Below are positions 1 through 64,000 of a stretch of DNA of 64,000 nt, piece by piece; within the stretch, counting starts at the first letter, position 1, and each line of letters begins with the position of its first letter. The DNA comes from an uncultured Clostridia bacterium. Lineage in GTDB: Bacteria > Bacillota > Clostridia > TANB77 > CAG-465. Where the stretch lies: contig CALXJE010000040.1 of NCBI GenBank assembly GCA_944388545.1, positions 13,938-77,937 on the forward strand. Reading direction: 5' to 3'. The position numbers were made by a program, and so were the translations under genes. A model generated the notes under the pieces. That model did not search any database, was not told where the DNA came from, and was given only the letters and a program-made list of their open reading frames with translations.

Positions 1-783
1 AGCAGGACCTTTTCCATATGCACCTTTAGATTGAGCAATTTCATTTTCATGATGTATTGGAATTGCATCTATTCCACCTGTATGTATATCAAACTGATGA
101 CCTAAATATTTATTTGACATAGCACTACATTCAATATGCCATCCAGGATAACATAATCCCCATTTGCTATCCCATTTCATTATATGTTCTTTTGGAGCTT
201 TTATCCAAAGTGCAAAATCAAGTGGATTTCTTTTTTCATTATCTACTTCTACTCTAGCTCCTGCTTTATTTTCTTTTACATTAGCTTTAGAAAGTTCGCC
301 ATAACTTGGAAGTTTAGATGTATCAAAATATATTCCTTTTGATGTTTCATATCCATATCCGTTTTCAACTATTTTCTTTACAAACTCTTCCATATCTTTT
401 ATATGATCTGTTGCTTTACATATAATTTCTGGTCTTTCTATATTAAGCTTATCTAAATCTACTAAAAATGCTTTTGTATATTTTTCAGCTATTTCCCAAG
501 GTGATAATTTTTGCTCTCTAGCTGCCTTATTCATTTTATCTTCACCTTCGTCGCTATCTGAAGTCATATGACCTACATCTGTAATATTCATTACATGCTT
601 TAATGTAAAACCATTTAATTTTAGTACTTTCCTTAAGTTATCCATAAATATATAGGCTCTCATGTTACCTATGTGAGCATAATAATATACTGTAGGTCCG
701 CATGTATATATTCTAACTTCGTTTTCCTCAAGTGGCTTAAATTCTTCTTTTTCTCTAGTTAATGTATTATATATTTTTAGCAT
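1..783 (-). CDS. cysS: Cysteine--tRNA ligase (N-terminal part; 3' end lies beyond the window start)
   Basis: Minus-strand translation begins [38 protein letters not shown] (class I HIGH-type motif). Continues ..[19 protein letters not shown] at the window edge. ATG at 783-781. Confidence 0.85.
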
Positions 784-861
784 TTTATCACCTTTCTTCA
801 TATATATTTTATTTGCTGGTAACATTATATATTACCAGCAAAATTTTTACAAGCTGTGCTA

Positions 862-2601
862 TTAACTATTTGGATCATATGGATCTACAACACCTGGATC
901 TTCTTTACCATCATCCGGATCTGTATTTTCATTATTATCATTATTGTTGTTATTTTCATCTGAATTGTTTTCATCCACAGGCTCTTCCTTAACCGGCTCT
1001 TCAGGTTCTTCTTTAGGTTCTTCTTTTACAATAGGAGTAGCATTAGCCTCCGCTTGTGTAGGCTTATATATATTTCCTGTTACTTCTTCATATGAAGCTT
1101 CTAGTATTTCTCCAGCTATAACTGCATTTATTTTTTGTTTTGCATCATCAATTGAATCTTGACTTGGATACATTACATATAATAGCTGACTTCCTGTACT
1201 ATATGTAGATGCTCTACCATCTCCACCAGTTAAACTTATTGTTGATACATTCCATGTAGGCATTTTTGAAATTTGTAATCTTGCAAGCTCCATCATTTTC
1301 CCTGTATCCATATTCGTTTGGAACTTATTAGATAATGATTTTAATAGTGAATCAAATTTAGTAATTATAGATGGTTTTGATGCTTTTTTAATTATTCCAT
1401 TTATAACGGCCTGTTGATTCTTACCACGCATTCTATCTCCTGTTGCAAAAGCTTTTCTTTCCCTTGCAAATGCAAGTGCTTGTTTTCCATTCATTGAGTT
1501 ATATCCTTTTTTAAAGTTGTAATTATCTATATATGATGTAAAGCTATATTCAGAATATACTTCTATTCCACCTATTGCATCTACTATATCTACTAAAGAA
1601 GTAAAATTAACTTTAAAATAGTAGTTTATATCAATATCAAGTAAATCTTCTATTGTTTGAACAGATTTTTCAACACCATACATTCCTGCATGTGTTAATT
1701 TATCTCTTTTACCAGTAGTTCCATGAAGTTGAACATAATAATCTCTAGGAATATTTACAAGAAGCACTTGATAAGTTTTAGGATTTATTACAGCTACAAT
1801 GTTAACATCACTCCTAGATACAGAAGATATAGTTCCATAAGTGTCTATTCCACTTATATATACTATAAATGTTTCTGATGTGACTTCTGTATCTTTGGCT
1901 ATAGTTTCTACTTCTACATCTATAGAAAATGTATAAATTACTTTAGTTTTATCGTCAAATCCTTCTAATTCTTCACCAAGTAAAGTTTTTTGTGAATCTT
2001 CAAGTAAAATGGCATCTACTTCTGAATTTAATAATGTTTTTCCAACAAGTGCAATATCTTCATTACTTACAGCATTTACATCAACTGTTTCTTTAAGTTT
2101 TTCTAAAGCTAGTTCTGAATTATCTAAGTCATTACTATAATACTCTATAACTTTTCCTTCTAAGTCCTCAATCTCGTTATATTCACTATCTTTTAAAACT
2201 ATTACTGAATAATTTTGTTTTTTAGTATTTGCATTATCATTCATACTATCTATAAGTATATATGTTTTTAAAACATATATGCCAATAATAAGTTCTATTA
2301 CTGCTAATATAACTTGAAGAATATTTATAATATTCCTTATTTTTTTACTTTTTCTTTTCTTTAACAGTGTAAAGCAAAATGCACTATTTATTATTAAAAG
2401 ACCTAGTATAAGTGCTATCATATATTTAAAAGGTAAAACCCCAATTACAAGCATTGTGATTATTATACCAATGGAAATTAAAATAGTAATGCAAGATATA
2501 ATAAAACTAACTAGCTTTCTTTTATCTATATTAGTTTTTTTTGTGCTTTTAATTTCTGCACTCTCGTTTGTTTTTAAATTTTTTCTTCTCAACTTAACCA
2601 C
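862..2601 (-). CDS. LytR-CpsA-Psr (LCP) family cell-envelope phosphotransferase, membrane-anchored, with acidic/Asn-rich C-terminal tail
   Basis: N-terminal lysine-rich cytoplasmic segment followed by one TM. LCP core VNIPRDYYVQLHGTTGKRDKLTHAGMYG...FTSLVDIVDAIGGIEV. C-terminal low-complexity EEPKEEPEEPVKEEP...NNNNNDNNENTDPDD. Start codon is probably GTG or TTG near 2590-2601. Confidence 0.8.
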   Translation of the reverse strand: MVKLRRKNLKTNESAEIKSTKKTNIDKRKLVSFIISCITILISIGIIITMLVIGVLPFKYMIALILGLLIINSAFCFTLLKKRKSKKIRNIINILQVILAVIELIIGIYVLKTYILIDSMNDNANTKKQNYSVIVLKDSEYNEIEDLEGKVIEYYSNDLDNSELALEKLKETVDVNAVSNEDIALVGKTLLNSEVDAILLEDSQKTLLGEELEGFDDKTKVIYTFSIDVEVETIAKDTEVTSETFIVYISGIDTYGTISSVSRSDVNIVAVINPKTYQVLLVNIPRDYYVQLHGTTGKRDKLTHAGMYGVEKSVQTIEDLLDIDINYYFKVNFTSLVDIVDAIGGIEVYSEYSFTSYIDNYNFKKGYNSMNGKQALAFARERKAFATGDRMRGKNQQAVINGIIKKASKPSIITKFDSLLKSLSNKFQTNMDTGKMMELARLQISKMPTWNVSTISLTGGDGRASTYSTGSQLLYVMYPSQDSIDDAKQKINAVIAGEILEASYEEVTGNIYKPTQAEANATPIVKEEPKEEPEEPVKEEPVDENNSDENNNNNDNNENTDPDDGKEDPGVVDPYDPNS

Positions 2602-2631
2602 CTTTTCAATTTTAATATTATATAACTTTAC

Positions 2632-4431
2632 TTAGTTTATATTTGTAGCATCTGTTATCTCTTTACTAAACATACTAATTAAAGTATCTATATCCATAGT
2701 TCCTTTATCTTCACCTGTTCTTGATTTAACAGATAGTTCATTGTTCTGAACTTCCTTATCCCCTACAACTAACATATATGGAATCTTTTGAAGTCTTGCT
2801 TCTCTAATTTTATATCCTATTTTTTCACTTCTATCATCAACTTCTACTCTAAATCCCAAACTATTTAATTTATTCATAACTTCATACGCATAATCTGCAT
2901 GAGCATCAGAAATTGTAAGTATTTTAGCTTGAACTGGTGCAATCCATAAAGGAAATGCTCCTGCATATTTCTCAATTAATAATGCTAATGTTCTTTCATA
3001 ACAACCAATTGATGTTCTATGTATAATTACAGGTGTTTTCTTTTCTCCATCTGAATCTACATATGTCATATCAAATTTTTTGGCAAGTTCAAAGTCTACT
3101 TGAATAGTAATTAAAGTATCTTCTTTACCCCAAACATTTTTACATTGTATGTCAAGTTTAGGACCATAAAATGCTGCTTCTCCTTCTGCTTCAACATAAT
3201 TTATATTTAAATGATCCAATATACCTTTAAGAGCTGCTTGTGAAACTTCCCAATCTTTTTCATCACCTATATACTTTTCTTTATTGTTTGGATCCCATTT
3301 AGAAAATCTAAAAGATACATCTTCATATAACCCTAATACTTTAAGCATATATGTTGCTAAATCTATGCATCCTTTAACTTCTTCTTCTAGTTGGTCTGGT
3401 CTTACAACTAAATGACCTTCTGATATAGTAAACTGTCTTAATCTAATTAATCCATGCATTTCTCCAGATTCTTCATTTCTAAATAGAGTTGAAGTTTCAT
3501 TATATTTAAATGGAAGTTCTCTATAACTTCTTTGTTTAAATTTATATGACATAAATTGGAAAGGACATGTCATAGGTCTTAAAGCAAATACATCTTGATT
3601 TTCTTCATTTTCAGGGTCACCTAGTATAAACATGCTATCTCTATAATGATACCAATGTCCTGATATTTTATATAAATCAGATTTTGCCATAAAAGGTGTT
3701 TTTGTAAGAAGATATCCTCTTTTTTGTTCTTCGTCTTCTACAAATCTTTGAAGTAGTTGTACTATTCTTGCTCCTTTTGGCATAAGTATAGGAAGACCTT
3801 GACCTATGTAATCAACTGTTGTAAATAATTCTAATTCTCTTCCTAATTTATTATGATCTCTTTTTAGTGCTTCTTCCTGTGCATCAAGATATTCTTGTAA
3901 ATCTTTTTCTGTCTCAAAACAAGTTCCATATATTCTAGTTAACATTTTATTTTTTTCTGAACCTTTCCAATATGCTCCAGTAACAGATAAAAGCTTTACT
4001 ACTCCTATATCTTTTGCTCTTAACACATGCGGTCCTACACACATATCAAAGAAGTTATCATTTTCAAAAAAACTTATTTCGGTATCATCTCCTAAGTCAT
4101 TAATCATTTCTAATTTATATGGCTCATCTTTCATTTTCTCTATAGCTTCTTTTTTTGAAAGAACATAACTTCTTACTTCTTTATTTTGAGCTATTATGTT
4201 TTTCATTATATTCTCTATTTTTTTCAAATCTTCTTGTTTTATACTTATATTATCAAAATCATAATAAAAACCATTATCTATTGCAGGTCCTATAGCAAGT
4301 TTTGCTTCAGGATATAATTTTTTTATAGCTTCAGCTAAAATATGTGATGCGCTATGTCTTGCAACATTTATGTTTTCATTATAATCTACTTCTTCTACAT
4401 TACCATGCTTGTCTATAATTTTTATACTCAT
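2632..4431 (-). CDS. thrS: Threonine--tRNA ligase (short N-terminus)
   Basis: Motifs HSASHILAEA, RDHNKLGRELELF, class II core and C-terminal anticodon-binding region. 599 aa, with only about 25 residues preceding the HxxxH editing-domain motif. Confidence 0.85.
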   Translation of the reverse strand: MSIKIIDKHGNVEEVDYNENINVARHSASHILAEAIKKLYPEAKLAIGPAIDNGFYYDFDNISIKQEDLKKIENIMKNIIAQNKEVRSYVLSKKEAIEKMKDEPYKLEMINDLGDDTEISFFENDNFFDMCVGPHVLRAKDIGVVKLLSVTGAYWKGSEKNKMLTRIYGTCFETEKDLQEYLDAQEEALKRDHNKLGRELELFTTVDYIGQGLPILMPKGARIVQLLQRFVEDEEQKRGYLLTKTPFMAKSDLYKISGHWYHYRDSMFILGDPENEENQDVFALRPMTCPFQFMSYKFKQRSYRELPFKYNETSTLFRNEESGEMHGLIRLRQFTISEGHLVVRPDQLEEEVKGCIDLATYMLKVLGLYEDVSFRFSKWDPNNKEKYIGDEKDWEVSQAALKGILDHLNINYVEAEGEAAFYGPKLDIQCKNVWGKEDTLITIQVDFELAKKFDMTYVDSDGEKKTPVIIHRTSIGCYERTLALLIEKYAGAFPLWIAPVQAKILTISDAHADYAYEVMNKLNSLGFRVEVDDRSEKIGYKIREARLQKIPYMLVVGDKEVQNNELSVKSRTGEDKGTMDIDTLISMFSKEITDATNIN

Positions 4432-4445
4432 TTTATCCTCCTTTA

Positions 4446-5327
4446 TTATATTTTAAATTCTAAACCTATTACTTCATAATATTTATTCTTTTTAAATTCA
4501 AGTATAGAATATTTCATAGATAGTTCTCTTGCCTCTTGAATAACTAATTCATAATTATCATCTGCGTTTAAATCACATGCAAATTTAATAGAATAAACAG
4601 GCCAGTTTATAGAACTTTCGGTATTCTTTACGTAAGAATATTTAATTATTTTACTTTTATTTCCTTGAACATATACAACCACACTATATACTCCAAATTT
4701 ATTTTTTCCAGAAGATGTAGCAGATATTATTCTTGTTTTTTGGTCTGTTCCTAAATACCCCTCATAAACCTCATTTACTTTAACAGTATTATTTAATAAT
4801 CTATATTTGCCTAACGCTTTCTTAATATATTTTTCATCTTCTTTAGATGGTTCTAATTTAGCAAGTTCTCTAATCATTGCATTATTTTCCGATTTAGCAA
4901 TTGCTATATATTCACTATCAGAAACATCCTTTAAAGGTATAGCATAGGTTATTCCTCTTTCTTGATCTTGACTTACAGAATATATTTCAAAAGTTCCCAT
5001 TTTACCAGAGACATTATACATATCTATTTCGGTACCTTTAGTTATATTTGCCTTGCCATACATATTATCTTTGCTAAGCCATTTTCCTTTATCAGACACT
5101 CCTCCTACTACAACGTTATTTATTATTATAGGAGAAACAGAGGAAACTTCTTCACTTTTAACTTTAGATGATGATTTATCTATATATTCTACAGTTATAT
5201 AATTTTGTGTATACACATATATTAAAAATATCGCAGATACTAAAAGTATTACTATTAATAATATAATTAATGGTATCAGCTTTTTATTATTTTTCTTTTT
5301 ATTTACCTTTTTCATATACCTTGCCAC
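4446..5327 (-). CDS. Hypothetical membrane-anchored protein (single N-terminal TM, extracytoplasmic domain)
   Basis: ORF with K-rich N-terminus plus hydrophobic helix LIPLIILLIVILLVSAIFLIYVY. No recognisable catalytic motif. Packed between thrS and queH with short gaps. Confidence 0.5.
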   Translation of the reverse strand: MARYMKKVNKKKNNKKLIPLIILLIVILLVSAIFLIYVYTQNYITVEYIDKSSSKVKSEEVSSVSPIIINNVVVGGVSDKGKWLSKDNMYGKANITKGTEIDMYNVSGKMGTFEIYSVSQDQERGITYAIPLKDVSDSEYIAIAKSENNAMIRELAKLEPSKEDEKYIKKALGKYRLLNNTVKVNEVYEGYLGTDQKTRIISATSSGKNKFGVYSVVVYVQGNKSKIIKYSYVKNTESSINWPVYSIKFACDLNADDNYELVIQEARELSMKYSILEFKKNKYYEVIGLEFKI

Positions 5328-5878
5328 CTTCCTTCATCTATAGAATATATACAGCCACAATATTTTTGTCTATACAACCCTAGCTCTCTTGCTTTATTTT
5401 GTCCTTCTCTAAATAATGGTCTATAGTCTCTATACATGAATTCAACATTATATTTATTTGCTAGTTTGCTACATACTTTCTTTATTAAATCATGTTTTTG
5501 ATATGGACTTATTAAAAGTGTAGTAGTTACATGGGTATACCCATTTTCTTTTGCATATTCAAATACTTTTTCAAGTCTTGAAGTATAACAATATTCACAC
5601 CTTAATTTAAATTCTGTTTTATCTATATTAACTACATCATATATAAATTTATTCATATCATACTCATCTAACACAATAGGTTTTTTGCCCATTTTAGATA
5701 TATATGATATATATGTATCTTTTCTTTTTTCATATTCTACTTTAGGATGAATGTTAGTATTATACCATATAGTATCAAAACTATCTATATTTATTTCATC
5801 CATATTATTTATTGTATCATCATATACTGCCACCATACATGGCGCACAACATGCATGAATAAGTAATTTATTCTTCAT
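5312..5878 (-). CDS. queH: Epoxyqueuosine reductase QueH (DUF208)
   Basis: N-terminal [10 protein letters not shown] and C-terminal CEYCYTSR...YCGCIYS cysteine motifs typical of QueH. Confidence 0.75.
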
Positions 5879-6875
5879 ATTTTACCCCCATGTGATAATA
5901 AGCTAATTTTGTTGCAACCCTACCCCTAGGGGTTCGATTAATAAATCCAATTTGCATAAGATATGGCTCATAAACATCCTCTATTGTATCTTTATCTTCA
6001 CCAATTGCAGCCGCCATAGCTTCAAGTCCTACAGGTCTTCCTCCAAATTTATCAATCATTGTCATTAAAATTTTTCTATCTATATCATCTAACCCATATT
6101 CATCAATCTCTAATCTATTTAATGCATCGTGCGCTATTTCATAGTCTATACTATTACTTGATTTATTTGTTGCAAAGTCTCTTACTCTTTTAAGAAGCCT
6201 ATTTGCAATTCTAGGAGTGCCTCTACTTCTGCTTCCGATTTCTAACGCTGCTTCATGCGTTATATCTATATTTAATATTCCTGCACTTCTTTCTATAATA
6301 GTTGCAAGTTCTTTTTCATCATACATACTTAATCTATGTATAATACCAAATCTATCACGAAGTGGCCCTGATAATGAACCTGCTTTTGTTGTTGCTCCTA
6401 CAAGTGTAAATTTAGGAAGATCAATTCTAATTGATCTTGCAGAAGGGCCTTTTCCAATCATTATATCAAGGTTAAAATCCTCTAATGCTGGATATAACAC
6501 TTCTTCTACACTTTTTTTAAGTCTATGTATTTCGTCAATAAATAACAAATCATTTTCTTCTAAATTTGTAAGTATTGCAGCCAAATCTCCTGGTTTTTCT
6601 ATCGCAGGTCCTGATGTTATTTTTATATTAACTCCCATTTCTGATGCTATTATACTTGCAAGAGTCGTTTTACCAAGTCCTGGTGGTCCATAGAGCAGAA
6701 CATGATCTAGCGGTTCTTTTCTAGTAAGAGCTGCATCAATATATATTTTCATATTTTCTTTAACCTTAGTTTGTCCAATATATTCCGAAAAACTTCTAGG
6801 TCTAAGATTTATTTCTACTTCTGGTACATCTATCTCCTCATCATATTCAGGAGATATTACTCTATCTTCAATCAT
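5868..6875 (-). CDS. ruvB: Holliday junction branch migration ATPase RuvB
   Basis: [12 protein letters not shown]...[14 protein letters not shown] Walker A, sensor and arginine-finger regions, winged-helix C-terminus. Confidence 0.9.
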
Positions 6876-6960
6876 TAGTCTTCTCCTTACATTTTAACGT
6901 ATAAATTATACCACTAATATATATATTAATGCAACTTAAAAAGAGAATATATTACAAAAA

Positions 6961-6998
6961 ATATGAGACTACAAATTAATGTAGTCCCATATTTTTTC
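6961..6998 (-). terminator. Rho-independent terminator downstream of the ClpN-AAA-M41 gene
   Basis: Minus-strand reads ATGGGACTACA-TTAATTT-GTAGTCTCAT (one mismatch) followed by a U-run. Confidence 0.45.
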
Positions 6999-7047
6999 TG
7001 TGTTTAACTAACAAAGTTTATTTTATAGCACTTTTTATTTAGGTTCT

Positions 7048-9093
7048 TTACACTTGCAAAAAACATTCTAATTCTTCAGATGTGACTATTTTCTTTTTCA
7101 TAAGATATTTTGCCATACTTTCTATCTCACTCCAATGATCAGTCACAAATTGTTCAGTTTTGTCATATACCTTTCTAATAAGATCATTTGCTTTTTCATC
7201 AATTTTTATTGCAAGCTTTTCATTAAACAAATCATCGTCTAAAAGATAAATATTTTTGTATTCATCATCATCCATACCAAATTCTGCTATAACACTTTTA
7301 GCAAACTTTTTGGCTTTTTCTAAATCAGACGATGCTCCACTATCTATTCTTTTAGAAATTCTCTGTTGCGCTACTCTTCCTGCAAGTAGAGACATAATAT
7401 ATGCCTCTGCATACTCATGATCTATAGATATTATAGTATCTCTTTTTTCTAGCACATTAACTCCAAGATAATCGGCAGAAGGGATTATTGATATAGCTGT
7501 AACCTTATGAGCTTCATTTTCTTTTGTAAGTCTAGTAACAATATAATGTCCTATTTCATGGTAAGCAGTACAAAGCAAAGTATGTTTATCACACTTTATT
7601 TGTTTTTCAAAAAGTTCCTCATATACTTTGTTTACATCTTCTTTTGATGTTAACTTCTTACCTTTCATTTTAGCTATAGCCATACTTCTATCACAAAGAT
7701 CAAGCGTCTTGTCAGGATTACAGTTATCTGAATTAAAGCAACTTGAGCACAGAATAATATAATCGACTAGTTTGCTGGGTATTCTTACACCATGATACTT
7801 TTCCATGCTTTTTATTTTTGCTTTAATCATTCCTTTTACTTCACTTATTTTAGGTTCTTTTATTATTATAACCTCAAACCGTCTTTTAAAGGCGCCATCT
7901 CTTGATAGAATTTGGTTATATTCGTTTGTAGTTGTTGCGCCAACGAACACTACATCGTCTCTAGAAAGAATAGGCTTTAAAGATCCACTAAGATCAACAT
8001 TTCCTTCTGATGTTCCTCCTGCACCAAGCATTTGATGCATCTCATCAACAAATAGTATAATATTAGGTGTGTTCTCAAGAAATTGCTTTAAGATAGTCAC
8101 CTTAGTTTCAAATTCTCCTCTGTACTTAGTTCCTGCTACCATAGCATTTACATCCAGTGATAGCACAGTATAATTGTAGAATTCCTTTGGTGCTGTTTGA
8201 TTTACTATATGCTGTGTTATTGCCTCTATAATCGCTGTTTTACCTACTCCTGGCTCACCAACTAGTACTGCATTTCTCTTAGTTTTTTTAGAAAAGATGT
8301 TAAATGCCTTAAATATTTCTTTATCTCTACCTAGTATAGTACATTCTTCTCCTTTTTCATACTTGTTATTTAATACTTCAATACAAGATTCTAATGAAGG
8401 AGGAACAACTATCGGAAGAATTTCACTAGCTTCTGCATCAAGGATATTTGCGCCTAATTTAATACTTGATATGAATTCTTCTATATCTATTTGCATCTGT
8501 TTTAAAAGAAAGCTTAAAAACTTATATGCGCTACTTTCTTTATTTTTCAAAATACAATATAGAAGAACATTCAAATCAATGTAATCAAGACCCATAGCCC
8601 TGCATGTTTTTGATGCATCTTCGAGAGCCATCTCTAATTTATCAGAATAAAGCAATTCAATTATGCAATCATTAATTTCAAAGTTTTCTGCATCAGCAGT
8701 CACCTCTATTATTCCACTTAATACCTTAAGAACTTTACTTGCAATTTCATCATCTTCTGATAAATTAAAGTCAGAACATTTTAATAATGGTTCATTTTCT
8801 TCTTCCTCTGTTTCTTCATTAACAGTTTGGTCAAAGTAAGTATCAGCTGCTTCTTTTCCAAATATTTCTTCGTATATTTCTCTACTATTTAATATCTGAA
8901 AAACATCTGCTACAAGTGCAATTCCCATATCCAAAAAAAATTGTGTTATAATTGATTCTTGATTATTAAGAGCAGCAAATAATACATATGCGCTCCTTAC
9001 TTTTTCATCATCAAATTCGTTGGCAATAACTGTTGCAACCTCAAATGCTCTCCGAACCTCAGCGCTAACTTTAGCTTCATTCCAATTACTCAT
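7048..9093 (-). CDS. Soluble AAA+ protease: Clp-N domain + single ClpA/ClpC D1-type AAA+ module + FtsH-type M41 zinc peptidase domain
   Basis: N-terminal Clp_N-like repeats. Walker A LVGEPGVGKTAIIEAI, Walker B ILFVDEMHQM, sensor RDGAFKRRFEVI (all ClpA D1-like). C-terminus TAYHEIGHYIV...HKVTAISIIPS...LLAGRVAQ...GASSDLEKA aligns with FtsH TAYHEAGHA/HKVTIIPRG/LGGRxAEE/GASNDI. No TM segments. Confidence 0.7.
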   Translation of the reverse strand: MSNWNEAKVSAEVRRAFEVATVIANEFDDEKVRSAYVLFAALNNQESIITQFFLDMGIALVADVFQILNSREIYEEIFGKEAADTYFDQTVNEETEEEENEPLLKCSDFNLSEDDEIASKVLKVLSGIIEVTADAENFEINDCIIELLYSDKLEMALEDASKTCRAMGLDYIDLNVLLYCILKNKESSAYKFLSFLLKQMQIDIEEFISSIKLGANILDAEASEILPIVVPPSLESCIEVLNNKYEKGEECTILGRDKEIFKAFNIFSKKTKRNAVLVGEPGVGKTAIIEAITQHIVNQTAPKEFYNYTVLSLDVNAMVAGTKYRGEFETKVTILKQFLENTPNIILFVDEMHQMLGAGGTSEGNVDLSGSLKPILSRDDVVFVGATTTNEYNQILSRDGAFKRRFEVIIIKEPKISEVKGMIKAKIKSMEKYHGVRIPSKLVDYIILCSSCFNSDNCNPDKTLDLCDRSMAIAKMKGKKLTSKEDVNKVYEELFEKQIKCDKHTLLCTAYHEIGHYIVTRLTKENEAHKVTAISIIPSADYLGVNVLEKRDTIISIDHEYAEAYIMSLLAGRVAQQRISKRIDSGASSDLEKAKKFAKSVIAEFGMDDDEYKNIYLLDDDLFNEKLAIKIDEKANDLIRKVYDKTEQFVTDHWSEIESMAKYLMKKKIVTSEELECFLQV

Positions 9094-9497
9094 AATTTTT
9101 TATGCCTCCTTATACATTAATTAACGTTAAATTAAACCTCATTTTATGCTGAGATTATACCTCCGGCCTCTGCAAAAGTCAATCTTTTTTATAAATGAAG
9201 TAGCATCTAATTTTTTTTTACATATAATATAGTATCTAATATGTATTATCGTATTAGAAATTATAGTATATGGTGGGTTTAATGTATCTTAATTCAGTTC
9301 TTAGAAATTGTTTATGGTGCCTACCTTGGAAATTACCATATGGTAACGGACATTATGCTACTGGGTGTGATCTAGTCTTACTATCTAATATGATATGTAT
9401 AGAACAATGTCTTACTAACTTCTCCTGTAATTTACTTGGCTGTGCACCAAATAATGCCCCCTGTGTGCTAAATGGCCATAGAAAGGAGAAAAAAGAA

Positions 9498-9677
9498 ATG
9501 TCTCAAGGATTTAACAATTGGGGTCATGGCAAAAATAATTGCTGCTGTCAATGTTGTCAATGTTGCGAATGCTGCCAATGTTGTTGTGAATGTTGCGAAA
9601 AAGAAGAGCATAAACCAAAATGCGCTACTTTAAAAGTTTGCATTGAAAAAGAAGAAAAAAAAGACGATTGCTGCTAG
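9498..9677 (+). CDS. Cysteine-rich microprotein (59 aa, about 18 Cys in CC/CCC runs)
   Basis: Strong RBS GAAAGGAGA 8-9 nt upstream of ATG 9498. Product MSQGFNNWGHGKNNCCCQCCQCCECCQCCCECCEKEEHKPKCATLKVCIEKEEKKDDCC. An in-frame upstream extension to 9270 exists but lacks a comparable RBS. Confidence 0.55.
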   Translation: MSQGFNNWGHGKNNCCCQCCQCCECCQCCCECCEKEEHKPKCATLKVCIEKEEKKDDCC

Positions 9678-9710
9678 ACCTTAGTTAAAACGCCAAAACA
9701 ATTAAGCTAT

Positions 9711-9735
9711 GTGCAAATGTTTTTTACATTTGCAC
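9711..9735 (+). other. Perfect 10-bp stem / 5-nt loop hairpin after the Cys-rich ORF (no U-tract)
   Basis: GTGCAAATGT-TTTTT-ACATTTGCAC. Not a canonical intrinsic terminator because the 3' flank is not U-rich. Confidence 0.4.
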
Positions 9736-9882
9736 TACATACCCATCTAATTATATTATATATTTATTACATATTTATTTCGTATTTTCTATTTAAGTTT
9801 AATATATAGCTTTTTCCTTGTGTTTTCACAAGATATATGCTATACTTACCATGTTAGACTTAATTGTTTTAAGGGGGATTTT

Positions 9883-11166
9883 ATGGATAAAATAATTATT
9901 GATGGTCCATGTAGATTATCTGGTGAAGTAACTATTAGTGGTGCAAAAAATGCTGCTGTTGCAATACTTCCTGCCACTTTACTTGTAAATGGAAAATGCC
10001 ATCTTGAAAACGTACCCGATATTAGTGATATTAGGGCTACTATAAAAATATTAAAATCTTTAGGTTCTAAAGTTGAATATATAACAAGAAATGAACTAAT
10101 TATAGATAATTCAAATATAACTACTGTAGAAGCTCCATACGATTTAACATGTAAATTTAGAGCTTCCTATTATCTTTTAGGTGCTTTAATAAGTAGATTT
10201 GGTAAAGCACAAATAAGTCTTCCTGGCGGTTGTAATTTAGGAGCAAGACCAATTGATCAACATATTAAAGCTTTTGAAAAACTAGGGGCAACAGTTGAAG
10301 TAAAAAGAGGAAACGTTTATGCTAGCACTAAAAATAAACTTTCTGCTGGAAATATATTTTTTGATGTAGTAAGTGTGGGGGCAACTATTAATGCTATTTT
10401 AGCAGCCACATTAGTCCCTGGAACTACTACAATTGAAAATTGTGCAAAAGAACCGCATGTAGTTGATGTTGCAAATTTTTTAAACTCTATGGGTGCTAAT
10501 ATAAAGGGAGCTGGAACTGATGTTATTAAAGTTACTGGCGTTGAAGCTTTAAAACAATCTTCAAGCTATGCTGTTATTCCAGATCAAATAGAAGCAGGTA
10601 CTTTTATGGTTGCTGCCGCTATAACTAAAGGTAATATACTTATTAAAAATTGCATACCAAAACATATGGAACCTATTACTGCTAAACTTCAAGAAGCAGG
10701 TGCTGAAGTTACTGAATTTGAAGATACAATCAGAGTATCAATGAATGATACTCCTAGACCTATAAATATAAAGACAATGGCGTACCCTGGTTTTCCCACA
10801 GATATGCAACCTCAAATATGTACACTAATTGCTATCTCCAAAGGAACAGGTATGATTATAGAAAGTATTTGGGAATCTAGATTCCAATATACTGATGAAC
10901 TAATTAAAATGGGAGCTGATATAACTGCTCATGGAAGAACAGCTATGATTAAAGGTGTAGACACTTTATATGGATGTCCGGTTGCCTCTCATGATTTAAG
11001 GGCTGGTGCTGCTATGATTTTAGCAGGTTTAGTAGCTCATGGAAGAACTGAAGTATATAATGTTCACCACATTGAAAGAGGTTATGAAAATATAGTAGAT
11101 AAGTTTAAGAAATTAGGTGCTAAAATAGAATTTGTTAGAGATAATGGACGTGATGAAAATGTTTAA
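9883..11166 (+). CDS. murA: UDP-N-acetylglucosamine 1-carboxyvinyltransferase
   Basis: RBS AAGGGGGA followed by ATG 9883. MDKIIIDGPCRLSGEVTISGAKNAAV...; conserved catalytic-cysteine region LPGGCNLGARPID. Confidence 0.9.
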   Translation: MDKIIIDGPCRLSGEVTISGAKNAAVAILPATLLVNGKCHLENVPDISDIRATIKILKSLGSKVEYITRNELIIDNSNITTVEAPYDLTCKFRASYYLLGALISRFGKAQISLPGGCNLGARPIDQHIKAFEKLGATVEVKRGNVYASTKNKLSAGNIFFDVVSVGATINAILAATLVPGTTTIENCAKEPHVVDVANFLNSMGANIKGAGTDVIKVTGVEALKQSSSYAVIPDQIEAGTFMVAAAITKGNILIKNCIPKHMEPITAKLQEAGAEVTEFEDTIRVSMNDTPRPINIKTMAYPGFPTDMQPQICTLIAISKGTGMIIESIWESRFQYTDELIKMGADITAHGRTAMIKGVDTLYGCPVASHDLRAGAAMILAGLVAHGRTEVYNVHHIERGYENIVDKFKKLGAKIEFVRDNGRDENV

Positions 11167-11956
11167 CTTATATCCTTTATTTAGTAGTAGCTCTGGCAAT
11201 ATGTATCTAATAGAAACTGAAGATACAAATATTTTAGTTGATATTGGAGTTACATATAAAAAAGTAAAAGATGCTCTTAATACACTTAACAAAGATACTT
11301 CTGATATAGACGCTATATTTATAACACACGAACATAGCGATCACATAAAAGGACTTAATATGTTTATTAAAAATAACCCTACTATCCCTATATATGCATC
11401 AAAAGGTACTTCTGCATATCTAAAGAACTCTCTTATTAATTCTAAAATAGAGTTTAATAATATTATAGAATTATGTGAGCCTAAGTTTATAAATATTAAA
11501 GATCTAAATATAACATATTTTAATATTTCTCATGATGCAATAGATCCTGTGGGTTATAAAATATCACATGGCGATAAATCCATTACTATAGCAACTGATT
11601 TAGGAACGATTACAAATGACGTTTATTCGTATTTAGAAGAATCTTCTTTACCCGTTATAGAATCAAATTATGATAAAAATATGTTACTTGCTGGGAAATA
11701 TCCATTTGAAGTAAAAAGAAGAATTTCTGGCCCATACGGACATCTTTCAAATGAAGATAGCGGACAAGTCATTTTAAAACTAGCTCAAAATGGAATTAGA
11801 AACTTTTTACTTAGTCATGTAAGCGAAAATAATAATGTACCAGACCTTGCTAAAGAAACTATATGTTCAACACTATCTCTTGCTGGTTTTAATGTAAATG
11901 AATTTAATATAAACATTGCAAGTAAAGATTTTTCTACTGAGGTATATGAGTTATGA
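11153..11956 (+). CDS. MBL-fold metallo-hydrolase (WalJ/YycJ-like)
   Basis: HxHxDH motif ITHEHSDHIKG and beta-lactamase-fold layout. Overlaps the murA stop and the rlmH start (operon). Start codon is ambiguous (11132/11153/11159). Confidence 0.75.
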   Translation: MKMFNLYPLFSSSSGNMYLIETEDTNILVDIGVTYKKVKDALNTLNKDTSDIDAIFITHEHSDHIKGLNMFIKNNPTIPIYASKGTSAYLKNSLINSKIEFNNIIELCEPKFINIKDLNITYFNISHDAIDPVGYKISHGDKSITIATDLGTITNDVYSYLEESSLPVIESNYDKNMLLAGKYPFEVKRRISGPYGHLSNEDSGQVILKLAQNGIRNFLLSHVSENNNVPDLAKETICSTLSLAGFNVNEFNINIASKDFSTEVYEL

Positions 11957-12441
11957 TTAATATTAATATAATTTGTATTGGTAAGATTAAAGAAAAATAT
12001 TTAAACGATGCAATAGCAGAATATTCTAAAAGATTATCTAGATTCTGCAAATTAAAAATAATAGAACTCCCTGACGAAAAACTACCTACTACATACAATA
12101 AAACTCTCTATAATGAAGTTAAAGAAAAAGAAGCAAAACTTATATTAAATAGATTAGAAACCATAAAATCTTCATATGTAATTTGCTTAGATGAAACAGG
12201 AAACTCACTAACTTCTGAAGAATTAGCAAATAAAATCAGTGAAATATCTACCAATATATCTAGTTCTATTACTTTTATAATAGGAGGAAGTCTAGGGTTA
12301 TCTAATTATATAAAAAACAAAGCTCATTATATTATATCTTTTTCAAAACTTACATTTCCTCATCAACTTTTTAGAGTATTTCTTTTAGAACAACTGTTTA
12401 GATGCTTCAAAATACTAAATAACGAAACGTATCATCATTAA
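11953..12441 (+). CDS. rlmH: 23S rRNA (pseudouridine1915-N3)-methyltransferase RlmH (SPOUT)
   Basis: MININIICIGKIKEKYLNDAIAEYSKRL...; SPOUT knot region IIGGSLGL. About 160 aa. Confidence 0.85.
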   Translation: MININIICIGKIKEKYLNDAIAEYSKRLSRFCKLKIIELPDEKLPTTYNKTLYNEVKEKEAKLILNRLETIKSSYVICLDETGNSLTSEELANKISEISTNISSSITFIIGGSLGLSNYIKNKAHYIISFSKLTFPHQLFRVFLLEQLFRCFKILNNETYHH

Positions 12442-12553
12442 TTTCCATGTTTTTCCTGTTTTGTCGATGATTTCTTTATAAAATAATACAATCTTCGTTG
12501 AAATTTGTCATTTTTTGTGATATATTGTTTTTAATAAAGGAGGCGCATATGAT

Positions 12554-12802
12554 ATGGAAACTACGGGAATAGTTAGAAAATTAGATGAATTAGGTAGAAT
12601 CGTTCTTCCGATGGAACTTAGAAAAACTTTAGATTTAAAAGTAAAAGATTCGATTGAAATAACAACAGATAAAGGATCTATTATATTAAGAAAATATTCT
12701 CCTGCATGTATATTCTGTGGCAAAGAAACAAAAGTTGCCAACTTTAAAGGAAAGAATATTTGTTCTAAGTGTTTAAATGAGATTAAATTACAACTAGATT
12801 AG
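12554..12802 (+). CDS. AbrB/SpoVT-family transition-state regulator homologue with Cys-containing C-terminus
   Basis: Swapped-hairpin N-domain TGIVRKLDELGRIVLPMELRKTLDLKVKDSIEI. RBS AAAGGAGG upstream. C-terminus carries CIFCGK...CSKC. Confidence 0.75.
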   Translation: METTGIVRKLDELGRIVLPMELRKTLDLKVKDSIEITTDKGSIILRKYSPACIFCGKETKVANFKGKNICSKCLNEIKLQLD

Positions 12803-12825
12803 TTTTATCCCATATATTACATCCA

Positions 12826-12860
12826 AAAAGAAAGGTGCTTAAAGTAACCTTTCTTTTCTA
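12826..12860. terminator. Bidirectional intrinsic terminator between the convergent abrB-like gene and smpB
   Basis: AAAGAAAGGT-(loop)-ACCTTTCTTT with A-run on one side and T-run on the other. Confidence 0.5.
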
Positions 12861-12862
12861 TG

Positions 12863-13309
12863 TTATATATTATGTTTAGTAAGTTTTTCAAGCCTTCTTT
12901 TTACTTCCTTTTCCTTTATAGTCTCCCTTTTGTCATATAATTTTTTTCCTCTGCAAAGTGCAATCTCTATTTTTGCATATTGTCCTTTAAAATATATTTT
13001 TGTTGGTATTAATGTATATCCATTTTGCTTAATTTCATTTAATAGTTTTAATATTTCAGATTTATGAAGAAGTAATTTTCTATCTCGCCTTTCATTTACG
13101 TTATTTATACTACCATGGTTATACGGTGCTATATACATATTTTTTAATATAACTTCACCATTTTTTATAACAGAAAAACTATCTTTAAGACTTACCTTAG
13201 ATTCCCTTAACGACTTAACTTCTGTTCCTTTAAGAGATATACCACATTCTATCTTTTCTTTTATTTCATATTTATGTGTTACCTCTTTATTAGTTGAAAT
13301 AATTTTCAT
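12863..13309 (-). CDS. smpB: SsrA-binding protein SmpB
   Basis: KEVTHKYEI...GISLKGTEVKSLR...IKNGEVILKNMYIAPY...GYTLIPTKIYFKG..AKIEIALCRGKKLYDKR. Confidence 0.9.
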   Translation of the reverse strand: MKIISTNKEVTHKYEIKEKIECGISLKGTEVKSLRESKVSLKDSFSVIKNGEVILKNMYIAPYNHGSINNVNERRDRKLLLHKSEILKLLNEIKQNGYTLIPTKIYFKGQYAKIEIALCRGKKLYDKRETIKEKEVKRRLEKLTKHNI

Positions 13310-13339
13310 ATCGTTTCTCCTTATTAATTAAATTGTTAA

Positions 13340-14794
13340 TTACATATGATCAAATATTGCTTTATCCCATGCACTTTTATTATATTTTATGTCATCTCTA
13401 TCAAATCTAGCTCCAAGGTTATATGCAGATAAAATAACATTTGAAATATCTTCATTTCCGTTTTTAAGCAATATATTTGTAACATATTTATTAATATTTG
13501 CTAATTTCCATATTATAACTGGATCACATTTTTTCTCTTTAATATATCTTAACTTAGTTTCCAGTTTATTTATACTATTTACATTATATGATTCTTTATT
13601 TTTTGGTATATAATAATCAATATTAATTATTATACTTAATTTATCTTTTGCTTTGCTTTGAGAATATATATTTACTATTTCTTCTGCAATATCAAATATA
13701 TTATCTATATCTTCATAAGTTTCATTAGGCAAACCTATATTAAAAATAAGTTTTAAGCTACTTCTATTATTTTTAAAAATACATATAATTTTTTCTAATA
13801 AATCTTCTTTTAACATTCCTAGTTTTATTTTATTATTTAATTTATTACTACATGTAATTACATTAAAATTAAGTATTGATTTTTCCATACACTCAAGAAT
13901 AACTCTTAACGTTTCTATGTCAAATTTACTAAAATCTAAGTTTTTAGTAAGTATCCTTACATCTTCAATATTCATCTTTATTTTATATACAAGTTCACAA
14001 AATTTATAGTTTTCTATTTTGTCTTGATTTATAAAGGAAACTTTAGTAACTCCCATATTTTTTATGCTATCTTTTATATATTTAATTGTTTTATCGATAT
14101 CTTTTACTTCCTCTAAATCCACTACAATACTAAATTCATCTATCTTAATCGATGGAATAATATAATTTTTATCATATTTAATTTTAACATCTTCATATCC
14201 TTGAATATTTTTTTCTACATTTAATAATATATCCTTATTAAAATTAGACTCTTCATAGCTTTTCAAATACCTTAGTATTTTTTTCATATTAGATTTTTCA
14301 TTTTCCGATTCTAATATTATATCTGCAAATTTTTCTATAGGTTTAATATTTATATTCTTTAATGGAAAAATTAACACTTTAGGCGCAATTTCAGTTCTAT
14401 CTTCCTTATTAACAGCTATTTTTGATAATTCTAATATATTTAAAAAATTGGTATAATCTAATTCATTATCAATAACAAATATTAATAAATCACTATCTTT
14501 TATAGGTTTAAAATCTTCGAGTGAATATAGCAATTCATTTTTATCCCTTAGAAGTTTTTCAAAATCCATGTCAGGTGCAAAGCATCTTTTACAATAAATT
14601 CCTTCTATATCATTTATATTATTGTATAATAAATTTATTATATAATTTGACATGGCTTTTTCATAAACATTTGGATAACATAAAATAATATTACTTTTTA
14701 CTTTACTACCACTTTTTATTATTTGATTTACTTCTCCGCCTACATACCTTGCAGGTTTGTTTATGTTTTTTAACTCTCTGCTCTCTAAATTCAC
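13340..14794 (-). CDS. TIGR03960-like (radical-SAM-family N-terminal domain) protein lacking the CxxxCxxC cluster motif
   Basis: N-terminus KPARYVGGEVN...ILCYPNVYEKAMSNYIINLLYNNIN...YCKRCFAPDMDFE matches the distinctive N-terminal block of the TIGR03960 family. No CxxxCxxC anywhere. 484 aa versus about 600 typical. Confidence 0.45.
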   Translation of the reverse strand: MNLESRELKNINKPARYVGGEVNQIIKSGSKVKSNIILCYPNVYEKAMSNYIINLLYNNINDIEGIYCKRCFAPDMDFEKLLRDKNELLYSLEDFKPIKDSDLLIFVIDNELDYTNFLNILELSKIAVNKEDRTEIAPKVLIFPLKNINIKPIEKFADIILESENEKSNMKKILRYLKSYEESNFNKDILLNVEKNIQGYEDVKIKYDKNYIIPSIKIDEFSIVVDLEEVKDIDKTIKYIKDSIKNMGVTKVSFINQDKIENYKFCELVYKIKMNIEDVRILTKNLDFSKFDIETLRVILECMEKSILNFNVITCSNKLNNKIKLGMLKEDLLEKIICIFKNNRSSLKLIFNIGLPNETYEDIDNIFDIAEEIVNIYSQSKAKDKLSIIINIDYYIPKNKESYNVNSINKLETKLRYIKEKKCDPVIIWKLANINKYVTNILLKNGNEDISNVILSAYNLGARFDRDDIKYNKSAWDKAIFDHM

Positions 14795-14818
14795 GCTTAA
14801 TTTTCCTTTCTTTATGTT

Positions 14819-15751
14819 CTAAAAAAATCTTGTCCAATAAATTGATGTACCGTAATTTACACTATAAAAGCTATTTTTTATAGCATTTGCTATTAAATAC
14901 ATTTTATTTTTAATAGCTCCTAAATTATCTGTATAATACGATGGTTTTTCATCTGCCATCATAGTGTCTGCAAACACTTCAGCTCTATCTTCTTTATCTG
15001 ATACTTTTGAGTATATACTAACAAAATACGTTCTATCTTCCTTATCATATTTATATACGTACGATGTGTCTAAAAGCTCTAAATTTTCTTGATATTCAAA
15101 TCCCTTTGGATTATAACTGTTCCATTCCTCATATAGTTTATTTATATCAAATTCTAACTTCATATAGTATTCTAAAATGTGGTACATTTCATGATGTATT
15201 GATTTTTCTATACTTTCTATTCTATCTACATTACTTAAATATATTTTAAAATTATTGTTTGAATCTCTCGTTGCTAAAGCTATATTATCATTAGTGAAAT
15301 AATCCACTATACAAATTTCAACATCATAATCTTTTAGTTGAATTTCCTTAAAAATATTACTAGGATATTTAGATAAATTGTCAATTAACTCTAATAACAT
15401 TTTATTTATATCTTGCTCGTTATATAATGTTTTAGCATCTACAGATTCAGCTAAATACTTAGTATTCTCACCATAAATAACATTAATATTATATACTCTT
15501 TTTATTTCTTGTACTAGCTCTATATTCATAGTTGTCTTGTCTAATGTATTTTCTGATTTTTCCAAAACAAAAGGATTTATAGCTTCTACTTTTCCATAAC
15601 CAATCTCTTTAATTTTACTTTGGAAATCCGTATCAGTATTTAAATTTTTATTATATAATGTAAATGCTACAATTGATGCCATTGATATTATAAATATGGA
15701 AAATATAATTCCTAAAGAATAATGTTTTCTTTCTATACTATTTTTTTGCAT
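14819..15751 (-). CDS. Membrane-anchored hypothetical protein with HExxH motif (putative zinc metallopeptidase)
   Basis: N-terminal TM (GIIFSIFIISMASIVAFTLY). SIHHEMYHILEY contains HExxH. Confidence 0.4.
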   Translation of the reverse strand: MQKNSIERKHYSLGIIFSIFIISMASIVAFTLYNKNLNTDTDFQSKIKEIGYGKVEAINPFVLEKSENTLDKTTMNIELVQEIKRVYNINVIYGENTKYLAESVDAKTLYNEQDINKMLLELIDNLSKYPSNIFKEIQLKDYDVEICIVDYFTNDNIALATRDSNNNFKIYLSNVDRIESIEKSIHHEMYHILEYYMKLEFDINKLYEEWNSYNPKGFEYQENLELLDTSYVYKYDKEDRTYFVSIYSKVSDKEDRAEVFADTMMADEKPSYYTDNLGAIKNKMYLIANAIKNSFYSVNYGTSIYWTRFF

Positions 15752-15752
15752 A

Positions 15753-16808
15753 CTATATGTCCTCCTTGCTGTCTAACATTTCTTGTTTGGTACCATTTAT
15801 TATAAAATCTTTTGTTATGTTTTTCTCATTTAAATCTTTTTTGTTTATAGAAACATTTACATTATCTACTATAATATCAATTCTATCTAATATTTCAAAT
15901 TTACTCCATGTCTTTATAACATCTATAAATTTAACAACATCATCTATTTCTGAAGATTCTACGTTTACAATACTCATTTTTATAATATCTGGATTTGTTA
16001 ATATTTTAGAATAATCATACATGCATTCTACGTCTAGATTAGTCAAGCTATTCTTTTTTAGTATAATATTTATCTCTGCATTTACAATTCTATTTAGTTT
16101 ATCCTTTCTATTATTCATATTTACATCTGCTATTTCTCCATTTAAGCTATAGTTAAGTTCTACTTCTGTTCCGTCTATTACAGCATTAAATTCATATATC
16201 CCTCCTCCATAGGAAGGTATGTATTCTACATTTTTTATATAATATTCAGAATATCCATAATTTTCTATAACGTACTTATTTATATCTCTTCTTGCAAATA
16301 TATAACTTATCATATTATTATTTACAATATTATTTAAGATTAATGGTATCAATATAGAAGCTATAAGTCCTATTATATATGATATTTTATGATAATACTT
16401 TATAAACTTTCTAAGCTTTGCATTTTCATATAGTAAATTAGCAATATGTCCTGTTATAGCACCTAAAGCTGTCATAAATGCACCATATATAGAAAATAAA
16501 ATTATGTTAAAGTTTATTTCTGATTCTATTAAACAGCCAAATACAACTATGCTAATCATACTTAGTATTACTGTTATAACAGGTTTATTAAACATAATAC
16601 ATCCAAAAATACCTAGGAAATACAACATAGGAACCATACGTATAAAAACATTTCCACATATTGTAAAATACGAAGCTAATATAATTAGTAAGATGTATAT
16701 AACAGCTTCAAAAATAATTTTTATTTTCTCTTTTTTAGGAATAAACATATCTGTCACAGTATCCACCTCATATTTAATATTATATATTAAATATATAGGG
16801 TCTGTCAA
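15753..16808 (-). CDS. Polytopic integral membrane protein, unknown function
   Basis: About six hydrophobic helices in the N-terminal 170 aa, then a soluble C-terminal domain. 1-bp gap to the downstream HExxH gene. Confidence 0.45.
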   Translation of the reverse strand: MTDPIYLIYNIKYEVDTVTDMFIPKKEKIKIIFEAVIYILLIILASYFTICGNVFIRMVPMLYFLGIFGCIMFNKPVITVILSMISIVVFGCLIESEINFNIILFSIYGAFMTALGAITGHIANLLYENAKLRKFIKYYHKISYIIGLIASILIPLILNNIVNNNMISYIFARRDINKYVIENYGYSEYYIKNVEYIPSYGGGIYEFNAVIDGTEVELNYSLNGEIADVNMNNRKDKLNRIVNAEINIILKKNSLTNLDVECMYDYSKILTNPDIIKMSIVNVESSEIDDVVKFIDVIKTWSKFEILDRIDIIVDNVNVSINKKDLNEKNITKDFIINGTKQEMLDSKEDI

Positions 16809-16881
16809 TTAACAAATTATAGATAAATAATACGTAAAAAATAGTGTGATAGTAATTATTTTTTAACTACCACACTATTTT

Positions 16882-18045
16882 CTATATTAAGTTTACTTTT
16901 AGTTTAAACATATTTTTTATGCCATACACTACATAGTCTTTAACACTTTTTTTGTAAATGTTTTTTTCTAAGAAAATATCTTCTTCGTACAACTTTTCAT
17001 TATCTATGTACATTTCTATTACACCTAATTTATACCCCTTATTAAGTGGTGCCTTTATTACTGGAAGTATAGTTTGTTTTACATATATTTTTTCATATTC
17101 TTCATCAGTTAAAGCAACCTTCATCTCTCTTGTAATATACTTTTCATAATAGTCTACTGTTCCTTTGTATACTGGAATATTTATATACCAATTCATATTT
17201 TTTGATATATCTTTCATCTCATAATTTTCTAAAGCGTATTGAAGTAAGGCTTTAGAGTCATTAAAACGTATATCTGTTGTCTCCGAACCTAATACAACTG
17301 CAATTACTCTTAAATCATCTTTAGTAGCGGAAGATATAAGGCAACGATTAGCTCCATTAGTAAAACCAGTTTTTACACCATCTGCAAAACTATATGTTCT
17401 AAGAAGCCTATTGGTATTAGAAAATGTTTTTACCGTTTTACCAAATTGCACATTAATGCTATCTGTTCCTACAATATCATTTATTATTTTATTATTTAAA
17501 GCATATCTAGTTATTAATGCCATATCATAAGCCGTGCTATGATGTCCTTCTTCATCTAATCCATGTGGATTTTTAAAACTTGAATCTTTTGCTCCTATAT
17601 CTTTGGCCTTTTCTGTCATCATTTCTGCAAATTTTTCTATGCTTCCACCCACATACTCAGCAAGTGCATATGCGCAGTCATTCCCTGATTTCATAAGCAT
17701 TCCATGCATTAATGCTTCAACTGTAATTTTATCTCCTTTTTTCATTCCTACTGTAGAGCCACCTATACTTGATGAAGGTGTTTTTACAGTAACAACTTCG
17801 TCTAGCTTTACATTTTCTATCGTAACTATAGCTGTTATCATTTTAGTAAGACTTGCCACTTTACGTCTAGAATAACCATCTTTTTCATATAATACCCTGC
17901 CACTATCTGAATCAATAACTATAGCTGATGGAGAGTTTATTTTTACATCTTTTACATTAGAAGTATCTGCATACATATTGTTAAAAACAAACATATATAA
18001 TAATATTTCGATAATACACATATATATCTTATTATTTATTTTCAT
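16882..18045 (-). CDS. D-alanyl-D-alanine carboxypeptidase (serine-type, PBP5/DacF-like)
   Basis: Signal peptide. SxxK (ASLTKMIT), SxN (SGNDCAYA) and KTG (KTGFT) motifs. Confidence 0.85.
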   Translation of the reverse strand: MKINNKIYMCIIEILLYMFVFNNMYADTSNVKDVKINSPSAIVIDSDSGRVLYEKDGYSRRKVASLTKMITAIVTIENVKLDEVVTVKTPSSSIGGSTVGMKKGDKITVEALMHGMLMKSGNDCAYALAEYVGGSIEKFAEMMTEKAKDIGAKDSSFKNPHGLDEEGHHSTAYDMALITRYALNNKIINDIVGTDSINVQFGKTVKTFSNTNRLLRTYSFADGVKTGFTNGANRCLISSATKDDLRVIAVVLGSETTDIRFNDSKALLQYALENYEMKDISKNMNWYINIPVYKGTVDYYEKYITREMKVALTDEEYEKIYVKQTILPVIKAPLNKGYKLGVIEMYIDNEKLYEEDIFLEKNIYKKSVKDYVVYGIKNMFKLKVNLI

Positions 18046-18180
18046 AAGAGCACCTCATACTATAATTATGCATTAATATATTTTAGTATAACTATGTATT
18101 ATATATATATGTAAAAATACTACTATAAGAAAGTTAGTTATACTTAAATTTTTCGTATAACTAACTTACTTAGATATATT

Positions 18181-18924
18181 TTACAAATTAAATTCATAGT
18201 TAATAATAGATATTAAATTTAAACTAGCTGTTTCTGCTCTTAAAATATTTTTTCCTAGACTTACTTCATATATATTATTGATACTTTTTAATATGTCAAT
18301 ATCTGATTTATCAAATCCTCCTTCTGGACCTATAACTATACCTATAGAGATTTTGCTATTTGCTTTTGATGATACATTTTTTAATATTTCTTTTAAATTA
18401 TTATTACTATTTTCATAAGCTAATATAATATAGTCGTTAGTTAATAACTCTTTTTTAAACGCATCTTCCTTTATATTAAATATACTATTTATTTTTACTA
18501 CATCATCTCTTCCACATTGTTTTGAAGCTTCAAGTGATATCTTATTTAATCTTTCTATCTTTTTAGATTTATCATTATTATCTAATTTAACTACGCAATT
18601 TTTGGATAAAAAAGGAACTATTTTATTTATTCCAAGTTCGACGGCTTTTTGTACTACATATTCCATCTTATCTGCTTTTATATATGATTGATATAAAGAA
18701 AGAGCAACTGCATTTTCATGTTTACTTTCTTCTATATCATCAATTATCCCACTTAAATGATGTGCATCTAATTCTTCTATTTTAACAATATATTTGTTTA
18801 TTTTTATTAAATCACCTTTTTTATGACGTAAAACATTAATGTGGTGTATTTCATCACCCACCACACTAATGTTATTACCATCTATATTTATATCATTATT
18901 ATCTATAAAAAATCTTCTTGCCAT
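18181..18924 (-). CDS. rsmE: 16S rRNA (uracil1498-N3)-methyltransferase RsmE
   Basis: MARRFFIDNN... N-terminus, PUA-like domain plus SPOUT C-terminus (GPEGGF). Start taken at MARRFF. Confidence 0.8.
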   Translation of the reverse strand: MARRFFIDNNDINIDGNNISVVGDEIHHINVLRHKKGDLIKINKYIVKIEELDAHHLSGIIDDIEESKHENAVALSLYQSYIKADKMEYVVQKAVELGINKIVPFLSKNCVVKLDNNDKSKKIERLNKISLEASKQCGRDDVVKINSIFNIKEDAFKKELLTNDYIILAYENSNNNLKEILKNVSSKANSKISIGIVIGPEGGFDKSDIDILKSINNIYEVSLGKNILRAETASLNLISIINYEFNL

Positions 18925-20075
18925 TACTTTTTCTCCCAAAAACTTTTCTTTTTATTTACTTCTTCATTAGAAGCTTCCGCAAATCTTCTAAGTGATTCTT
19001 TTTGTTTGTCGTTAAGTTTCTTAGGAACTTCAATTTCTACTTTAAATTCTAAATTTCCTCTAACATGCGATCTCATGCTAGGAACACCTTTATTCTTTAT
19101 CGTAAATGTAGTTCCTGGTTGTGTACCCTCAGGTATATTAAACTCATAATCTCCTTCTAGCGTTGGAACATTAATCTTTCCTCCTAAAGTAGCTTTTACA
19201 AAAGGAATACTTACATCTAAACATATATCATTTCCACGTCTTCTAAATATTTTATGTGGCATTACTGTAACTACAACAAACAAATCTCCTGCAGGACCAC
19301 CTTTCCTTCCTGCATCTCCTTCTGAGGTTAAAGATATTGCTTGACCATTATCTATACCTTTTGGTATATTAATCTCTATTTTTCTAGTTTTTCTTACAGT
19401 ACCATTACCTGAACAAGTTTCACAAGGACTTGGATTATATTTACCTTCTCCGCCACATTTTTCACAAGTTTTTACTGTTGAAAATGAACCCATAATAGTA
19501 TTTTGAGTTACTTGAATTCTACCTGTTCCATTGCATTCATCACATTTAACTTCTGTTGTACCTTTTTTAGCACCTGAGCCATGACAATCTGGGCACGTTT
19601 CATTTCTTGTAATATTTATTTCTTTTGAACAACCAAAAACTGCTTCTTCAAAAGTAAGTTTCATATTATATCTTAAATCAGCTCCCTTTGTTGGACCCTT
19701 CTTTTTACGAGCAGATCCAAATCCTCCAAAAGAGCCCCCAAATACACTTCCTAAGATATCATCTAAATCTATATCAAATCCCATACCACCTGATGAAAAT
19801 CCAGAGAAATCAAATCCTCCCGCTCCTGCAGATCCAAATCCTCCATTTTCAAATCCGTGACCAAATCTATCATATTGTGCTTTTTTAGTTTCATCAGATA
19901 ATACACTATATGCTTCACTAGCTTCTTTAAATTTTTCTTCAGCCGCTTTTTTATCATCACCTGTATAGCTATCCGGATGAAATTCTTTTGCTTTTTTTCT
20001 ATAGGCTTTTTTTATTTCTTCTGGAGTAGCATTTTTAGAAACTCCTAATACTTCGTAGTAATCTCTTTTACTCAT
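18924..20075 (-). CDS. dnaJ: Molecular chaperone DnaJ
   Basis: J-domain with HPD (KEFHPDSY), G/F-rich region, four CxxCxGxG zinc-finger repeats. Confidence 0.95.
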   Translation of the reverse strand: MSKRDYYEVLGVSKNATPEEIKKAYRKKAKEFHPDSYTGDDKKAAEEKFKEASEAYSVLSDETKKAQYDRFGHGFENGGFGSAGAGGFDFSGFSSGGMGFDIDLDDILGSVFGGSFGGFGSARKKKGPTKGADLRYNMKLTFEEAVFGCSKEINITRNETCPDCHGSGAKKGTTEVKCDECNGTGRIQVTQNTIMGSFSTVKTCEKCGGEGKYNPSPCETCSGNGTVRKTRKIEINIPKGIDNGQAISLTSEGDAGRKGGPAGDLFVVVTVMPHKIFRRRGNDICLDVSIPFVKATLGGKINVPTLEGDYEFNIPEGTQPGTTFTIKNKGVPSMRSHVRGNLEFKVEIEVPKKLNDKQKESLRRFAEASNEEVNKKKSFWEKK

Positions 20076-20166
20076 ATATATTTCCTTTCTTAATAATCAG
20101 GCGGGAAAGATATATCCCTACCCGCCTAAAAACTAATTTGAATATCTATTATATATTATTAATAAA

Positions 20167-21996
20167 TTATTCTTTTGTGTCATCTTCTACTTTATAATCG
20201 GCATCATGTACTACATTTTCTGCACCTTCTGCAGTTTCCCCTGCCTGCTGACCTGCAGCTGCTTGAGCTTCTGCATATAGTTTTTGAGAAATTTCATAGA
20301 ATATCTGTGTTAATTTTTCACTAGCTGATTTTATTGCTTCAACATCTGTTCCTTCTAAAGCTTTCTTTACATTTTCTACTTCTACTTCTACTTTTGATTT
20401 TTCTTCTGCAGAAATTTTTCCGTCTAATTCTTTTAATGTTTTTTCTGTATTATATACTAATGAATCAGCATTGTTTCTAACTTCAACTTCTTCTTTTCTC
20501 TTCTTATCTTCTGCAGCATGAGCTTCTGCTTCTTTAACAGCTTTATCAATTTCTTCTTCAGTAAGATTTGTACTTGCTGTTATTGCTATTTTTTGCTCAT
20601 TATTTGTAGCCATATCTTTAGCTGAAACATGCACTATACCATTTGCATCTATATCAAAAGATACTTCAATTTGTGGTACTCCTCTTGGAGCTGGTGGAAT
20701 TCCTGTCAAACTAAATCTTCCTAAAGTTTTGTTATATGCGGCTATTTCTCTTTCTCCTTGAAGCACATGAACTTCTACCGATGTTTGGCCATCTGCTGCT
20801 GTTGAGAATATTAGTGATTTTTTAGCTGGTATTGTAGTATTTCTTTCAATAAGTTTTGTAAATACTCCACCATAAGTCTCTATTCCAAGTGATAGAGGTG
20901 TTACATCAAGAAGCACTAAATCTTTAACTTCTCCTGTAAGTACTCCTCCTTGTATTGCAGCACCTATTGCTACACACTCATCAGGATTTATTCCTTTATA
21001 TGGTTCTTTACCAGTTATTCTTTTTACTGTTTCTTGTACTAAAGGTATTCTTGTAGATCCACCTACTAGTAATATTTTATCTATTTTATCAAATGTTAGT
21101 CCTGAATCTTTTATTGCTTGATTTACAGGTCCCACTGTAGATTCTACTAAATCACCGATTAGTTCTTCGAATTTAGCTTTTGTTAATACAATATCTAAAT
21201 GTTTTGGTCCTGTACTATCTGCAGTTATAAATGGAAGGTTAATCTGAGCTTGTGCAACTGAAGATAATTCAATTTTAGCTTTTTCTGCTGCTTCTTTAAG
21301 TCTTTGCATAGCCATATTATCATTTGATAAATCTATTCCATTATCTTTTTTAAATTCTGCTACTAAATAGTCTATAATTCTATTATCAAAGTCATCTCCA
21401 CCTAGTTTATTATTACCAGCTGTAGATAATACTTCGAACACACCATCACCAATGTCTAGAATTGATACATCAAATGTTCCTCCACCTAAGTCATATACCA
21501 TTATTTTTTGGTCTCCATCTTTGTCTAGACCATAAGCAAGTGATGCTGCAGTTGGTTCATTTATAATTCTAAGAACTTCAAGACCTGCTATTCTACCAGC
21601 ATCTTTAGTTGCCTGTCTTTGAGAATCACTAAAGTAAGCTGGAACTGTGATAACTGCTTGCGTTACAGTTGTTCCTAAATAGCTTTCTGCATCTGCTTTT
21701 AATTTTTGAAGTAACATTGCTGATATTTCTTGTGGTGTATATTCTTTATCATCTATTTTTACTTTTCTATCAGATCCCATATCTCTCTTTATAGAGATAA
21801 CAGTTCTGTCATGATTAGTAACTGCCTGTCTTTTTGCAACTTGACCTACTAATCTTTCCCCATTTTTTGCGAATGCAACTACAGATGGAGTTGTTCTTGC
21901 TCCTTCTGAATTAGGGATTACTGTTGGTTCGCCGTTTTCAATAACTGAAACACATGAATTAGTTGTTCCTAAATCAATTCCTATAACTTTTGACAT
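20167..21996 (-). CDS. dnaK: Molecular chaperone DnaK (Hsp70)
   Basis: [19 protein letters not shown], full Hsp70 length, acidic C-terminus. Confidence 0.97.
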
Positions 21997-22085
21997 AATA
22001 AATTCCTCCTATTAATACTTCATTTTTTTATTATATGTAAGCTTTTATATAATTTAAATATATTATATAAAAGAGTTTACCTTAA

Positions 22086-22661
22086 TTAATTTGCAACTTT
22101 GACCATTGCATGTCTAATAACTTTATCTTTTATTTTGTATCCTTTTCTAAATATTTCGACTATTTCTTTTTCTCCATATTTATCATCTTCTAAATGCATA
22201 ACTGCTTCATGAAACATTGGGTCAAATTCTTTGCCAATACACTCTATTTCTTCTACGCCATACTTTTTAATTACATCTTTTATTTGAGAATATATCATTT
22301 CCATTCCGGTTTTAAATTTTTCATCTACACATTCATGAGTTAATGCATTTTCAAAATTATCTAATATTGGCAATAAATCTTCAACTATTCCTGCTACTAT
22401 AACTTTATGTAATGATTCTTTTTCCTTAGAAATCCTCTTTTTATAGTTATCGAAATCTGCCATATTACGTTTTAAAGAATCATAGTATTCATCTGCCAAC
22501 TTCCTTTGTTCCATTAAATCATTATTTAATTTTGCTATATATTCATCCGCCTTATCAGCAGTTAAATTTTTTTGAGGTCCAGTTTTTTCCTCTTTTTGTT
22601 CTTCTTCAATATTTTGAATATCTTCTTCTAAGATTTCTTTATCTTCTTTCTTGGCTGCCAC
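22086..22661 (-). CDS. grpE: Nucleotide exchange factor GrpE
   Basis: Coiled-coil N-terminus, GrpE core ...FDPMFHEAV... Confidence 0.9.
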   Translation of the reverse strand: MAAKKEDKEILEEDIQNIEEEQKEEKTGPQKNLTADKADEYIAKLNNDLMEQRKLADEYYDSLKRNMADFDNYKKRISKEKESLHKVIVAGIVEDLLPILDNFENALTHECVDEKFKTGMEMIYSQIKDVIKKYGVEEIECIGKEFDPMFHEAVMHLEDDKYGEKEIVEIFRKGYKIKDKVIRHAMVKVAN

Positions 22662-23697
22662 CTTCTACATCCTCCTCATTTTTACTAAATATATTTTTTA
22701 ATTTATTATTAACATATTTTAAAGTAGCTATAGCTTTTGCATAATCAGTTCTTTTAGGTCCTAAAACTGCTAATTTAGTGTTAACATTTAAATTATCCAT
22801 ATCAAGAGATATGATACTATAGTCTTTTAACAACACATCATGATGCTCACTACCTATAACTATTGAAACATCATCTTCTTTTATTTTTTCCATAACTTCG
22901 TTTATTATCTCTTTAGTACTAAGTATGTTAAGTAGTTCTTTCATTTTATCTGTATTAGAAAATTCAGGTATATCAAGTAATGATTTTATATCTGTTTTTA
23001 CATTATTTGGCGAATCTTCTTTTATTTCATAATTAAGAGAGACTGCCAGTGCACTTAATATATCAGAAAATTTATTAAGTTGATTATTTATTGCTGAGCT
23101 TAATACATTAGGTAAACTCTCAAGTGGAGTTCCTTTTAAATTCTGATTAAGTAATTTATTTAACTCATCTATTTTATCTTCCGGTACTGTATCTGTTATT
23201 TTTATTATTACATCTTTTACTGTTCCTGATTTAGACATTAGTATTATAAGAAGAATTTTATCAGAAACTTTAAGAATTTTTACATTTTCTATTACATCTT
23301 TATTCTCTATGTGAAGTACAGCAGGTAAATTTAATACCTTTGATATAACATTTGCTGCATTTTCTAATGTTGCTTCTATACTACCATAACTTACTATATT
23401 ATTATTTATATAATCTATATCTACCATTGTAAGTATATTTTCCTTCATAAGGTTATCAACATAGTATCTATACCCTTTAGTTGAAGGAACTCTACCTGCA
23501 GATATATGTGGTTGTTCTAAAAGTCCTATTTCTTCTAGCTGTTTCATTTCATTTCTTATAGTAGCAGAGCTAAATTCTCTTTCATATTTTTCAGCTATGG
23601 TTTTAGATGCTACAGGCTCTGCAGATTCAATATAGTTTTCAACAATTGTAGTAAGTATCTTTTTTTTCCTCTCATCTAAATTCATATGCATCACCAT
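22639..23697 (-). CDS. hrcA: Heat-inducible transcription repressor HrcA
   Basis: MNLDERKKKILTTIVENYIESAEPVAS... Gene order hrcA-grpE-dnaK-dnaJ. Start may be at the internal MNLDE (23685). Confidence 0.9.
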   Translation of the reverse strand: MVMHMNLDERKKKILTTIVENYIESAEPVASKTIAEKYEREFSSATIRNEMKQLEEIGLLEQPHISAGRVPSTKGYRYYVDNLMKENILTMVDIDYINNNIVSYGSIEATLENAANVISKVLNLPAVLHIENKDVIENVKILKVSDKILLIILMSKSGTVKDVIIKITDTVPEDKIDELNKLLNQNLKGTPLESLPNVLSSAINNQLNKFSDILSALAVSLNYEIKEDSPNNVKTDIKSLLDIPEFSNTDKMKELLNILSTKEIINEVMEKIKEDDVSIVIGSEHHDVLLKDYSIISLDMDNLNVNTKLAVLGPKRTDYAKAIATLKYVNNKLKNIFSKNEEDVEGGSQERR

Positions 23698-23703
23698 TTA
23701 ATT

Positions 23704-23730
23704 TTAGCACTCTTTTTGTTCGACTGCTAA
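23704..23730 (-). promoter_or_regulatory. CIRCE operator (HrcA binding site) upstream of hrcA
   Basis: TTAGCACTC-N9-GACTGCTAA versus consensus TTAGCACTC-N9-GAGTGCTAA (1 mismatch), 7 nt upstream of the hrcA start. Confidence 0.85.
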
Positions 23731-23825
23731 CACATGTATATATAATAATACCAATTGCATATAAAGTCAATACAATTGGTATATTTTTTTGTGAATTTTT
23801 TGTAACCTCTTAATAAGTACCCGTT

Positions 23826-25067
23826 TTACATTATATAAAGTGTTAATCGAAAACCGAAGTTAACGTCGCAGTTAGTCGGAATATTACCGTAACGAGAGCA
23901 AGCTCGATTTTCTGGTCCAACAAGATAGGAATAGAAATCTCCTCGGCTAATACGATAACTACTACCGTTAGCTTCCATAGTCCATTCATATACATTCCCT
24001 GCTAAGTCATATATATTCTTTGCTTTCCAATTTTCATGTGCTCCTGTTTTTGCCGGATTATTTGGACTTACTGATGTTCTATCTGGATTATTATAATAAT
24101 TTCCCCATGATGTACTATCATTTACATTATGCTCGTTATCTGCTATAAACCTTAATACTGCATCCCACTGCACACTATATATTAATGTTGATTTTACTGA
24201 AGTGCTTGACTTATATAAATTTCTTGATAGTTCTACTGCCCCTTTTCCTTGATTTTTACTACTATATGTTACATCTCCTTCTGCTGATGTCATACTTGGT
24301 CCCCAACCCACATAATTATATACATATGCATCTTGTTTTACTACCATGTTTGTCGTTCCATTAGCTACATTAGTTCTTTCTGTCTCACTTCCTGCTTCAT
24401 ATCTTCCTATATAAAAGCCTCCATACTTTTCTACACTTTCTTTCATTTTTTTATATTCTGCATATTCTCCTGTTAAATCATTTGTTTCTGTTATTGTTGT
24501 ATTATATGAATATGGCTCTGTATAATATGAAGATAATCCTGATGTTGGCGCATTATTTGACCATGCTGTCCTTGTAAACTCAGATGTATCTACTGGCACC
24601 CATACAAATTGATTTCTTGTTGTCTTTGCGTCCGTGTCTGTTGATACTTTTTCCTTTCCTTCATATATTACTAGTCCCCCAGCTATTGTATTTTCTCCTT
24701 CTATATCTGATACCACAAATCCTTCTGGCACTGTTACTATTGATATTTTACCTGCATCTGATATATATATTAGCCCTAAATCTTCATCACTAAAACCTTG
24801 ATCTTTTAATTTGTCTTTTATATATTCTTCTGCACTTCTTGTTTCATTATCCATTTCTGTTGCTAGTACCCATTCTCCGTATGCTATATTTGCTGCTTCT
24901 TTTAGTGTTGCCATGTCACTTGCCTTTTTTGCTTCTTTTGCTCTATCTATTACTCCGCTATTATTTAATGTTAATATTATTGCTCCTGCTAATATTATCA
25001 TGATTATTATTGTTATTATTAACACTATCAATGATATACCTATCCTTTGTTTTTTTCTTGTTTTCAT
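23826..25067 (-). CDS. Membrane-anchored FGE-sulfatase (SUMF1/formylglycine-generating-enzyme-like) domain protein, paralog 1
   Basis: N-terminus MKTRKKQRIGISLIVLIITIIIMIILAGAIILTLNNSG (signal anchor, pilin-like). C-terminus NIYDLAGNVYEWTME...ISRGDFYSY...RACSRYGN......NFGFRLTLYI matches the FGE-sulfatase signature. Confidence 0.65.
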   Translation of the reverse strand: MKTRKKQRIGISLIVLIITIIIMIILAGAIILTLNNSGVIDRAKEAKKASDMATLKEAANIAYGEWVLATEMDNETRSAEEYIKDKLKDQGFSDEDLGLIYISDAGKISIVTVPEGFVVSDIEGENTIAGGLVIYEGKEKVSTDTDAKTTRNQFVWVPVDTSEFTRTAWSNNAPTSGLSSYYTEPYSYNTTITETNDLTGEYAEYKKMKESVEKYGGFYIGRYEAGSETERTNVANGTTNMVVKQDAYVYNYVGWGPSMTSAEGDVTYSSKNQGKGAVELSRNLYKSSTSVKSTLIYSVQWDAVLRFIADNEHNVNDSTSWGNYYNNPDRTSVSPNNPAKTGAHENWKAKNIYDLAGNVYEWTMEANGSSYRISRGDFYSYLVGPENRACSRYGNIPTNCDVNFGFRLTLYIM

Positions 25068-25184
25068 TTTTTCCCTCTTTTCCTTTATTTTTTCTTTTTT
25101 ATATATTTATATTATTTCATATATAAAATAATTTTACAAGTGTTGTTTAATATATTTTTTAACTTAATATATCTCTTGTATTCT

Positions 25185-25559
25185 TTAATTAAATAGCCTT
25201 CCATATTTTTCGGTTGAATATTCAACTATATAATCAATTCTAGAGATTAAATATTCTATATCAGACATATTTACCTCATTCATATCTAGTGTATTATACT
25301 CAGAATTAACGCCAAGCATAGCCATAAAAAGTTCTTTATCTTTGTCAAGATATTCTTTGATTATGTTTGTTATACTTGTATCTTCTAATTTCACTTTAAA
25401 TTGTTTAATTAATATATTTATATTCACAAATTCAAGTAATGCTGCAGCTTTATAATAGGCTTCTTTATATAGTTTATTATCAATACATTTCTGAATCTTG
25501 CTTAACATTTGTTTTAATTTTTCATATTTTGATATATTACAAAACAACTTATCATTCAT
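25185..25559 (-). CDS. Hypothetical protein (124 aa), translationally coupled to the upstream 359-aa ORF
   Basis: 4-nt ATGA overlap with the upstream gene. No recognisable domain. Confidence 0.5.
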   Translation of the reverse strand: MNDKLFCNISKYEKLKQMLSKIQKCIDNKLYKEAYYKAAALLEFVNINILIKQFKVKLEDTSITNIIKEYLDKDKELFMAMLGVNSEYNTLDMNEVNMSDIEYLISRIDYIVEYSTEKYGRLFN

Positions 25560-26635
25560 CTTCCATCACCCCTTGTATCGTATGCTCCTTTTACCTTCAA
25601 ATAATGAGCATATCTCGGATTTGTTTTTTCAATGTCATTAATTTTCTCTAGCTGCTTTTCTTCTGTCATACCTCTAAGAGATTTTAAAAATTTTTCTGCA
25701 TCTTCTGATACATTGCTACTTAGCATGATGTTGTTTTTCTCAAAAAGAACTTGATCATATTCTTTATTACTTAGCAGATCAAATATTGCTCTACGATTAA
25801 TATTTATCTCTTCATCTAAATTCTTAGATAATACACTCTCATCTACATACTTATTTTTACTTAATCTATTTTGGGTATTAACTGATGCCTGCGCTTCTAA
25901 TTTTGGATCCATTAGGTGAACCGCAAACTGTCCGTAATATGGTAAATCCATTACAAAAGCTTTTTGTGATTTTCCATTTTTATTAATACTATCTTTTATA
26001 CCATAATTGATATCAGGTCTATCTTTAAGTTTTACTAACATCTTTTGAAGAGAGTATTCTTTTAAGTAAAAAGCTGTACTTTCTGCTTCTACAAGTTCTC
26101 CAAATCCATCTGTTTTAAATTGATTAACATCAATTCCTAGATATTCACATTCTCTACTTAGGGTATAATTAATATAACCTTGCTTGTCTTTTTTTGAATA
26201 ATGAAATTGTCTTCTAATGCCTTTTAAAATGTTAGCCTCTGAAGATTTATCTACACTATCACTTGCATATTCTCTTATTTTTTTTCTCATTATATCTGTT
26301 ATACTATGTGCTATTCTATTTGAAATCGTCACACATAGTGCAAGCTCTACTATATCCTCACCAGAAGCTTCAGATAATATATCTTCTATAGTAGTATCTT
26401 TATCTATAAAAGTTTGCATTTCTGTTGGTTTTTCTTCCTCTTTATCGTTATATTTATTTAACCAATTTGGTTCTAGCTCATTGTACGCAACTAATATATT
26501 TTTTAACATCTCATAATTATCTGCCAAACAGTCCTCTATCAATGAAAAATTTAAATTTTTAACTCTATTTTTTCTAGAATTTGCCCTTTCTAATTCTAGT
26601 TCTTTATCTATTTTATTGAAATTAACGCCTTTCAA
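25556..26635 (-). CDS. Hypothetical protein (359 aa), unknown function
   Basis: TTG start preceded by GAGGTG RBS. Soluble, charged. No Walker, HExxH or other catalytic signature recognised. Confidence 0.5.
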   Translation of the reverse strand: MKGVNFNKIDKELELERANSRKNRVKNLNFSLIEDCLADNYEMLKNILVAYNELEPNWLNKYNDKEEEKPTEMQTFIDKDTTIEDILSEASGEDIVELALCVTISNRIAHSITDIMRKKIREYASDSVDKSSEANILKGIRRQFHYSKKDKQGYINYTLSRECEYLGIDVNQFKTDGFGELVEAESTAFYLKEYSLQKMLVKLKDRPDINYGIKDSINKNGKSQKAFVMDLPYYGQFAVHLMDPKLEAQASVNTQNRLSKNKYVDESVLSKNLDEEININRRAIFDLLSNKEYDQVLFEKNNIMLSSNVSEDAEKFLKSLRGMTEEKQLEKINDIEKTNPRYAHYLKVKGAYDTRGDGR

Positions 26636-26702
26636 ATAATCACCTCAAATATATAAATTAAGCTATCATATAATTAAGTAATTGTCAATTAATTTTATAA
26701 AG

Positions 26703-26735
26703 AAAAAAATCACGTTAATACGTGACTTCTTTCTT
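26703..26735 (-). terminator. Weak intrinsic terminator after the 75-aa ORF
   Basis: TCACGT-TAAT-ACGTGA stem with a U-run on the minus strand. Confidence 0.35.
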
Positions 26736-26961
26736 AAATTTTTATTAATCTTCCAATTTTCTTATGTATTTCTTCTAGAGATTGATAATAATATTCATCT
26801 TTATCTTCTCTATCAAGGCTTGATAACTCAAAATCGATTTCAAGTAGTTTTGCACATTTTGCTAAATATTCTTTGTACTCTGGATTAAAACTATCAGTTA
26901 CATTAGGACTTTTTTGAGTAAAATCTTTAATTTTATTTCTTAATTCTTCAACCGTTACCAT
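26734..26961 (-). CDS. Small hypothetical protein (75 aa)
   Basis: ORF MVTVEELRNKIKDFTQKSPNV...; acidic. No known motif. Confidence 0.4.
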   Translation of the reverse strand: MVTVEELRNKIKDFTQKSPNVTDSFNPEYKEYLAKCAKLLEIDFELSSLDREDKDEYYYQSLEEIHKKIGRLIKI

Positions 26962-27072
26962 ATTAAGTAACCCTCCTAAAAAATTTTTTTAGAGTTGTTT
27001 TTATATAAATCCTGTAATATTATACCATATTTTAATTTTTATGTCAAATGAAGTTCGATTTCAAACTTAAAT

Positions 27073-27702
27073 TTAGCCATTAATAATTTTAGCGCAGAAA
27101 CTTGGTCTATGGATTTTAGTAAGTCCATATTTTTTTATAGCTTCTATATGTTGTTTTGTTCCATAGCCTTTATGTTTAGCAAATCCATACTCTGGATACT
27201 CTTTATCATATTCTCTTAACATTCTATCCCTTGTAACTTTAGCTATTATAGAAGCAGCAGCAATTGACTCACTTAATGCATCTCCAGATATAATTGTTTT
27301 TCTATCAGTATCTATAGATATATTTTGGTTTCCATCTATAAGTATGAAATCGGGTTTTATACTTAGATTATTTATTGCTTCTTTCATTGCCTCTTTAGTA
27401 GCATTCAATATATTTATTTCTTCTATTACTTCTACATCTGATATACCTATACCAACTGCTACCGCATTTTGCATTATATCATCAAATAGTTTTTCTCTTT
27501 TCTTTTCAGATAGTTTTTTTGAATCATTTACTCCCTCTAAATGTGCATCTTTATTTAATATAACGGCTGCTGCAACTACTGGTCCACAAAGGGGTCCCCT
27601 GCCAGCTTCATCAACTCCGCATATATATTTATATCCTTTTTCATATGCTTCATTTTCATATTTTAACATATTGTCTAATCTTTGTAATTCTTCTTTATTC
27701 AT
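27073..27702 (-). CDS. rnhB: Ribonuclease HII
   Basis: ICGVDEAGRGPLCGPVVAAAVIL catalytic DEDD region. Confidence 0.9.
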   Translation of the reverse strand: MNKEELQRLDNMLKYENEAYEKGYKYICGVDEAGRGPLCGPVVAAAVILNKDAHLEGVNDSKKLSEKKREKLFDDIMQNAVAVGIGISDVEVIEEINILNATKEAMKEAINNLSIKPDFILIDGNQNISIDTDRKTIISGDALSESIAAASIIAKVTRDRMLREYDKEYPEYGFAKHKGYGTKQHIEAIKKYGLTKIHRPSFCAKIING

Positions 27703-28585
27703 TTTCGTTTACACACTCCATATATACTTCGTTTTTAGTGAGTCCTCTTTCTTTTGCAACTTTCTTTATCGCATCATTTTTATTAAGTCCTGCATTAATA
27801 TATTCTTTTACTAATTCTATATTAGATTTGCTACTTTCTAGCAATGCAACATCTTCATTATTTTCAGTTTTTCCTTCTAAAATAAATACAATTTCACCTT
27901 TAATTCCATTTAGCTGAATTTCAGATATAGCGGAAGATATTGTTATATATTTTCTTTCTTCATGAATTTTAGTAAGTTCTCTAAGCAAACATATTTTTCT
28001 ATCTCCCACTTTTTTATACAAATCATTTAATGTAGTAAGAAGTTTATGAGGTGCTTCATAAAATATCATAGTCCTTTTTTCTTCTGCTACTAAATTTAAT
28101 CTTTCTTTTCTTCTTCTAGAATTTACAGGTAAAAAGCCTTCAAATACAAATGTATCTGTAGGAATATTTGAATATACTATTGCAGTCGTCAAAGCTGTAG
28201 GACCTGGTACTACTTCTACATTAATATTACTTTCTATAAGTTTCATAACTAAAGGTTGTCCAGGATCTGAAAGTATAGGCATACCAGCATCGGATACTAG
28301 CGCCATACTATTTCCTTCTCCTAGCATATTAACTATTTCATTTAACTTTTCTTTTTCATTAAATTTGTGATAGCTTATTAATTTATTTGATATTTCATAA
28401 TAGTTTAAAAGTTTAAGTGTTTGCCTTGTATCTTCTGCTAGTATTATATCTACATTTTTTAATACATCTAATGCTCTTAGTGTTATATCCTTAATGTTAC
28501 CAATTGGGGTGCCAACAACATATAACTTTCCTTTTTCTATCTTGTTTTTTTCCATATTTTTATTTTTTGTTTTATTTCTACTCAT
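27695..28585 (-). CDS. rsmI: 16S rRNA (cytidine1402-2'-O)-methyltransferase RsmI
   Basis: KLYVVGTPIGNIKDITLRALDVLKNVDIILAEDTR; tetrapyrrole-methylase fold. Confidence 0.85.
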   Translation of the reverse strand: MSRNKTKNKNMEKNKIEKGKLYVVGTPIGNIKDITLRALDVLKNVDIILAEDTRQTLKLLNYYEISNKLISYHKFNEKEKLNEIVNMLGEGNSMALVSDAGMPILSDPGQPLVMKLIESNINVEVVPGPTALTTAIVYSNIPTDTFVFEGFLPVNSRRRKERLNLVAEEKRTMIFYEAPHKLLTTLNDLYKKVGDRKICLLRELTKIHEERKYITISSAISEIQLNGIKGEIVFILEGKTENNEDVALLESSKSNIELVKEYINAGLNKNDAIKKVAKERGLTKNEVYMECVNENE

Positions 28586-29351
28586 TTTCTTCCATCCTAT
28601 ATATTTCTTTTATTTGTTTAGAATAATTTCCTGTCTCATCAAATTCTAGTATAACTTTTGACATATTTAAACCTTTTTTTGCATCTTTTACATACTCTAA
28701 TAGTACTAAACTTGGTTTTTTATTTAAAGATGGCTGAAGCATTGTTATATTTTTCACCTCTAAATTATATTCTCTAGCTATAGAGATTAAATCTGCAAGT
28801 CTTTCAGGTTTATGTACTAAATATAGCTTTCCTTTAGTTTTAAGGAGTTTACTACTAGCTAAAAATATATCTTCCAATTTACATTTTTCTTCATGTCGTG
28901 CTATGTATTTTACATTATTTTCGTTTATTATTCCAGTTCCAACTTCTTTATATGGTGGATTACAAACAATTACATCTACATTTCCTGATTTATCTACATT
29001 TTCTTTTATATACTTTAATATCTCTTTATATTCTTTTATATCGTTATTTAACAAGTCTATATCTTTTTTAAGATTATTTAAATTTATATTCCTTATAGCT
29101 AAATCATACATTTCTTTTTGAAGTTCTATACCTATTATTTTTTTATATTTTACTCTTGTTGTAAGTAATATTGGTATAACTGCTGAACCTGTGCAAAAAT
29201 CCACAATTATATTTGAACTTGAATTTGATTTAACAATGCTTGCTAAAAGCACACTATCTATTCCAAACATAAAATATTCTTTATTCTGTATTAATCTTAA
29301 TCCATTTATATTTAAATCATCTACTTTTTCATTTTTATTTAATTTTTCCAA
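28578..29351 (-). CDS. N6-adenine-type (NPPY) methyltransferase, tRNA m6A37 MTase (TrmN6/YabB)-like
   Basis: DFCTGSAVIPILL SAM pocket and CNPPY motif. Sits beside rsmI as yabB-yabC do in Bacillus. Confidence 0.7.
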   Translation of the reverse strand: MEKLNKNEKVDDLNINGLRLIQNKEYFMFGIDSVLLASIVKSNSSSNIIVDFCTGSAVIPILLTTRVKYKKIIGIELQKEMYDLAIRNINLNNLKKDIDLLNNDIKEYKEILKYIKENVDKSGNVDVIVCNPPYKEVGTGIINENNVKYIARHEEKCKLEDIFLASSKLLKTKGKLYLVHKPERLADLISIAREYNLEVKNITMLQPSLNKKPSLVLLEYVKDAKKGLNMSKVILEFDETGNYSKQIKEIYRMEENE

Positions 29352-29441
29352 TATATACTCCTTTATTTAGTTTTAATTATTTATATTTTATGCAAAAAAG
29401 TATATATTTTCAATAGTTTTTGTATTCAAACCCAAAAACTT

Positions 29442-30632
29442 TTACATTTTACCTGCAAGCGTAATACTACTACTTCCATATTTATTTTTTATTTCATCTA
29501 ATGTTTTGTCTATCTTTTCATATTTGTTATGTATTTTTGAATCAGGCGTTGTATCAAATATAGATGTTTGGTAATTTACACTTGTATCTATCAAATTGCC
29601 TACACCTATCCCAATTAATCTAAGCTCCCTTTCTTTATATGCTTCTTTAAGTAATTTTTTAGCTTCTTCATATATTTCTTTAGTAACAGATGTTGATCTG
29701 CTAAGCTTTTTTTGTTTTGTATAATTTTCAAAGTTTTTTGTTCTAATTTGAATAGTAACTGTTGTTGCATATAAATTACATCTTCTTAATCTATATGCTA
29801 CCTTTTCTGTTAATTCTAAAAGCACTTTATTTAATTCTTGTAAATTAGAAGTATCTTTCATAAGTGTCATAGAATGACTTATACTTTTAGGTAGTTCTTT
29901 AACATATATAACTTCTGAATTATCTATCCCGTTTGCATATTCCCACATAGTCTTTCCATGGGTTCCAAATTTTTTTACCATATATTCTAAGTTTTTTAGG
30001 GCTATATCTTTTATTGTATATATGCCTAAACTGTTTAATTTAGGTACCGTTTTTCTTCCAAGCATAAATAATTCTTTTACATCTAAAGGCCACATTTTCT
30101 TCTTTATTTCATTTTTATATAGTGTATGTATTTTATTAGGTTTTTCAAAGTCGGATGCCATTTTAGCAAGTACCTTGTTTTCTGAAACACCAATATTTAC
30201 TGTAAACTTAAGCTCTTTTTCCACTCTATCTTTTATTTCTTTTGCTATAGTTAATATATCTCTTCCCATTAAATACTCTGTCATATCTAAAAAACATTCA
30301 TCTACGGAAAATCTTTCTATTTTATCTGTATACTCTAGCAATAAATTATACAGTTTATCTGAATATTCATGATATCTTGAATGACTTCCTAAAAAAACTT
30401 TCAAATTAGGACATTTTTTTCTTGCCTTATATATTGTTTCTCCCGTAACTATTCCATATTTTTTGGCAATATTACTTTTAGCAAGAACTACTCCTCTTCT
30501 AGCTGCTTCATCTCCCCCTATTACTGCAGGAATATTTCGTATATCTATCTTACTTCCTTTTTCTAACATGTCTATAGCCGTCCATGATAAAAAAGCATTA
30601 TTTACATCTATATGTAATATCTTTCTATCCAC
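29442..30632 (-). CDS. dinB: DNA polymerase IV (Y-family)
   Basis: ILHIDVNNAFLSWTAI...IGGDEAARRGVVLAKSNIAKKYGI... UmuC/DinB fold. Confidence 0.85.
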   Translation of the reverse strand: MDRKILHIDVNNAFLSWTAIDMLEKGSKIDIRNIPAVIGGDEAARRGVVLAKSNIAKKYGIVTGETIYKARKKCPNLKVFLGSHSRYHEYSDKLYNLLLEYTDKIERFSVDECFLDMTEYLMGRDILTIAKEIKDRVEKELKFTVNIGVSENKVLAKMASDFEKPNKIHTLYKNEIKKKMWPLDVKELFMLGRKTVPKLNSLGIYTIKDIALKNLEYMVKKFGTHGKTMWEYANGIDNSEVIYVKELPKSISHSMTLMKDTSNLQELNKVLLELTEKVAYRLRRCNLYATTVTIQIRTKNFENYTKQKKLSRSTSVTKEIYEEAKKLLKEAYKERELRLIGIGVGNLIDTSVNYQTSIFDTTPDSKIHNKYEKIDKTLDEIKNKYGSSSITLAGKM

Positions 30633-30762
30633 TTTATTTCACCTATTTATATTATATAAACATATGTTCTTTTTGTCAATAAAGCTATTTGGTATTAATA
30701 ATAAAATATAACCAAGAAGATTATATAAAATAATTTTTCTTGGTTTATAAGTATATTATAAA

Positions 30763-32370
<1,608 letters not shown>

Positions 32371-32553
32371 TTATTCTCCTTCCTTTACTCCTATTTATAT
32401 ATGCCAAAAACCAAGGCTAATTTTCAAATTAACCTTGGTTTTTATTCTAAATATTTAATTTATTTTTAAGGGTGAAAAGGACCTTGTTTTTCATTGCATA
32501 ATCTATATCTCCTCGTATTATATCTTGTAGCATTTAAAAACAGTCCCTTCTAT

Positions 32554-33297
32554 TTAATTTTTAGTCTCACTATTTTCATTATCTTTTATATTATCATAAT
32601 TATTTTCTTTTTCAACCTTTTTAATTACATATCTTGTGTTTGAACTAGAATTATCATTATTATTTGTATCTTCAGTTGTTATTTTCTTTAGTGTAAAGAT
32701 ATATATATCCTCAATATCTTCTTTTTTATACGTTCCATCTGTTACTTTATTTTTATCTATACAATCAACATAAGCAATATATGTATCACCATCTTTTTCT
32801 AACTGCATAAGTTTAGTTATATTAAATACTTTTAAAGCCTCATAATCTTTATACACTGCTAAAGATTTGTATCCTAAATCCTCATATTTAATATTTGAAA
32901 CATCAAAATACTCTTTTAATAATGCATCCATAGATGTTTTTGAAATAACTCCTGATGATGAGTATTTTTCACTAAGTAATACCCTACAAAAATCTATCAT
33001 TTCATTCTCAGATATGCCATCTAAAAAGTCAACGCCTGCCGTTATTCCTAGAGCATACTCTTTAAAGAAATTTATAAAGAATTCTGTATCTTCTTCTGAT
33101 ATTTTTACTTCTAAAGGATATTCTACAACATTTGCATTATTAGATTCATTTGCTGTTTCTTTGCTTTCTGAATAAAGACTTACTGCTTTAGGAGCATATA
33201 TTACTAAAATTAATACTATTACAACTAAAGTTAGAATATCTAGAAAATTAATCTTTATTCTTTTTTTACTTTGTTCTTTCTGTTTGTTATCACTCAT
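32554..33297 (-). CDS. Hypothetical membrane-anchored protein
   Basis: K-rich N-terminus, one TM (ILTLVVIVLILVIYAP), Asn/Asp-rich C-terminus. Confidence 0.45.
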   Translation of the reverse strand: MSDNKQKEQSKKRIKINFLDILTLVVIVLILVIYAPKAVSLYSESKETANESNNANVVEYPLEVKISEEDTEFFINFFKEYALGITAGVDFLDGISENEMIDFCRVLLSEKYSSSGVISKTSMDALLKEYFDVSNIKYEDLGYKSLAVYKDYEALKVFNITKLMQLEKDGDTYIAYVDCIDKNKVTDGTYKKEDIEDIYIFTLKKITTEDTNNNDNSSSNTRYVIKKVEKENNYDNIKDNENSETKN

Positions 33298-33309
33298 ATT
33301 GTCTCCATT

Positions 33310-33813
33310 TTATATTTTATTACCGCAATTTGTACAGAATTTTTCATCATCTAATGCTATTTTACCACACTTAGAACAAACTCTATCTACTGGGGTAACT
33401 TCTTCTGGTTCTTTTTCCTCTTTTATTTTAATTGTTTTTTGTTTATCTCCGCATTTTGGACAATATTTATTATCAAGCTCTATAACTTCTCCGCAATTTA
33501 CGCATTTTCTAAGATTTCTTAAATAAAGCATATGTTTTTCCATTTCGTCTATTTCTTTATGTAATTTATCTAATTTTTTGCATGTTTTGGTAAATATCTC
33601 ACCTACATCTTCACCTTTTTTATACATATCATAAACAGTTTTTCCTATTTCATAATATATTTCTTCAACTTCACCCTCTTTATCATTTGCTTTTACTCTC
33701 ATTTGAGTTTCTTTTATTATTTTCCCAGATTTATCTGCAACTGCTTTATATGTTTTCTCTGCTCCTGCTCCTACTTTTTTTGATATTTCAGTTACTTTAT
33801 CCATAAAATCCAT
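33310..33813 (-). CDS. Double zinc-ribbon domain protein
   Basis: CVNCGEVIELDNKYCPKCG and CSKCGKIALDDEKFCTNCG. Confidence 0.5.
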   Translation of the reverse strand: MDFMDKVTEISKKVGAGAEKTYKAVADKSGKIIKETQMRVKANDKEGEVEEIYYEIGKTVYDMYKKGEDVGEIFTKTCKKLDKLHKEIDEMEKHMLYLRNLRKCVNCGEVIELDNKYCPKCGDKQKTIKIKEEKEPEEVTPVDRVCSKCGKIALDDEKFCTNCGNKI

Positions 33814-34169
33814 AACTATACCTCCTACACTTATACTTTATATTTACGTATTTTATCATATACAATATATAGTGTCAATTAATTATTTTATGAGATATCA
33901 CAAAATAATAATGTTCTCTATATTATATATTTAAACAATTGTATTACATTATTTTAAAGTATAATCATCTATAACGATTACATCAGAATAAGTTATAACA
34001 CTAGCATCACAATATATGATTTTTTCTGCATTATTAGTTCCAACATAAGTTATATCTCTAGACTCATCATATCCTGTTATTAATCCTAGTGTATTATATT
34101 CCGAATTAATCCATTGTTTCCATGCTATTCCTTTTTCTACAACATAACTTACTCAATCAATAGTAAAAG

Positions 34170-34979
34170 TTATTTTTTAGCTATATCTATACCTTTTACC
34201 CTTACATTAATTCCAAATATATTTATTCCTGTAGCATATACTAATTCTTGTGTAACAGTATTTTGAAGAATTTTAGAAACCTTAGGTATACTATATCCAT
34301 ATAGTACATTTATATCAATATACAAATTAATACCATCTATAAACTTCTCAATATTAATTCTAGACAGTTTAGTTATTCCATTAATATTTTTGGTAGAATA
34401 ATTAATAACATCTTTTATAACCTTATCTGATATATAGAAATTACCTAGATAACTAAATGTTGGTCTTATAATACTCTTTTCATGGAATTTTTTATCCTTT
34501 TTTTCAAATATTTTTAAAGGATCCATAAAATACCCTGAAAATTGTTCCTTTATTTCTAGAGTTGGAACTGGTACAACATGTTTACCTTCAACCTTTCTTA
34601 CTCTTTTAGCTTCTTCAATTTCTTCCTTTGTTGCTACATCCTCAATATATATTGTTTTTTTAATTTTAGGAAGATTTAAATTTTCAGCTATTTTTTCTAC
34701 CATTCCATCTGACGTGCCGAGAATTAATATCTTATCTGGTTTACTACTTTTTATGGCTCTTTTCATTAATTCGCATTTAGCAACATCATTAAATATAGCT
34801 GATTTAACAGATCCTATCTTTGTAGGTTCTGTTTTGGCTGATTTACCCGCTATTACTTTATTTTTATAAATTAATATAGCATCATCTATTATATAATTTA
34901 TTCCATTTTCGTTTGCTACCTCTTGAGCATGATGACTTTTACCTGTACCACTAGGGCCTACAAATGCATATACTTCCAT
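34170..34979 (-). CDS. P-loop NTPase fused to Asp23/Gls24-like C-terminal domain, hypothetical
   Basis: Walker A FVGPSGTGKSHHA at the N-terminus. C-terminus YGYSIPKVSKILQNTVTQELVYATGINIFGINVRVKGI resembles the Asp23 family. Confidence 0.5.
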   Translation of the reverse strand: MEVYAFVGPSGTGKSHHAQEVANENGINYIIDDAILIYKNKVIAGKSAKTEPTKIGSVKSAIFNDVAKCELMKRAIKSSKPDKILILGTSDGMVEKIAENLNLPKIKKTIYIEDVATKEEIEEAKRVRKVEGKHVVPVPTLEIKEQFSGYFMDPLKIFEKKDKKFHEKSIIRPTFSYLGNFYISDKVIKDVINYSTKNINGITKLSRINIEKFIDGINLYIDINVLYGYSIPKVSKILQNTVTQELVYATGINIFGINVRVKGIDIAKK

Positions 34980-34995
34980 ATATTTTTAACCACCT

Positions 34996-37101
34996 TTAAT
35001 TTAGGGCATCTTTTGCTGATAAACTAAATTTACCTTGCTCTTTATCGATATCTATTACTTTAACTAATATGTCTTGACCTACTTCTAAAACGTCTTCTAT
35101 TTTTTCAATTCTTTCTGAAGAAATTTTAGATATATGTAACATTCCCTCTTTTCCTGGTAATACTTCAATTAATGCTCCAAAAGGAAATAATTTTGTTACT
35201 TTACCCATATATACTTCGCCTTTTTCAACATCCTTTGTTAATCCTTGTATAGTTTCATATGCTTTGTCTAACATAGCTTTATCTGTTCCATAAATAAATA
35301 CAGTTCCATCTTCCTCTATGTCAATTTTTACTCCTGTATCTTCTATTATTTTATTGATGACTTTTCCTCCACTGCCGATTACATCTCTTATTTTCTCTGG
35401 GTCTATCTTCATATTAACTATCTTAGGAGCATATTTAGATACTTCCTTTCTTGGTGCATCTATACATTTTAACATTACTTCGTCTAAAATATATTGTCTT
35501 GCTACATTAGTTTTAGCAAAAGCTTCCTCTATTATTTCATATGTAAGACCATCAATTTTTATATCTACTTGTATAGCAGTTATTCCATTTTTTGTACCTG
35601 CAACTTTAAAATCCATATCTCCAAAGAAATCTTCTATACCTTGAATGTCTGTAACCATTACATAATCAGATGTATCACCATTTTCAGTGAATAGTCCTGT
35701 TGATATTCCTGCTACTGGAGTTTTAATAGGCACACCTGCATCCATAAGTGCAAGAGTTGAACCACAAACACTTCCTTGAGAAGTAGAACCATTAGAACTT
35801 AAAACTTCTGATACTACTCTTATAGCATAAGGAAATTCTTCAACACTTGGAAGTACTGGAACTAAAGCTCTTTCAGCTAGTGCTCCATGCCCTATTTCTC
35901 TTCTACCAGGTCCTCTAGTTGGTCTTGCTTCTCCTACACTATATGGTGGAAAGTTATAATGATGAATATATCTTTTTGATGTTTCTTCATCAAGTCCATC
36001 TAAGCTTTGTTCATCTGATTTAGGACCTAAAGTTACAACTGATAATACTTGTGTTTGTCCTCTATTAAATAGGGCACTACCATGTACTCTTGGAAGAAGA
36101 CCTACTTCACATGATAAAGGTCTAATCTCTGTCATTCCTCTTCCATCTACTCTTTTATGCTCTTCTTTAACCATTTTACGAACATTTTTCTTTTCAAGTC
36201 TATATATTATTTCTGCAATATCTTTTTTAACACTTTCATATTCTTCTTCAGAATGTTTTGATATATACCATTCTTTTATTTCTTCTATTACTTTATCAAT
36301 GTTTTCATCTCTTATAGTTTTATCTGTAGTTTGCATTCCTTCATATACTTTCTGATTAAATTCGTTATATATTTCATTATATAATTCTTCTGGTACTTCA
36401 AATGATTTATATGGTGCTTTTTCTTTTCCAACTTCTTTTTGAATTTGTTTCATAAAATCTGTAAGCTTTATAATCTCTTTATGTGCTTCTTTTATTGCTT
36501 CAAGCATCACATTATCTGGTACTTCATTTGCTCCTGCTTCAATCATACATACCTTTGTATCTGTACCTGCAACAGTTAAATCTAAATCTGATTTTTCTCT
36601 TTCTTCTAAACTTGGATTTAACACTATTTTACCATCTACTAATCCTACTTTTATAGCACCTACAACTGCTGTAAATGGTATATCAGATATTAATAATGAT
36701 ACAGCTGCTCCTATCATAGCTGGCACTTCAGGAAGCACATCAGGATCTACTGCCATAGCTATCGCATTTATAGCAGTATCATTTCTATAATCCTTTGGAA
36801 ATAAAGGTCTCATAGGTCTATCTATAACTCTAGATACTAGTATTGCTTTATCACTAGGCTTTCCTTCTCTTTTTAAGAAACCTCCTGGTATTTTCCCTGC
36901 AGCATACAATCTTTCTTCATAGTCAACTGAAAGTGGCAGAAAATCTATACCATCTCTTGGATCTTTTGACATCGTACTATTTACAAGTACTGCTGTGTCA
37001 CCATACTTTACCATACAAGAGCCATTCGCAAGCCCTGCCATTTTACCAGTTTCAATCACAAGTTTTTTTCCTGCATATTCTGTTTCAAAAACTTTAAACA
37101 T
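34996..37101 (-). CDS. pnp: Polyribonucleotide nucleotidyltransferase (PNPase)
   Basis: Two RNase PH domains, KH, and S1 (GKVTKLFPFGALIEV). Confidence 0.95.
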   Translation of the reverse strand: MFKVFETEYAGKKLVIETGKMAGLANGSCMVKYGDTAVLVNSTMSKDPRDGIDFLPLSVDYEERLYAAGKIPGGFLKREGKPSDKAILVSRVIDRPMRPLFPKDYRNDTAINAIAMAVDPDVLPEVPAMIGAAVSLLISDIPFTAVVGAIKVGLVDGKIVLNPSLEEREKSDLDLTVAGTDTKVCMIEAGANEVPDNVMLEAIKEAHKEIIKLTDFMKQIQKEVGKEKAPYKSFEVPEELYNEIYNEFNQKVYEGMQTTDKTIRDENIDKVIEEIKEWYISKHSEEEYESVKKDIAEIIYRLEKKNVRKMVKEEHKRVDGRGMTEIRPLSCEVGLLPRVHGSALFNRGQTQVLSVVTLGPKSDEQSLDGLDEETSKRYIHHYNFPPYSVGEARPTRGPGRREIGHGALAERALVPVLPSVEEFPYAIRVVSEVLSSNGSTSQGSVCGSTLALMDAGVPIKTPVAGISTGLFTENGDTSDYVMVTDIQGIEDFFGDMDFKVAGTKNGITAIQVDIKIDGLTYEIIEEAFAKTNVARQYILDEVMLKCIDAPRKEVSKYAPKIVNMKIDPEKIRDVIGSGGKVINKIIEDTGVKIDIEEDGTVFIYGTDKAMLDKAYETIQGLTKDVEKGEVYMGKVTKLFPFGALIEVLPGKEGMLHISKISSERIEKIEDVLEVGQDILVKVIDIDKEQGKFSLSAKDALN

Positions 37102-37312
37102 AAAAATTCCTCCTAAATACTAATTTAATAGTAGTTAAAAGGGTGTAATAATAACATCTAAGTCATAAATATATAAAAATATATAGTATAAACTGCTTAT
37201 GGCTTACAGGTTATTACTACAAATATCCTCTAAACTACTACGCTTAGTATTATACTATATATTTAAAAAGATTACAATGATTACTTTATTTTTATTTATA
37301 TACATTAAGTTA

Positions 37313-38626
37313 TTATATTAAATACAAAGCTATTCTAAAACCAGTACTCGAACTTGCTTCATTGCTAAATGAACCATATCTAGTTGATGCTCCTCCATCT
37401 GCTCCTCCTTTATTTAAATTATAAAAACCTCCTCTTGTTGCTATAATACTTGAACTCATTTCCATAGTTATTTCATATATATTTCCAGCTATATCATATA
37501 TGTTTTTAGCTTTCCAATATTCACTACTTCCTGTTTTTTGCAATGTACCTGCCCCATCTACTTGTTTTTCACTACTAACACTACTATTATAATCTTTATA
37601 ATTCCCCCAGTCACTTGAATCAGTAACATTCACATCTGTAGATAAAAATCTTAAAACGGCATCCCATTGTACTCCGTAACATAATGTTGATACTATAGCT
37701 TTATTACCACTATACATATTTCTTGATAATTCTATTGCGCCCTTCCCTTGATTTGTTGTTTCATCCCAGTAATCTATTACATCTCCTGTTGTTGATATTC
37801 TTGTTGGTCCCCAGCCTACATAGTTATATACATATGCTCCTTTTTTTACTACTACATCTGTTGTACCATTTGATTTATCTGTTCTTTCAACATTAGTACC
37901 TGTTTCATATCTACCTATATAAAAGCCTTTATATTTTTGTACACTAGTTTTCATTGCAGCATACTCAGCATATTCTCCTGTTAAATCATTATCTTCTGAT
38001 AATGTTACAGTAGCTCCATCCCTACAGCCACTACCAAACTCATAATCTGTACACACATTTGTTGCAGGCTCAATATAAGCAGAATTTAAGCCAGATACTG
38101 GTTTATTATCAGACCACTCAGTTCTTACAAAATCAGAAAAATTTTCAACAGGGACCCATACAAATTCATTACCATTTTTATCTTGAATTACTATACCTGT
38201 ATCTTTAGTGCCATCTATGTAAACAAAATCTTCTGGAATTATTATACTATATGTCATATTTTTTTCCTTATATATTGTATTTACAGTCCCCTCATCTGTT
38301 ACAATATATGCTCCGTTTTCGTTTCCAGTTTTTATTCCCGCCTCTTCTAACTTTTTATTTGCATAGTCAGAAAATTTTCCGGTATTATTAGTTTCTTGTT
38401 TTTGCTCTTCCTCAGACATTAAATTCCATTCTAGCTGAACAACTGCAACTAATTCTTTTACACTTGCTATATCACTTTTATTTTTTGCTTCTTCTGCTCT
38501 TCCTATTATTCCGCTATTATTTAATGTTAGTATTATTGCTCCTGCCAATATTATCATGACTATTATTGTAATTACTAATACTATTAGCGATATTCCTCTT
38601 TTTTGTTTCCTTAGTTTTTCTTCCAT
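37313..38626 (-). CDS. Membrane-anchored FGE-sulfatase-domain protein, paralog 2
   Basis: N-terminus KRGISLIVLVITIIVMIILAGAIILTLNNSGIIGRAEEAK is near-identical to paralog 1. C-terminus GNIYEITME...TRGGFYN...GFRIALYLI. Confidence 0.65.
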   Translation of the reverse strand: MEEKLRKQKRGISLIVLVITIIVMIILAGAIILTLNNSGIIGRAEEAKNKSDIASVKELVAVVQLEWNLMSEEEQKQETNNTGKFSDYANKKLEEAGIKTGNENGAYIVTDEGTVNTIYKEKNMTYSIIIPEDFVYIDGTKDTGIVIQDKNGNEFVWVPVENFSDFVRTEWSDNKPVSGLNSAYIEPATNVCTDYEFGSGCRDGATVTLSEDNDLTGEYAEYAAMKTSVQKYKGFYIGRYETGTNVERTDKSNGTTDVVVKKGAYVYNYVGWGPTRISTTGDVIDYWDETTNQGKGAIELSRNMYSGNKAIVSTLCYGVQWDAVLRFLSTDVNVTDSSDWGNYKDYNSSVSSEKQVDGAGTLQKTGSSEYWKAKNIYDIAGNIYEITMEMSSSIIATRGGFYNLNKGGADGGASTRYGSFSNEASSSTGFRIALYLI

Positions 38627-38879
38627 TTTTCATATACTCCTCTCTACTTTATATACTTATTTTTTCATTATATTTTATAAATCCTAATACAAAGAAATTC
38701 GCTATACTTTATTTACTTAATATAACTAAATTCTCTATTTTTTAGCACAAAAACTTCATCTTTATTATTACATATTAAGCTTTATATTGTCAAGCTCTCA
38801 TATTTATTTGTAATGTTCTTATAATAAAACAGCTATGTTTAGTTTATTAGCTGTTTTATTTATGTTACACAATCTTTTT

Positions 38880-39107
38880 CTATTTAACTATTTCTAATCC
38901 TTCTAATATCTTTTCTATATATGTCAAATCTATTTTATTATCAAGTTCAAATCTTTTTTCGCCTATTCTAATTGCATTTTCAGATATAACAGTAAAAGAA
39001 AATAACAATTGCTCTTTTTCATAAAAACTTAAATCAAATAATCCTGATGGGATAGAATCTTTATTTTTATCTTTAGAATTATAACTACCTTTTATATTAT
39101 ATGTCAT
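38880..39107 (-). CDS. Small hypothetical ORF (75 aa)
   Basis: ORF only. No RBS or motif support checked. Confidence 0.25.
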   Translation of the reverse strand: MTYNIKGSYNSKDKNKDSIPSGLFDLSFYEKEQLLFSFTVISENAIRIGEKRFELDNKIDLTYIEKILEGLEIVK

Positions 39108-39359
39108 ATTTATAAGTGTCTCTATGTTTTTTCATCTACAATATCATAAGCTAAAAATGAAGCTTTTTGCCATCTAATCCTATCTACGTTACTTAAATCA
39201 ATATTAATTTTCAATTCTCTATTATATTTTTAGTATATCATATCATTCCATTTTTCTTTTTTTGTAGACACTTTTTGATATTTATTTACATTTTTTCTTT
39301 ATTTTAAAACAAAAAAATAATTCTTAAACATTAAATTGTTATATTTAATATTTAAAGAA

Positions 39360-39920
39360 CTATTTTTTTACTTTCTTTCTATCTACTTCATTATTTGCTT
39401 TTATAGGAGCAAATATGTGAACTACGCTACCTACAAAGTACATTATTTCATTGCAATTATCTATTGCTTTCTTCTTTCCAATTGCTTTACCACCCACTGT
39501 CAACGATGCTACAACGCCTCCTACAACAAGTGTAATTATAAATGTATTAATACCAAGTGTATTACTTAAAGTAACAGATATAAGGGCAGAAAGTGAACCA
39601 CTAACTATACCACATACATCACCTACTACGTCATTACATATACTGGTAACTTTTTCTTTAGAACGTATAAGTTTAATAGTTTCTTTTGCGCCTTTGTGTT
39701 TTTTAGCTGCTTTTGCATGAAATGGAGCTTCTTCACAAGTTGCAACTGCCATTCCTATCATATCAAAAAATATTCCTATACCAATTATAACAATTAATAC
39801 TAGGAACGCTATAACTATATTAATTTTACTTAGTAGTGCGTTAGATACTCCATTAAATATTATTGAAAGCATAAATGTAATCACAAATGTTTTAATAATC
39901 CATTTATTACTATCTTTCAT
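39360..39920 (-). CDS. oapA: OLE-associated protein A-like 4-TM membrane protein
   Basis: 186 aa, about four TM helices, DxxxD motif (NDVVGDVCG, D97/D101). Lies immediately downstream of and co-oriented with the large ncRNA region. Confidence 0.6.
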   Translation of the reverse strand: MKDSNKWIIKTFVITFMLSIIFNGVSNALLSKINIVIAFLVLIVIIGIGIFFDMIGMAVATCEEAPFHAKAAKKHKGAKETIKLIRSKEKVTSICNDVVGDVCGIVSGSLSALISVTLSNTLGINTFIITLVVGGVVASLTVGGKAIGKKKAIDNCNEIMYFVGSVVHIFAPIKANNEVDRKKVKK

Positions 39921-39960
39921 TTTACCTCATCATTTCTATTTATACTATATATGTTATGGC

Positions 39961-40521
39961 AATATACTAAGTAAATTTTGCGGCTTAAGGTCAAGTTGGA
40001 TTTCCCCGATCGTTACTACTAGTTACCTTATAGCGGTTTCCCTTTAAAACAATCGACTAATAGTCACCTGATTAGTTACTCGATTACCACTGAGACCACA
40101 CTTCAATCCTTAATATATCAACATTATATGTTACAGTCTAGAGGTTTTCCCTAACAAAACTTAAACTATCTTTATCCGCTTTTGCAAATATAATTTCAAG
40201 AAACAGATATATAATCCACATGGCCTAAGAGGATTATATATGAACTTTCTATCCCGTATATTCACTCACGACAGGCTACAATATATATAGTACTCTCTAT
40301 ATATATGGTTACGTTTTAAATAGAGAAATAACTTAAAACGTGAGCTGAAAAAAAGGCAGTGCTTTTGTATGCCATTACAAATCCACCTTAATTTCTAAAA
40401 ACTCATACATACACCCCAGTCTGGGCGACCAAAGCATATATACAAGCCGCTAATATGTGCCTTTTAATGGATTTTTAGGCCCATCTTCAAATAGTGTTTT
40501 GACTAGAATACTGCGCCATAC
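39961..40521 (-). ncRNA. Large structured non-coding RNA, candidate OLE (ornate large extremophilic) RNA
   Basis: About 560 nt with no ORF in any frame. Locally higher GC than the flanks. Its own consensus sigma-A promoter on the minus strand. Immediately upstream of the oapA-like gene. Ends are approximate. Confidence 0.55.
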
Positions 40522-40528
40522 AACATAT

Positions 40529-40557
40529 ATTATACCATTTTAAAATAAAATAGTCAA
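40529..40557 (-). promoter_or_regulatory. Sigma-A promoter driving the ncRNA
   Basis: Minus strand TTGACT (40557-40552), 17-nt spacer, TATAAT (40534-40529). Confidence 0.7.
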
Positions 40558-40569
40558 ATTTATAATTTA

Positions 40570-41685
40570 TTATTCTATGTATATCCTATCTACTCTTTTT
40601 CCTATAGTTGATATGATTTCATAATTAATAGTTTTACAAATATTTGCTATTTGATTTAACTTATCATCTTCAAAATCAAACAAATCAACATAGTCTCCAA
40701 CCTTTATATTGTCTATATTGGTAACATCTATCATTGTCATATCCATACATATATTACCAAGTATTTTAGCTTCTTTTCCTTTTACAGTTAAAGCATATTT
40801 ATTAGATAGACTTCTATTTAGTCCATCTGCATAACCTATTTGAATAGTAGCTATTTTAGTCTCTTTATCTGTAATATATGTTTTAGAATATCCAATTGCT
40901 TCTCCCTTATCTATTTTTCTTATATCACAAATAGGAGCAGAAAGTTTAAATATACCCTTTAAATTAAGATTACATCTATCTAGTACAGTTTTATCAAGAT
41001 ATCCATACATTCCTATTCCTAGTCTTACCATATTATTGTAAGATCCTGAATATTCTGCAATACCTATACTATTACATATATGTATAAATTTATATTTTAT
41101 ACCTGCCCTATCTAATTCATAAATACACTCCTTAAATATTTCATTTTGTTTATATGTATATAATCTATCAGAATCTGCACTTGAAAAATGACTAAATATT
41201 CCCTCTATTTCTAAATTATCTAGCTTTTTTATTTCTTTTGCAAATTCTGTTATATTTTTAGGTAAAACACCTATTCTTCCCATACCTGTGTCTATTGCTA
41301 TATGTATATTTGCCTTTTTCCCATACTTTTTGCAAGCCTCATTTAACTTTATTGCAATATCAATATTTGTTATTGCATAAGACGCCTTTGTATTTACAGC
41401 CTCTTCTATATCTTCTGGAAGTAAACCAGAAAATACAACTATGTTACTTTTTATTTTATTTTCTCTTAAAAGCTTTGCTTCTTTTAAATATGCAACTCCA
41501 AGATAATTAATATTAAGTTTTTCTAATACACTTGCCACTTCAACTATTCCGGCTCCATATGCGTCTGCTTTAACCATTGCTAAAATTTCTATATGTTTAC
41601 CTTGGCTACTTTTATCTATATATTCTTTTATATTTATTATATTACTCTTTAAATTTTTAAGATTTATTTCTAACCTAGCTGGCAT
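40570..41685 (-). CDS. alr: Alanine racemase
   Basis: PLP-lysine region ILAMVKADAYGAG. Fold-III N-terminal barrel plus C-terminal beta domain. Confidence 0.85.
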   Translation of the reverse strand: MPARLEINLKNLKSNIINIKEYIDKSSQGKHIEILAMVKADAYGAGIVEVASVLEKLNINYLGVAYLKEAKLLRENKIKSNIVVFSGLLPEDIEEAVNTKASYAITNIDIAIKLNEACKKYGKKANIHIAIDTGMGRIGVLPKNITEFAKEIKKLDNLEIEGIFSHFSSADSDRLYTYKQNEIFKECIYELDRAGIKYKFIHICNSIGIAEYSGSYNNMVRLGIGMYGYLDKTVLDRCNLNLKGIFKLSAPICDIRKIDKGEAIGYSKTYITDKETKIATIQIGYADGLNRSLSNKYALTVKGKEAKILGNICMDMTMIDVTNIDNIKVGDYVDLFDFEDDKLNQIANICKTINYEIISTIGKRVDRIYIE

Positions 41686-42511
41686 CGTTTACACCTCTTA
41701 CATATTGTTCATACATTACTATACTAGTTGCTGTTGCTACATTAAGAGATTCCATTATATTTTCCATTGGTATTTTTATAAATTTATCACACTTATTTAA
41801 TATTTTATCTGTTACACCGTTTGCTTCATTTCCCATCACAAATATTGTTTTATTATCTATTTTTTCATCTTTTATATAGTTTTTAGAATCTAATGCTGTT
41901 CCGACTAATTTATATCCATTTTGTTTTAATAGGTTTATCATACTATCTATTTCAAATTCATTTATATTAAAAATATTTACTTTTGTTATTCCTCCCATTG
42001 TACTTCTTACAACTTTAGGAGAAAAACTATCTACCGTTCCTTCTATGCAAATTAAGTTTTTAATTCCAAAACTTATAGCGCTTCGTATGATAGTTCCAAG
42101 ATTTCCAGGATCCTGCACCTTATCTAAAATTATATATTTTTCATCCCTATTTAAATCTAATCTATTTTTTAAATCATCTACCTTATATTCATTTTTATTT
42201 ATAACTGCTAAAACACCTTGTGGTGTCTCTAGATCTGAAATATATTCAAATATTTCTTTTGTTACTTCTACTATGTTATACTTTACATTTAACTTCTTAA
42301 TTATATCTATAAATCTATTTCCTATAGTAGTACTCTTAAGAATATCTTCAGAATAAATAATAAACTCAGGGGCTATGCCTTCTGAGTTTATTATTTCTTC
42401 AACCATTTTTATTCCCTCAATAACATATTTATTATATTTGTTTCTATATTTTTTATTTTTCAAACTAAAAATATATTTTATAATGTTATTAGTTTTACTG
42501 GTTACTATCAT
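41675..42511 (-). CDS. TrmH/SpoU-family RNA 2'-O-methyltransferase
   Basis: N-terminal L30e-like substrate-binding domain. SPOUT motifs LVMGNEANGV and VATATSIV. Confidence 0.75.
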   Translation of the reverse strand: MIVTSKTNNIIKYIFSLKNKKYRNKYNKYVIEGIKMVEEIINSEGIAPEFIIYSEDILKSTTIGNRFIDIIKKLNVKYNIVEVTKEIFEYISDLETPQGVLAVINKNEYKVDDLKNRLDLNRDEKYIILDKVQDPGNLGTIIRSAISFGIKNLICIEGTVDSFSPKVVRSTMGGITKVNIFNINEFEIDSMINLLKQNGYKLVGTALDSKNYIKDEKIDNKTIFVMGNEANGVTDKILNKCDKFIKIPMENIMESLNVATATSIVMYEQYVRGVNDAS

Positions 42512-42525
42512 TTTTCACCTCTATA

Positions 42526-43587
42526 TTATGATGCTGTTGTAGTAGTTTGTAAAGATTCTGCTATTTTATCTATTTTTTTATCTTTAGCTTCTATTTTAGC
42601 ACCTTTTTGCCAACTAGCAAGAAGTTCATTTACATAGTTATCAGCTGCATCTTCACCATTTATCCTAGCATTCTCTTCTATTGAATTAACAGTAATTATA
42701 AAATAACCATATTCTTCAGATTCAACTAGAGTTTGAGTAGTCTCCCCTGCTTTTAATCCTCTTACCGCTTCTTCAAATGACTCAACTGATGTTCCATTTA
42801 AATATACAGAATATTCTGCACCATACTGTATATTTGTAGAATCAGCTGCTGAAACCTCTTCACCTACAGTAGCAAATCCTTCTCCTTTTTTAATTCTATC
42901 TAATGTAGCTTGTGCATTTTCTTTTACCTTCTCTAAATCGCCATCTTCACCTTGGTTTGAATATAGAATATAGCTTGTGTTATATTTATTATAGTTTGCT
43001 TTTTCGCCTTCATTTTCATCTATAAATGCTTTTATCGTTTCTTCTGTAGCTTCATTTGTAAGTTTTTCAATATATGTATTAATTAAAGCATCATCATAAT
43101 ATATTTGTTTCATTCTCTCTGGATCTATTCCTTGTTCTACATAAGTTGCTACTTCTTCCTCATCTTCAAATAAATCATCTATTTCTTTTTTATCTTCATC
43201 TGAGATTTTTACACCGTCTTTATTTGCTTTTTCTAAAACAACTTTATCAATAACAACTTTATTTAATACTTCTGTCTTTATTGATTCTTCATCATATCCA
43301 TAATATGTAAGCATTGGTTCAAATAATTTATAATAAATTTCATATTCTCCCCTTGTAACTTTTCCACCTTCATAAGTTGCAACTACTTGATTTTTTATAC
43401 CAAAGAAGTAATAGAATATTAATGCTGCGCATATTATTATCATTCCTGCAACAATACCTATAATTATTTTTACATCACTTCCTGCTTTGGCAACCTTTGG
43501 CTCTTTTACTTTTTTCTGTTTAGATGCTTTAACTTCTACTGCATCTTCTTCTGGTTTAATCATATCTTCCACGTTATTTTTCTTCAT
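42526..43587 (-). CDS. Membrane-anchored SurA-N/parvulin-type peptidyl-prolyl isomerase-like protein
   Basis: N-terminal TM. C-terminal block FATVGEEVSAADS...YGYFIITV resembles the PpiC/parvulin domain. Confidence 0.55.
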   Translation of the reverse strand: MKKNNVEDMIKPEEDAVEVKASKQKKVKEPKVAKAGSDVKIIIGIVAGMIIICAALIFYYFFGIKNQVVATYEGGKVTRGEYEIYYKLFEPMLTYYGYDEESIKTEVLNKVVIDKVVLEKANKDGVKISDEDKKEIDDLFEDEEEVATYVEQGIDPERMKQIYYDDALINTYIEKLTNEATEETIKAFIDENEGEKANYNKYNTSYILYSNQGEDGDLEKVKENAQATLDRIKKGEGFATVGEEVSAADSTNIQYGAEYSVYLNGTSVESFEEAVRGLKAGETTQTLVESEEYGYFIITVNSIEENARINGEDAADNYVNELLASWQKGAKIEAKDKKIDKIAESLQTTTTAS

Positions 43588-43588
43588 T

Positions 43589-46500
43589 TTAAATCTTCCC
43601 CTCTTCCATATTTAAGCTTCGACTTTTTAGCATATCTTTTAAAGTCGTTTTAATAGTTAGCAATATATCATGTTTTTCACCCTTTGTCAACCTGAATTTT
43701 AAGTTATATGGCAATATCACAAAATGTTCACATTTAGATTTCATTTCTGTTATTTTAAGCTCTCTACATATGTTTCTTATTTCAATAATAGAAATTAAAT
43801 TTTCTACTTCTTTTGGCATATTTCCAAATCTATCTATTAATTCTAAAGTTACATTTCTCAATTGTTCTTCATTATTGGCATTGGATAATTTTTGATACAT
43901 TTCAATTTTAATCGAAGAATTTGATATATATTTATCAGGAATATTAGCCGATACATCAATAGATATTTTTACATCATTAGTTAAATAATCCGATTCATTT
44001 AAATTACCAGCTTTATTACTATTAAGTGCTTCTTTTTCTTCGTTAATAGCTCTTTCTAGCATAGCAGAGTACATTTCATATCCTATATCAGCTATATGTC
44101 CATGTTGTTCTGCTCCAAGTAAATTCCCAGCTCCTCTTATTTCCAAATCTCTTAATGCGATTTTTAATCCACTTCCAAATTCTGTATAATCTTTAATTGC
44201 TACAAGTCTTTTTTCTGCATCCTCTGATATTGTCTTTTTCTTATTGTATGTAATATATGCATAAGCAAGTCTACTTGATCTTCCAACTCTTCCTCTTATT
44301 TGATAAAGCTGAGCAAGTCCTAATTTATCTGCGTTTTCTACAATTATAGTATTAGCATTAGGTATATCTATTCCTGATTCTAATATAGTAGTACAAACTA
44401 AAACATCTATATCCCTATCCATAAATCTTAACATTATATCTTCAACTTGCTTAGACGACATTTGACCATGTGCATATTCAACCTTTGCATAAGGAACTAA
44501 TCTACGTACTTTATCTGTTATCTCATCTATATTATCAACCCTATTATTAAGATAAAACACCTGACCGTCTCTATCTAATTCTTTTTCTATTGCTTGTTTT
44601 ACCACAGTTTCATCATAGCCCAAAACATAGGTATGAACAGGCATTCTTTCCAATGGAGGCTCTAATATTGCAGATACATCCCTAATTCCTATCATAGACA
44701 TATGAAGCGTTCTTGGTATAGGTGTTGCTGTCATAGAAAGTACATCTACACCCGTTCTGTATTTTTTAATTGCTTCTTTATGCTCTACACCAAATCTATG
44801 TTCCTCATCAATTATTAAAAAACCTAGATCTTTAAATTTAACATCTTTTGACAGTAATCTATGCGTGCCAACTACAACATCAATACTCCCTAATTCTAAA
44901 CCTAAAAGTATTTCTTTTTGTTCTTTTGCAGATTTGAATCTACTTAGCATCTCTACTCTTATTCCATAATCTTCCATACGATGTTTAAATACATTATATT
45001 GCTGAAGGCACAAAACTGTTGTTGGTACTAAGTATGCAACTTGTTTTCCACCCATAACAGCTTTAAACGCACCCCTAATTGCAACTTCTGTCTTACCATA
45101 TCCAACATCGCCACATAAAAGTCTATCCATGGGTTTAGAAGATTCCATATCTTTTTTCATTTCTTCAATACATCTTTTTTGATCGTCTGTTAATTCATAC
45201 TCAAAATCAGATTCAAATTCATTTTGCCATGGAGTATCTACAGGAAAAGCATAACCTACTGCTTGCTCTCTTTTTGCATATAATTTTATTAAATCTTTGG
45301 CAATATCTTTTATGTGTTTTCCTACTCTATATTTGGTTCTTTCCCATTCCTTAGTACCTAATTTATTTACTTTAGGAGTAAAACCATCATCACATACATA
45401 TTTTTTAATATATTCTAAAGATGTAACAGGAACATATAAAATACCTCCATCTTTATACTCAATCTTTATATAATCTTTTACTATTCCGTATGTTTCAACT
45501 GTCTCTACTCCTAAATATTTACCAATTCCATAAGTTTGATGCACGACAAAGTCTCCTACATTTAAATCATTGTAGGAGTTTAACATTTCACCTAAAAAGT
45601 CTTTAGATTTCTTTTTATTGTTTTTTAAGTTAGTTCCTGATATATCTTCTGCAAGCAATACAATATTCATATCTTCATATATAAATCCAGATGAAACTAT
45701 TCCATTTAACATATATGCATACATTCTATCGTTTGAATCTATTTCATCTAATGAATATACTTGTTTTACTCTTATACCATTATCTATTAATGCATTTTTT
45801 ATAGTTTCTACTTTTTTTAAAGTAGAAAAAACCAATACAACTAAATTTTCTCCATTTAAATATCTTTTAACCTCGTTAATTTGTACATCCATTGAGCTAC
45901 GAAAAAAGTTTACCTCCCTACAGCTAAAGCTGTACTCTTTTCTCTTCGCATGCAAATTTCTATCTTTGTTTATTCTATCTAAATAAACTGTAAGTAGATT
46001 GTTATATTTTAATTCTATATCTTCAAAGTTCATGTATCTAAAAGCATATTTTGGATGTACTTGTTCTTTCTCTATCATTATCTTTAGAGATTCATCGTTC
46101 TCTTGAATTATGGCTTTTGATCTTTCTAAACATCTTGTAATCTCATCAAAGTATATTACTCTATCTTCCAAATAGTCTAGCAGTGTAGCTCCTTCGTTTA
46201 CAATAAGTTCAAAATATTTATATATACATTTATCAAATCCGTTTTCTTCTATTTTTTCTATATCTTCTTTTATTTTGTCTTTTAAATTATTACTTAAACT
46301 ATCTTTATTAATTTCTTTTCTTAAACTATCTAAAACATACTGTTTTTTTTCTTCAGGAATTATATATTCATTAGAAAAAGTAATTTCAAATCCTTCAATA
46401 TTTTCATTACTTTTTTGAGTATCTACGTCAAAAATCCTTATACTATCTATTTCATCTCCAAAAAGTTCTATTCTATATGGCATATTACTATTGATAGGAT

Positions 46501-47047
46501 ATATATCTATTAAACCGCCTCTTACCGCAAACTGTCCTTTACCTTCAACTATATCATGTTTTGAATAGCCAAGATTAATTAAATTTAGTATTATATCATC
46601 TAAAGATACTTCGCTTTGAACTTTAAACCTGATAGTTTTATTTTTATATGTTTCTTTAGGAAGCATTTTTTGCATAACTGCTTCTATTACTGTAACTATT
46701 ATACACGGTTTATTCTCCAGTATTTTATTAATAGCATAAACCCTTGCATTTTCTATCTCTCTACTTTCTATATCAGAATCATAATATATTATTTCTCTTG
46801 CTGGAAAATATATTATTTCTGTGCTACTATAAAATTTAAGGTCTTGTATTAACTTTTTAGCTGTTGATACATTGGGACAAACTATTACTGGCAATTTGTT
46901 TGAATAATTATATAAGCTATATATCATGTGAGCTTTTTGACTATCTATAAGTCCAATTATACTTAATTTTTCTTCTTTACTTTCTATATCTTTTACTAAC
47001 TTGTTAAATTTACTAAATTTAATAGGTTCTTCTATAAGTACATTCAT
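43589..47047 (-). CDS. mfd: Transcription-repair coupling factor
   Basis: 1152 aa. UvrB-homology N-terminus. Superfamily-2 helicase motifs (LLCGDVGYGKTEVA, DEEHRFG). TRG motif and C-terminal domain. Confidence 0.95.
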   Translation of the reverse strand: MNVLIEEPIKFSKFNKLVKDIESKEEKLSIIGLIDSQKAHMIYSLYNYSNKLPVIVCPNVSTAKKLIQDLKFYSSTEIIYFPAREIIYYDSDIESREIENARVYAINKILENKPCIIVTVIEAVMQKMLPKETYKNKTIRFKVQSEVSLDDIILNLINLGYSKHDIVEGKGQFAVRGGLIDIYPINSNMPYRIELFGDEIDSIRIFDVDTQKSNENIEGFEITFSNEYIIPEEKKQYVLDSLRKEINKDSLSNNLKDKIKEDIEKIEENGFDKCIYKYFELIVNEGATLLDYLEDRVIYFDEITRCLERSKAIIQENDESLKIMIEKEQVHPKYAFRYMNFEDIELKYNNLLTVYLDRINKDRNLHAKRKEYSFSCREVNFFRSSMDVQINEVKRYLNGENLVVLVFSTLKKVETIKNALIDNGIRVKQVYSLDEIDSNDRMYAYMLNGIVSSGFIYEDMNIVLLAEDISGTNLKNNKKKSKDFLGEMLNSYNDLNVGDFVVHQTYGIGKYLGVETVETYGIVKDYIKIEYKDGGILYVPVTSLEYIKKYVCDDGFTPKVNKLGTKEWERTKYRVGKHIKDIAKDLIKLYAKREQAVGYAFPVDTPWQNEFESDFEYELTDDQKRCIEEMKKDMESSKPMDRLLCGDVGYGKTEVAIRGAFKAVMGGKQVAYLVPTTVLCLQQYNVFKHRMEDYGIRVEMLSRFKSAKEQKEILLGLELGSIDVVVGTHRLLSKDVKFKDLGFLIIDEEHRFGVEHKEAIKKYRTGVDVLSMTATPIPRTLHMSMIGIRDVSAILEPPLERMPVHTYVLGYDETVVKQAIEKELDRDGQVFYLNNRVDNIDEITDKVRRLVPYAKVEYAHGQMSSKQVEDIMLRFMDRDIDVLVCTTILESGIDIPNANTIIVENADKLGLAQLYQIRGRVGRSSRLAYAYITYNKKKTISEDAEKRLVAIKDYTEFGSGLKIALRDLEIRGAGNLLGAEQHGHIADIGYEMYSAMLERAINEEKEALNSNKAGNLNESDYLTNDVKISIDVSANIPDKYISNSSIKIEMYQKLSNANNEEQLRNVTLELIDRFGNMPKEVENLISIIEIRNICRELKITEMKSKCEHFVILPYNLKFRLTKGEKHDILLTIKTTLKDMLKSRSLNMEEGKI

Positions 47048-47057
47048 TTCTATCTCC

Positions 47058-47732
47058 TTATTTGTATAATATCTTTACTCTCTTTATATTATATTTTATA
47101 TCTCTATTTATATATTCTATATATCCTGACATTATATATTCTGGATTAAGATTTCTTTCTTTTTTAGTATACACTGTTATTCTAAGTCTATTATCTATAA
47201 GAAAGGTATATTCTAATATGTCCGGTTTAATATCTATTCTTTCTTGCCTATATGGTGTTTTTTTTAATACTAATATAGCAGATTCTTCTAAGTATTCTTC
47301 AAACATACTTCTATACCATTCTTTTATATCTTCTATTTGTTTTTTATTCATTTCATAAAACATATTATCATCATATACAAGCTCTATTTCGTAAGTAGAT
47401 GCATATACTCTTTTATTTATTTCCTCTTTCATATCAACATATTGAGCTCCTAGTATTATCATGCCAACAGGAAGTGTTTTATTTATTTCTCTTACTAAAT
47501 ATGCTACATCTATATGTTCTTTTATAACAACATCACATATTTCCCCATTACTTTCAATTCCAATAGGAAGAGTACTAGCATTTACTATTTCCGGTTTAAC
47601 ATTTCTACTTTTACTATATACTAATTTTGCCCCTATTCTTATAAGAGCTTTTGATATAACATCACATATATCTATTGAAGGTATATATATAGATGATTTT
47701 GACTTCATATATGTAAGTCTTAATTTATACAA
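47058..47732 (-). CDS. TIGR03936/DUF2344-family (radical-SAM-linked) protein
   Basis: KLRLTYMKSKSSIYIPSIDICDVISKALIRIGAKLVYSKSRNVKPEIVNASTLPIGIESNGEICDV matches the DUF2344 N-terminal pattern (RxRFxK.G.xRFISHLD...RAL.RAGLP.AYS.GF.P.P.I.F...LP.G.ES..E..D). Confidence 0.5.
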   Translation of the reverse strand: MYKLRLTYMKSKSSIYIPSIDICDVISKALIRIGAKLVYSKSRNVKPEIVNASTLPIGIESNGEICDVVIKEHIDVAYLVREINKTLPVGMIILGAQYVDMKEEINKRVYASTYEIELVYDDNMFYEMNKKQIEDIKEWYRSMFEEYLEESAILVLKKTPYRQERIDIKPDILEYTFLIDNRLRITVYTKKERNLNPEYIMSGYIEYINRDIKYNIKRVKILYK

Positions 47733-47860
47733 ACTAGCATTCCTCCTTCCTAATTAATCTAATATATTATACCATAAATATACACTATATTAAAAGAAAA
47801 TTAAGAAAAATTTATCTAAAATATATATGTAAACTTATTAATTATATAATATTTTATAGT

Positions 47861-47888
47861 AAAAAATAAAGACGGATTTCTCCGCCTT
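47861..47888 (-). terminator. Intrinsic terminator downstream of the surface-protein gene
   Basis: Minus strand GGCGGAGAAATCCGTC followed by TTTATTTTTT. Confidence 0.5.
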
Positions 47889-47904
47889 ATATACAGTTTA
47901 TTTT

Positions 47905-49512
47905 TTATTTATTAACAAATTTTGTTTTAAGTACATATCCAAATCCTAATAATGCAACTACCCCAAGAACTATTACCATATACATTGTAAAGTCAGATGT
48001 ATTTGGATTTTCTGTATTATTTACTGATGATATATTTTCTGCTGATAATATATATGTAGATGCATGATCTAATTCAATTGTTGCTACATTATTTTCATCA
48101 ACTACAATATCATCTGCAACTAATTCAATTTTATCATTATTTGGATTATAGTAATATAGATATAATTTATCTCCTACTTTAAATTCACTTCCTGTTTTAA
48201 ATGATATTTTTGTATCTTTAGGAAGTACTCCTTCATACTCTAAATCAACAAATAACAAATCTGATTTAACGCTATTTAATAAATTACTGTTAAATGGTTG
48301 CTCTTTTACAACATCAACATTTAAGCTTAAATCTTTACTAGCGCTGTCTGTTATATTTTTTGTATTAAAACTTATTGTTACGGTTTCTGTATTAATAACA
48401 ATTTCTCTTGCTGGTCCGTTTTTTAATTCGTTTAATACTTCTGCACTTATTACATCATTTTCTTTAACCTCAATATTAATTATAGTAGAACCATTTGATA
48501 TTTCTTCTTTTATTTGATTATCTGCAGTATCTAAAGTGTTTTTTGCATCTAAATAATATTGTGTTTGTAAATGATCTCCTTTATCAACTTCAATATTTTT
48601 CTTAAAGCCAGCATACTCTACTACAACATTATCCATCTTAGGATCTATCCATAATGTTGGTTTTAAGTATTCTTCTGTGCTATTTACTAAAGTCGCTCCA
48701 CTTAAGTTTATAACAGGATTGCTTCCTGAAAGTTCAATTCCTCCAAAGCCATTGTTTGAAACATCTATTTTACCTTTTAATGTAGCATTTCCTCCATTAA
48801 CTAATAGACCAGCATTAGCACCTGATAGAGTTATATCATTAATAGTTACATTTGATCTATATACCTGTAATACATAGTGTCCTCCCCATGTAGTTTTATC
48901 TGCTAAATTCATAGTTAATTTGTGAGCATTACCATTTATAGTAACATCTCTAGTAATATTTATTTTTGCAGATGTAGTAAAATCTTTTACTATATTTATT
49001 GTTTTAACGTTGTTATCATTTAACGCTGCATTAAATTCTGACTCAGTTGATACATCTCTTACACTTTTATCTATAACTTTAATATTTAGAGTGTTTTCAG
49101 CAATTGTTTTGCCATCACTTACTCCAACTACTTTATAAGTAGCAGAATATTCTCCTTCCTTTTTAAATGTTACTCTAAATTTAGCAGATGTATTTTGAAG
49201 TTTAAATCCTTCTGAACTACCAAAGTTTCCATCGGCCGGTAATTCATACCAATTTCCATCTTTTACTTCATAGTATTCAATTTTTTCTATAGCACTTGGA
49301 TCACTAAGTCCTCCTGTTCCACGTACCATTACATCACCATATCCTTCAGGAACTTCAGTAGATATAGTAAATTCTTGTGACTCACCAACATAAAAATCTC
49401 CACCTGTATTCATGCTTATAGTAGGTTTTTCTACTGCATTAATACTAACAAATGGCATTACTGCTATTGCCACAATTAAAAAACTTAGCATAAACTTTAA
49501 ACTTTTTTTCAT
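47905..49512 (-). CDS. Cell-wall-anchored surface protein with NPNTS sorting signal (candidate sortase B substrate)
   Basis: Signal peptide MKKSLKFMLSFLIVAIAVMPFVSINA. C-terminus NPNTS + 21 hydrophobic residues + KTKFVNK. Middle region Gly/Asn-rich, beta-helix-like. Confidence 0.65.
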   Translation of the reverse strand: MKKSLKFMLSFLIVAIAVMPFVSINAVEKPTISMNTGGDFYVGESQEFTISTEVPEGYGDVMVRGTGGLSDPSAIEKIEYYEVKDGNWYELPADGNFGSSEGFKLQNTSAKFRVTFKKEGEYSATYKVVGVSDGKTIAENTLNIKVIDKSVRDVSTESEFNAALNDNNVKTINIVKDFTTSAKINITRDVTINGNAHKLTMNLADKTTWGGHYVLQVYRSNVTINDITLSGANAGLLVNGGNATLKGKIDVSNNGFGGIELSGSNPVINLSGATLVNSTEEYLKPTLWIDPKMDNVVVEYAGFKKNIEVDKGDHLQTQYYLDAKNTLDTADNQIKEEISNGSTIINIEVKENDVISAEVLNELKNGPAREIVINTETVTISFNTKNITDSASKDLSLNVDVVKEQPFNSNLLNSVKSDLLFVDLEYEGVLPKDTKISFKTGSEFKVGDKLYLYYYNPNNDKIELVADDIVVDENNVATIELDHASTYILSAENISSVNNTENPNTSDFTMYMVIVLGVVALLGFGYVLKTKFVNK

Positions 49513-49754
49513 AATATTCCTCCTATTTTCTAAATGAACACTAAATTCATATGTATATTATATACCATTTAATATCTTTGTAAACAATTTAATAATTAAA
49601 TATAACTATATACATATTTTGTAATAATAATGTAATATTTTAGATTTATTTTTTAATATTATTTGCTTTTTTATCTAATAATATTTACAATTTAATTTGT
49701 TATTTACAAAAAAATAGTTTATAATTATATTGATTATTTCAGGAGGTATATAAA

Positions 49755-50633
49755 TTGATACAAGAAACAGATCAGATGCAACCTACTCGAAGAAGAAAAG
49801 GAAATGTTAAATTAAACAAATCTAAAAAAAAGAAAAAATTAGCAGTTTTTATACTCATAATATCTCTTATTGCTGCAATTTTCTCTATTCTACTTGCTAT
49901 AAAATGGATATATGATAACAATAAATCACAAGAAATTTCCGAAGAAATAAATGAAATCACTGATGTTACTGAGGTTACTGATGAATCTAATGTCGAACTA
50001 ATAAATCCACCTGATAATAAATCTAATGATTATTGGGATTTTATAAAAGTTCCTTTAATTAATGTAGACTTTTCAGAATTAATAAAAAGAAATAAAGATA
50101 CAGTCGGATGGATAAATGTAAATAATACAAATATAAACTACCCTGTTGTTCAAACAACGAATAATGAAGATTATCTAGATACAGCCTTTGATGGTTCTAA
50201 AAATCAAGCTGGATGGATATTTGCAGATTATAGAAACGATATGAAAAACTTAGACAAAAACACTGTTATATATGGGCATAGTAGATTAAACAAAACCATG
50301 TTTGGTGATTTATTTAATGTACTAAATAAAAGCTGGTATGAGAATAAATATAATAGAATTATTAGACTTTCTACTCCTACTGAAAATACCATGTGGCAAG
50401 TCTTCTCAATTTACACAATTAATCCTGAAACATATTATATTACCACTCATTTTAGTAACGATAATAGCTACACCAAGTTTTTAAATACTATTAAGGATAG
50501 AAGTAACTATAATTTTAATGTATCTTTAAGTAGTAAAGACAAAATAATAACTCTATCTACATGTAGTAATGCAGCAGGTACGGGCAGAATTGTATTGCAT
50601 GCAAAATTGATAAAAAGAGAGGCTAGATTTTAA
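49755..50633 (+). CDS. srtB: Class B sortase
   Basis: N-terminal TM. Catalytic His (IYGHSRLNKTMF), TLSTC cysteine motif, conserved Arg. RBS AGGAGG plus TTG/ATG start. Confidence 0.8.
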   Translation: MIQETDQMQPTRRRKGNVKLNKSKKKKKLAVFILIISLIAAIFSILLAIKWIYDNNKSQEISEEINEITDVTEVTDESNVELINPPDNKSNDYWDFIKVPLINVDFSELIKRNKDTVGWINVNNTNINYPVVQTTNNEDYLDTAFDGSKNQAGWIFADYRNDMKNLDKNTVIYGHSRLNKTMFGDLFNVLNKSWYENKYNRIIRLSTPTENTMWQVFSIYTINPETYYITTHFSNDNSYTKFLNTIKDRSNYNFNVSLSSKDKIITLSTCSNAAGTGRIVLHAKLIKREARF

Positions 50634-50685
50634 TCTAATCTCATAAATATTATTTTTAATCTAGTTAATTTTTTAATATGACTAC

Positions 50686-51357
50686 TTATAATAAAAAAGA
50701 GGGTGTCCTAAAATAGGAACCCGAAAGCCAGAAAATCCAGCTCGATAAGAGTTGGATTTTTTGGTTTGAAAATTTGATTATATTTTTTAGTAGCAAGATG
50801 GCTTTTACCATCGCTTCTTCTTTTAAATTTTCTATATCTTTCATTAACTCGTGTACTTGCTCTTGAAGTTTTACTCTATATTTTTCTACTGCCTTTTTCC
50901 ATACAAATGTGTACTTATTTGCATTTGCCTCAATTTTCGTTCCATCTACAAAGTATTCTTCTGTGCTTATATATCCCTTCTTTTCTAATACTACAAGCAA
51001 TTCTACAAATACATCTTCCATTATGATTTTCATTTTGTCTTTTCTAAATGAATTAATTACATTTCTTGTTGGCTTATTTCCTCCTGCTAACCATATGAAT
51101 TTTATGTCACATTGTACTGCTTCTGCTATTTGTCTTGATGAGTACTTTTTTCTAATATACCCATACATTAATATTTTTAGCATCATTTTTGGAGAGTATG
51201 AATTACTTCCCAAAGGTGAATATGTTTCTATCAGTTTATCAATATTCATATTATCAATTAAATCATTTATCACAAATACTATATCATCTTTATCTATCAA
51301 TGTTTTCCATTCCATTGGTATCATTAATTGGTTTTGTTCATAATATTTAAATCCCAT
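50686..51357 (-). pseudogene. Truncated transposase (N-terminal half only)
   Basis: MGFKYYEQNQLM...MLKILMYGYIRKKYSSRQIAEAVQCDIKFIWLAGGNKPTRNVINSFRK typical of IS1182/IS5 N-terminal domain. No DDE catalytic half. 224 aa versus over 450 expected. Confidence 0.7.
50694..50760. repeat. Left terminal inverted repeat (67 bp)
   Basis: AAAAAGAGGGTGTCCTAAAATAGGAACCCGAAAGCCAGAAAATCCAGCTCGATAAGAGTTGGATTTT. Confidence 0.9.
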
Positions 51358-51446
51358 TTTTATACCTCCAAAGTCGCTATTTTTCACACCTGAATTATAT
51401 CATTAAAGTATTGATTTGTCAGTATTTAGGACGATTTTTAGCAAAG

Positions 51447-51513
51447 AAAATCCAACTCTTATCGAGCTGGATTTTCTGGCTTTCGGGTTCCTATTTTAGG
51501 ACACCCTCTTTTT
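51447..51513. repeat. Right terminal inverted repeat (67 bp, perfect reverse complement of the left)
   Basis: Direct comparison of the two sequences. 67/67 matches. Confidence 0.9.
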
Positions 51514-51530
51514 ATGATTTTTACACTTAC

Positions 51531-52739
51531 TTAAATTATTAATTCTAGCGGTAACTGATGACTTAAGAACCACAGAGTAGATGCGCTGTAGCAATAAGCA
51601 CCAGACTGAGTCAAAACAACAATATCTCCAATACTTGCATGTTCGATTGGCTCATCCCATGATATTTTATCTTCCGTCATACATAACGGTCCTTCAATAT
51701 CTACAATTTCATTTGAAACTTCGATTTGTTCATTATAAAGTTTGGGAATTTCCATATTTATAACATACACAGGATGTTTTCTATCAGTAGCAATAGGTAG
51801 TCTCATATGATTTACGCCACCAGCGGTTACAATATGCTTCATTCCCTTGCATTCTTTAATATCTACAATTCTTGTAGCATAATAACCTGCACTACCAACA
51901 ATATACTTTCCAAGTTCGAGGATGAATTCTTTTTTTTCAAAAGAATATTTCTCAATAGCAAACTTTAATCCTTCAAAGTATGCTTTAACATCAAAATATC
52001 TGTTTGATTTAGTATAATCTATTCCAAACCCTCCTCCAAAATCAATGACATCAATATTGCCAACTACCTGTTCTGCCTCTTTAACAAACTTAAATACAAA
52101 GTCTATATATTTAAGTAAAATCTGATAATCAAGTACACCATCTGCTGCAAACACGTGAAAACCACACACATTAATATGATCAAGTTTAGAAATAATTTCA
52201 TAGTCTTCATAAAATCTAGACTGATCTATTCCCATTTTTGTTGACATTCCTGCCATATACTCGAAAGCACCATCTAAAAAGTAATTAATATTAACTCTTA
52301 AAAGTACATTTACCTTTTCAATATCTTCTTCTTCAGCAATCGCATTAATGCGAATAGCTTCAACCACAGACTCTACATTAATAAATCTGATTTTTTCTTT
52401 TACAGCTTCATTAAGTTCAACTGTTGTTTTTCCAGGGCCTGTAAAAAGTACTTTAGAAGCACTTTCAAGACCAGCTGCTCTTGCAATGTTCAGTTCTCCA
52501 ATAGATGCAATTTCAACTCCAGTAATTCCACTATTAGCTAAGACATGTCTTAAAATATCTTTATTGGGGTTAGCTTTCATTGCATAATATAAAGAAACAT
52601 TTGCAAGCTTAAAGTTATTGATTTCATTTATTCTGTCTGTGACTTCTTCCAAGTCATAAATATAACATGTAGGATTTGACATTACTTCATGATTTGAAGC
52701 AAATACAGATTTAATATAATCTTCCACTTTTCTTTTCAT
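51531..52739 (-). CDS. Fold-III PLP-dependent decarboxylase (Orn/DAP/Arg decarboxylase family)
   Basis: RBS GGAGG plus MKRKVEDYI. PLP-lysine motif YAMKANPN. GGG and cysteine regions (EGPLCMTED). Confidence 0.75.
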   Translation of the reverse strand: MKRKVEDYIKSVFASNHEVMSNPTCYIYDLEEVTDRINEINNFKLANVSLYYAMKANPNKDILRHVLANSGITGVEIASIGELNIARAAGLESASKVLFTGPGKTTVELNEAVKEKIRFINVESVVEAIRINAIAEEEDIEKVNVLLRVNINYFLDGAFEYMAGMSTKMGIDQSRFYEDYEIISKLDHINVCGFHVFAADGVLDYQILLKYIDFVFKFVKEAEQVVGNIDVIDFGGGFGIDYTKSNRYFDVKAYFEGLKFAIEKYSFEKKEFILELGKYIVGSAGYYATRIVDIKECKGMKHIVTAGGVNHMRLPIATDRKHPVYVINMEIPKLYNEQIEVSNEIVDIEGPLCMTEDKISWDEPIEHASIGDIVVLTQSGAYCYSASTLWFLSHQLPLELII

Positions 52740-52825
52740 AAAAAATGCCTCCATTCTGAAATCAAAAAAGCAGGGTAACATAGTTGTAGCAATTATGCTA
52801 CCCTACTTTTTAACAAGTTACTGAA

Positions 52826-54502
52826 TTACTCTCTTTTTGAACCTTTTCTGATAACTACCTGTTTTTCGTCTTCCAAATGTGAGATAGTAGCATGTTTATG
52901 GTAATAATCATAATTGCCTAAGTAATTGGTAAATTTACCATTTTCAAGTTCAACCACTCTGTTTGCTACCTTGTTAATGAAATATCTATCATGAGATACA
53001 AAAAGTACCGTACCATTAAATCTGTTCAAAGCTTCTTCTAAAATCTCACGATTTCTAACATCTAAATGGTTAGTAGGTTCATCTAAAACTAAAAAGTTAA
53101 CATCATTTTGAACAAGTTCTGCAAATTTAAGTCTTACTTTTTCTCCACCAGAAAGGGAAGAAATACGTTTATGAACTTCTTCTCCATAAAAATGAAAAGA
53201 GGCGAGAGTAGAATATGCTTGAGTAAGATTACCTATATAATGTTTCTGAAATTCTTGAAGAATAGTTATATCTTCATTTTCAAAACAAACATTCTGAGGT
53301 AAATAACCAATTTTGACATTACATCCAATAACTGCTTTTCCATCAAATCCATCAAGCTGTCCTAATACAATCTTAAGAACAGTGGATTTACCACACCCAT
53401 TTTTTCCAATAAGGCACACTTTATCCTGATATGCAATTTCCATGCTTGCTCCATCAAGGATAATATTGTCACCATCATAAGAAAAATACAAATCTTCAAG
53501 TATTAATACATCATTTCCAGACCTAGTATCCTGATTAAACTTTAGAGCAATATCCTTCTCAGTTTTAGGCTTTTCAACTTTGTCCATTTCGTCAATACGT
53601 CTTTCAAGCTGTTTTGCAACTCTATATGCTTTTTCGGAACTTTGAGCACCCCAAGATCTATTCTTACGAATAGTTTCTTCCATATCAGCTATTTTTTTCT
53701 GCTGAGTAACATAAGCCTGTTCCAGTGCTTCACGTTCAATAGTTAAAGTTTCAACATACTGAGTATAATTTCCAAAATAAGTCTTAATTTTGTTATTTGC
53801 AATAGCAAATACTTTGTTTATCGTTCTATCCAAGAAATATCTGTCATGTGATACCAATAGCACAGAGCCTGAATATCCTTTGATAAAGTCTTCAAGCCAA
53901 CCAAGAGTTGGAATATCCAAATGATTAGTAGGCTCGTCCAACAGCAAAATATCTGGCTTTTGCAAAAGCATATGCGCAAGACATGCAATAGTCTTCTGTC
54001 CACCACTGAGTGAATTATATTCTTGATCTAATAATTTTATAATCTTAAGGTTTCCTGCCATTTTTTCAATATTTGCTTCAACCTCATATCCGCCCTTATT
54101 AAGAAATAGATCCTGAGTTTTTCCATAAGAATCCATTGCTTTTTCCAGATCCGCCTGTGAAGTAGCAGAATTACCCATAATTTTTTCCAGTTCACGCATT
54201 CTTTTCTGAAGTCTAGCAATATCACCATATGCTGTTCTTAAAAAATCTCGAACACTCATATCTTCTTTCATCGTAGGAGCAATCTGAGTTAAAAAGCCAA
54301 CTGTTGCATCTTTCCTCTTAGATACCGTTCCAGTAGTAGGTTTTTCCTTTCCAGCAATGAGCTTAAAAATTGAACTTTTTCCAGTTCCATTATCTCCAAC
54401 AATAGCAACCTTGTCCCCTCTATTAATCTGAAAAGTTGCACCTTCTAAGATGTTCTTAAATCCATAATTTAATGTAACATTATTTAGTTCTAGGTCTAAC
54501 AT
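52826..54502 (-). CDS. ABC-F family ATPase (two tandem NBDs, no TMD)
   Basis: Two Walker A (GDNGTGKSS, GKNGCGKST), two signature motifs (LSGGQK, LSGGEK). Linker between NBDs. 558 aa. Confidence 0.85.
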   Translation of the reverse strand: MLDLELNNVTLNYGFKNILEGATFQINRGDKVAIVGDNGTGKSSIFKLIAGKEKPTTGTVSKRKDATVGFLTQIAPTMKEDMSVRDFLRTAYGDIARLQKRMRELEKIMGNSATSQADLEKAMDSYGKTQDLFLNKGGYEVEANIEKMAGNLKIIKLLDQEYNSLSGGQKTIACLAHMLLQKPDILLLDEPTNHLDIPTLGWLEDFIKGYSGSVLLVSHDRYFLDRTINKVFAIANNKIKTYFGNYTQYVETLTIEREALEQAYVTQQKKIADMEETIRKNRSWGAQSSEKAYRVAKQLERRIDEMDKVEKPKTEKDIALKFNQDTRSGNDVLILEDLYFSYDGDNIILDGASMEIAYQDKVCLIGKNGCGKSTVLKIVLGQLDGFDGKAVIGCNVKIGYLPQNVCFENEDITILQEFQKHYIGNLTQAYSTLASFHFYGEEVHKRISSLSGGEKVRLKFAELVQNDVNFLVLDEPTNHLDVRNREILEEALNRFNGTVLFVSHDRYFINKVANRVVELENGKFTNYLGNYDYYHKHATISHLEDEKQVVIRKGSKRE

Positions 54503-54524
54503 AGTTAATCCTCCATTCTATAAG

Positions 54525-55412
54525 TTAAACAGTTGTATTTATTTTTGTTGTCATATAACTTAAAGATTCCATAATTAAATTGACGATTGTTGTTCCTGTA
54601 ATTATTGGACCCTCGCAATCCGGATTATACTCTACAAAGTCCATACCAATGATTTTCTTTGAAAATTTAATAATTTTCTTTAAATACTTAATGGTTTCTT
54701 CATATGATGGTCCTCCAGGTTCAGGGCAATTGGTAGCAGGTGCGTAAATAGGATTAAGGAAATCCATATCAAACGTAATATATACATTTTTATCTTTAAG
54801 AAACTCCAAAAGACTATTAATCTCTTCTTCAATCTTATCATATGGTATAACAATGTTTCCCATTTTCCTACTTTCGCATATAGCTGGTTCACAATTCAAG
54901 TTTCCTCTGATTCCAAAATGAATAATTTTTGAAATTTGATTTATTTTACATATTTCATTCATAACAGAACCATGTGGATAGCCTTCAAAGTCATCAATAA
55001 AGTCACTATGAGCATCAAACTGTACTACAAGAATATCATCATAGTCCTTTGCCATTCTTTTTACTGTTTCATACGTAATACTATGGTCTCCTCCAACGAA
55101 AATTGGAGTGCATCCAGCCTGAAAATTCAACCTAAAAATCTTGTTTTCAAGTTCTTCTAAACTAGATGCACATACATTTCCTAAATCATAAGCTCGTGTG
55201 TCTTTTAAAATATATCCCTCTTCTGGACTATAGACTTTAAGAGGAATACTGCTTCCATCAGCATTGGCATATCGAAAAGATAATTCTCTTACCTTATCTG
55301 CCGCCTTTTGTACACCTAAAAGATAATCTGCACTACAATATTTAATACCTATAAAGCAAAAATCATAGGAATTCAAAGGATTTGTTTCCAGTTCAAGAAA
55401 TGTTTTTCTCAT
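54525..55412 (-). CDS. Arginase/agmatinase-family ureohydrolase (amidino/guanidino-hydrolase)
   Basis: Binuclear Mn motifs GGDHSIT, FDAHSD, DMDFLNP, DFVEYNP. Confidence 0.85.
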   Translation of the reverse strand: MRKTFLELETNPLNSYDFCFIGIKYCSADYLLGVQKAADKVRELSFRYANADGSSIPLKVYSPEEGYILKDTRAYDLGNVCASSLEELENKIFRLNFQAGCTPIFVGGDHSITYETVKRMAKDYDDILVVQFDAHSDFIDDFEGYPHGSVMNEICKINQISKIIHFGIRGNLNCEPAICESRKMGNIVIPYDKIEEEINSLLEFLKDKNVYITFDMDFLNPIYAPATNCPEPGGPSYEETIKYLKKIIKFSKKIIGMDFVEYNPDCEGPIITGTTIVNLIMESLSYMTTKINTTV

Positions 55413-56672
55413 TTATCTCTCCTCCTTAAACAATTTAACAATTCTTTTGATTCCATCCATGAACTGATCATAACCTCTTGAAATTGTAACTCTAAAACTT
55501 AAATCTTCCAATGGAAGACCAAATACATTTCCTGGCGTAACTAAAATATTTTCCCTTTCAAGAATGTATACAAAAAGTTCATGAGATGTATATACTCCTT
55601 TTTTATGACATGCGTCTTCTCTAAAAGTGATATATATAATATTTCCTGCATCAGGATATACTACATTCTCTACAACATCACTTTCATAGATAAGATACTT
55701 ATAGGTATCCTCAAAAAGAGTAATTATTTGATTGTGATACTGCTCCTTTTCTGCAATATACTGAAGTGTGTCAGGTGAATTTTCTCCTTTGTCTACATTA
55801 ACTCTTTGAGTCATTTCGACAATTCCAAGTGCTTCAAGGAAAGTTGAATTAGAATAGTTTACTGCTTCTCCAAGTTCCAATAACCATCCAATAAACTTAG
55901 GATCTTTGCAAATAGTCCATCCACAACGCAAATCACCAAGTTGAGGAATATCTTTACTGAATCCTTTTATTTTAACTAATTTCTTATAGTCATGTGCAAG
56001 TTTAAAAATTTGAACTCGCTTATCATTAAACATAGGAGCCTCCTCGAAAATCGCATCATATATAATATAGATGTCTTTTTCAATACAAAACTCCACAATT
56101 TTATTAAGCTCATCATAATCAATAAACTTACATGCAGGATTTGCTGGATTTGTAATTAAGAGAGCAACTGTCTTATCTGTATAAGCACTTACAACATTTT
56201 CAAATGTCAGCTTATAATCATTTAACTTATCCATAAAAACAACTTTTGGAATAATTCCATAGAAAGTTAAACTCTTCATAAGTCCAGCGTATGCAGGTAC
56301 AGGATAAATAATTTCAATATCGTTTGCAAAATTATATTCTCTTGCAATTACCTGTGCAATAAAATTAAGTGCGCCCGTTGTTCCATTTCCTCCAACAATT
56401 ACCTCATCATAGCTTATTTTTTGACCTTCAATGTAAGTTTCATGAATAGCAATCAGTTCTCTTAACCGTTTTTTCCCTCCTGGATAAGAGTATCCCCAAT
56501 CCATATCTTCGTTTGAATCTTCCAAGGTTCTATAAATTTCTTTCCTTATACAGGAAAAAAGTGGAAATGTAAACCAATCAAGATTAGATGCATCCATCAA
56601 GAGTGCATGTCGTTCAAGACCAATGTCAAAATATTGTGACATTGTAAGTTTCTCTTTGTGACTATTACTCAT
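55413..56672 (-). CDS. Class I/II (fold-type I) PLP aminotransferase
   Basis: NPANPAC and KGFSKDIPQLGDLRCGW (PLP-Lys). RBS GGAGG plus ATG 56672. 8-nt overlap with the upstream gene. Confidence 0.8.
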   Translation of the reverse strand: MSNSHKEKLTMSQYFDIGLERHALLMDASNLDWFTFPLFSCIRKEIYRTLEDSNEDMDWGYSYPGGKKRLRELIAIHETYIEGQKISYDEVIVGGNGTTGALNFIAQVIAREYNFANDIEIIYPVPAYAGLMKSLTFYGIIPKVVFMDKLNDYKLTFENVVSAYTDKTVALLITNPANPACKFIDYDELNKIVEFCIEKDIYIIYDAIFEEAPMFNDKRVQIFKLAHDYKKLVKIKGFSKDIPQLGDLRCGWTICKDPKFIGWLLELGEAVNYSNSTFLEALGIVEMTQRVNVDKGENSPDTLQYIAEKEQYHNQIITLFEDTYKYLIYESDVVENVVYPDAGNIIYITFREDACHKKGVYTSHELFVYILERENILVTPGNVFGLPLEDLSFRVTISRGYDQFMDGIKRIVKLFKEER

Positions 56673-57759
56673 GTAAGATACCTCCATTTCTATTTTTACA
56701 TGTAAGTACAGTAACAATAGTAGCATTTCTATTACATTTAATATATTCTTCCGTTGCAGCCATTGCTGAAATTGATGTATAGTCATATTTCGCCATAATT
56801 TCTGGATTCATTAAGATGAAACTATCAATCTGTGAATCATTAACAGAAATAAAAAAGGCTTCATTTCTACTAGCCATATCATAGATCTTCCTGTAATTGA
56901 AGCAAGTATCATTTGAAAGAATTGTTTTTGAACTAGTAGGATTTTCAATAACATATAAATAGCTATCTATCCCCTTTTCAAATCCCTGTTTAATAGGATT
57001 TCCTCCAATAATTTCTACCACTCCAATTTTAGGGATTTTTGATATGATTCCTGCATTGTACATTTCTCTAAATGCCAGATTTTGAGCAATAATATCCATA
57101 CCACTACCACAAGGAATAATAACAGTATCTGGTACTTCTTTCATATCTCTAATAATTTCATAAGCCATAGACCTAAGTCCTAACATATATGAAACATTAG
57201 TATTTAAAAAGCCCCAGAATACCTCCTTGTGTTCAAGTGAATACTCCATAAAGTCTTCATAGCTTTTTACAAAAGTGTCACTATAAAAAACTTCATCTGC
57301 ATTTTTAATTTGTTGTAAACTAAAATCATCAACTCCCCTATGAACAAATACAATAGATTTTATTCCATATTCCTTTGCATAATGAACAATTGAAATTGCA
57401 CCACTACCACAAGACACTACTGCTACTTCTCGCTTTTTGTGCATAATGATTTCGTTCATAAAGTTTTCCATACCACGATCTTTAAAACTTCCTGTTGGAT
57501 TAACAGATTCATCTTTTAAAAAGACATTTTCTGAATACCTAATAATAGGAGTATTCCTAGCCTTATTTTTTGTTTCTTTCTGAACTTTTGGAAGAATTAT
57601 TTTCCTATTTAAAAATTTAATTTCAAATTCAGGAAAATAATCCTTTATAGTCCAAAAGTTAGGAGGAACTAAGTCAAGCTCAATGTCACTATGTCTGTGA
57701 TTAATCTGCTCCATTGGATAAGAAAATTGTTTTTTACAAATTTCACAAACAAGTATCAT
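56665..57759 (-). CDS. Threonine-synthase-like fold-type II PLP enzyme
   Basis: N-terminal CxxC zinc ribbon. FLKDESVNPTGSFKDRG PLP-lysine motif. Confidence 0.8.
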   Translation of the reverse strand: MILVCEICKKQFSYPMEQINHRHSDIELDLVPPNFWTIKDYFPEFEIKFLNRKIILPKVQKETKNKARNTPIIRYSENVFLKDESVNPTGSFKDRGMENFMNEIIMHKKREVAVVSCGSGAISIVHYAKEYGIKSIVFVHRGVDDFSLQQIKNADEVFYSDTFVKSYEDFMEYSLEHKEVFWGFLNTNVSYMLGLRSMAYEIIRDMKEVPDTVIIPCGSGMDIIAQNLAFREMYNAGIISKIPKIGVVEIIGGNPIKQGFEKGIDSYLYVIENPTSSKTILSNDTCFNYRKIYDMASRNEAFFISVNDSQIDSFILMNPEIMAKYDYTSISAMAATEEYIKCNRNATIVTVLTCKNRNGGILHE

Positions 57760-57767
57760 GATAATGC

Positions 57768-58991
57768 TTACTCCTTTCTAAGAATGTCTTGAATACGTCT
57801 GATAATATCTCGAGAATCTCTTATTCTCTTAGTATCCTGCCATAAATTATAACAATGCTGACAATCTTTAACGTTATCTAATTCTTTAACATCATATGTC
57901 ATGTTAAATTGTTTAATAGCATATACAAATTCATTAGTACAATGACTGCAATTACTTGAAGTCATATGTGGGAAAATTTCATTTCTATCAGCAAACCCTG
58001 TTCCCTGACTACCACTTAAAACTTCTTCATCAAAATATCCTCCAAGCCTTATATCTAACTTTTCAAAATTTATCTCATTATAAATTCCATGAATAATATC
58101 TCTTAAACTCCAAAGCCATGGTACTCTATAAAATCCCAGATTATACAGATAATTAGCTAAAGAATTGTCCTGCAAAGATGTTGGTTCAATAGAAACAGCA
58201 TCAAAACCAAATTCCTTAAAACAATCTATCGAAGTTTTTATTGCATCTTCAATTGCTTCAGATTCAGTAAGAAAAATCGGTTTAAAATTGACATATGCTA
58301 GAGCTTTCATTCCAAATTTATGCAAATTTTTAACAGAATCTTCGATTATCCTAGTATCATCAATAGCTTTATGATGACATAGTTCTCTAATTAAAAAATT
58401 AGTAGATTCTACTCCTATTCCAACTTCAACTAACCCATCATAGGCGCTAGAAATAACGCTAAGAATATCATCTGTGACATATTCTGCACGTGATTCAATA
58501 ATAACCTTTTTTACACCTTTGTACTTGTTTAAAGTCTCAAATATATATTTAACGGTTTCTACTGAAATCTCTTCTGGATTTAATAAGCTTCCTAAGTTAT
58601 ATACACAAACAACAGGATAATTATTAAGGTCAAAAGTTGAACCTACATTTTCTACAAAACTTCCATCTAATACAGAATTCCACTGTTCTACATAGTTTTG
58701 ATGTGTAATTTTTTCTGTAAGTGGAGCACCATTCAAATGTGCACACATTGAGCATCCACCATTTGTTTTATAGTGTTGACATCCATTAGATCTTAAAACG
58801 ATCATAACTCTTTCTACTGTTTTTCCTTCATAAAAAAATTTGTTAATCTCTACCTCTGCAATCTTAGTCTTTTCAAATGGTAAGTTTGGAGTATTAGCAC
58901 GCAACTCCTTGATTTTGTTTTCTACTAAACTAGAAGCCTTAGTATAAAAATCACATTCAGTACTTACTTTTTTTTCGCCAAATTTTTTCAT
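57768..58991 (-). CDS. Non-canonical radical-SAM-like enzyme (Cx8CxxC; Elp3/TIGR01212-like core)
   Basis: GCQHYKTNGGCSMC. Core blocks KKVIIESRAEYVTDD and VGIGVESTN...HHK...NLHKFGMKALAYV reminiscent of the radical SAM half-barrel. Extra C-terminal CxxC...CxxC. Confidence 0.5.
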   Translation of the reverse strand: MKKFGEKKVSTECDFYTKASSLVENKIKELRANTPNLPFEKTKIAEVEINKFFYEGKTVERVMIVLRSNGCQHYKTNGGCSMCAHLNGAPLTEKITHQNYVEQWNSVLDGSFVENVGSTFDLNNYPVVCVYNLGSLLNPEEISVETVKYIFETLNKYKGVKKVIIESRAEYVTDDILSVISSAYDGLVEVGIGVESTNFLIRELCHHKAIDDTRIIEDSVKNLHKFGMKALAYVNFKPIFLTESEAIEDAIKTSIDCFKEFGFDAVSIEPTSLQDNSLANYLYNLGFYRVPWLWSLRDIIHGIYNEINFEKLDIRLGGYFDEEVLSGSQGTGFADRNEIFPHMTSSNCSHCTNEFVYAIKQFNMTYDVKELDNVKDCQHCYNLWQDTKRIRDSRDIIRRIQDILRKE

Positions 58992-59145
58992 ACTGTTTAC
59001 CTCCTAACAAAGTATTTGACAATTTCAAACGTGTTTAATTTTAGGTTTGGTTTAGCATACTTTTTTATATAATTATTAACTTTTCAATGTGCTTTTGTCA
59101 AAAGATTTTATATTGAATATTAAGACTTTTCATAGTCCATTTACA

Positions 59146-60501
59146 TTATCCTAATCTAATGACAGATCTGTACTTTGTACCTTGATCATAAGGTAGTTTA
59201 TTCACTTTGTGAACAACAACCTCTGTGGTACGTGGTACTAAGGTATAAATGCTCTCTTTAATAGTAGGAATATCTAATGTATACTTTCCTTCAATTATAT
59301 AAAGATCAAGTTTTCCAATTTTAGTTTGTACAAATTGATATTTAAGTCCATGAACAGGGATATTATAAACTAAAAACCAGTTGTATGCGATATCCATAAA
59401 ACACGATGCCGGTATACTTTCACCAGTGTCAGTTATAATTGAATCCATATTACGACCTTTAACTCCTTCAATTATTCTGCCGTTATCTCCACAAGTACAT
59501 TTCTCATGTGTTGTAATTTTTACTAGATCACCTTGTATATAACGAATTATTGGAGTTGCAGTATTTAGTAAATTTGTACCTACTACAATTCCAATCTCAC
59601 CATTTGGAAGTTTTTTGCCATTTTTATCTACAATTTCAATAAAACATGCATCTTCTTCTAAATGATAATGATGTTTAGGACACTCTAATGCAATTCTTGT
59701 TAATTCTTCACTACTATATTCATCAAGAACATTTACGTCAAGTAATTCTGCAAGCATATTCCTCTGCTTTGCATTTGATTGCTCTGAATGAACAATCACG
59801 AGTTCTACTCCATAATTTGAGAGTTTGACTCCAGTTGATGCTATTTTTTCAAGATAAGTTGGATATGTAGAAATATATCTTGGCTTTGTTTCCATAATAT
59901 ATTTCACAGTTTCTTCGACTTTAGTTGTTGTTGGCAAATAATCTTGCTTATATTTACCACCTACATTGTTCACCCACCAAGGACAAGTGTAAATGTATAA
60001 TATGGTATCTTCAGCACAATACCTACCTCCCGACTGCATGTTAAACTGTCTAATTGTTTGCAACGTGTCCTTATATATTGCCTCTTCTGATACAGCAATC
60101 GTTACAAATTCACCACTTGAACCTGAGCTACGAGTTGAAAGTACAAAGTCATTGACATCTTTAACAATTTCATTCGGAAAACCTTCAATTAATTCCTCTT
60201 TATAAAGATATGGTAACTTAAAAAAATCATCCCATGTTTTTATACTACCTTTAACATATCCCACTTCAGAATATTTTTTTCTATACAATGGAATGTTATC
60301 AAAAGCATAATCAACAAGATAGCTTAATCTTTTGAGTTGCCATTTTCGAATATCTTCCAAAGGTTGATTAAGAAAAGTCATAAGATTGCTTCCAGACTCT
60401 TCTAACTGTTTTTGGAGTTTTTCATCATGAACAGGTAAAGTCATATAGCTTTTGCCTTTTTTTATTAAGTCAATGTACTCATTCTTAGAAATCTTTGCCA
60501 T
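59146..60501 (-). CDS. Phenylacetate-CoA ligase (PaaK)-like adenylate-forming enzyme
   Basis: RBS GGAGGGAGG plus MAKISKNEY. STRSSGSSGEF (P-loop-like AMP motif), YxxxDxxx C-terminal domain. 450 aa. Confidence 0.7.
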   Translation of the reverse strand: MAKISKNEYIDLIKKGKSYMTLPVHDEKLQKQLEESGSNLMTFLNQPLEDIRKWQLKRLSYLVDYAFDNIPLYRKKYSEVGYVKGSIKTWDDFFKLPYLYKEELIEGFPNEIVKDVNDFVLSTRSSGSSGEFVTIAVSEEAIYKDTLQTIRQFNMQSGGRYCAEDTILYIYTCPWWVNNVGGKYKQDYLPTTTKVEETVKYIMETKPRYISTYPTYLEKIASTGVKLSNYGVELVIVHSEQSNAKQRNMLAELLDVNVLDEYSSEELTRIALECPKHHYHLEEDACFIEIVDKNGKKLPNGEIGIVVGTNLLNTATPIIRYIQGDLVKITTHEKCTCGDNGRIIEGVKGRNMDSIITDTGESIPASCFMDIAYNWFLVYNIPVHGLKYQFVQTKIGKLDLYIIEGKYTLDIPTIKESIYTLVPRTTEVVVHKVNKLPYDQGTKYRSVIRLG

Positions 60502-60766
60502 AATTCCTCCCTCCTTAAAAAAATTCATCTACTAATATTGTTTTGACTATCTTTATTTGTAGTATAATTACACTACAAAACATTTACCAAAATAATTAAA
60601 GGCAAATATATTGATAACCGGTAATATTTTATCATTTTATGTTAACAGAGTCAATAGTTTTAATTGTTGTATTAAGTTGTTTTTTCAGTATTTTTAAGTA
60701 TTTAGAGAATATTTTATAAAAAAATAAAGCTTAATTAAAATTAAACCTTATTTTTTATAATCATTA

Positions 60767-61186
60767 TTATACTTTTTTATCTTCTAAATCTTGACTAAAT
60801 CTTAATAAATATCCATTTGGATCCTGTACTAGAAACTCCCTACATCCCATTAAAACATTATCTTTTCTATACCAATGATCTTCCATATCTACAAATATTT
60901 TATAATTTTCTCTCTTGAGTCTATTATATATTTCATCTATATTACTTACATCTATTTGAAAATTAATTCCTACTCCTAGTGGATATTCTAATTTTCCAGT
61001 TCCCCATTTATTACTTTTTTGATCTATTTCTTGTATCATAAGTTGCACATTTTCAAGCTGTAAAAATGCAAATCGATCTTCTTTTCTATCATATACTATA
61101 TTAAATCCAATCAGCTTTACATAAAATTCCAAACTATCATTTAAATCAAAAACGTCAAATTCTGGTAACATTTGATTCCATTTCAT
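60767..61186 (-). CDS. VOC (glyoxalase/bleomycin-resistance/dioxygenase) superfamily protein
   Basis: 139 aa, beta-alpha-beta-beta-beta module pattern. N-terminal FDVFDLNDSLEFYVKLIGF. Confidence 0.7.
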   Translation of the reverse strand: MKWNQMLPEFDVFDLNDSLEFYVKLIGFNIVYDRKEDRFAFLQLENVQLMIQEIDQKSNKWGTGKLEYPLGVGINFQIDVSNIDEIYNRLKRENYKIFVDMEDHWYRKDNVLMGCREFLVQDPNGYLLRFSQDLEDKKV

Positions 61187-61818
61187 TTATATTCCCTCTT
61201 TACACTATTTATAGAAGTATACCATATTAATAATAAAAAGAAAAGATATTAACTATTATTTTTATTTATACACTCTTAAGATATTATTCTTATTCTGATA
61301 ATTTAATCTTTTTATCTAAATTGCTAATATATACATCGTTTGAATAATTAAAAACTAAAAAAGTAATATTTTTAATAATCTCTCTATGTGGCTCTATACA
61401 TGTAAGATCAATTTTTTCAAATTTTCTAATACTACCATTTATAAAAATAGGATTAACTTTAGAAAATGCACATATAAATTCAAGTCGTTGTTTTAGAGAT
61501 TTCTCAAATTGTAATTCTTACTTAATTATTTTAATTTACTTACGCCATCTTTTCGTTTGGATAATTTTAATATTGTTTTTAAGCAACAAAAAATCAACCA
61601 GATTTTATTTTCTGATTGATTTTGTATCTATTCTATAGGTCATTAGTGGGCAGGGAAATCGTATAATCTTTTAACTATTGGTATTAAAGCATTTTTTATT
61701 TTCGCTCGTGCATTTTGCGTGCAAATAAAATACCAACATATAATGTTATATATTGTTAGAAAATTACAAATAATTATAAGTATATTAACTATAAAATTGT
61801 AATTTATAGCTATTCTTA

Positions 61819-62129
61819 TTATAATAAATTTATCCAATTTCTTCTTCCGTACATAATTCTAACAATTTGAATATCCTTATCTTTTATTCTATAAATTATA
61901 ATATAGTTATCTACTATTAATTTTCTTATTTCTAGTTTTCTTATTATGTCGTCATCTATAATTATATATATTTCAGGGTTGTCTTTCAAATCATTTATTT
62001 CTTTTCTTATTTTAGAAATTAATTTTTTTGGCTATTTCTGGTTCCTGTAAATTATATTTAATATATTGCTTTATTCCTATTAAATCTTGTTTAGATTCCT
62101 TTGAATATTCTATATTATACTTTTTCACA
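61819..62129 (-). pseudogene. RelE/ParE-family toxin, frameshifted
   Basis: Frame 1 VKKYNIEYSKESKQDLIGIKQYIKYNLQEPEIAKKINF then stop. Continues in a second frame KIRKEINDLKDNPEIY...RKLIVDNYIIIYRIKDKDIQIVRIMYGRRNW. The shift lies in an A/T homopolymer near 62030. Confidence 0.55.
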
Positions 62130-62143
62130 AATAAACCTTCTTT

Positions 62144-62398
62144 CTATATTTTATCTAGTTCTTCATAAAGTTCTTCTTCAGAAATTTTTTCTCCTTTATC
62201 TAAAGAGTTTATCCCTTTTTCTAATTCTTTGTATAGTATATGCTTATCTGTTAAAAGTTCATATAATTCAATACTCATCACAGCTAAATCCCCTGCACCA
62301 TTTTTTGTAATATATACTGGACTATTAGTTTGATGACAAATCGTAGAAATTTCGTTATAATTGTTTCTTAAATCAGAGTTTGGTCTAATAATTGGCAT
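62144..62398 (-). CDS. Phd/YefM-family type II antitoxin
   Basis: MPIIRPNSDLRNNYNEISTICHQTNSPVYITKNGAGDLAVMSIELYELL. RBS GGAG upstream. Abuts the toxin pseudogene. Confidence 0.7.
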   Translation of the reverse strand: MPIIRPNSDLRNNYNEISTICHQTNSPVYITKNGAGDLAVMSIELYELLTDKHILYKELEKGINSLDKGEKISEEELYEELDKI

Positions 62399-62654
62399 AA
62401 TAAACATCTCCATTAATATTATATACATATATTATCGAAATATTGATATGTAGTCAATATTTTTTATAAATTATTTGAATAAAAAATTACTATTTATTGT
62501 TACTAATATAGTATCATAAAGAAGAATAATTATTAATTCTATGTAAAAACGAAAAAACAATAAAAATGGCAAGTAATTTTGAATATAGTTTAAATAATGA
62601 AAATTGGTGGAGTTAAGTAATATCAATACTTTTAAATAATTTTAGACAAAAATA

Positions 62655-62690
62655 AAAAATGCTAAATTTAGTTAAAAATTCAGCATTTTG
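62655..62690 (-). terminator. Intrinsic terminator after tRNA-Tyr
   Basis: Near-perfect inverted repeat AAAATGCTGAATTTTTAACTAAATTTAGCATTTT followed by a U-run on the minus strand. Confidence 0.5.
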
Positions 62691-62774
62691 GTGGGCAGGG
62701 ATGGATTCGAACCATCGTAGGCGAATGCCAACAGATTTACAGTCTGCCTCCTTTAGCCACTCGGACACCTACCC
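62689..62774 (-). tRNA. tRNA-Tyr (GTA), class II with long variable arm, CCA encoded
   Basis: GGGTAGGTGTCCGAGTGGCTAAAGGAGGCAGACTGTAAATCTGTTGGCATTCGCCTACGATGGTTCGAATCCATCCCTGCCCACCA. Anticodon loop CUGUAAAUC. Confidence 0.9.
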
Positions 62775-62785
62775 AAATAAAAAAA

Positions 62786-62862
62786 TGGTGGGCCTTCAGG
62801 GATTCGAACCCCGGACCAACCGGTTATGAGCCGGTTGCTCTGACCAACTGAGCTAAAGGCCC
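62786..62862 (-). tRNA. tRNA-Met (CAT), elongator-type; tRNA-Ile2/lysidine cannot be excluded
   Basis: GGGCCTTTAGCTCAGTTGGTCAGAGCAACCGGCTCATAACCGGTTGGTCCGGGGTTCGAATCCCTGAAGGCCCACCA. Anticodon stem lacks the three G-C pairs of initiators. Confidence 0.85.
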
Positions 62863-63027
62863 ACATTTAGCTACAGCATGTTAATATTATAATTGTTATT
62901 TATTAATATGTCAATAGATTTTTATAAAAAACTTAAATTTCTTTTGAAGACCTTAATTAAAAATTTAGATTATCTTTTGAAATTAAATAAAAGTATATAG
63001 CTTCATACTATATACTTTATATCTATT

Positions 63028-64000
63028 CTATTTATCTGTACTCATAAAGTCCTTTAATCTCTTACTTCTACTTGGATGTCTAAGCTTTCTTAATGCTTTT
63101 GCTTCTATCTGTCTTATTCTTTCACGAGTAACCATAAACTCTTTTCCTACTTCTTCTAATGTTCTAGTTCTCCCATCTTCAAGTCCAAATCTTAATCTAA
63201 GAACTTTTGCTTCTCTTGGAGTAAGTGTTTCCATTACATCTTCTATTTGCTCTCTTAAAAGCACGTCTGCTGCTTGATCAGATGGCGATGGTGCATCATC
63301 ATCTGGGATAAAATTACCAATATTACTATCCTCTTCTTCACCTACAGGTGTTTCTAAAGATATTGGCTCTTGAGCTATTTTTAATATTTCTCTCACCTTT
63401 TCTACTGGCATTTCCATTTCTTCTGCTATCTCTTCTGGAGTTGGCTCTCTTCCCATAACTTGAAGTAAGTGTCTAGATGTTCTTATTAATCTATTTATTG
63501 TTTCTACCATATGTACAGGTATTCTTATAGTTCTTGCTTGATCAGCTATAGATCTAGTTATGGCCTGTCTAATCCACCATGTAGCATAAGTACTAAATTT
63601 ATATCCTTTTGACGGATCAAATTTATCAACTGCCTTTATAAGGCCAAGATTTCCTTCTTGAATTAAATCTAAGAAATGCATTCCTCTACCTATATATCTT
63701 TTAGCAATACTTACTACTAATCTTAGATTAGACTCCACTAGTATTTTTTTAGCTTCTTTATCACCATTTACCATTTTAAATGCAAGATCTGTTTCTTCTT
63801 CTAGAGAAAGAAGTGGTATTTTACCTATTTCTTTTAAAAACATTCTTACAGGATCATCTACATTTAATGTCTCAGTAAATGACATATCATTTATATCTTC
63901 TAATAATATATCTTTTTCTATCTCGCTTATATCTTCCAAATTAGGTTCTATTTCAAGTTCTGCAATTGATGTTGTTGCATCTCCATTAGTAAGCTTTTCG
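63028..64000 (-). CDS. sigA: RNA polymerase sigma factor SigA/RpoD (C-terminal about 320 aa; N-terminus beyond window end)
   Basis: Regions 2-4: [55 protein letters not shown]..., helix-turn-helix [31 protein letters not shown] open to the window edge. Confidence 0.9.

Follow-up and report, generated by a model that had tools for sequence, protein, structure and literature searches.

A Gene Cluster of Uncultured Clostridia Built on a PaaK-like Ligase and a RaSEA-like Radical SAM Enzyme, with a Predicted Translation-Acting Product

The Locus

The window analyzed here, a 64,000-nucleotide stretch of DNA from an uncultured Clostridia bacterium, carries eight intact genes on its minus strand between positions 51531 and 61186, all of them where an earlier note had placed them and with the enzyme families it had named holding up against Pfam and NCBIfam profiles. 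Read in the direction of transcription, they encode a VOC/glyoxalase-fold protein (139 aa, 60767..61186), a PaaK-like adenylate-forming ligase (451 aa, 59146..60501), a RaSEA-like radical SAM enzyme (407 aa, 57768..58991), a threonine-synthase-like fold-type-II PLP enzyme (56665..57759), a class I aminotransferase-fold PLP enzyme (419 aa, 55413..56672), an agmatinase-like ureohydrolase of the arginase family (54525..55412), an ABC-F ATPase that lacks a membrane domain (558 aa, 52826..54502), and a PLP decarboxylase of the Orn/DAP-decarboxylase fold (51531..52781). The other features located below are on the same strand. The ligase most likely starts at 60501 and the aminotransferase at 56672 rather than 56786, which gives the 419 residues found in relatives; the decarboxylase possibly starts at 52739.

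These genes had been described as one eight-gene operon, a description that stands for seven of them (60621 to 51531) and fails for the VOC gene, which forms its own transcription unit. We draw the boundary there because a terminator-like hairpin with a T-run (60715..60750, found by sequence inspection and kept in a 13-locus alignment) lies behind the VOC gene and is followed by a promoter and a leader. The promoter (60626..60654) is of the sigma-70 type, with TTGACT, a 17-nt spacer, and TAAAAT with TG, and its −35 and −10 elements are kept across the 13 loci. Spacing within the operon is tight for the most part: the radical SAM and threonine-synthase-like genes are 8 nt apart, the latter overlaps the aminotransferase gene by 8 nt, the aminotransferase and ureohydrolase genes abut (0 nt), and 22 nt and 44–86 nt separate the ABC-F gene from the ureohydrolase and decarboxylase genes, respectively. 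The ligase gene lies about 265 nt from the VOC gene and 154 nt from the radical SAM gene; this second spacer contains a promoter-like site (59072..59101) and measures 5–17 nt in most relatives. Behind the last gene, inspection also revealed a terminator-like hairpin, GAAAAUCCA...UGGAUUUUC followed by UUUGC (51446..51476), with too few G-C pairs for the terminator scan to pick up.

The surroundings are as the earlier note described them. Downstream, the boundary is a truncated transposase with the DUF772 N-terminal domain alone (50686..51387), and upstream lie tRNA-Met and tRNA-Tyr genes and a scar (61646..62428) in which the tRNA-Tyr 3′ end recurs as an 11-nt repeat (61646-61656), together with a RelE/ParE-like toxin gene that is frameshifted and a Phd/YefM antitoxin gene (62144-62428). 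The tRNA-Tyr repeat pair encloses the toxin-antitoxin module only and leaves the cluster outside.

Distribution and Leader RNA

At least 10 species of uncultured gut Clostridia have the same genes at 60–90% identity, as do many metagenome contigs. All 10 genome loci and about 20 metagenome loci carry the set, which is a real cluster, far beyond a chance grouping. Our wider comparison covered about 60 related loci, which fall into three architectures (types A, B, and C) around a core pair, each with a different tailoring set. The variable genes encode PLP enzymes, arginase-family enzymes, Ddl-like and MfnD-like ATP-grasp ligases, GNAT proteins, ArgE-like M20 and C39-like peptidases, SPASM and B12 radical SAM enzymes, an HDAC-like enzyme, an ABC exporter pair, and, at locus L037, a KamA-type aminomutase that is EpmB-like. 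Accessory genes thus vary in the way that is typical of biosynthetic clusters.

The proposal that the cluster was acquired horizontally is not supported by this comparison. The cluster is found in at least 10 related species and keeps the same neighborhood in six or seven, its divergence equals that of the flanking genes, and its GC content is unremarkable. It is ancestral and mostly syntenic in the clade, and only its position in the source genome is rearranged. Vertical-looking inheritance and synteny within a clade are also compatible with a conserved physiological function.

Between promoter and ligase gene, RNAalifold folds a conserved 5′ leader (60499..60621) into a three-way junction composed of P1 (GAUUAUC/GAUAGUC), a covarying hairpin P2, and a GUGUAAUUACAC hairpin P3, with a conserved single strand and then the Shine-Dalgarno sequence on the 3′ side of the stems. 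Covariation supports the structure: 97% of cells are paired (28–43% when slid) and 13 of 17 pairs show double changes. A covariance model of the leader matches solely upstream of the ligase gene, in 15–16 type-A loci, two of which were outside the seed. The Rfam 15 covariance models gave no match at E <= 1 within 58900-61800. This leader is a candidate riboswitch or other cis-regulator, and as a dedicated structured RNA it would control expression of the operon.

The Core Pair

The radical SAM enzyme has the ligase as its neighbor in every locus compared. The two genes are adjacent, and often overlap, at all loci down to 42% identity, in hosts that span 25 to 51% GC. The invariant core of the cluster family is therefore this pair, a PaaK-like ligase with a RaSEA-like radical SAM enzyme, in most cases linked by translational coupling.

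The ligase has no Pfam match, and its NCBIfam matches (PaaK/DVU1553/F390 at 55–107 bits, and BagE) all lie far under their cut-offs, with 102.7 bits against a curated cut-off of 646 bits for PaaK. No paa genes are found near the cluster, so the phenylacetate catabolic context of PaaK is missing. Among solved structures it matches PaaK (80 bits) and also AjiA1/NatL2. The CoA-independent ligases NatL2/AjiA1 and BagE/FevW belong to the same family and make esters or amides straight from acyl-adenylates in small-molecule pathways, although the window ligase matches them at 33–41 bits only and their substrates are unrelated aromatic acids.

The radical SAM enzyme contains the motif C71-x8-C80-x2-C83 and a C-terminal CxxC...CxxC. 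It matches the RaSEA model TIGR01210 with an E value of 2.8e-54 over model positions 9-300 of 313, at a score (184.5 bits) under the equivalog cut-off of 212.15; the homologue at locus L015 scores 170.9 bits. The radical SAM fold and three-cysteine cluster motif of RaSEA are both present, no TGT- or ArcS-like gene is found within the cluster, and no preQ0 genes are found nearby. According to the summary of Yokogawa et al. 2019 in PMC11298593, RaSEA acts on an amidine-lysine adduct and, in complex with the transferase ArcS, works on tRNA. The window enzyme is a clear RaSEA homologue and, in keeping with the system as summarized there, is always encoded beside the enzyme that would first make the bond between an electrophilic carbon and the nitrogen of an amino acid. 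By this analogy it probably works in complex with its neighbor ligase. It differs from the euryarchaeal system in its bacterial host, in a clade-specific insertion (FDEEVLSGSQG...), in a partner that is an ATP-dependent PaaK-like ligase rather than ArcS, and in a substrate that is probably a small molecule. Among more remote relatives, one at 39% identity is fused to a DDAH/arginine-deiminase-like domain, and a distant one is encoded on a B. thuringiensis plasmid, inside what is plainly a biosynthetic cluster of the ACP/KS kind.

Tailoring Enzymes and the VOC Protein

The remaining enzymes of the operon match their families short of any named function. The threonine-synthase-like enzyme (PF00291) carries an N-terminal CxxC and the lysine motif NPTGSFKDRG, and scores 62–95 bits with ThrC models, all under cut-off (TIGR00260, 62.3 against 167.1 bits). 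For the aminotransferase (PF00155), the top NCBIfam match is GntC (101.6 bits, cut-off 415), with weaker VioD (45.9 bits, cut-off 391), MppQ, and methylarginine-aminotransferase matches; its top PDB match is an archaeal aromatic/Asp aminotransferase, and the GntC structure 8fft reaches only 28 bits, so that the likeness to arginine enzymes is weak. The ureohydrolase (PF00491) has the Mn-ligand motifs (GGDHS, DAHSD, DMD), scores 131.1 bits with agmatinase SpeB (TIGR01230, cut-off 174.3), and has the putative agmatinase 3lhl as its top PDB match. Arginase-family genes recur across the related clusters. In the proclavaminate and aminopropylagmatine routes, enzymes of this family strip urea late and thereby expose an amine. 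The window ureohydrolase likewise sits in a biosynthetic-type gene set, with a similarity to proclavaminate amidinohydrolase (PAH, 1gq6) at the family level only (62 bits). Lastly, the decarboxylase scores 214.6 bits with the LysA model (cut-off 297.9) and matches 6knh, which we take to be SbnH, at 196 bits and BtrK at 138 bits, compared with at most 124 bits for true DAP decarboxylases. Its closest solved relatives, from the staphyloferrin B (SbnH) and butirosin (BtrK) pathways, both decarboxylate an amino acid already conjugated via its side chain; unlike those pathways, the window cluster has neither an NIS synthetase nor a carrier protein.

The VOC protein (PF00903) is a recurrent accessory of the cluster. 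Its gene adjoins the cluster in all type-A loci (moved downstream in L014), is present in type-C loci L047 and L055, and is missing from many related clusters. Its top solved relatives are 2rk9, an uncharacterized Vibrio protein (107 bits), and, less well matched, the N-demethylindolmycin synthase PluN2 (6p29; 69 bits, E 4.8e-18). Indolmycin biosynthesis, with the ligase Ind3, Ind6/PluN2, and the PLP arginine oxidase Ind4, includes the coupling of an acid to dehydroarginine by a ligase; the arginine guanidine serves as nitrogen nucleophile, and the arginine skeleton is thrown away (PMC8246080). Each system has an ATP-dependent ligase and an aminotransferase-fold PLP enzyme, along with a small protein that is a helper in the indolmycin pathway and would be one here. 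The window cluster differs in having no imine reductase, methyltransferase, or resistant TrpRS; its candidate resistance gene is an ABC-F instead of an aaRS copy, and in these anaerobes radical SAM chemistry would have to take the place of the O2-dependent step.

Translation NTPases

The ABC-F gene, which the earlier note left unused, is the strongest functional clue in the cluster. Its product has two ABC_tran domains (PF00005) and an ABC_tran_Xtn domain (PF12848) and scores 454.8 bits with NF000355, a model of ribosomal-protection-like ABC-Fs, over the cut-off of 380. Against the named resistance subfamilies (Vga, Msr, Lsa, Sal, OptrA, CplR, and the producer type) it scores 183–352 bits, where the cut-offs are 680–1450, and it is about equidistant from EttA, Uup, PoxtA, and VmlR2. 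These profile scores and comparisons reveal no clear affinity to any characterized resistance subfamily and, because the linker is also of EttA length, the protein could be a housekeeping-type factor. We consider it a candidate ribosome-protection, self-resistance gene. Producer clusters are known to carry resistance ABC-Fs such as OleB, CarA, TlrC, SrmB, LmrC, and VarM. The window protein resembles these in being soluble, with two nucleotide-binding domains and a linker, and in being co-transcribed with biosynthetic genes, and differs in that its hosts are low-GC anaerobes.

Nearly all related clusters carry a translation NTPase, either an ABC-F of one of several unrelated lineages or a DRG/Obg-like GTPase. 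ABC-F genes recur in the three cluster types: every type-A locus has one, and so do about 13 of the 15 type-B loci. At type-C loci there are either divergent ABC-Fs, recruited separately given an identity of only 27–30%, or the GTPase, which has a TGS domain and a gene that overlaps the ligase gene. A separate Uup-like paralogue adjoins the cluster in most relatives.

Predicted Product and Alternatives

The earlier note's interpretation is supported in part, with horizontal acquisition and the inclusion of the VOC gene in the operon as the points that are not. For every enzyme, the scores with primary-pathway equivalogs stay under the curated cut-offs, which agrees with the view that the set is not a recognizable primary pathway; condensation, KS, and carrier domains are absent by Pfam and NCBIfam profiles; and the set is of a biosynthetic type, with a fixed core and amino-acid-tailoring, prodrug, or resistance-type genes that vary in relatives. 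A guanidino or amidine link is plausible by analogy, as suggested by RaSEA chemistry, the DDAH fusion, the recurring arginase gene, and the similarity of the VOC protein to PluN2. The intergenic regions contain no small open reading frame, conserved in frame, that might encode a RiPP precursor, no exporter is found among the eight genes, and the literature searched has no description of this cluster family.

Most likely the cluster converts amino acids into a small molecule, and the presence of its own candidate ribosome-protection gene makes it probable that this product acts on protein synthesis. The fixed core, variable tailoring sets, and recurrent translation NTPases together lead us to predict a diversifying family of clusters whose products act on translation. 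With moderate confidence, we propose that this cluster, one of a widespread NRPS/PKS-independent family, makes an arginine- or diamino-acid-derived amide aimed at translation, that the ABC-F protects or signals, and that the leader regulates. Every chemical step of the scheme is drawn by analogy. The PLP enzymes would first provide a non-proteinogenic, probably guanidino-bearing amino acid. The ligase would adenylate a carboxylate and, independently of CoA, couple it to an amine or guanidine nitrogen, after which the radical SAM enzyme would perform radical chemistry at the C-N bond beside the coupled nitrogen, as RaSEA does on its lysine-amidine adduct. The SbnH/BtrK-like decarboxylase may then remove the α-carboxylate of the conjugated amino acid, and urea release by the ureohydrolase would expose a primary amine, so that the ThrC-like enzyme, aminotransferase, ureohydrolase, and decarboxylase together would build and trim the amide. 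The co-transcribed ABC-F would shield the producer's ribosome or signal from it, and the VOC protein may be a binding, immunity, or Ind6-like helper protein. A bolder version, which we rate as unlikely, would have the ligase and radical SAM enzyme act as a new two-enzyme module that ties an arginine-, lysine-, or ornithine-type amino acid via its side-chain nitrogen to a carboxylate and then cuts away the amino acid skeleton by radical chemistry, following the ArcS/RaSEA and Ind4/Ind3/Ind6 logic without the need for O2. Ribosome-targeting antibiotics of a new chemical class would then come from uncultured anaerobes that are abundant in gut and rumen, with ABC-F or DRG-like protection of the ribosome and a new riboswitch class as the switch.

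Other readings of the locus must account for the same genes. A conserved intracellular metabolite, for example an unusual polyamine or guanidino-amine, might tune or support translation with the ABC-F as a co-regulated translation factor. An agmatinase-like ureohydrolase, a decarboxylase, and an aminotransferase are all in the cluster and would suit a protected-amine logic (amino acid, decarboxylated amine, ureohydrolase) like that of the aminopropylagmatine and carboxyaminopropylagmatine routes; the vertical, syntenic inheritance in the gut clade with divergence equal to that of the flanks, an operon that has no exporter, the EttA-like length of the ABC-F, and a deoxyhypusine-synthase-like gene close to distant cluster L015 are consistent with it as well. 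We nevertheless judge this reading unlikely, given that a PaaK-like ligase together with a radical SAM enzyme occurs in no known polyamine pathway and that relatives keep this core while ATP-grasp, GNAT, peptidase, and aminomutase sets take the place of the PLP, ureohydrolase, and decarboxylase genes, unlike what is seen in a primary pathway. Independent recruitment of ABC-Fs and a GTPase also argues against it, as do the VOC/bleomycin-resistance-like, GNAT, and M20 genes, which are typical of immunity or prodrug functions. The association with translation NTPases could instead mean that the PLP enzymes make an unusual amino acid which the ligase and radical SAM enzyme use to modify a translation macromolecule (tRNA, rRNA, a ribosomal protein, or a factor, for instance EF-P), much as ArcS-RaSEA acts on tRNA and EpmA-EpmB on EF-P, and with the ABC-F or GTPase as partner or target. 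The summarized action of RaSEA on tRNA in complex with its transferase fits this idea, as do the TGS domain of the GTPase, the KamA/EpmB-like aminomutase at L037, and sister radical SAM subfamilies that are paired three times with B3_4 (PheRS-beta-like, tRNA-binding) proteins. Yet profile searches find no RNA-binding or PUA/TGT-like domain on either core enzyme, the very variable gene content (peptidases, GNAT, exporters, B12 radical SAM) is atypical for a modification system, and interchangeable ABC-F lineages speak against a specific protein partner, so that we think this quite improbable. Finally, the SbnH-like decarboxylase (6knh being presumably SbnH) raises the prospect of a metallophore, whether an aminopolycarboxylate or a polyamine-type chelator, and the L015/L016 cluster (51% identity) does lie directly downstream of a Fur-family regulator and a ZnuA/ABC/ABC-3 uptake operon, with a NikR-like gene near. 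Such a neighborhood was seen in this single lineage only, the window cluster has no NIS synthetase, opine dehydrogenase, nicotianamine-synthase-like gene, receptor, or importer, and the ABC-F or GTPase genes would be left unexplained; a metallophore seems highly improbable to us.

Significance

If our preferred reading of an amino-acid-derived, translation-acting product is true, an undescribed family of clusters for ribosome-aimed small molecules is present in prevalent, though uncultured, Clostridia of the gut and in many anaerobes of the rumen and the environment, and the human microbiome would contain a new source of translation inhibitors and ABC-F resistance genes. The leader would be a new candidate riboswitch whose ligand could disclose the chemistry of the pathway, and the conserved ligase–radical SAM pair offers a simple handle for genome mining. 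To our knowledge, the RaSEA branch of radical SAM enzymes has hitherto been known from archaeal tRNA modification only, and it would gain a bacterial role in small-molecule biosynthesis.

Gene Content and Catalytic Signatures of the Cluster

The eight minus-strand open reading frames that the earlier note had described between positions 51531 and 61186 of this ~28% GC window are all present, and its family calls were borne out by Pfam and NCBIfam. These collections identify a VOC/glyoxalase-family protein (VOC), a threonine-synthase-like PLP enzyme (PALP), a class I aminotransferase, an arginase-family ureohydrolase with agmatinases as its closest matches, an ABC-F ATPase, and an enzyme of the Orn/DAP-decarboxylase fold. 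The PaaK-like adenylating ligase has no Pfam match and scores 55-107 bits against the NCBIfam PaaK, DVU1553, and F390 models, and the radical SAM enzyme matches only the RaSEA model TIGR01210, at 184.5 bits and thus below the cut-off of 212. Neither collection holds a specific model for the ligase or for this branch of radical SAM enzymes, and none of the cluster's metabolic enzymes reaches the curated Pfam or NCBIfam cut-off of a named primary-pathway family. The ABC-F ATPase exceeds the cut-off for "ribosomal protection-like ABC-F" (454.8 vs 380 bits), and attempts to assign it to a characterized ABC-F subfamily gave no match. No sequence relative of the radical SAM enzyme was found among solved structures, and exact-sequence look-ups with this protein and its 100%-identical homologue P0001 returned no match.

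Reading of the sequences indicates that the catalytic motifs are intact, including the PLP lysines, the ligase P-loop, the manganese ligands of the ureohydrolase (GGDHS, DAHSD, and DMD), and the C71-x8-C80-x2-C83 motif of the radical SAM enzyme, whose three cysteines are invariant across 20 homologues. The gene starts most likely lie at 56672 for the aminotransferase and 60501 for the ligase, and possibly at 52739 for the decarboxylase-fold enzyme. From the radical SAM gene onward the junctions measure 8, -8, 0, 22, and 44-86 nt, and a terminator-like hairpin lies 3' of the last gene. The ligase and radical SAM genes are separated by 154 nt (58992-59145, minus strand), a spacing found in the window genome and in one related locus (L010), compared with 5-17 nt in other relatives. 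Within this spacer lies a promoter-like site close to the consensus (TTGACA, 18 nt, AATAAT).

A Structured RNA Leader Upstream of the Ligase Gene

The earlier note had counted the VOC gene as part of the operon. A hairpin and T-run directly 3' of this gene are followed, within the ~265-nt spacer to the ligase gene, by a conserved -35/-10 promoter (60654-60626, minus strand) and then by a conserved RNA leader of ~120 nt (60499-60621, minus strand). The VOC gene is therefore a separate unit, though a constantly associated one, and the operon proper has seven genes, preceded by a structured RNA leader of its own.

An alignment of 12 loci folds the leader as a three-way junction of three stems. 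The covariance model built from this alignment confines the leader to the site just upstream of the ligase gene in 15-16 loci, two of them outside the seed, from the uncultured gut Clostridia that carry this cluster (the gut clade); no further copy was found in the rest of the window or in ~860 kb of related loci. In an alignment that was fitted to the model and so favors the structure, 97% of cells are paired, compared with 28-43% when partners are slid, double changes occur at 13 of 17 pairs, and none of 500 shuffles matched the observed values. A leader or precursor peptide encoded in the spacer was also considered and rejected: short open reading frames are present, and neither their frame nor their start codon is conserved, which places the conservation at the RNA level. 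Rfam gave no riboswitch match upstream of the operon, leader included. Specific to this operon within the gut clade, supported by covariation, and outside any Rfam family, the leader is a candidate orphan riboswitch.

Conservation and Genomic Setting

Homologues of the radical SAM protein number in the hundreds at 76-100% identity. The same gene set recurs at 60-90% identity in all 10 species-level genomes found, which are metagenome-assembled genomes of uncultured Clostridia from human, mouse, and rabbit gut, and 6-7 of the 10 share a cluster neighborhood. An ABC/MacB pair, a beta-eliminating lyase, and a MazE-like gene lie on one side, a Uup-like ABC-F lies on the other, and the flank identities resemble those of the cluster genes. 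In the window, the upstream flank instead carries rpoD, tRNA-Met, tRNA-Tyr, and a decayed Phd/RelE module, and the downstream flank carries a truncated DUF772 transposase, a sortase, an adhesin-like gene, and Mfd. Synteny in relatives together with these differing flanks indicates that the cluster is old in the clade and was relocated in the window genome. Base composition showed no sign of recent transfer, with unremarkable GC, and tblastn against plasmids found nothing beyond homologues of 24-31% identity. The proposal of horizontal acquisition thus loses its footing as far as recent transfer is concerned, given the shared neighborhood, the flank-like identities, and the GC.

The decayed module (61646-62862 region, minus strand) follows the two tRNA genes and consists of a Phd/YefM antitoxin and a frameshifted RelE/ParE-like toxin. 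The 3' end of tRNA-Tyr is repeated as an 11-nt sequence, TCCCTGCCCAC, at 61646-61656 and 62691-62701. As a candidate att repeat bracketing the cluster it was rejected, since it encloses only the toxin-antitoxin module and has no third copy. The region resembles a scar left by a small element that integrated at tRNA-Tyr and did not include the cluster.

Elsewhere in the window, a full-length OLE (ornate large extremophilic) RNA is found at 39940-40535 on the minus strand (RF01071, 339.7 bits, model positions 1-616). The product of the adjoining open reading frame at 39360-39920, a small membrane protein that matches CNNM weakly, is possibly a partner protein of this RNA.

Three Architectures Around a Ligase-Radical SAM Pair

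Beyond the gut clade the lineage is sparse, as a representative search showed. When the eight proteins and their recurrent neighbors were mapped onto the 66 loci of a metagenome scan, three architectures emerged. Type A, that of the gut clade, has the order VOC, ligase, radical SAM, PALP, aminotransferase, ureohydrolase, ABC-F, and decarboxylase. Type B, found at 62-69% identity on low-GC contigs from rumen and gut, combines a SPASM radical SAM enzyme, one or two ligases, the RaSEA-like enzyme, a GNAT protein, an ABC-F, an MfnD-like ATP-grasp ligase, and a "variant" radical SAM enzyme, and some members add an ArgE-like M20 deacylase, a KamA/EpmB-like aminomutase, and an arginase-family gene. 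Type C comprises environmental loci at 48-56% identity whose GC reaches 51%; it has the ligase, the radical SAM enzyme, and PALP, with a variable complement of Ddl-like ligase, arginase-family enzyme, C39-like peptidase, aminotransferase-decarboxylase pairs, VOC, B12 radical SAM, and HDAC-like enzyme. The sole invariant is the ligase-radical SAM pair, usually translationally coupled.

The translation NTPase carried by type C members varies as well, being in some a divergent ABC-F and in others a DRG/Obg-like GTPase whose gene overlaps the ligase start. The GTPase is short (~305 aa) with a C-terminal TGS domain, and in six environmental loci (L046, L048, L049, L050, L055, and L058, about 7700-8620 in the last) it occupies the position held elsewhere by the ABC-F. 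Between types A and B the cluster ABC-Fs are ~40% identical, compared with 34% to the neighboring Uup-like paralogue; those of type C are bona fide ABC-Fs yet only 27-30% identical to others, a divergence which argues that translation NTPases were recruited more than once.

Several more distant loci were also recorded. The most distant full cluster (L015/L016, 1-8400; 51% GC) contains a duplicated aminotransferase-decarboxylase pair and two unknown genes, and has immediately upstream of it a Fur-family regulator, a ZnuA/ABC/ABC-3 metal-uptake operon, and NikR-like and deoxyhypusine-synthase-like genes. In sister radical SAM subfamilies at 34-39% identity (L018, L020, and L090-L092), the next gene encodes a stand-alone B3_4 (PheRS-beta-like) domain protein, and the two seem to form a separate two-gene system that is undescribed; the radical SAM enzyme of L090-L092 also carries a fused DDAH/arginine-deiminase-like domain. 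Two family members in the representative library have the radical SAM enzyme fused to a TIR domain (P0171) or, in an Elp3-like architecture, to a GNAT domain (P0162). A 28%-identical homologue of the radical SAM enzyme on a 359-kb conjugative plasmid of B. thuringiensis HD1002 (L089, NZ_CP009349.1 310050-326952) belongs to an unrelated cluster of adenylating enzyme, ACP, KS, FabZ, FabG, AsnB, PPTase, and ABC exporter.

Proposed Chemistry and Function

The chemistry of the radical SAM enzyme is taken by analogy from its relative RaSEA. ArcS attaches lysine via its nitrogen to preQ0, and RaSEA, working in complex with ArcS, strips the lysine skeleton to leave an amidine (PMC11298593). One homologue, with 39% identity to the window enzyme, carries a fused DDAH/arginine-deiminase-like domain of the guanidino-modifying kind. 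Among PaaK-like relatives of the ligase, enzymes such as NatL2/AjiA1 and BagE transfer acyl groups from their adenylates straight to a nucleophile. The VOC protein is similar to PluN2, which is the N-demethylindolmycin synthase of Pseudoalteromonas; the Streptomyces pathway has an ATP-dependent step in which Ind3 and Ind6 link an acid with dehydroarginine (PMC8246080). This likeness to indolmycin biosynthesis is drawn via VOC and PluN2. The ureohydrolase is agmatinase-like, and the similarity of the aminotransferase to arginine-handling enzymes is weak. The closest relatives of the decarboxylase are 6knh, which we take to be SbnH, and BtrK, both of which act on side-chain-conjugated amino acids. 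Combined, the RaSEA, DDAH-fusion, PaaK-like, PluN2, SbnH/BtrK, and agmatinase likenesses suggest by analogy a product that derives from arginine or a diamino acid and carries an acyl group. Its synthesis would involve acylation of a guanidine or amine nitrogen, radical chemistry at the C-N bond beside it, loss of the alpha-carboxylate, and hydrolysis of a guanidine to an amine.

Three alternative readings were weighed. A conserved intracellular metabolite of the polyamine kind agrees with vertical inheritance and with a cluster that has no exporter, but it is unlikely, being at odds with interchangeable gene sets and independently recruited NTPases. That RaSEA's substrate is tRNA, that sister subfamilies are paired with B3_4 proteins, and that a TGS domain is present would all accord with a system modifying macromolecules of the translation apparatus; the absence of RNA-binding domains and the resemblance of the accessory genes to small-molecule tailoring make this quite improbable. 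The SbnH similarity and the Fur/ZnuABC neighborhood raise the idea of a metallophore, which became a very remote prospect once a survey of ~60 loci confined the metal-uptake neighborhood to a single lineage (L015/L016).

The best explanation, in our view, is a diversifying family of antibiotic gene clusters that target translation. This reading has roughly an even chance of being correct and is based on a fixed core, interchangeable genes for amino-acid tailoring, ligation, acylation, deacylation, and peptidases, and repeatedly recruited ribosome-associated NTPases. Full-text searches of open-access papers on RaSEA, ABC-F self-resistance, threonine-synthase-like enzymes, and radical SAM clusters turned up no description of this ligase/radical SAM cluster family. 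Clusters that work on amino acids without an NRPS and protect themselves with an ABC-F are a known kind of system; the present one would belong here, with a core enzyme pair and a leader RNA that are undescribed.

Follow-up and report, generated by a model that had tools for sequence, protein, structure and literature searches.

Gene content of the locus

The window, that is, the whole 64-kb stretch of DNA analyzed here, comes from a Clostridia MAG lineage and carries an operon in which a gene for a radical SAM enzyme lies directly downstream of a gene for a PaaK/F390-synthetase-like adenylate-forming ligase. All genes and features described below are on the minus strand. The radical SAM gene (57768..58991) is a 407-aa ORF with an ATG start and an AGGAGG sequence 8 nt upstream, whereas the plus-strand reading of the same interval contains many stops. 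HMM searches, AlphaFold2, and Foldseek place its product as a TIGR01210/RaSEA-like enzyme belonging to a clade paired with the ligase (59146..60528, 460 aa). The cluster is headed by a glyoxalase/bleomycin-resistance-fold protein of 139 aa (60767..61186; PF00903, E = 1.4e-6), which has weak matches to bleomycin-binding proteins.

Three further enzyme genes follow the radical SAM gene. A threonine-synthase-like PLP enzyme of fold type II (56665..57759, 364 aa; PF00291, E = 5e-30) carries an SFKDR lysine motif; ThrC models score at most 94 bits, all below cut-off, and the PDB ThrC entry 2zsj matches at E = 2.6e-16. The adjacent class I/II aminotransferase-fold PLP enzyme (55413..56669; PF00155) is taken as 418 aa from M40 of a 457-aa ORF, the length of its homologues. 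Its best curated matches are arginine-specific enzymes, with GntC at the top (101.6 bits) followed by beta-methylarginine aminotransferase and VioD in NCBIfam, all below cut-off. An agmatinase/arginase-family ureohydrolase (54525..55412, 295 aa; PF00491, E = 1e-47) reaches 131 bits with the agmatinase model TIGR01230, below cut-off, and its translation contains the metal motifs GGDHS, DAHSD, and DMD.

Further downstream, but still within the operon, lies an ABC-F ATPase of 558 aa (52826..54502), which scores 454.8 bits against the ribosomal protection-like ABC-F model NF000355 (cut-off 380 bits) and by this similarity is a candidate ribosome-protection or self-resistance factor. A LysA-like PLP decarboxylase of fold type III (51531..52742, about 403 aa; PF02784 and PF00278) matches TIGR03099 with 245 bits and lysA with 214 bits, both below cut-off. 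Upstream of the operon, no riboswitch or leader passed the gathering threshold, and relaxing the search to E ≤ 1 in 58900-62200 gave none either; this region therefore offers no guanidine or T-box clue. A transposase fragment adjoins the operon.

Sequence motifs and predicted fold of the radical SAM enzyme

The predicted [4Fe-4S]/SAM cluster loop, G70-C83 (GCQHYKTNGGCSMC; 58743..58784), contains the triad C71-x8-C80-x2-C83. These three cysteines are invariant in an alignment of 98 homologues, of which the most distant are 22-35% identical to the query, and the triad is thus not a chance occurrence. Within the TIGR01210-like family the spacing is C-x(3-17)-C-x2-C, typically ending in GGC(T/S)MC. 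Since CX7, CX8, CX9, and CX11 variants of the radical SAM cysteine motif are recognized (PMC9477430), the triad conforms to the three-cysteine rule of CX3CX2C or a documented variant. The original prediction had called the Cx8CxxC spacing non-canonical; it is indeed extended, but this is the norm of the family and a documented form. All the strings quoted there (the Cx8CxxC loop, ESRAEYVTDD, GIGVES, HHK, SNCSHC, and CQHC) are present, on the minus strand, which had been left unstated.

The motif NLGS (residues 132-135; 58587..58598) lies where a predicted strand, 127-132 (strand 2), ends in the AlphaFold2 model. G134 is nearly invariant in the 98-sequence alignment, and G134 and S135 are kept in the PaaK-linked clade as well as in other family members. 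By analogy with radical SAM structures in general, NLGS may be the equivalent of the GGE motif that binds the amino group of SAM. Two further core strand motifs are conserved. In ESRAEY (166-171; 58479..58496), the beginning of ESRAEYVTDD at residue 166, E166, S167, R168, and E170 are kept family-wide while A169 is specific to the clade and replaced by P in other members. In GIGVES (191-196; 58404..58421), G193 is invariant and G191, E195, and S196 are kept throughout the family.

Two features separate the clade from the rest of the family. The His pair of C205-H206-H207-K208 (HHK at 206-208; 58368..58379) is a signature of the ligase-paired clade, the other members having C-I-N-K, whereas K208 and R202 are kept family-wide. 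A 24-residue insert at 318-341 (GYFDEEVLSGSQGTGFADRNEIFP; 57969..58040) is shared by the clade with at least 93% conservation, and other subfamilies have a gap in its place. Residues 327-339 of this insert are modeled with pLDDT below 50, and it may form a lid or a partner-contact loop.

The C-terminal cysteines C348xxC351 (SNCSHC) and C377xxC380 (CQHC) (57852..57950) are at least 90% conserved in the 98-sequence alignment. Each CxxC opens a helix in the AlphaFold2 model (352-365 and 381-389, pLDDT 85-97), and Pfam gave only a faint treble-clef match for the region (E = 3.2). The four cysteines are a candidate zinc-knuckle-like or rubredoxin-like site, or could hold an auxiliary cluster; a structural metal is most likely. 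The CxxC pairs had been singled out earlier as an additional feature of this protein. They are there, but judging by the alignment, both they and the extended spacing of the cluster motif are family-wide traits and not peculiar to the window protein.

Homologues are numerous, with 433 found by word indexing and 1116 representatives at E ≤ 1e-3 at the 50%-identity clustering level. TIGR01210 (RaSEA) is the best curated NCBIfam model and the only significant one (E = 2.8e-54, 184.5 bits, residues 55-385). The models originally suggested for checking the assignment gave nothing significant for the query: PF04055 reached E = 0.033 and 14.8 bits over residues 150-246 only, against a cut-off of 29.5 bits, and TIGR01212 and Elp3 models had no match at E ≤ 0.01. 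Among the 98 aligned homologues, TIGR01210 matches all, TIGR01212 weakly matches 34, and Elp3 matches 11. PF04055 probably under-detects radical SAM subgroups with extended spacing.

A PDB sequence search with the query returned nothing relevant (best E = 0.54). The AlphaFold2 model of the 407-aa protein has a pLDDT of 90.3 and a pTM of 0.91. Strands and helices alternate over residues 57-306 as a partial (beta/alpha)6 TIM barrel. The top Foldseek matches are Elp3 radical SAM domains, followed by HydE, TsrM, MiaB, viperin, and LipA; most of the 50 listed matches are radical SAM enzymes with probability 1.00, and a few weaker ones lie outside the superfamily (IMPDH, GMP reductase, pyruvate carboxylase). 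The lack of both a radical SAM model match and the barrel had been named as what would overturn the assignment; a curated model matches strongly and the barrel is predicted. On the combined evidence of profile and model, the window protein belongs to the radical SAM superfamily and, within it, to the Elp3/YhcC-like subgroup. The original claim of an Elp3/TIGR01212-type core holds as to this subgroup and its extended spacing, but the right model is that of the sister family TIGR01210.

Family placement

RaSEA is the beta-subunit of archaeosine synthase in Euryarchaeota. It shares with the window protein the extended cysteine triad, the core motifs, and the C-terminal Cys4, and in both cases the gene directly adjoins that of the presumed substrate-building enzyme. 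In RaSEA this partner is ArcS, with TGT, DUF5591, and PUA domains, whereas here it is the PaaK-like ligase. The two enzymes are about 30% identical and fall into separate clades. The window protein, unlike RaSEA, has an extra N-terminal helix, CHHK, and the 24-residue insert, and it belongs to a bacterial host and an amino-acid-tailoring operon. ArcS-linked enzymes are basic (median pI 8.4-8.8), whereas the ligase-paired clade, like the query, is acidic (median pI 5.4).

If the protein were a true RaSEA orthologue acquired by horizontal transfer and forming an archaeosine-type amidine on 7-deazaguanine, this would agree with TIGR01210 being the only significant curated model, and with the JGI/IMG label "radical SAM enzyme (TIGR01210 family)" carried by a related protein. 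This explanation is extremely improbable and already contradicted. The query's 184.5 bits fall short of the TIGR01210 equivalog cut-off of 212.15 bits, a tblastn search of the 64-kb window detected neither an ArcS nor a TGT homologue, and the conserved partner is a PaaK-like ligase. ArcS lies directly upstream only of members about 30% identical (L073, L082, and L090), which belong to a different clade: in a neighbor-joining tree the ligase-linked sequences are monophyletic, apart from ArcS-linked, B3_4-linked, and other groups. With a score below the equivalog cut-off, no ArcS, and a place in a separate acidic bacterial clade, the protein is not archaeosine RaSEA as far as its sequence can tell.

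The clade is defined here by an upstream PaaK-like ligase, CHHK, and the 318-341 insert. The window protein has all three, and the sole departure of the window from its relatives is a longer spacer between the two genes. What is new is a bacterial branch of the RaSEA-like family paired with an ATP-dependent ligase; the radical SAM family itself and its cysteine spacing were known. Literature searches retrieved no paper on the ligase-paired clade or its gene cluster, nor on the pairing of a PaaK-like ligase with a RaSEA-like radical SAM enzyme.

MnmL/YtqA/YhcC (TIGR01212) is the sister family, the cut-off of which the query does not reach. Its members have a tRNA substrate and a basic cleft, and no ligase partner has been described for them. 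Elp3 (TIGR01211) likewise belongs to the extended-spacing subgroup, the yeast enzyme having a CX9CX2C motif, and its radical SAM domain comes closest in structure, the seven top-ranked Elp3 entries having Foldseek E = 6e-7 to 5e-6 and a query-normalized TM-score of 0.42-0.49. The resemblance is confined to structure, as the query lacks the GNAT/KAT domain fused in Elp3 and falls outside the Elp3 models. Elp3 itself acts on tRNA, where it forms a C-C bond at U34 with acetyl-CoA.

Pairing with the PaaK-like ligase

The ligase has NCBIfam matches to the DVU_1553-family ligase, PaaK, FlxY, and F390 synthetase, all below cut-offs, and Pfam had no match for it. In the PDB it matches PaaK (4r1l, E = 1.6e-21) as well as NatL2-type PaaK-like ligases and AjiA1, that is, the amide/ester-forming ligases of natural-product pathways, although like F390 synthetase these are matched far below family cut-offs. 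The usual products of the PaaK family are CoA thioesters rather than amides.

A PaaK-like gene is found directly upstream in 58 of the 61 clade sequences, all at least 48% identical; the remaining three either start at the end of a contig or are preceded by another gene. The gap between the two genes has a median of 3 nt and is at most 15 nt, or an overlap, in 52 of the 58 loci, which suggests that the radical SAM gene is translationally coupled to the ligase in this clade. Many loci come from closely related MAGs, and the counts therefore overstate the number of independent observations. The metagenome scan for relatives used a 10-sequence alignment as query.

In the window the two genes are separated by 154 nt (58992..59145), an unusual distance, since in most relatives the gap is at most 5 nt or the genes overlap. 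A match to a promoter-like consensus lies within the spacer (59101..59072) but is no evidence of function. A RiPP precursor peptide in the spacer was considered and rejected, since there is no meaningful ORF and the spacer is absent from relatives; a quick look at one type C locus (L039, 3300-4150) likewise gave no convincing conserved precursor peptide.

Operon variation among relatives

The clade operons vary in content and include agmatinase-like, ADI/DDAH-like, and PLP enzymes, ATP-grasp ligases, GNAT, M20 peptidase, HAD, and ABC-2 exporter genes. Architecture types A and B share the order ligase-radical SAM-PALP. In type C clusters the ligase-radical SAM pair is retained, no PLP enzyme is present, and a GNAT gene follows the radical SAM gene after 20 nt. 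Neither the window nor the type B clusters have this GNAT gene, which weakly matches resistance and N-terminal acetyltransferases (RimI, ArsN1, Sat2). The glyoxalase-fold gene co-occurs in type A loci, L044, and L051.

The type C arrangement bears on an Elp3-like reaction, in which the PaaK-like enzyme would supply an acyl-CoA or acyl-adenylate, the radical SAM enzyme would abstract a hydrogen from the acyl group, and the carbon radical would add to an acceptor to form a C-C bond. The GNAT recalls the acetyltransferase domain fused in Elp3, the Elp3 radical SAM domains are the closest structural matches, and acyl-CoA is the canonical product of the PaaK family, to which the 4r1l match points. 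We nevertheless think such a reaction quite unlikely: the sequence affinity is to TIGR01210 and not to Elp3, the window and type B clusters do without the GNAT, and the matches of the GNAT itself lie with resistance and N-terminal acetyltransferases.

The PLP enzymes raise another alternative, in which the radical chemistry would be of another kind and the substrate an amino acid in free form. The enzyme might, for instance, carry out C-H activation of arginine in place of an O2-dependent hydroxylase, after which the GntC/VioD-like PLP enzyme would cyclize the guanidine and the ligase would act elsewhere in the pathway. Guanidino-processing enzymes recur in the clusters, the aminotransferase-fold enzyme has the arginine-specific matches given above, and in anaerobes such as these hosts oxygenases are often replaced by radical SAM enzymes (a general point; PMC13228596). 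Such a route is decidedly unlikely, however, given that type C retains the ligase-radical SAM pair without PLP enzymes, that the tight apparent translational coupling is to the ligase and not to the aminotransferase, and that the arginine-enzyme matches are all far below cut-offs.

Of the 27 loci in which the radical SAM enzyme reaches 62% identity or more, 25 have an ABC-F gene within 4 kb; most loci in the remoter half of the clade (about 50% identity) have none. Since ABC-F proteins also have housekeeping roles, self-resistance is only one possible role; ABC-F, GNAT, M20 peptidase, and the glyoxalase-fold protein are candidate immunity genes. Type B clusters have a GTPase with a TGS domain, and one cluster has an EpmB/KamA-like aminomutase.

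These genes could also indicate that the target is the translation machinery itself (tRNA, rRNA, or a factor such as EF-P), with the other operon enzymes supplying an amino-acid-derived group. The characterized relatives RaSEA, Elp3, and MnmL/YhcC all act on tRNA, and the ABC-F genes, the TGS-domain GTPase of type B, and the aminomutase would fit, as would a deoxyhypusine-synthase-like gene near the L014 locus and the B3_4 partner of a neighboring subfamily, a domain family known from phenylalanyl-tRNA synthetase beta. We regard a translation target as unlikely: the clade is acidic compared with the basic ArcS-linked enzymes, Pfam reveals no recognizable RNA-binding domain, the distribution is patchy with a transposase fragment beside the operon, and the highly variable architecture (GNAT, M20 peptidase, ATP-grasp, HAD, ABC-2 exporter) is typical of secondary metabolism.

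The L014 locus also has Fur/ZnuABC neighbors, which suggested a zincophore. This idea was set aside, since the adjacency is seen only in L014 and near-identical copies and not in other type B loci.

Proposed function

We consider it an even call that a functional AdoMet radical RaSEA-like enzyme and its ligase form the core of small-molecule operons in which the radical enzyme acts as a C-N lyase on the ligase product. Both the cofactor step and the family placement come out of the computation. C71, C80, and C83, as alignment and model predict, would hold the SAM-cleaving [4Fe-4S] cluster on the partial TIM barrel. The ligase would couple a basic amino acid, through its amine, to a carboxylate or another activated group. 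Abstraction of a hydrogen beside that nitrogen by the radical SAM enzyme would then lead to cleavage of the C-N bond. The amino-acid skeleton would be discarded, and the nitrogen would be left behind in a primary amide, amidine, or guanidine group of the product. The end product would be an arginine- or lysine-derived cationic metabolite, possibly acting on the ribosome.

The precedents for such a sequence of steps would be RaSEA acting after ArcS and MnmL/YhcC acting after MnmEG. RaSEA turns preQ0-lysine into the amidine G+ and associates in a complex with ArcS, the enzyme that adds the lysine (PMC11298593). YhcC/MnmL converts cmnm5s2U to nm5s2U with loss of a glycine-derived carboxymethyl group, a radical N-dealkylation (PMC13228596) which follows the same formal logic as the reaction proposed here. 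Because both characterized relatives strip an amino-acid skeleton off a nitrogen, a radical C-N lyase is our best guess. We infer this mechanism and the nature of the product by analogy with enzymes only about 30% identical. Counting against the C-N lyase model, Elp3, the best structural match, makes a C-C bond rather than cutting a C-N bond, and PaaK-family ligation would usually end in a CoA thioester.

More tentatively, and in our estimate unlikely to hold in full, the PaaK-like ligase and the RaSEA-like enzyme could constitute an unrecognized ligate-then-trim module that installs nitrogen and so builds the amide, amidine, or guanidine warhead of cationic ribosome-targeting metabolites from uncultured gut Clostridia, with ABC-F, GNAT, M20, or glyoxalase-fold proteins providing producer immunity. 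Such a module would be the small-molecule counterpart of ArcS-RaSEA and MnmEG-MnmL.

If the C-N lyase proposal is true, bacterial secondary metabolism has taken over, together with a new partner enzyme, a radical SAM family known until now only for modifying tRNA, and the strategy of adding an amino acid and then radically trimming it to its nitrogen extends from RNA modification to small molecules. The proposal also suggests a function, open to testing, for some of the many unannotated "radical SAM proteins". The clade hosts are uncultured, mostly gut, Clostridia from human, mouse, and rabbit gut. Being widespread in gut Clostridia and containing an ABC-F of the ribosome-protection type, the operon is a concrete lead for a microbiome metabolite that may act on translation.

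Outside the clade, a neighboring subfamily is paired with a B3_4 domain protein. Relatives in a plasmid collection are only 24-31% identical and lie in unrelated contexts, namely pSOL1-type plasmids of C. acetobutylicum and a FAS/PKS-like cluster on a B. thuringiensis plasmid. No radical SAM-ligase fusion was found among the long family members, but elsewhere in the family the radical SAM domain is fused to a DDAH/ADI-like domain or to an aminotransferase domain.

The radical SAM gene and its family

The predicted ORF at 57768..58991 is real. It lies on the minus strand and encodes 407 aa, with an ATG start and AGGAGG ahead of the start codon; the plus-strand frame of the interval contains many stops. 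Its translation contains every motif string quoted in the original prediction, namely the cluster motif GCQHYKTNGGCSMC (C71-x8-C80-x2-C83; 58743-58784, minus strand), ESRAEYVTDD, GIGVES and HHK, all in the minus-strand ORF, and, in the C-terminal part, SNCSHC (C348/C351) and CQHC (C377/C380).

The match to the Pfam Radical_SAM model (PF04055) proved sub-threshold (E 0.033, 14.8 bits vs 29.5), and no solved structure was detectable by sequence search. The NCBIfam model TIGR01210 (archaeosine radical SAM protein RaSEA) covers residues 55-385 (E 2.8e-54), the score of 184.5 bits lying below the equivalog cut-off of 212.15 bits. An exhaustive homologue search of 1.84 billion cluster representatives (E<=1e-3) returned 1116 relatives, the closest full-length one beyond the query's own 50% cluster sharing 51% identity. 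An alignment of 98 sequences, extending to 22-35% identity, shows no variation at C71, C80, C83 or G193 and at least 90% conservation of C348, C351, C377 and C380; TIGR01210 matches all 98 sequences, TIGR01212 (MnmL/YtqA) 34 and Elp3 11. In the AlphaFold2 model built from this alignment, which is of high confidence (pLDDT 90.3, pTM 0.91), strands alternate with helices. Its best Foldseek matches in the PDB are Elp3 radical SAM domains (E 6e-7, TM ~0.45, probability 1.00), followed by HydE, TsrM, CysS, MiaB, viperin and LipA, each with probability 1.00. By computation, the protein thus has a radical SAM fold and an intact cluster motif. The TIGR01210 match, the conservation and the structural matches therefore identify it, almost certainly, as a radical SAM enzyme, with a partial barrel of the Elp3/YhcC-like subgroup. 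The Elp3/TIGR01212-type core proposed originally holds at the level of this subgroup, but the family nearest to the protein is that of the sister model TIGR01210, not TIGR01212.

The Cx8CxxC motif had been singled out as unusual. The motif stands, but its spacing is ordinary across the TIGR01210-like family and hence no peculiarity of this protein: family representatives have C-x(3-17)-C-x2-C, usually ending in GGC(T/S)MC. Spacings of CX7, CX8, CX9 and CX11 have been catalogued among radical SAM subgroups (PMC9477430). Both C-terminal CxxC pairs are likewise common to the whole family in the 98-sequence alignment, and a confidently modelled helix begins at each. A CxxC at a helix N-terminus is typical of zinc knuckles and rubredoxin-like sites; the modelled C-terminal Cys4 resembles this geometry and is a candidate metal site.

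A clade distinct from RaSEA

Family members that genuinely adjoin ArcS (TGT, DUF5591, TGT_C2 and PUA domains) share ~30% identity with the query and occupy a different clade in a neighbour-joining tree. The median pI is 5.4 in the query's clade vs 8.4-8.8 in ArcS-linked proteins. Signature residues H85, C129 and A169 set the clade apart from the rest of the family, C205-H206-H207-K208 replaces the C-I-N-K of other members, and a 24-residue insert (318-341), poorly ordered in the AlphaFold2 model, is at least 93% conserved inside the clade. The 64-kb window was searched for ArcS/TGT and B3_4 homologues, and none was found. A horizontally transferred true RaSEA was considered and is contradicted by the sub-cut-off score, the tree, the low identity (~30%) to ArcS-linked members, the lack of ArcS in the window and the PaaK-like ligase as conserved partner. 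RaSEA is basic and has ArcS as its neighbour, whereas the query is acidic and neighbours a PaaK-like ligase; it very likely belongs to a separate clade that pairs with a ligase within a biosynthetic operon. What is new is a bacterial RaSEA-like clade with a new partner enzyme and a biosynthetic instead of a tRNA context. The searchable library yielded no paper on the clade or cluster, and subscription literature may still hold one.

Operon and partner genes

The radical SAM gene is third in an eight-gene minus-strand operon. It follows genes for a glyoxalase-fold protein and a PaaK/F390-synthetase-like ligase (59146..60528), and precedes those for a ThrC-like PLP enzyme, an aminotransferase-fold enzyme (best curated matches the arginine-specific enzymes GntC, beta-methylarginine aminotransferase and VioD), an agmatinase-family ureohydrolase, an ABC-F protein above the curated "ribosomal protection-like" cut-off and a LysA-like decarboxylase. 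The identical set of eight genes recurs in MAGs of uncultured Clostridia from the guts of humans, mice and rabbits.

The window's proteins were compared with 77 metagenomic loci and earlier loci. A ligase gene lies directly upstream of the radical SAM gene in 58 of 61 clade sequences, each with an identity of 48% or more; the other three meet a contig end or, in locus L037, have a DUF6271 gene upstream. Gaps have a median of 3 nt, and in 52 of the 58 pairs the genes overlap or lie at most 15 nt apart. The ligase is the obligatory and probably translationally coupled partner of the radical SAM enzyme. The window is an exception among its relatives (mostly <=5 nt or overlapping), with a 154-nt spacer (58992-59145) that holds no meaningful ORF and has a sigma-70-like consensus match (59101..59072, 11/12 positions).

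The rest of the cluster is variable, and three architectures were told apart. Type A is the operon of the window. Type B (~50% identity) retains the ligase, radical SAM and ThrC-like genes and adds varying sets drawn from a ureohydrolase or an enzyme resembling ADI/DDAH, an ATP-grasp ligase of Ddl-like type, an aminotransferase accompanied by a decarboxylase, and a C39-like peptidase; a GTPase with a TGS domain is often upstream. In type C and variants of it (62-67% identity, some on contigs from the human gut), one or two ligases and the radical SAM enzyme are joined by a SPASM radical SAM enzyme, GNAT, M20 peptidase, ATP-grasp, HAD, ADI/DDAH-like and KamA/EpmB-like aminomutase neighbours. 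Where flanks were adequate, an ABC-F with a length of 450 aa or more was present within 4 kb of the radical SAM gene in 25 of 27 loci at >=62% identity vs 2 of 13 more distant ones. In several type B clusters its place is taken by a GTPase, which in L045-L047, L051 and L054 (~5700-6620 in each) is a ~305-aa MMR_HSR1 and TGS protein directly upstream of the ligase. The type B cluster of L014 (3381-8378) adjoins deoxyhypusine-synthase-like, Fur-family regulator and ZnuABC genes; no other type B locus showed this adjacency.

Proposed chemistry

The clade recurs alongside enzymes for guanidino groups and basic amino acids and alongside NTPases associated with translation. ArcS, which forms a complex with RaSEA, makes the lysine adduct preQ0-Lys, and RaSEA turns this into the amidine archaeosine (PMC11298593); MnmEG uses glycine to make cmnm5s2U, which YhcC/MnmL turns into nm5s2U (PMC13228596). 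The RaSEA and YhcC/MnmL reactions both appear to be radical N-dealkylations that remove the amino-acid skeleton and leave the nitrogen. By analogy with these two pairs, the PaaK-like ligase would attach a basic amino acid via its amine, and the radical SAM enzyme would cut the neighbouring C-N bond, which would leave the growing product with a primary amide, amidine or guanidine. This specific C-N lyase step is put forward tentatively.

Elp3-like C-C bond formation, with acyl-CoA supplied by the ligase, would fit the top structural ranking of Elp3 and the presence of GNAT nearby in type C, but has been weakened by the query's sequence affinity and by the lack of GNAT outside type C. Another radical reaction, on free arginine and feeding the GntC/VioD-like enzyme, has lost ground to type C clusters without any PLP enzyme. 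The history of the radical SAM family and the ABC-F, TGS and B3_4 associations point to a tRNA, rRNA or translation factor as target; this has become less probable given the acidic clade, proteins without RNA-binding domains and BGC-like cluster variability. The acidic surface and the amino-acid-tailoring neighbours make a small cationic substrate more likely than RNA in our view. The ABC-F, GNAT, M20 and glyoxalase-fold genes resemble genes that make a producer immune to a compound targeting translation.

Other branches and features of the window

Other parts of the family contain fusions of the radical SAM domain with a DDAH/ADI-like, aminotransferase or TIR domain. Among family representatives, fusions to a DDAH/arginine-deiminase-like domain (P0165) and a class I/II aminotransferase domain (P0257) mirror separate genes of the clusters, and N-terminal TIR domains in P0199 and P0239, both from outside the window, suggest a defence-system branch. 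P0153 (277 aa), with an N-terminal radical SAM half and an arginase-family-like C-terminal part (DAHGD), probably reflects a frameshift or a contig chimera and no real fusion. The B3_4 domain family is known from phenylalanyl-tRNA synthetase beta; in a neighbouring subfamily (32-36% identical) a stand-alone B3_4 protein consistently follows the radical SAM gene (L018 6447-7037; L019 8234-8959; L066 1382-2092).

Within the operon, the mechanical aminotransferase-fold ORF (55413-56786, 457 aa) overlaps the ThrC-like gene by 122 nt; its true start is probably M40, at 56669, since homologues have 418 aa. A transposase-like fragment (50686-51387, minus strand) lies directly downstream of the decarboxylase gene, where L001, L004 and other related MAGs have a second, Uup-like ABC-F of ~630 aa, absent from the window. 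Upstream of the cluster, two tRNA genes (62692-62774 and 62789-62862, minus strand) are flanked by a Phd/YefM-like antitoxin ORF (62144-62428) and an RpoD-like sigma factor gene (63028-63939). The window also carries a full-length OLE (Ornate Large Extremophilic) RNA (RF01071; 39940-40535, minus strand; 339.7 bits, E 8.5e-96), a notable find in what looks like the genome of an uncultured member of the gut Clostridia.
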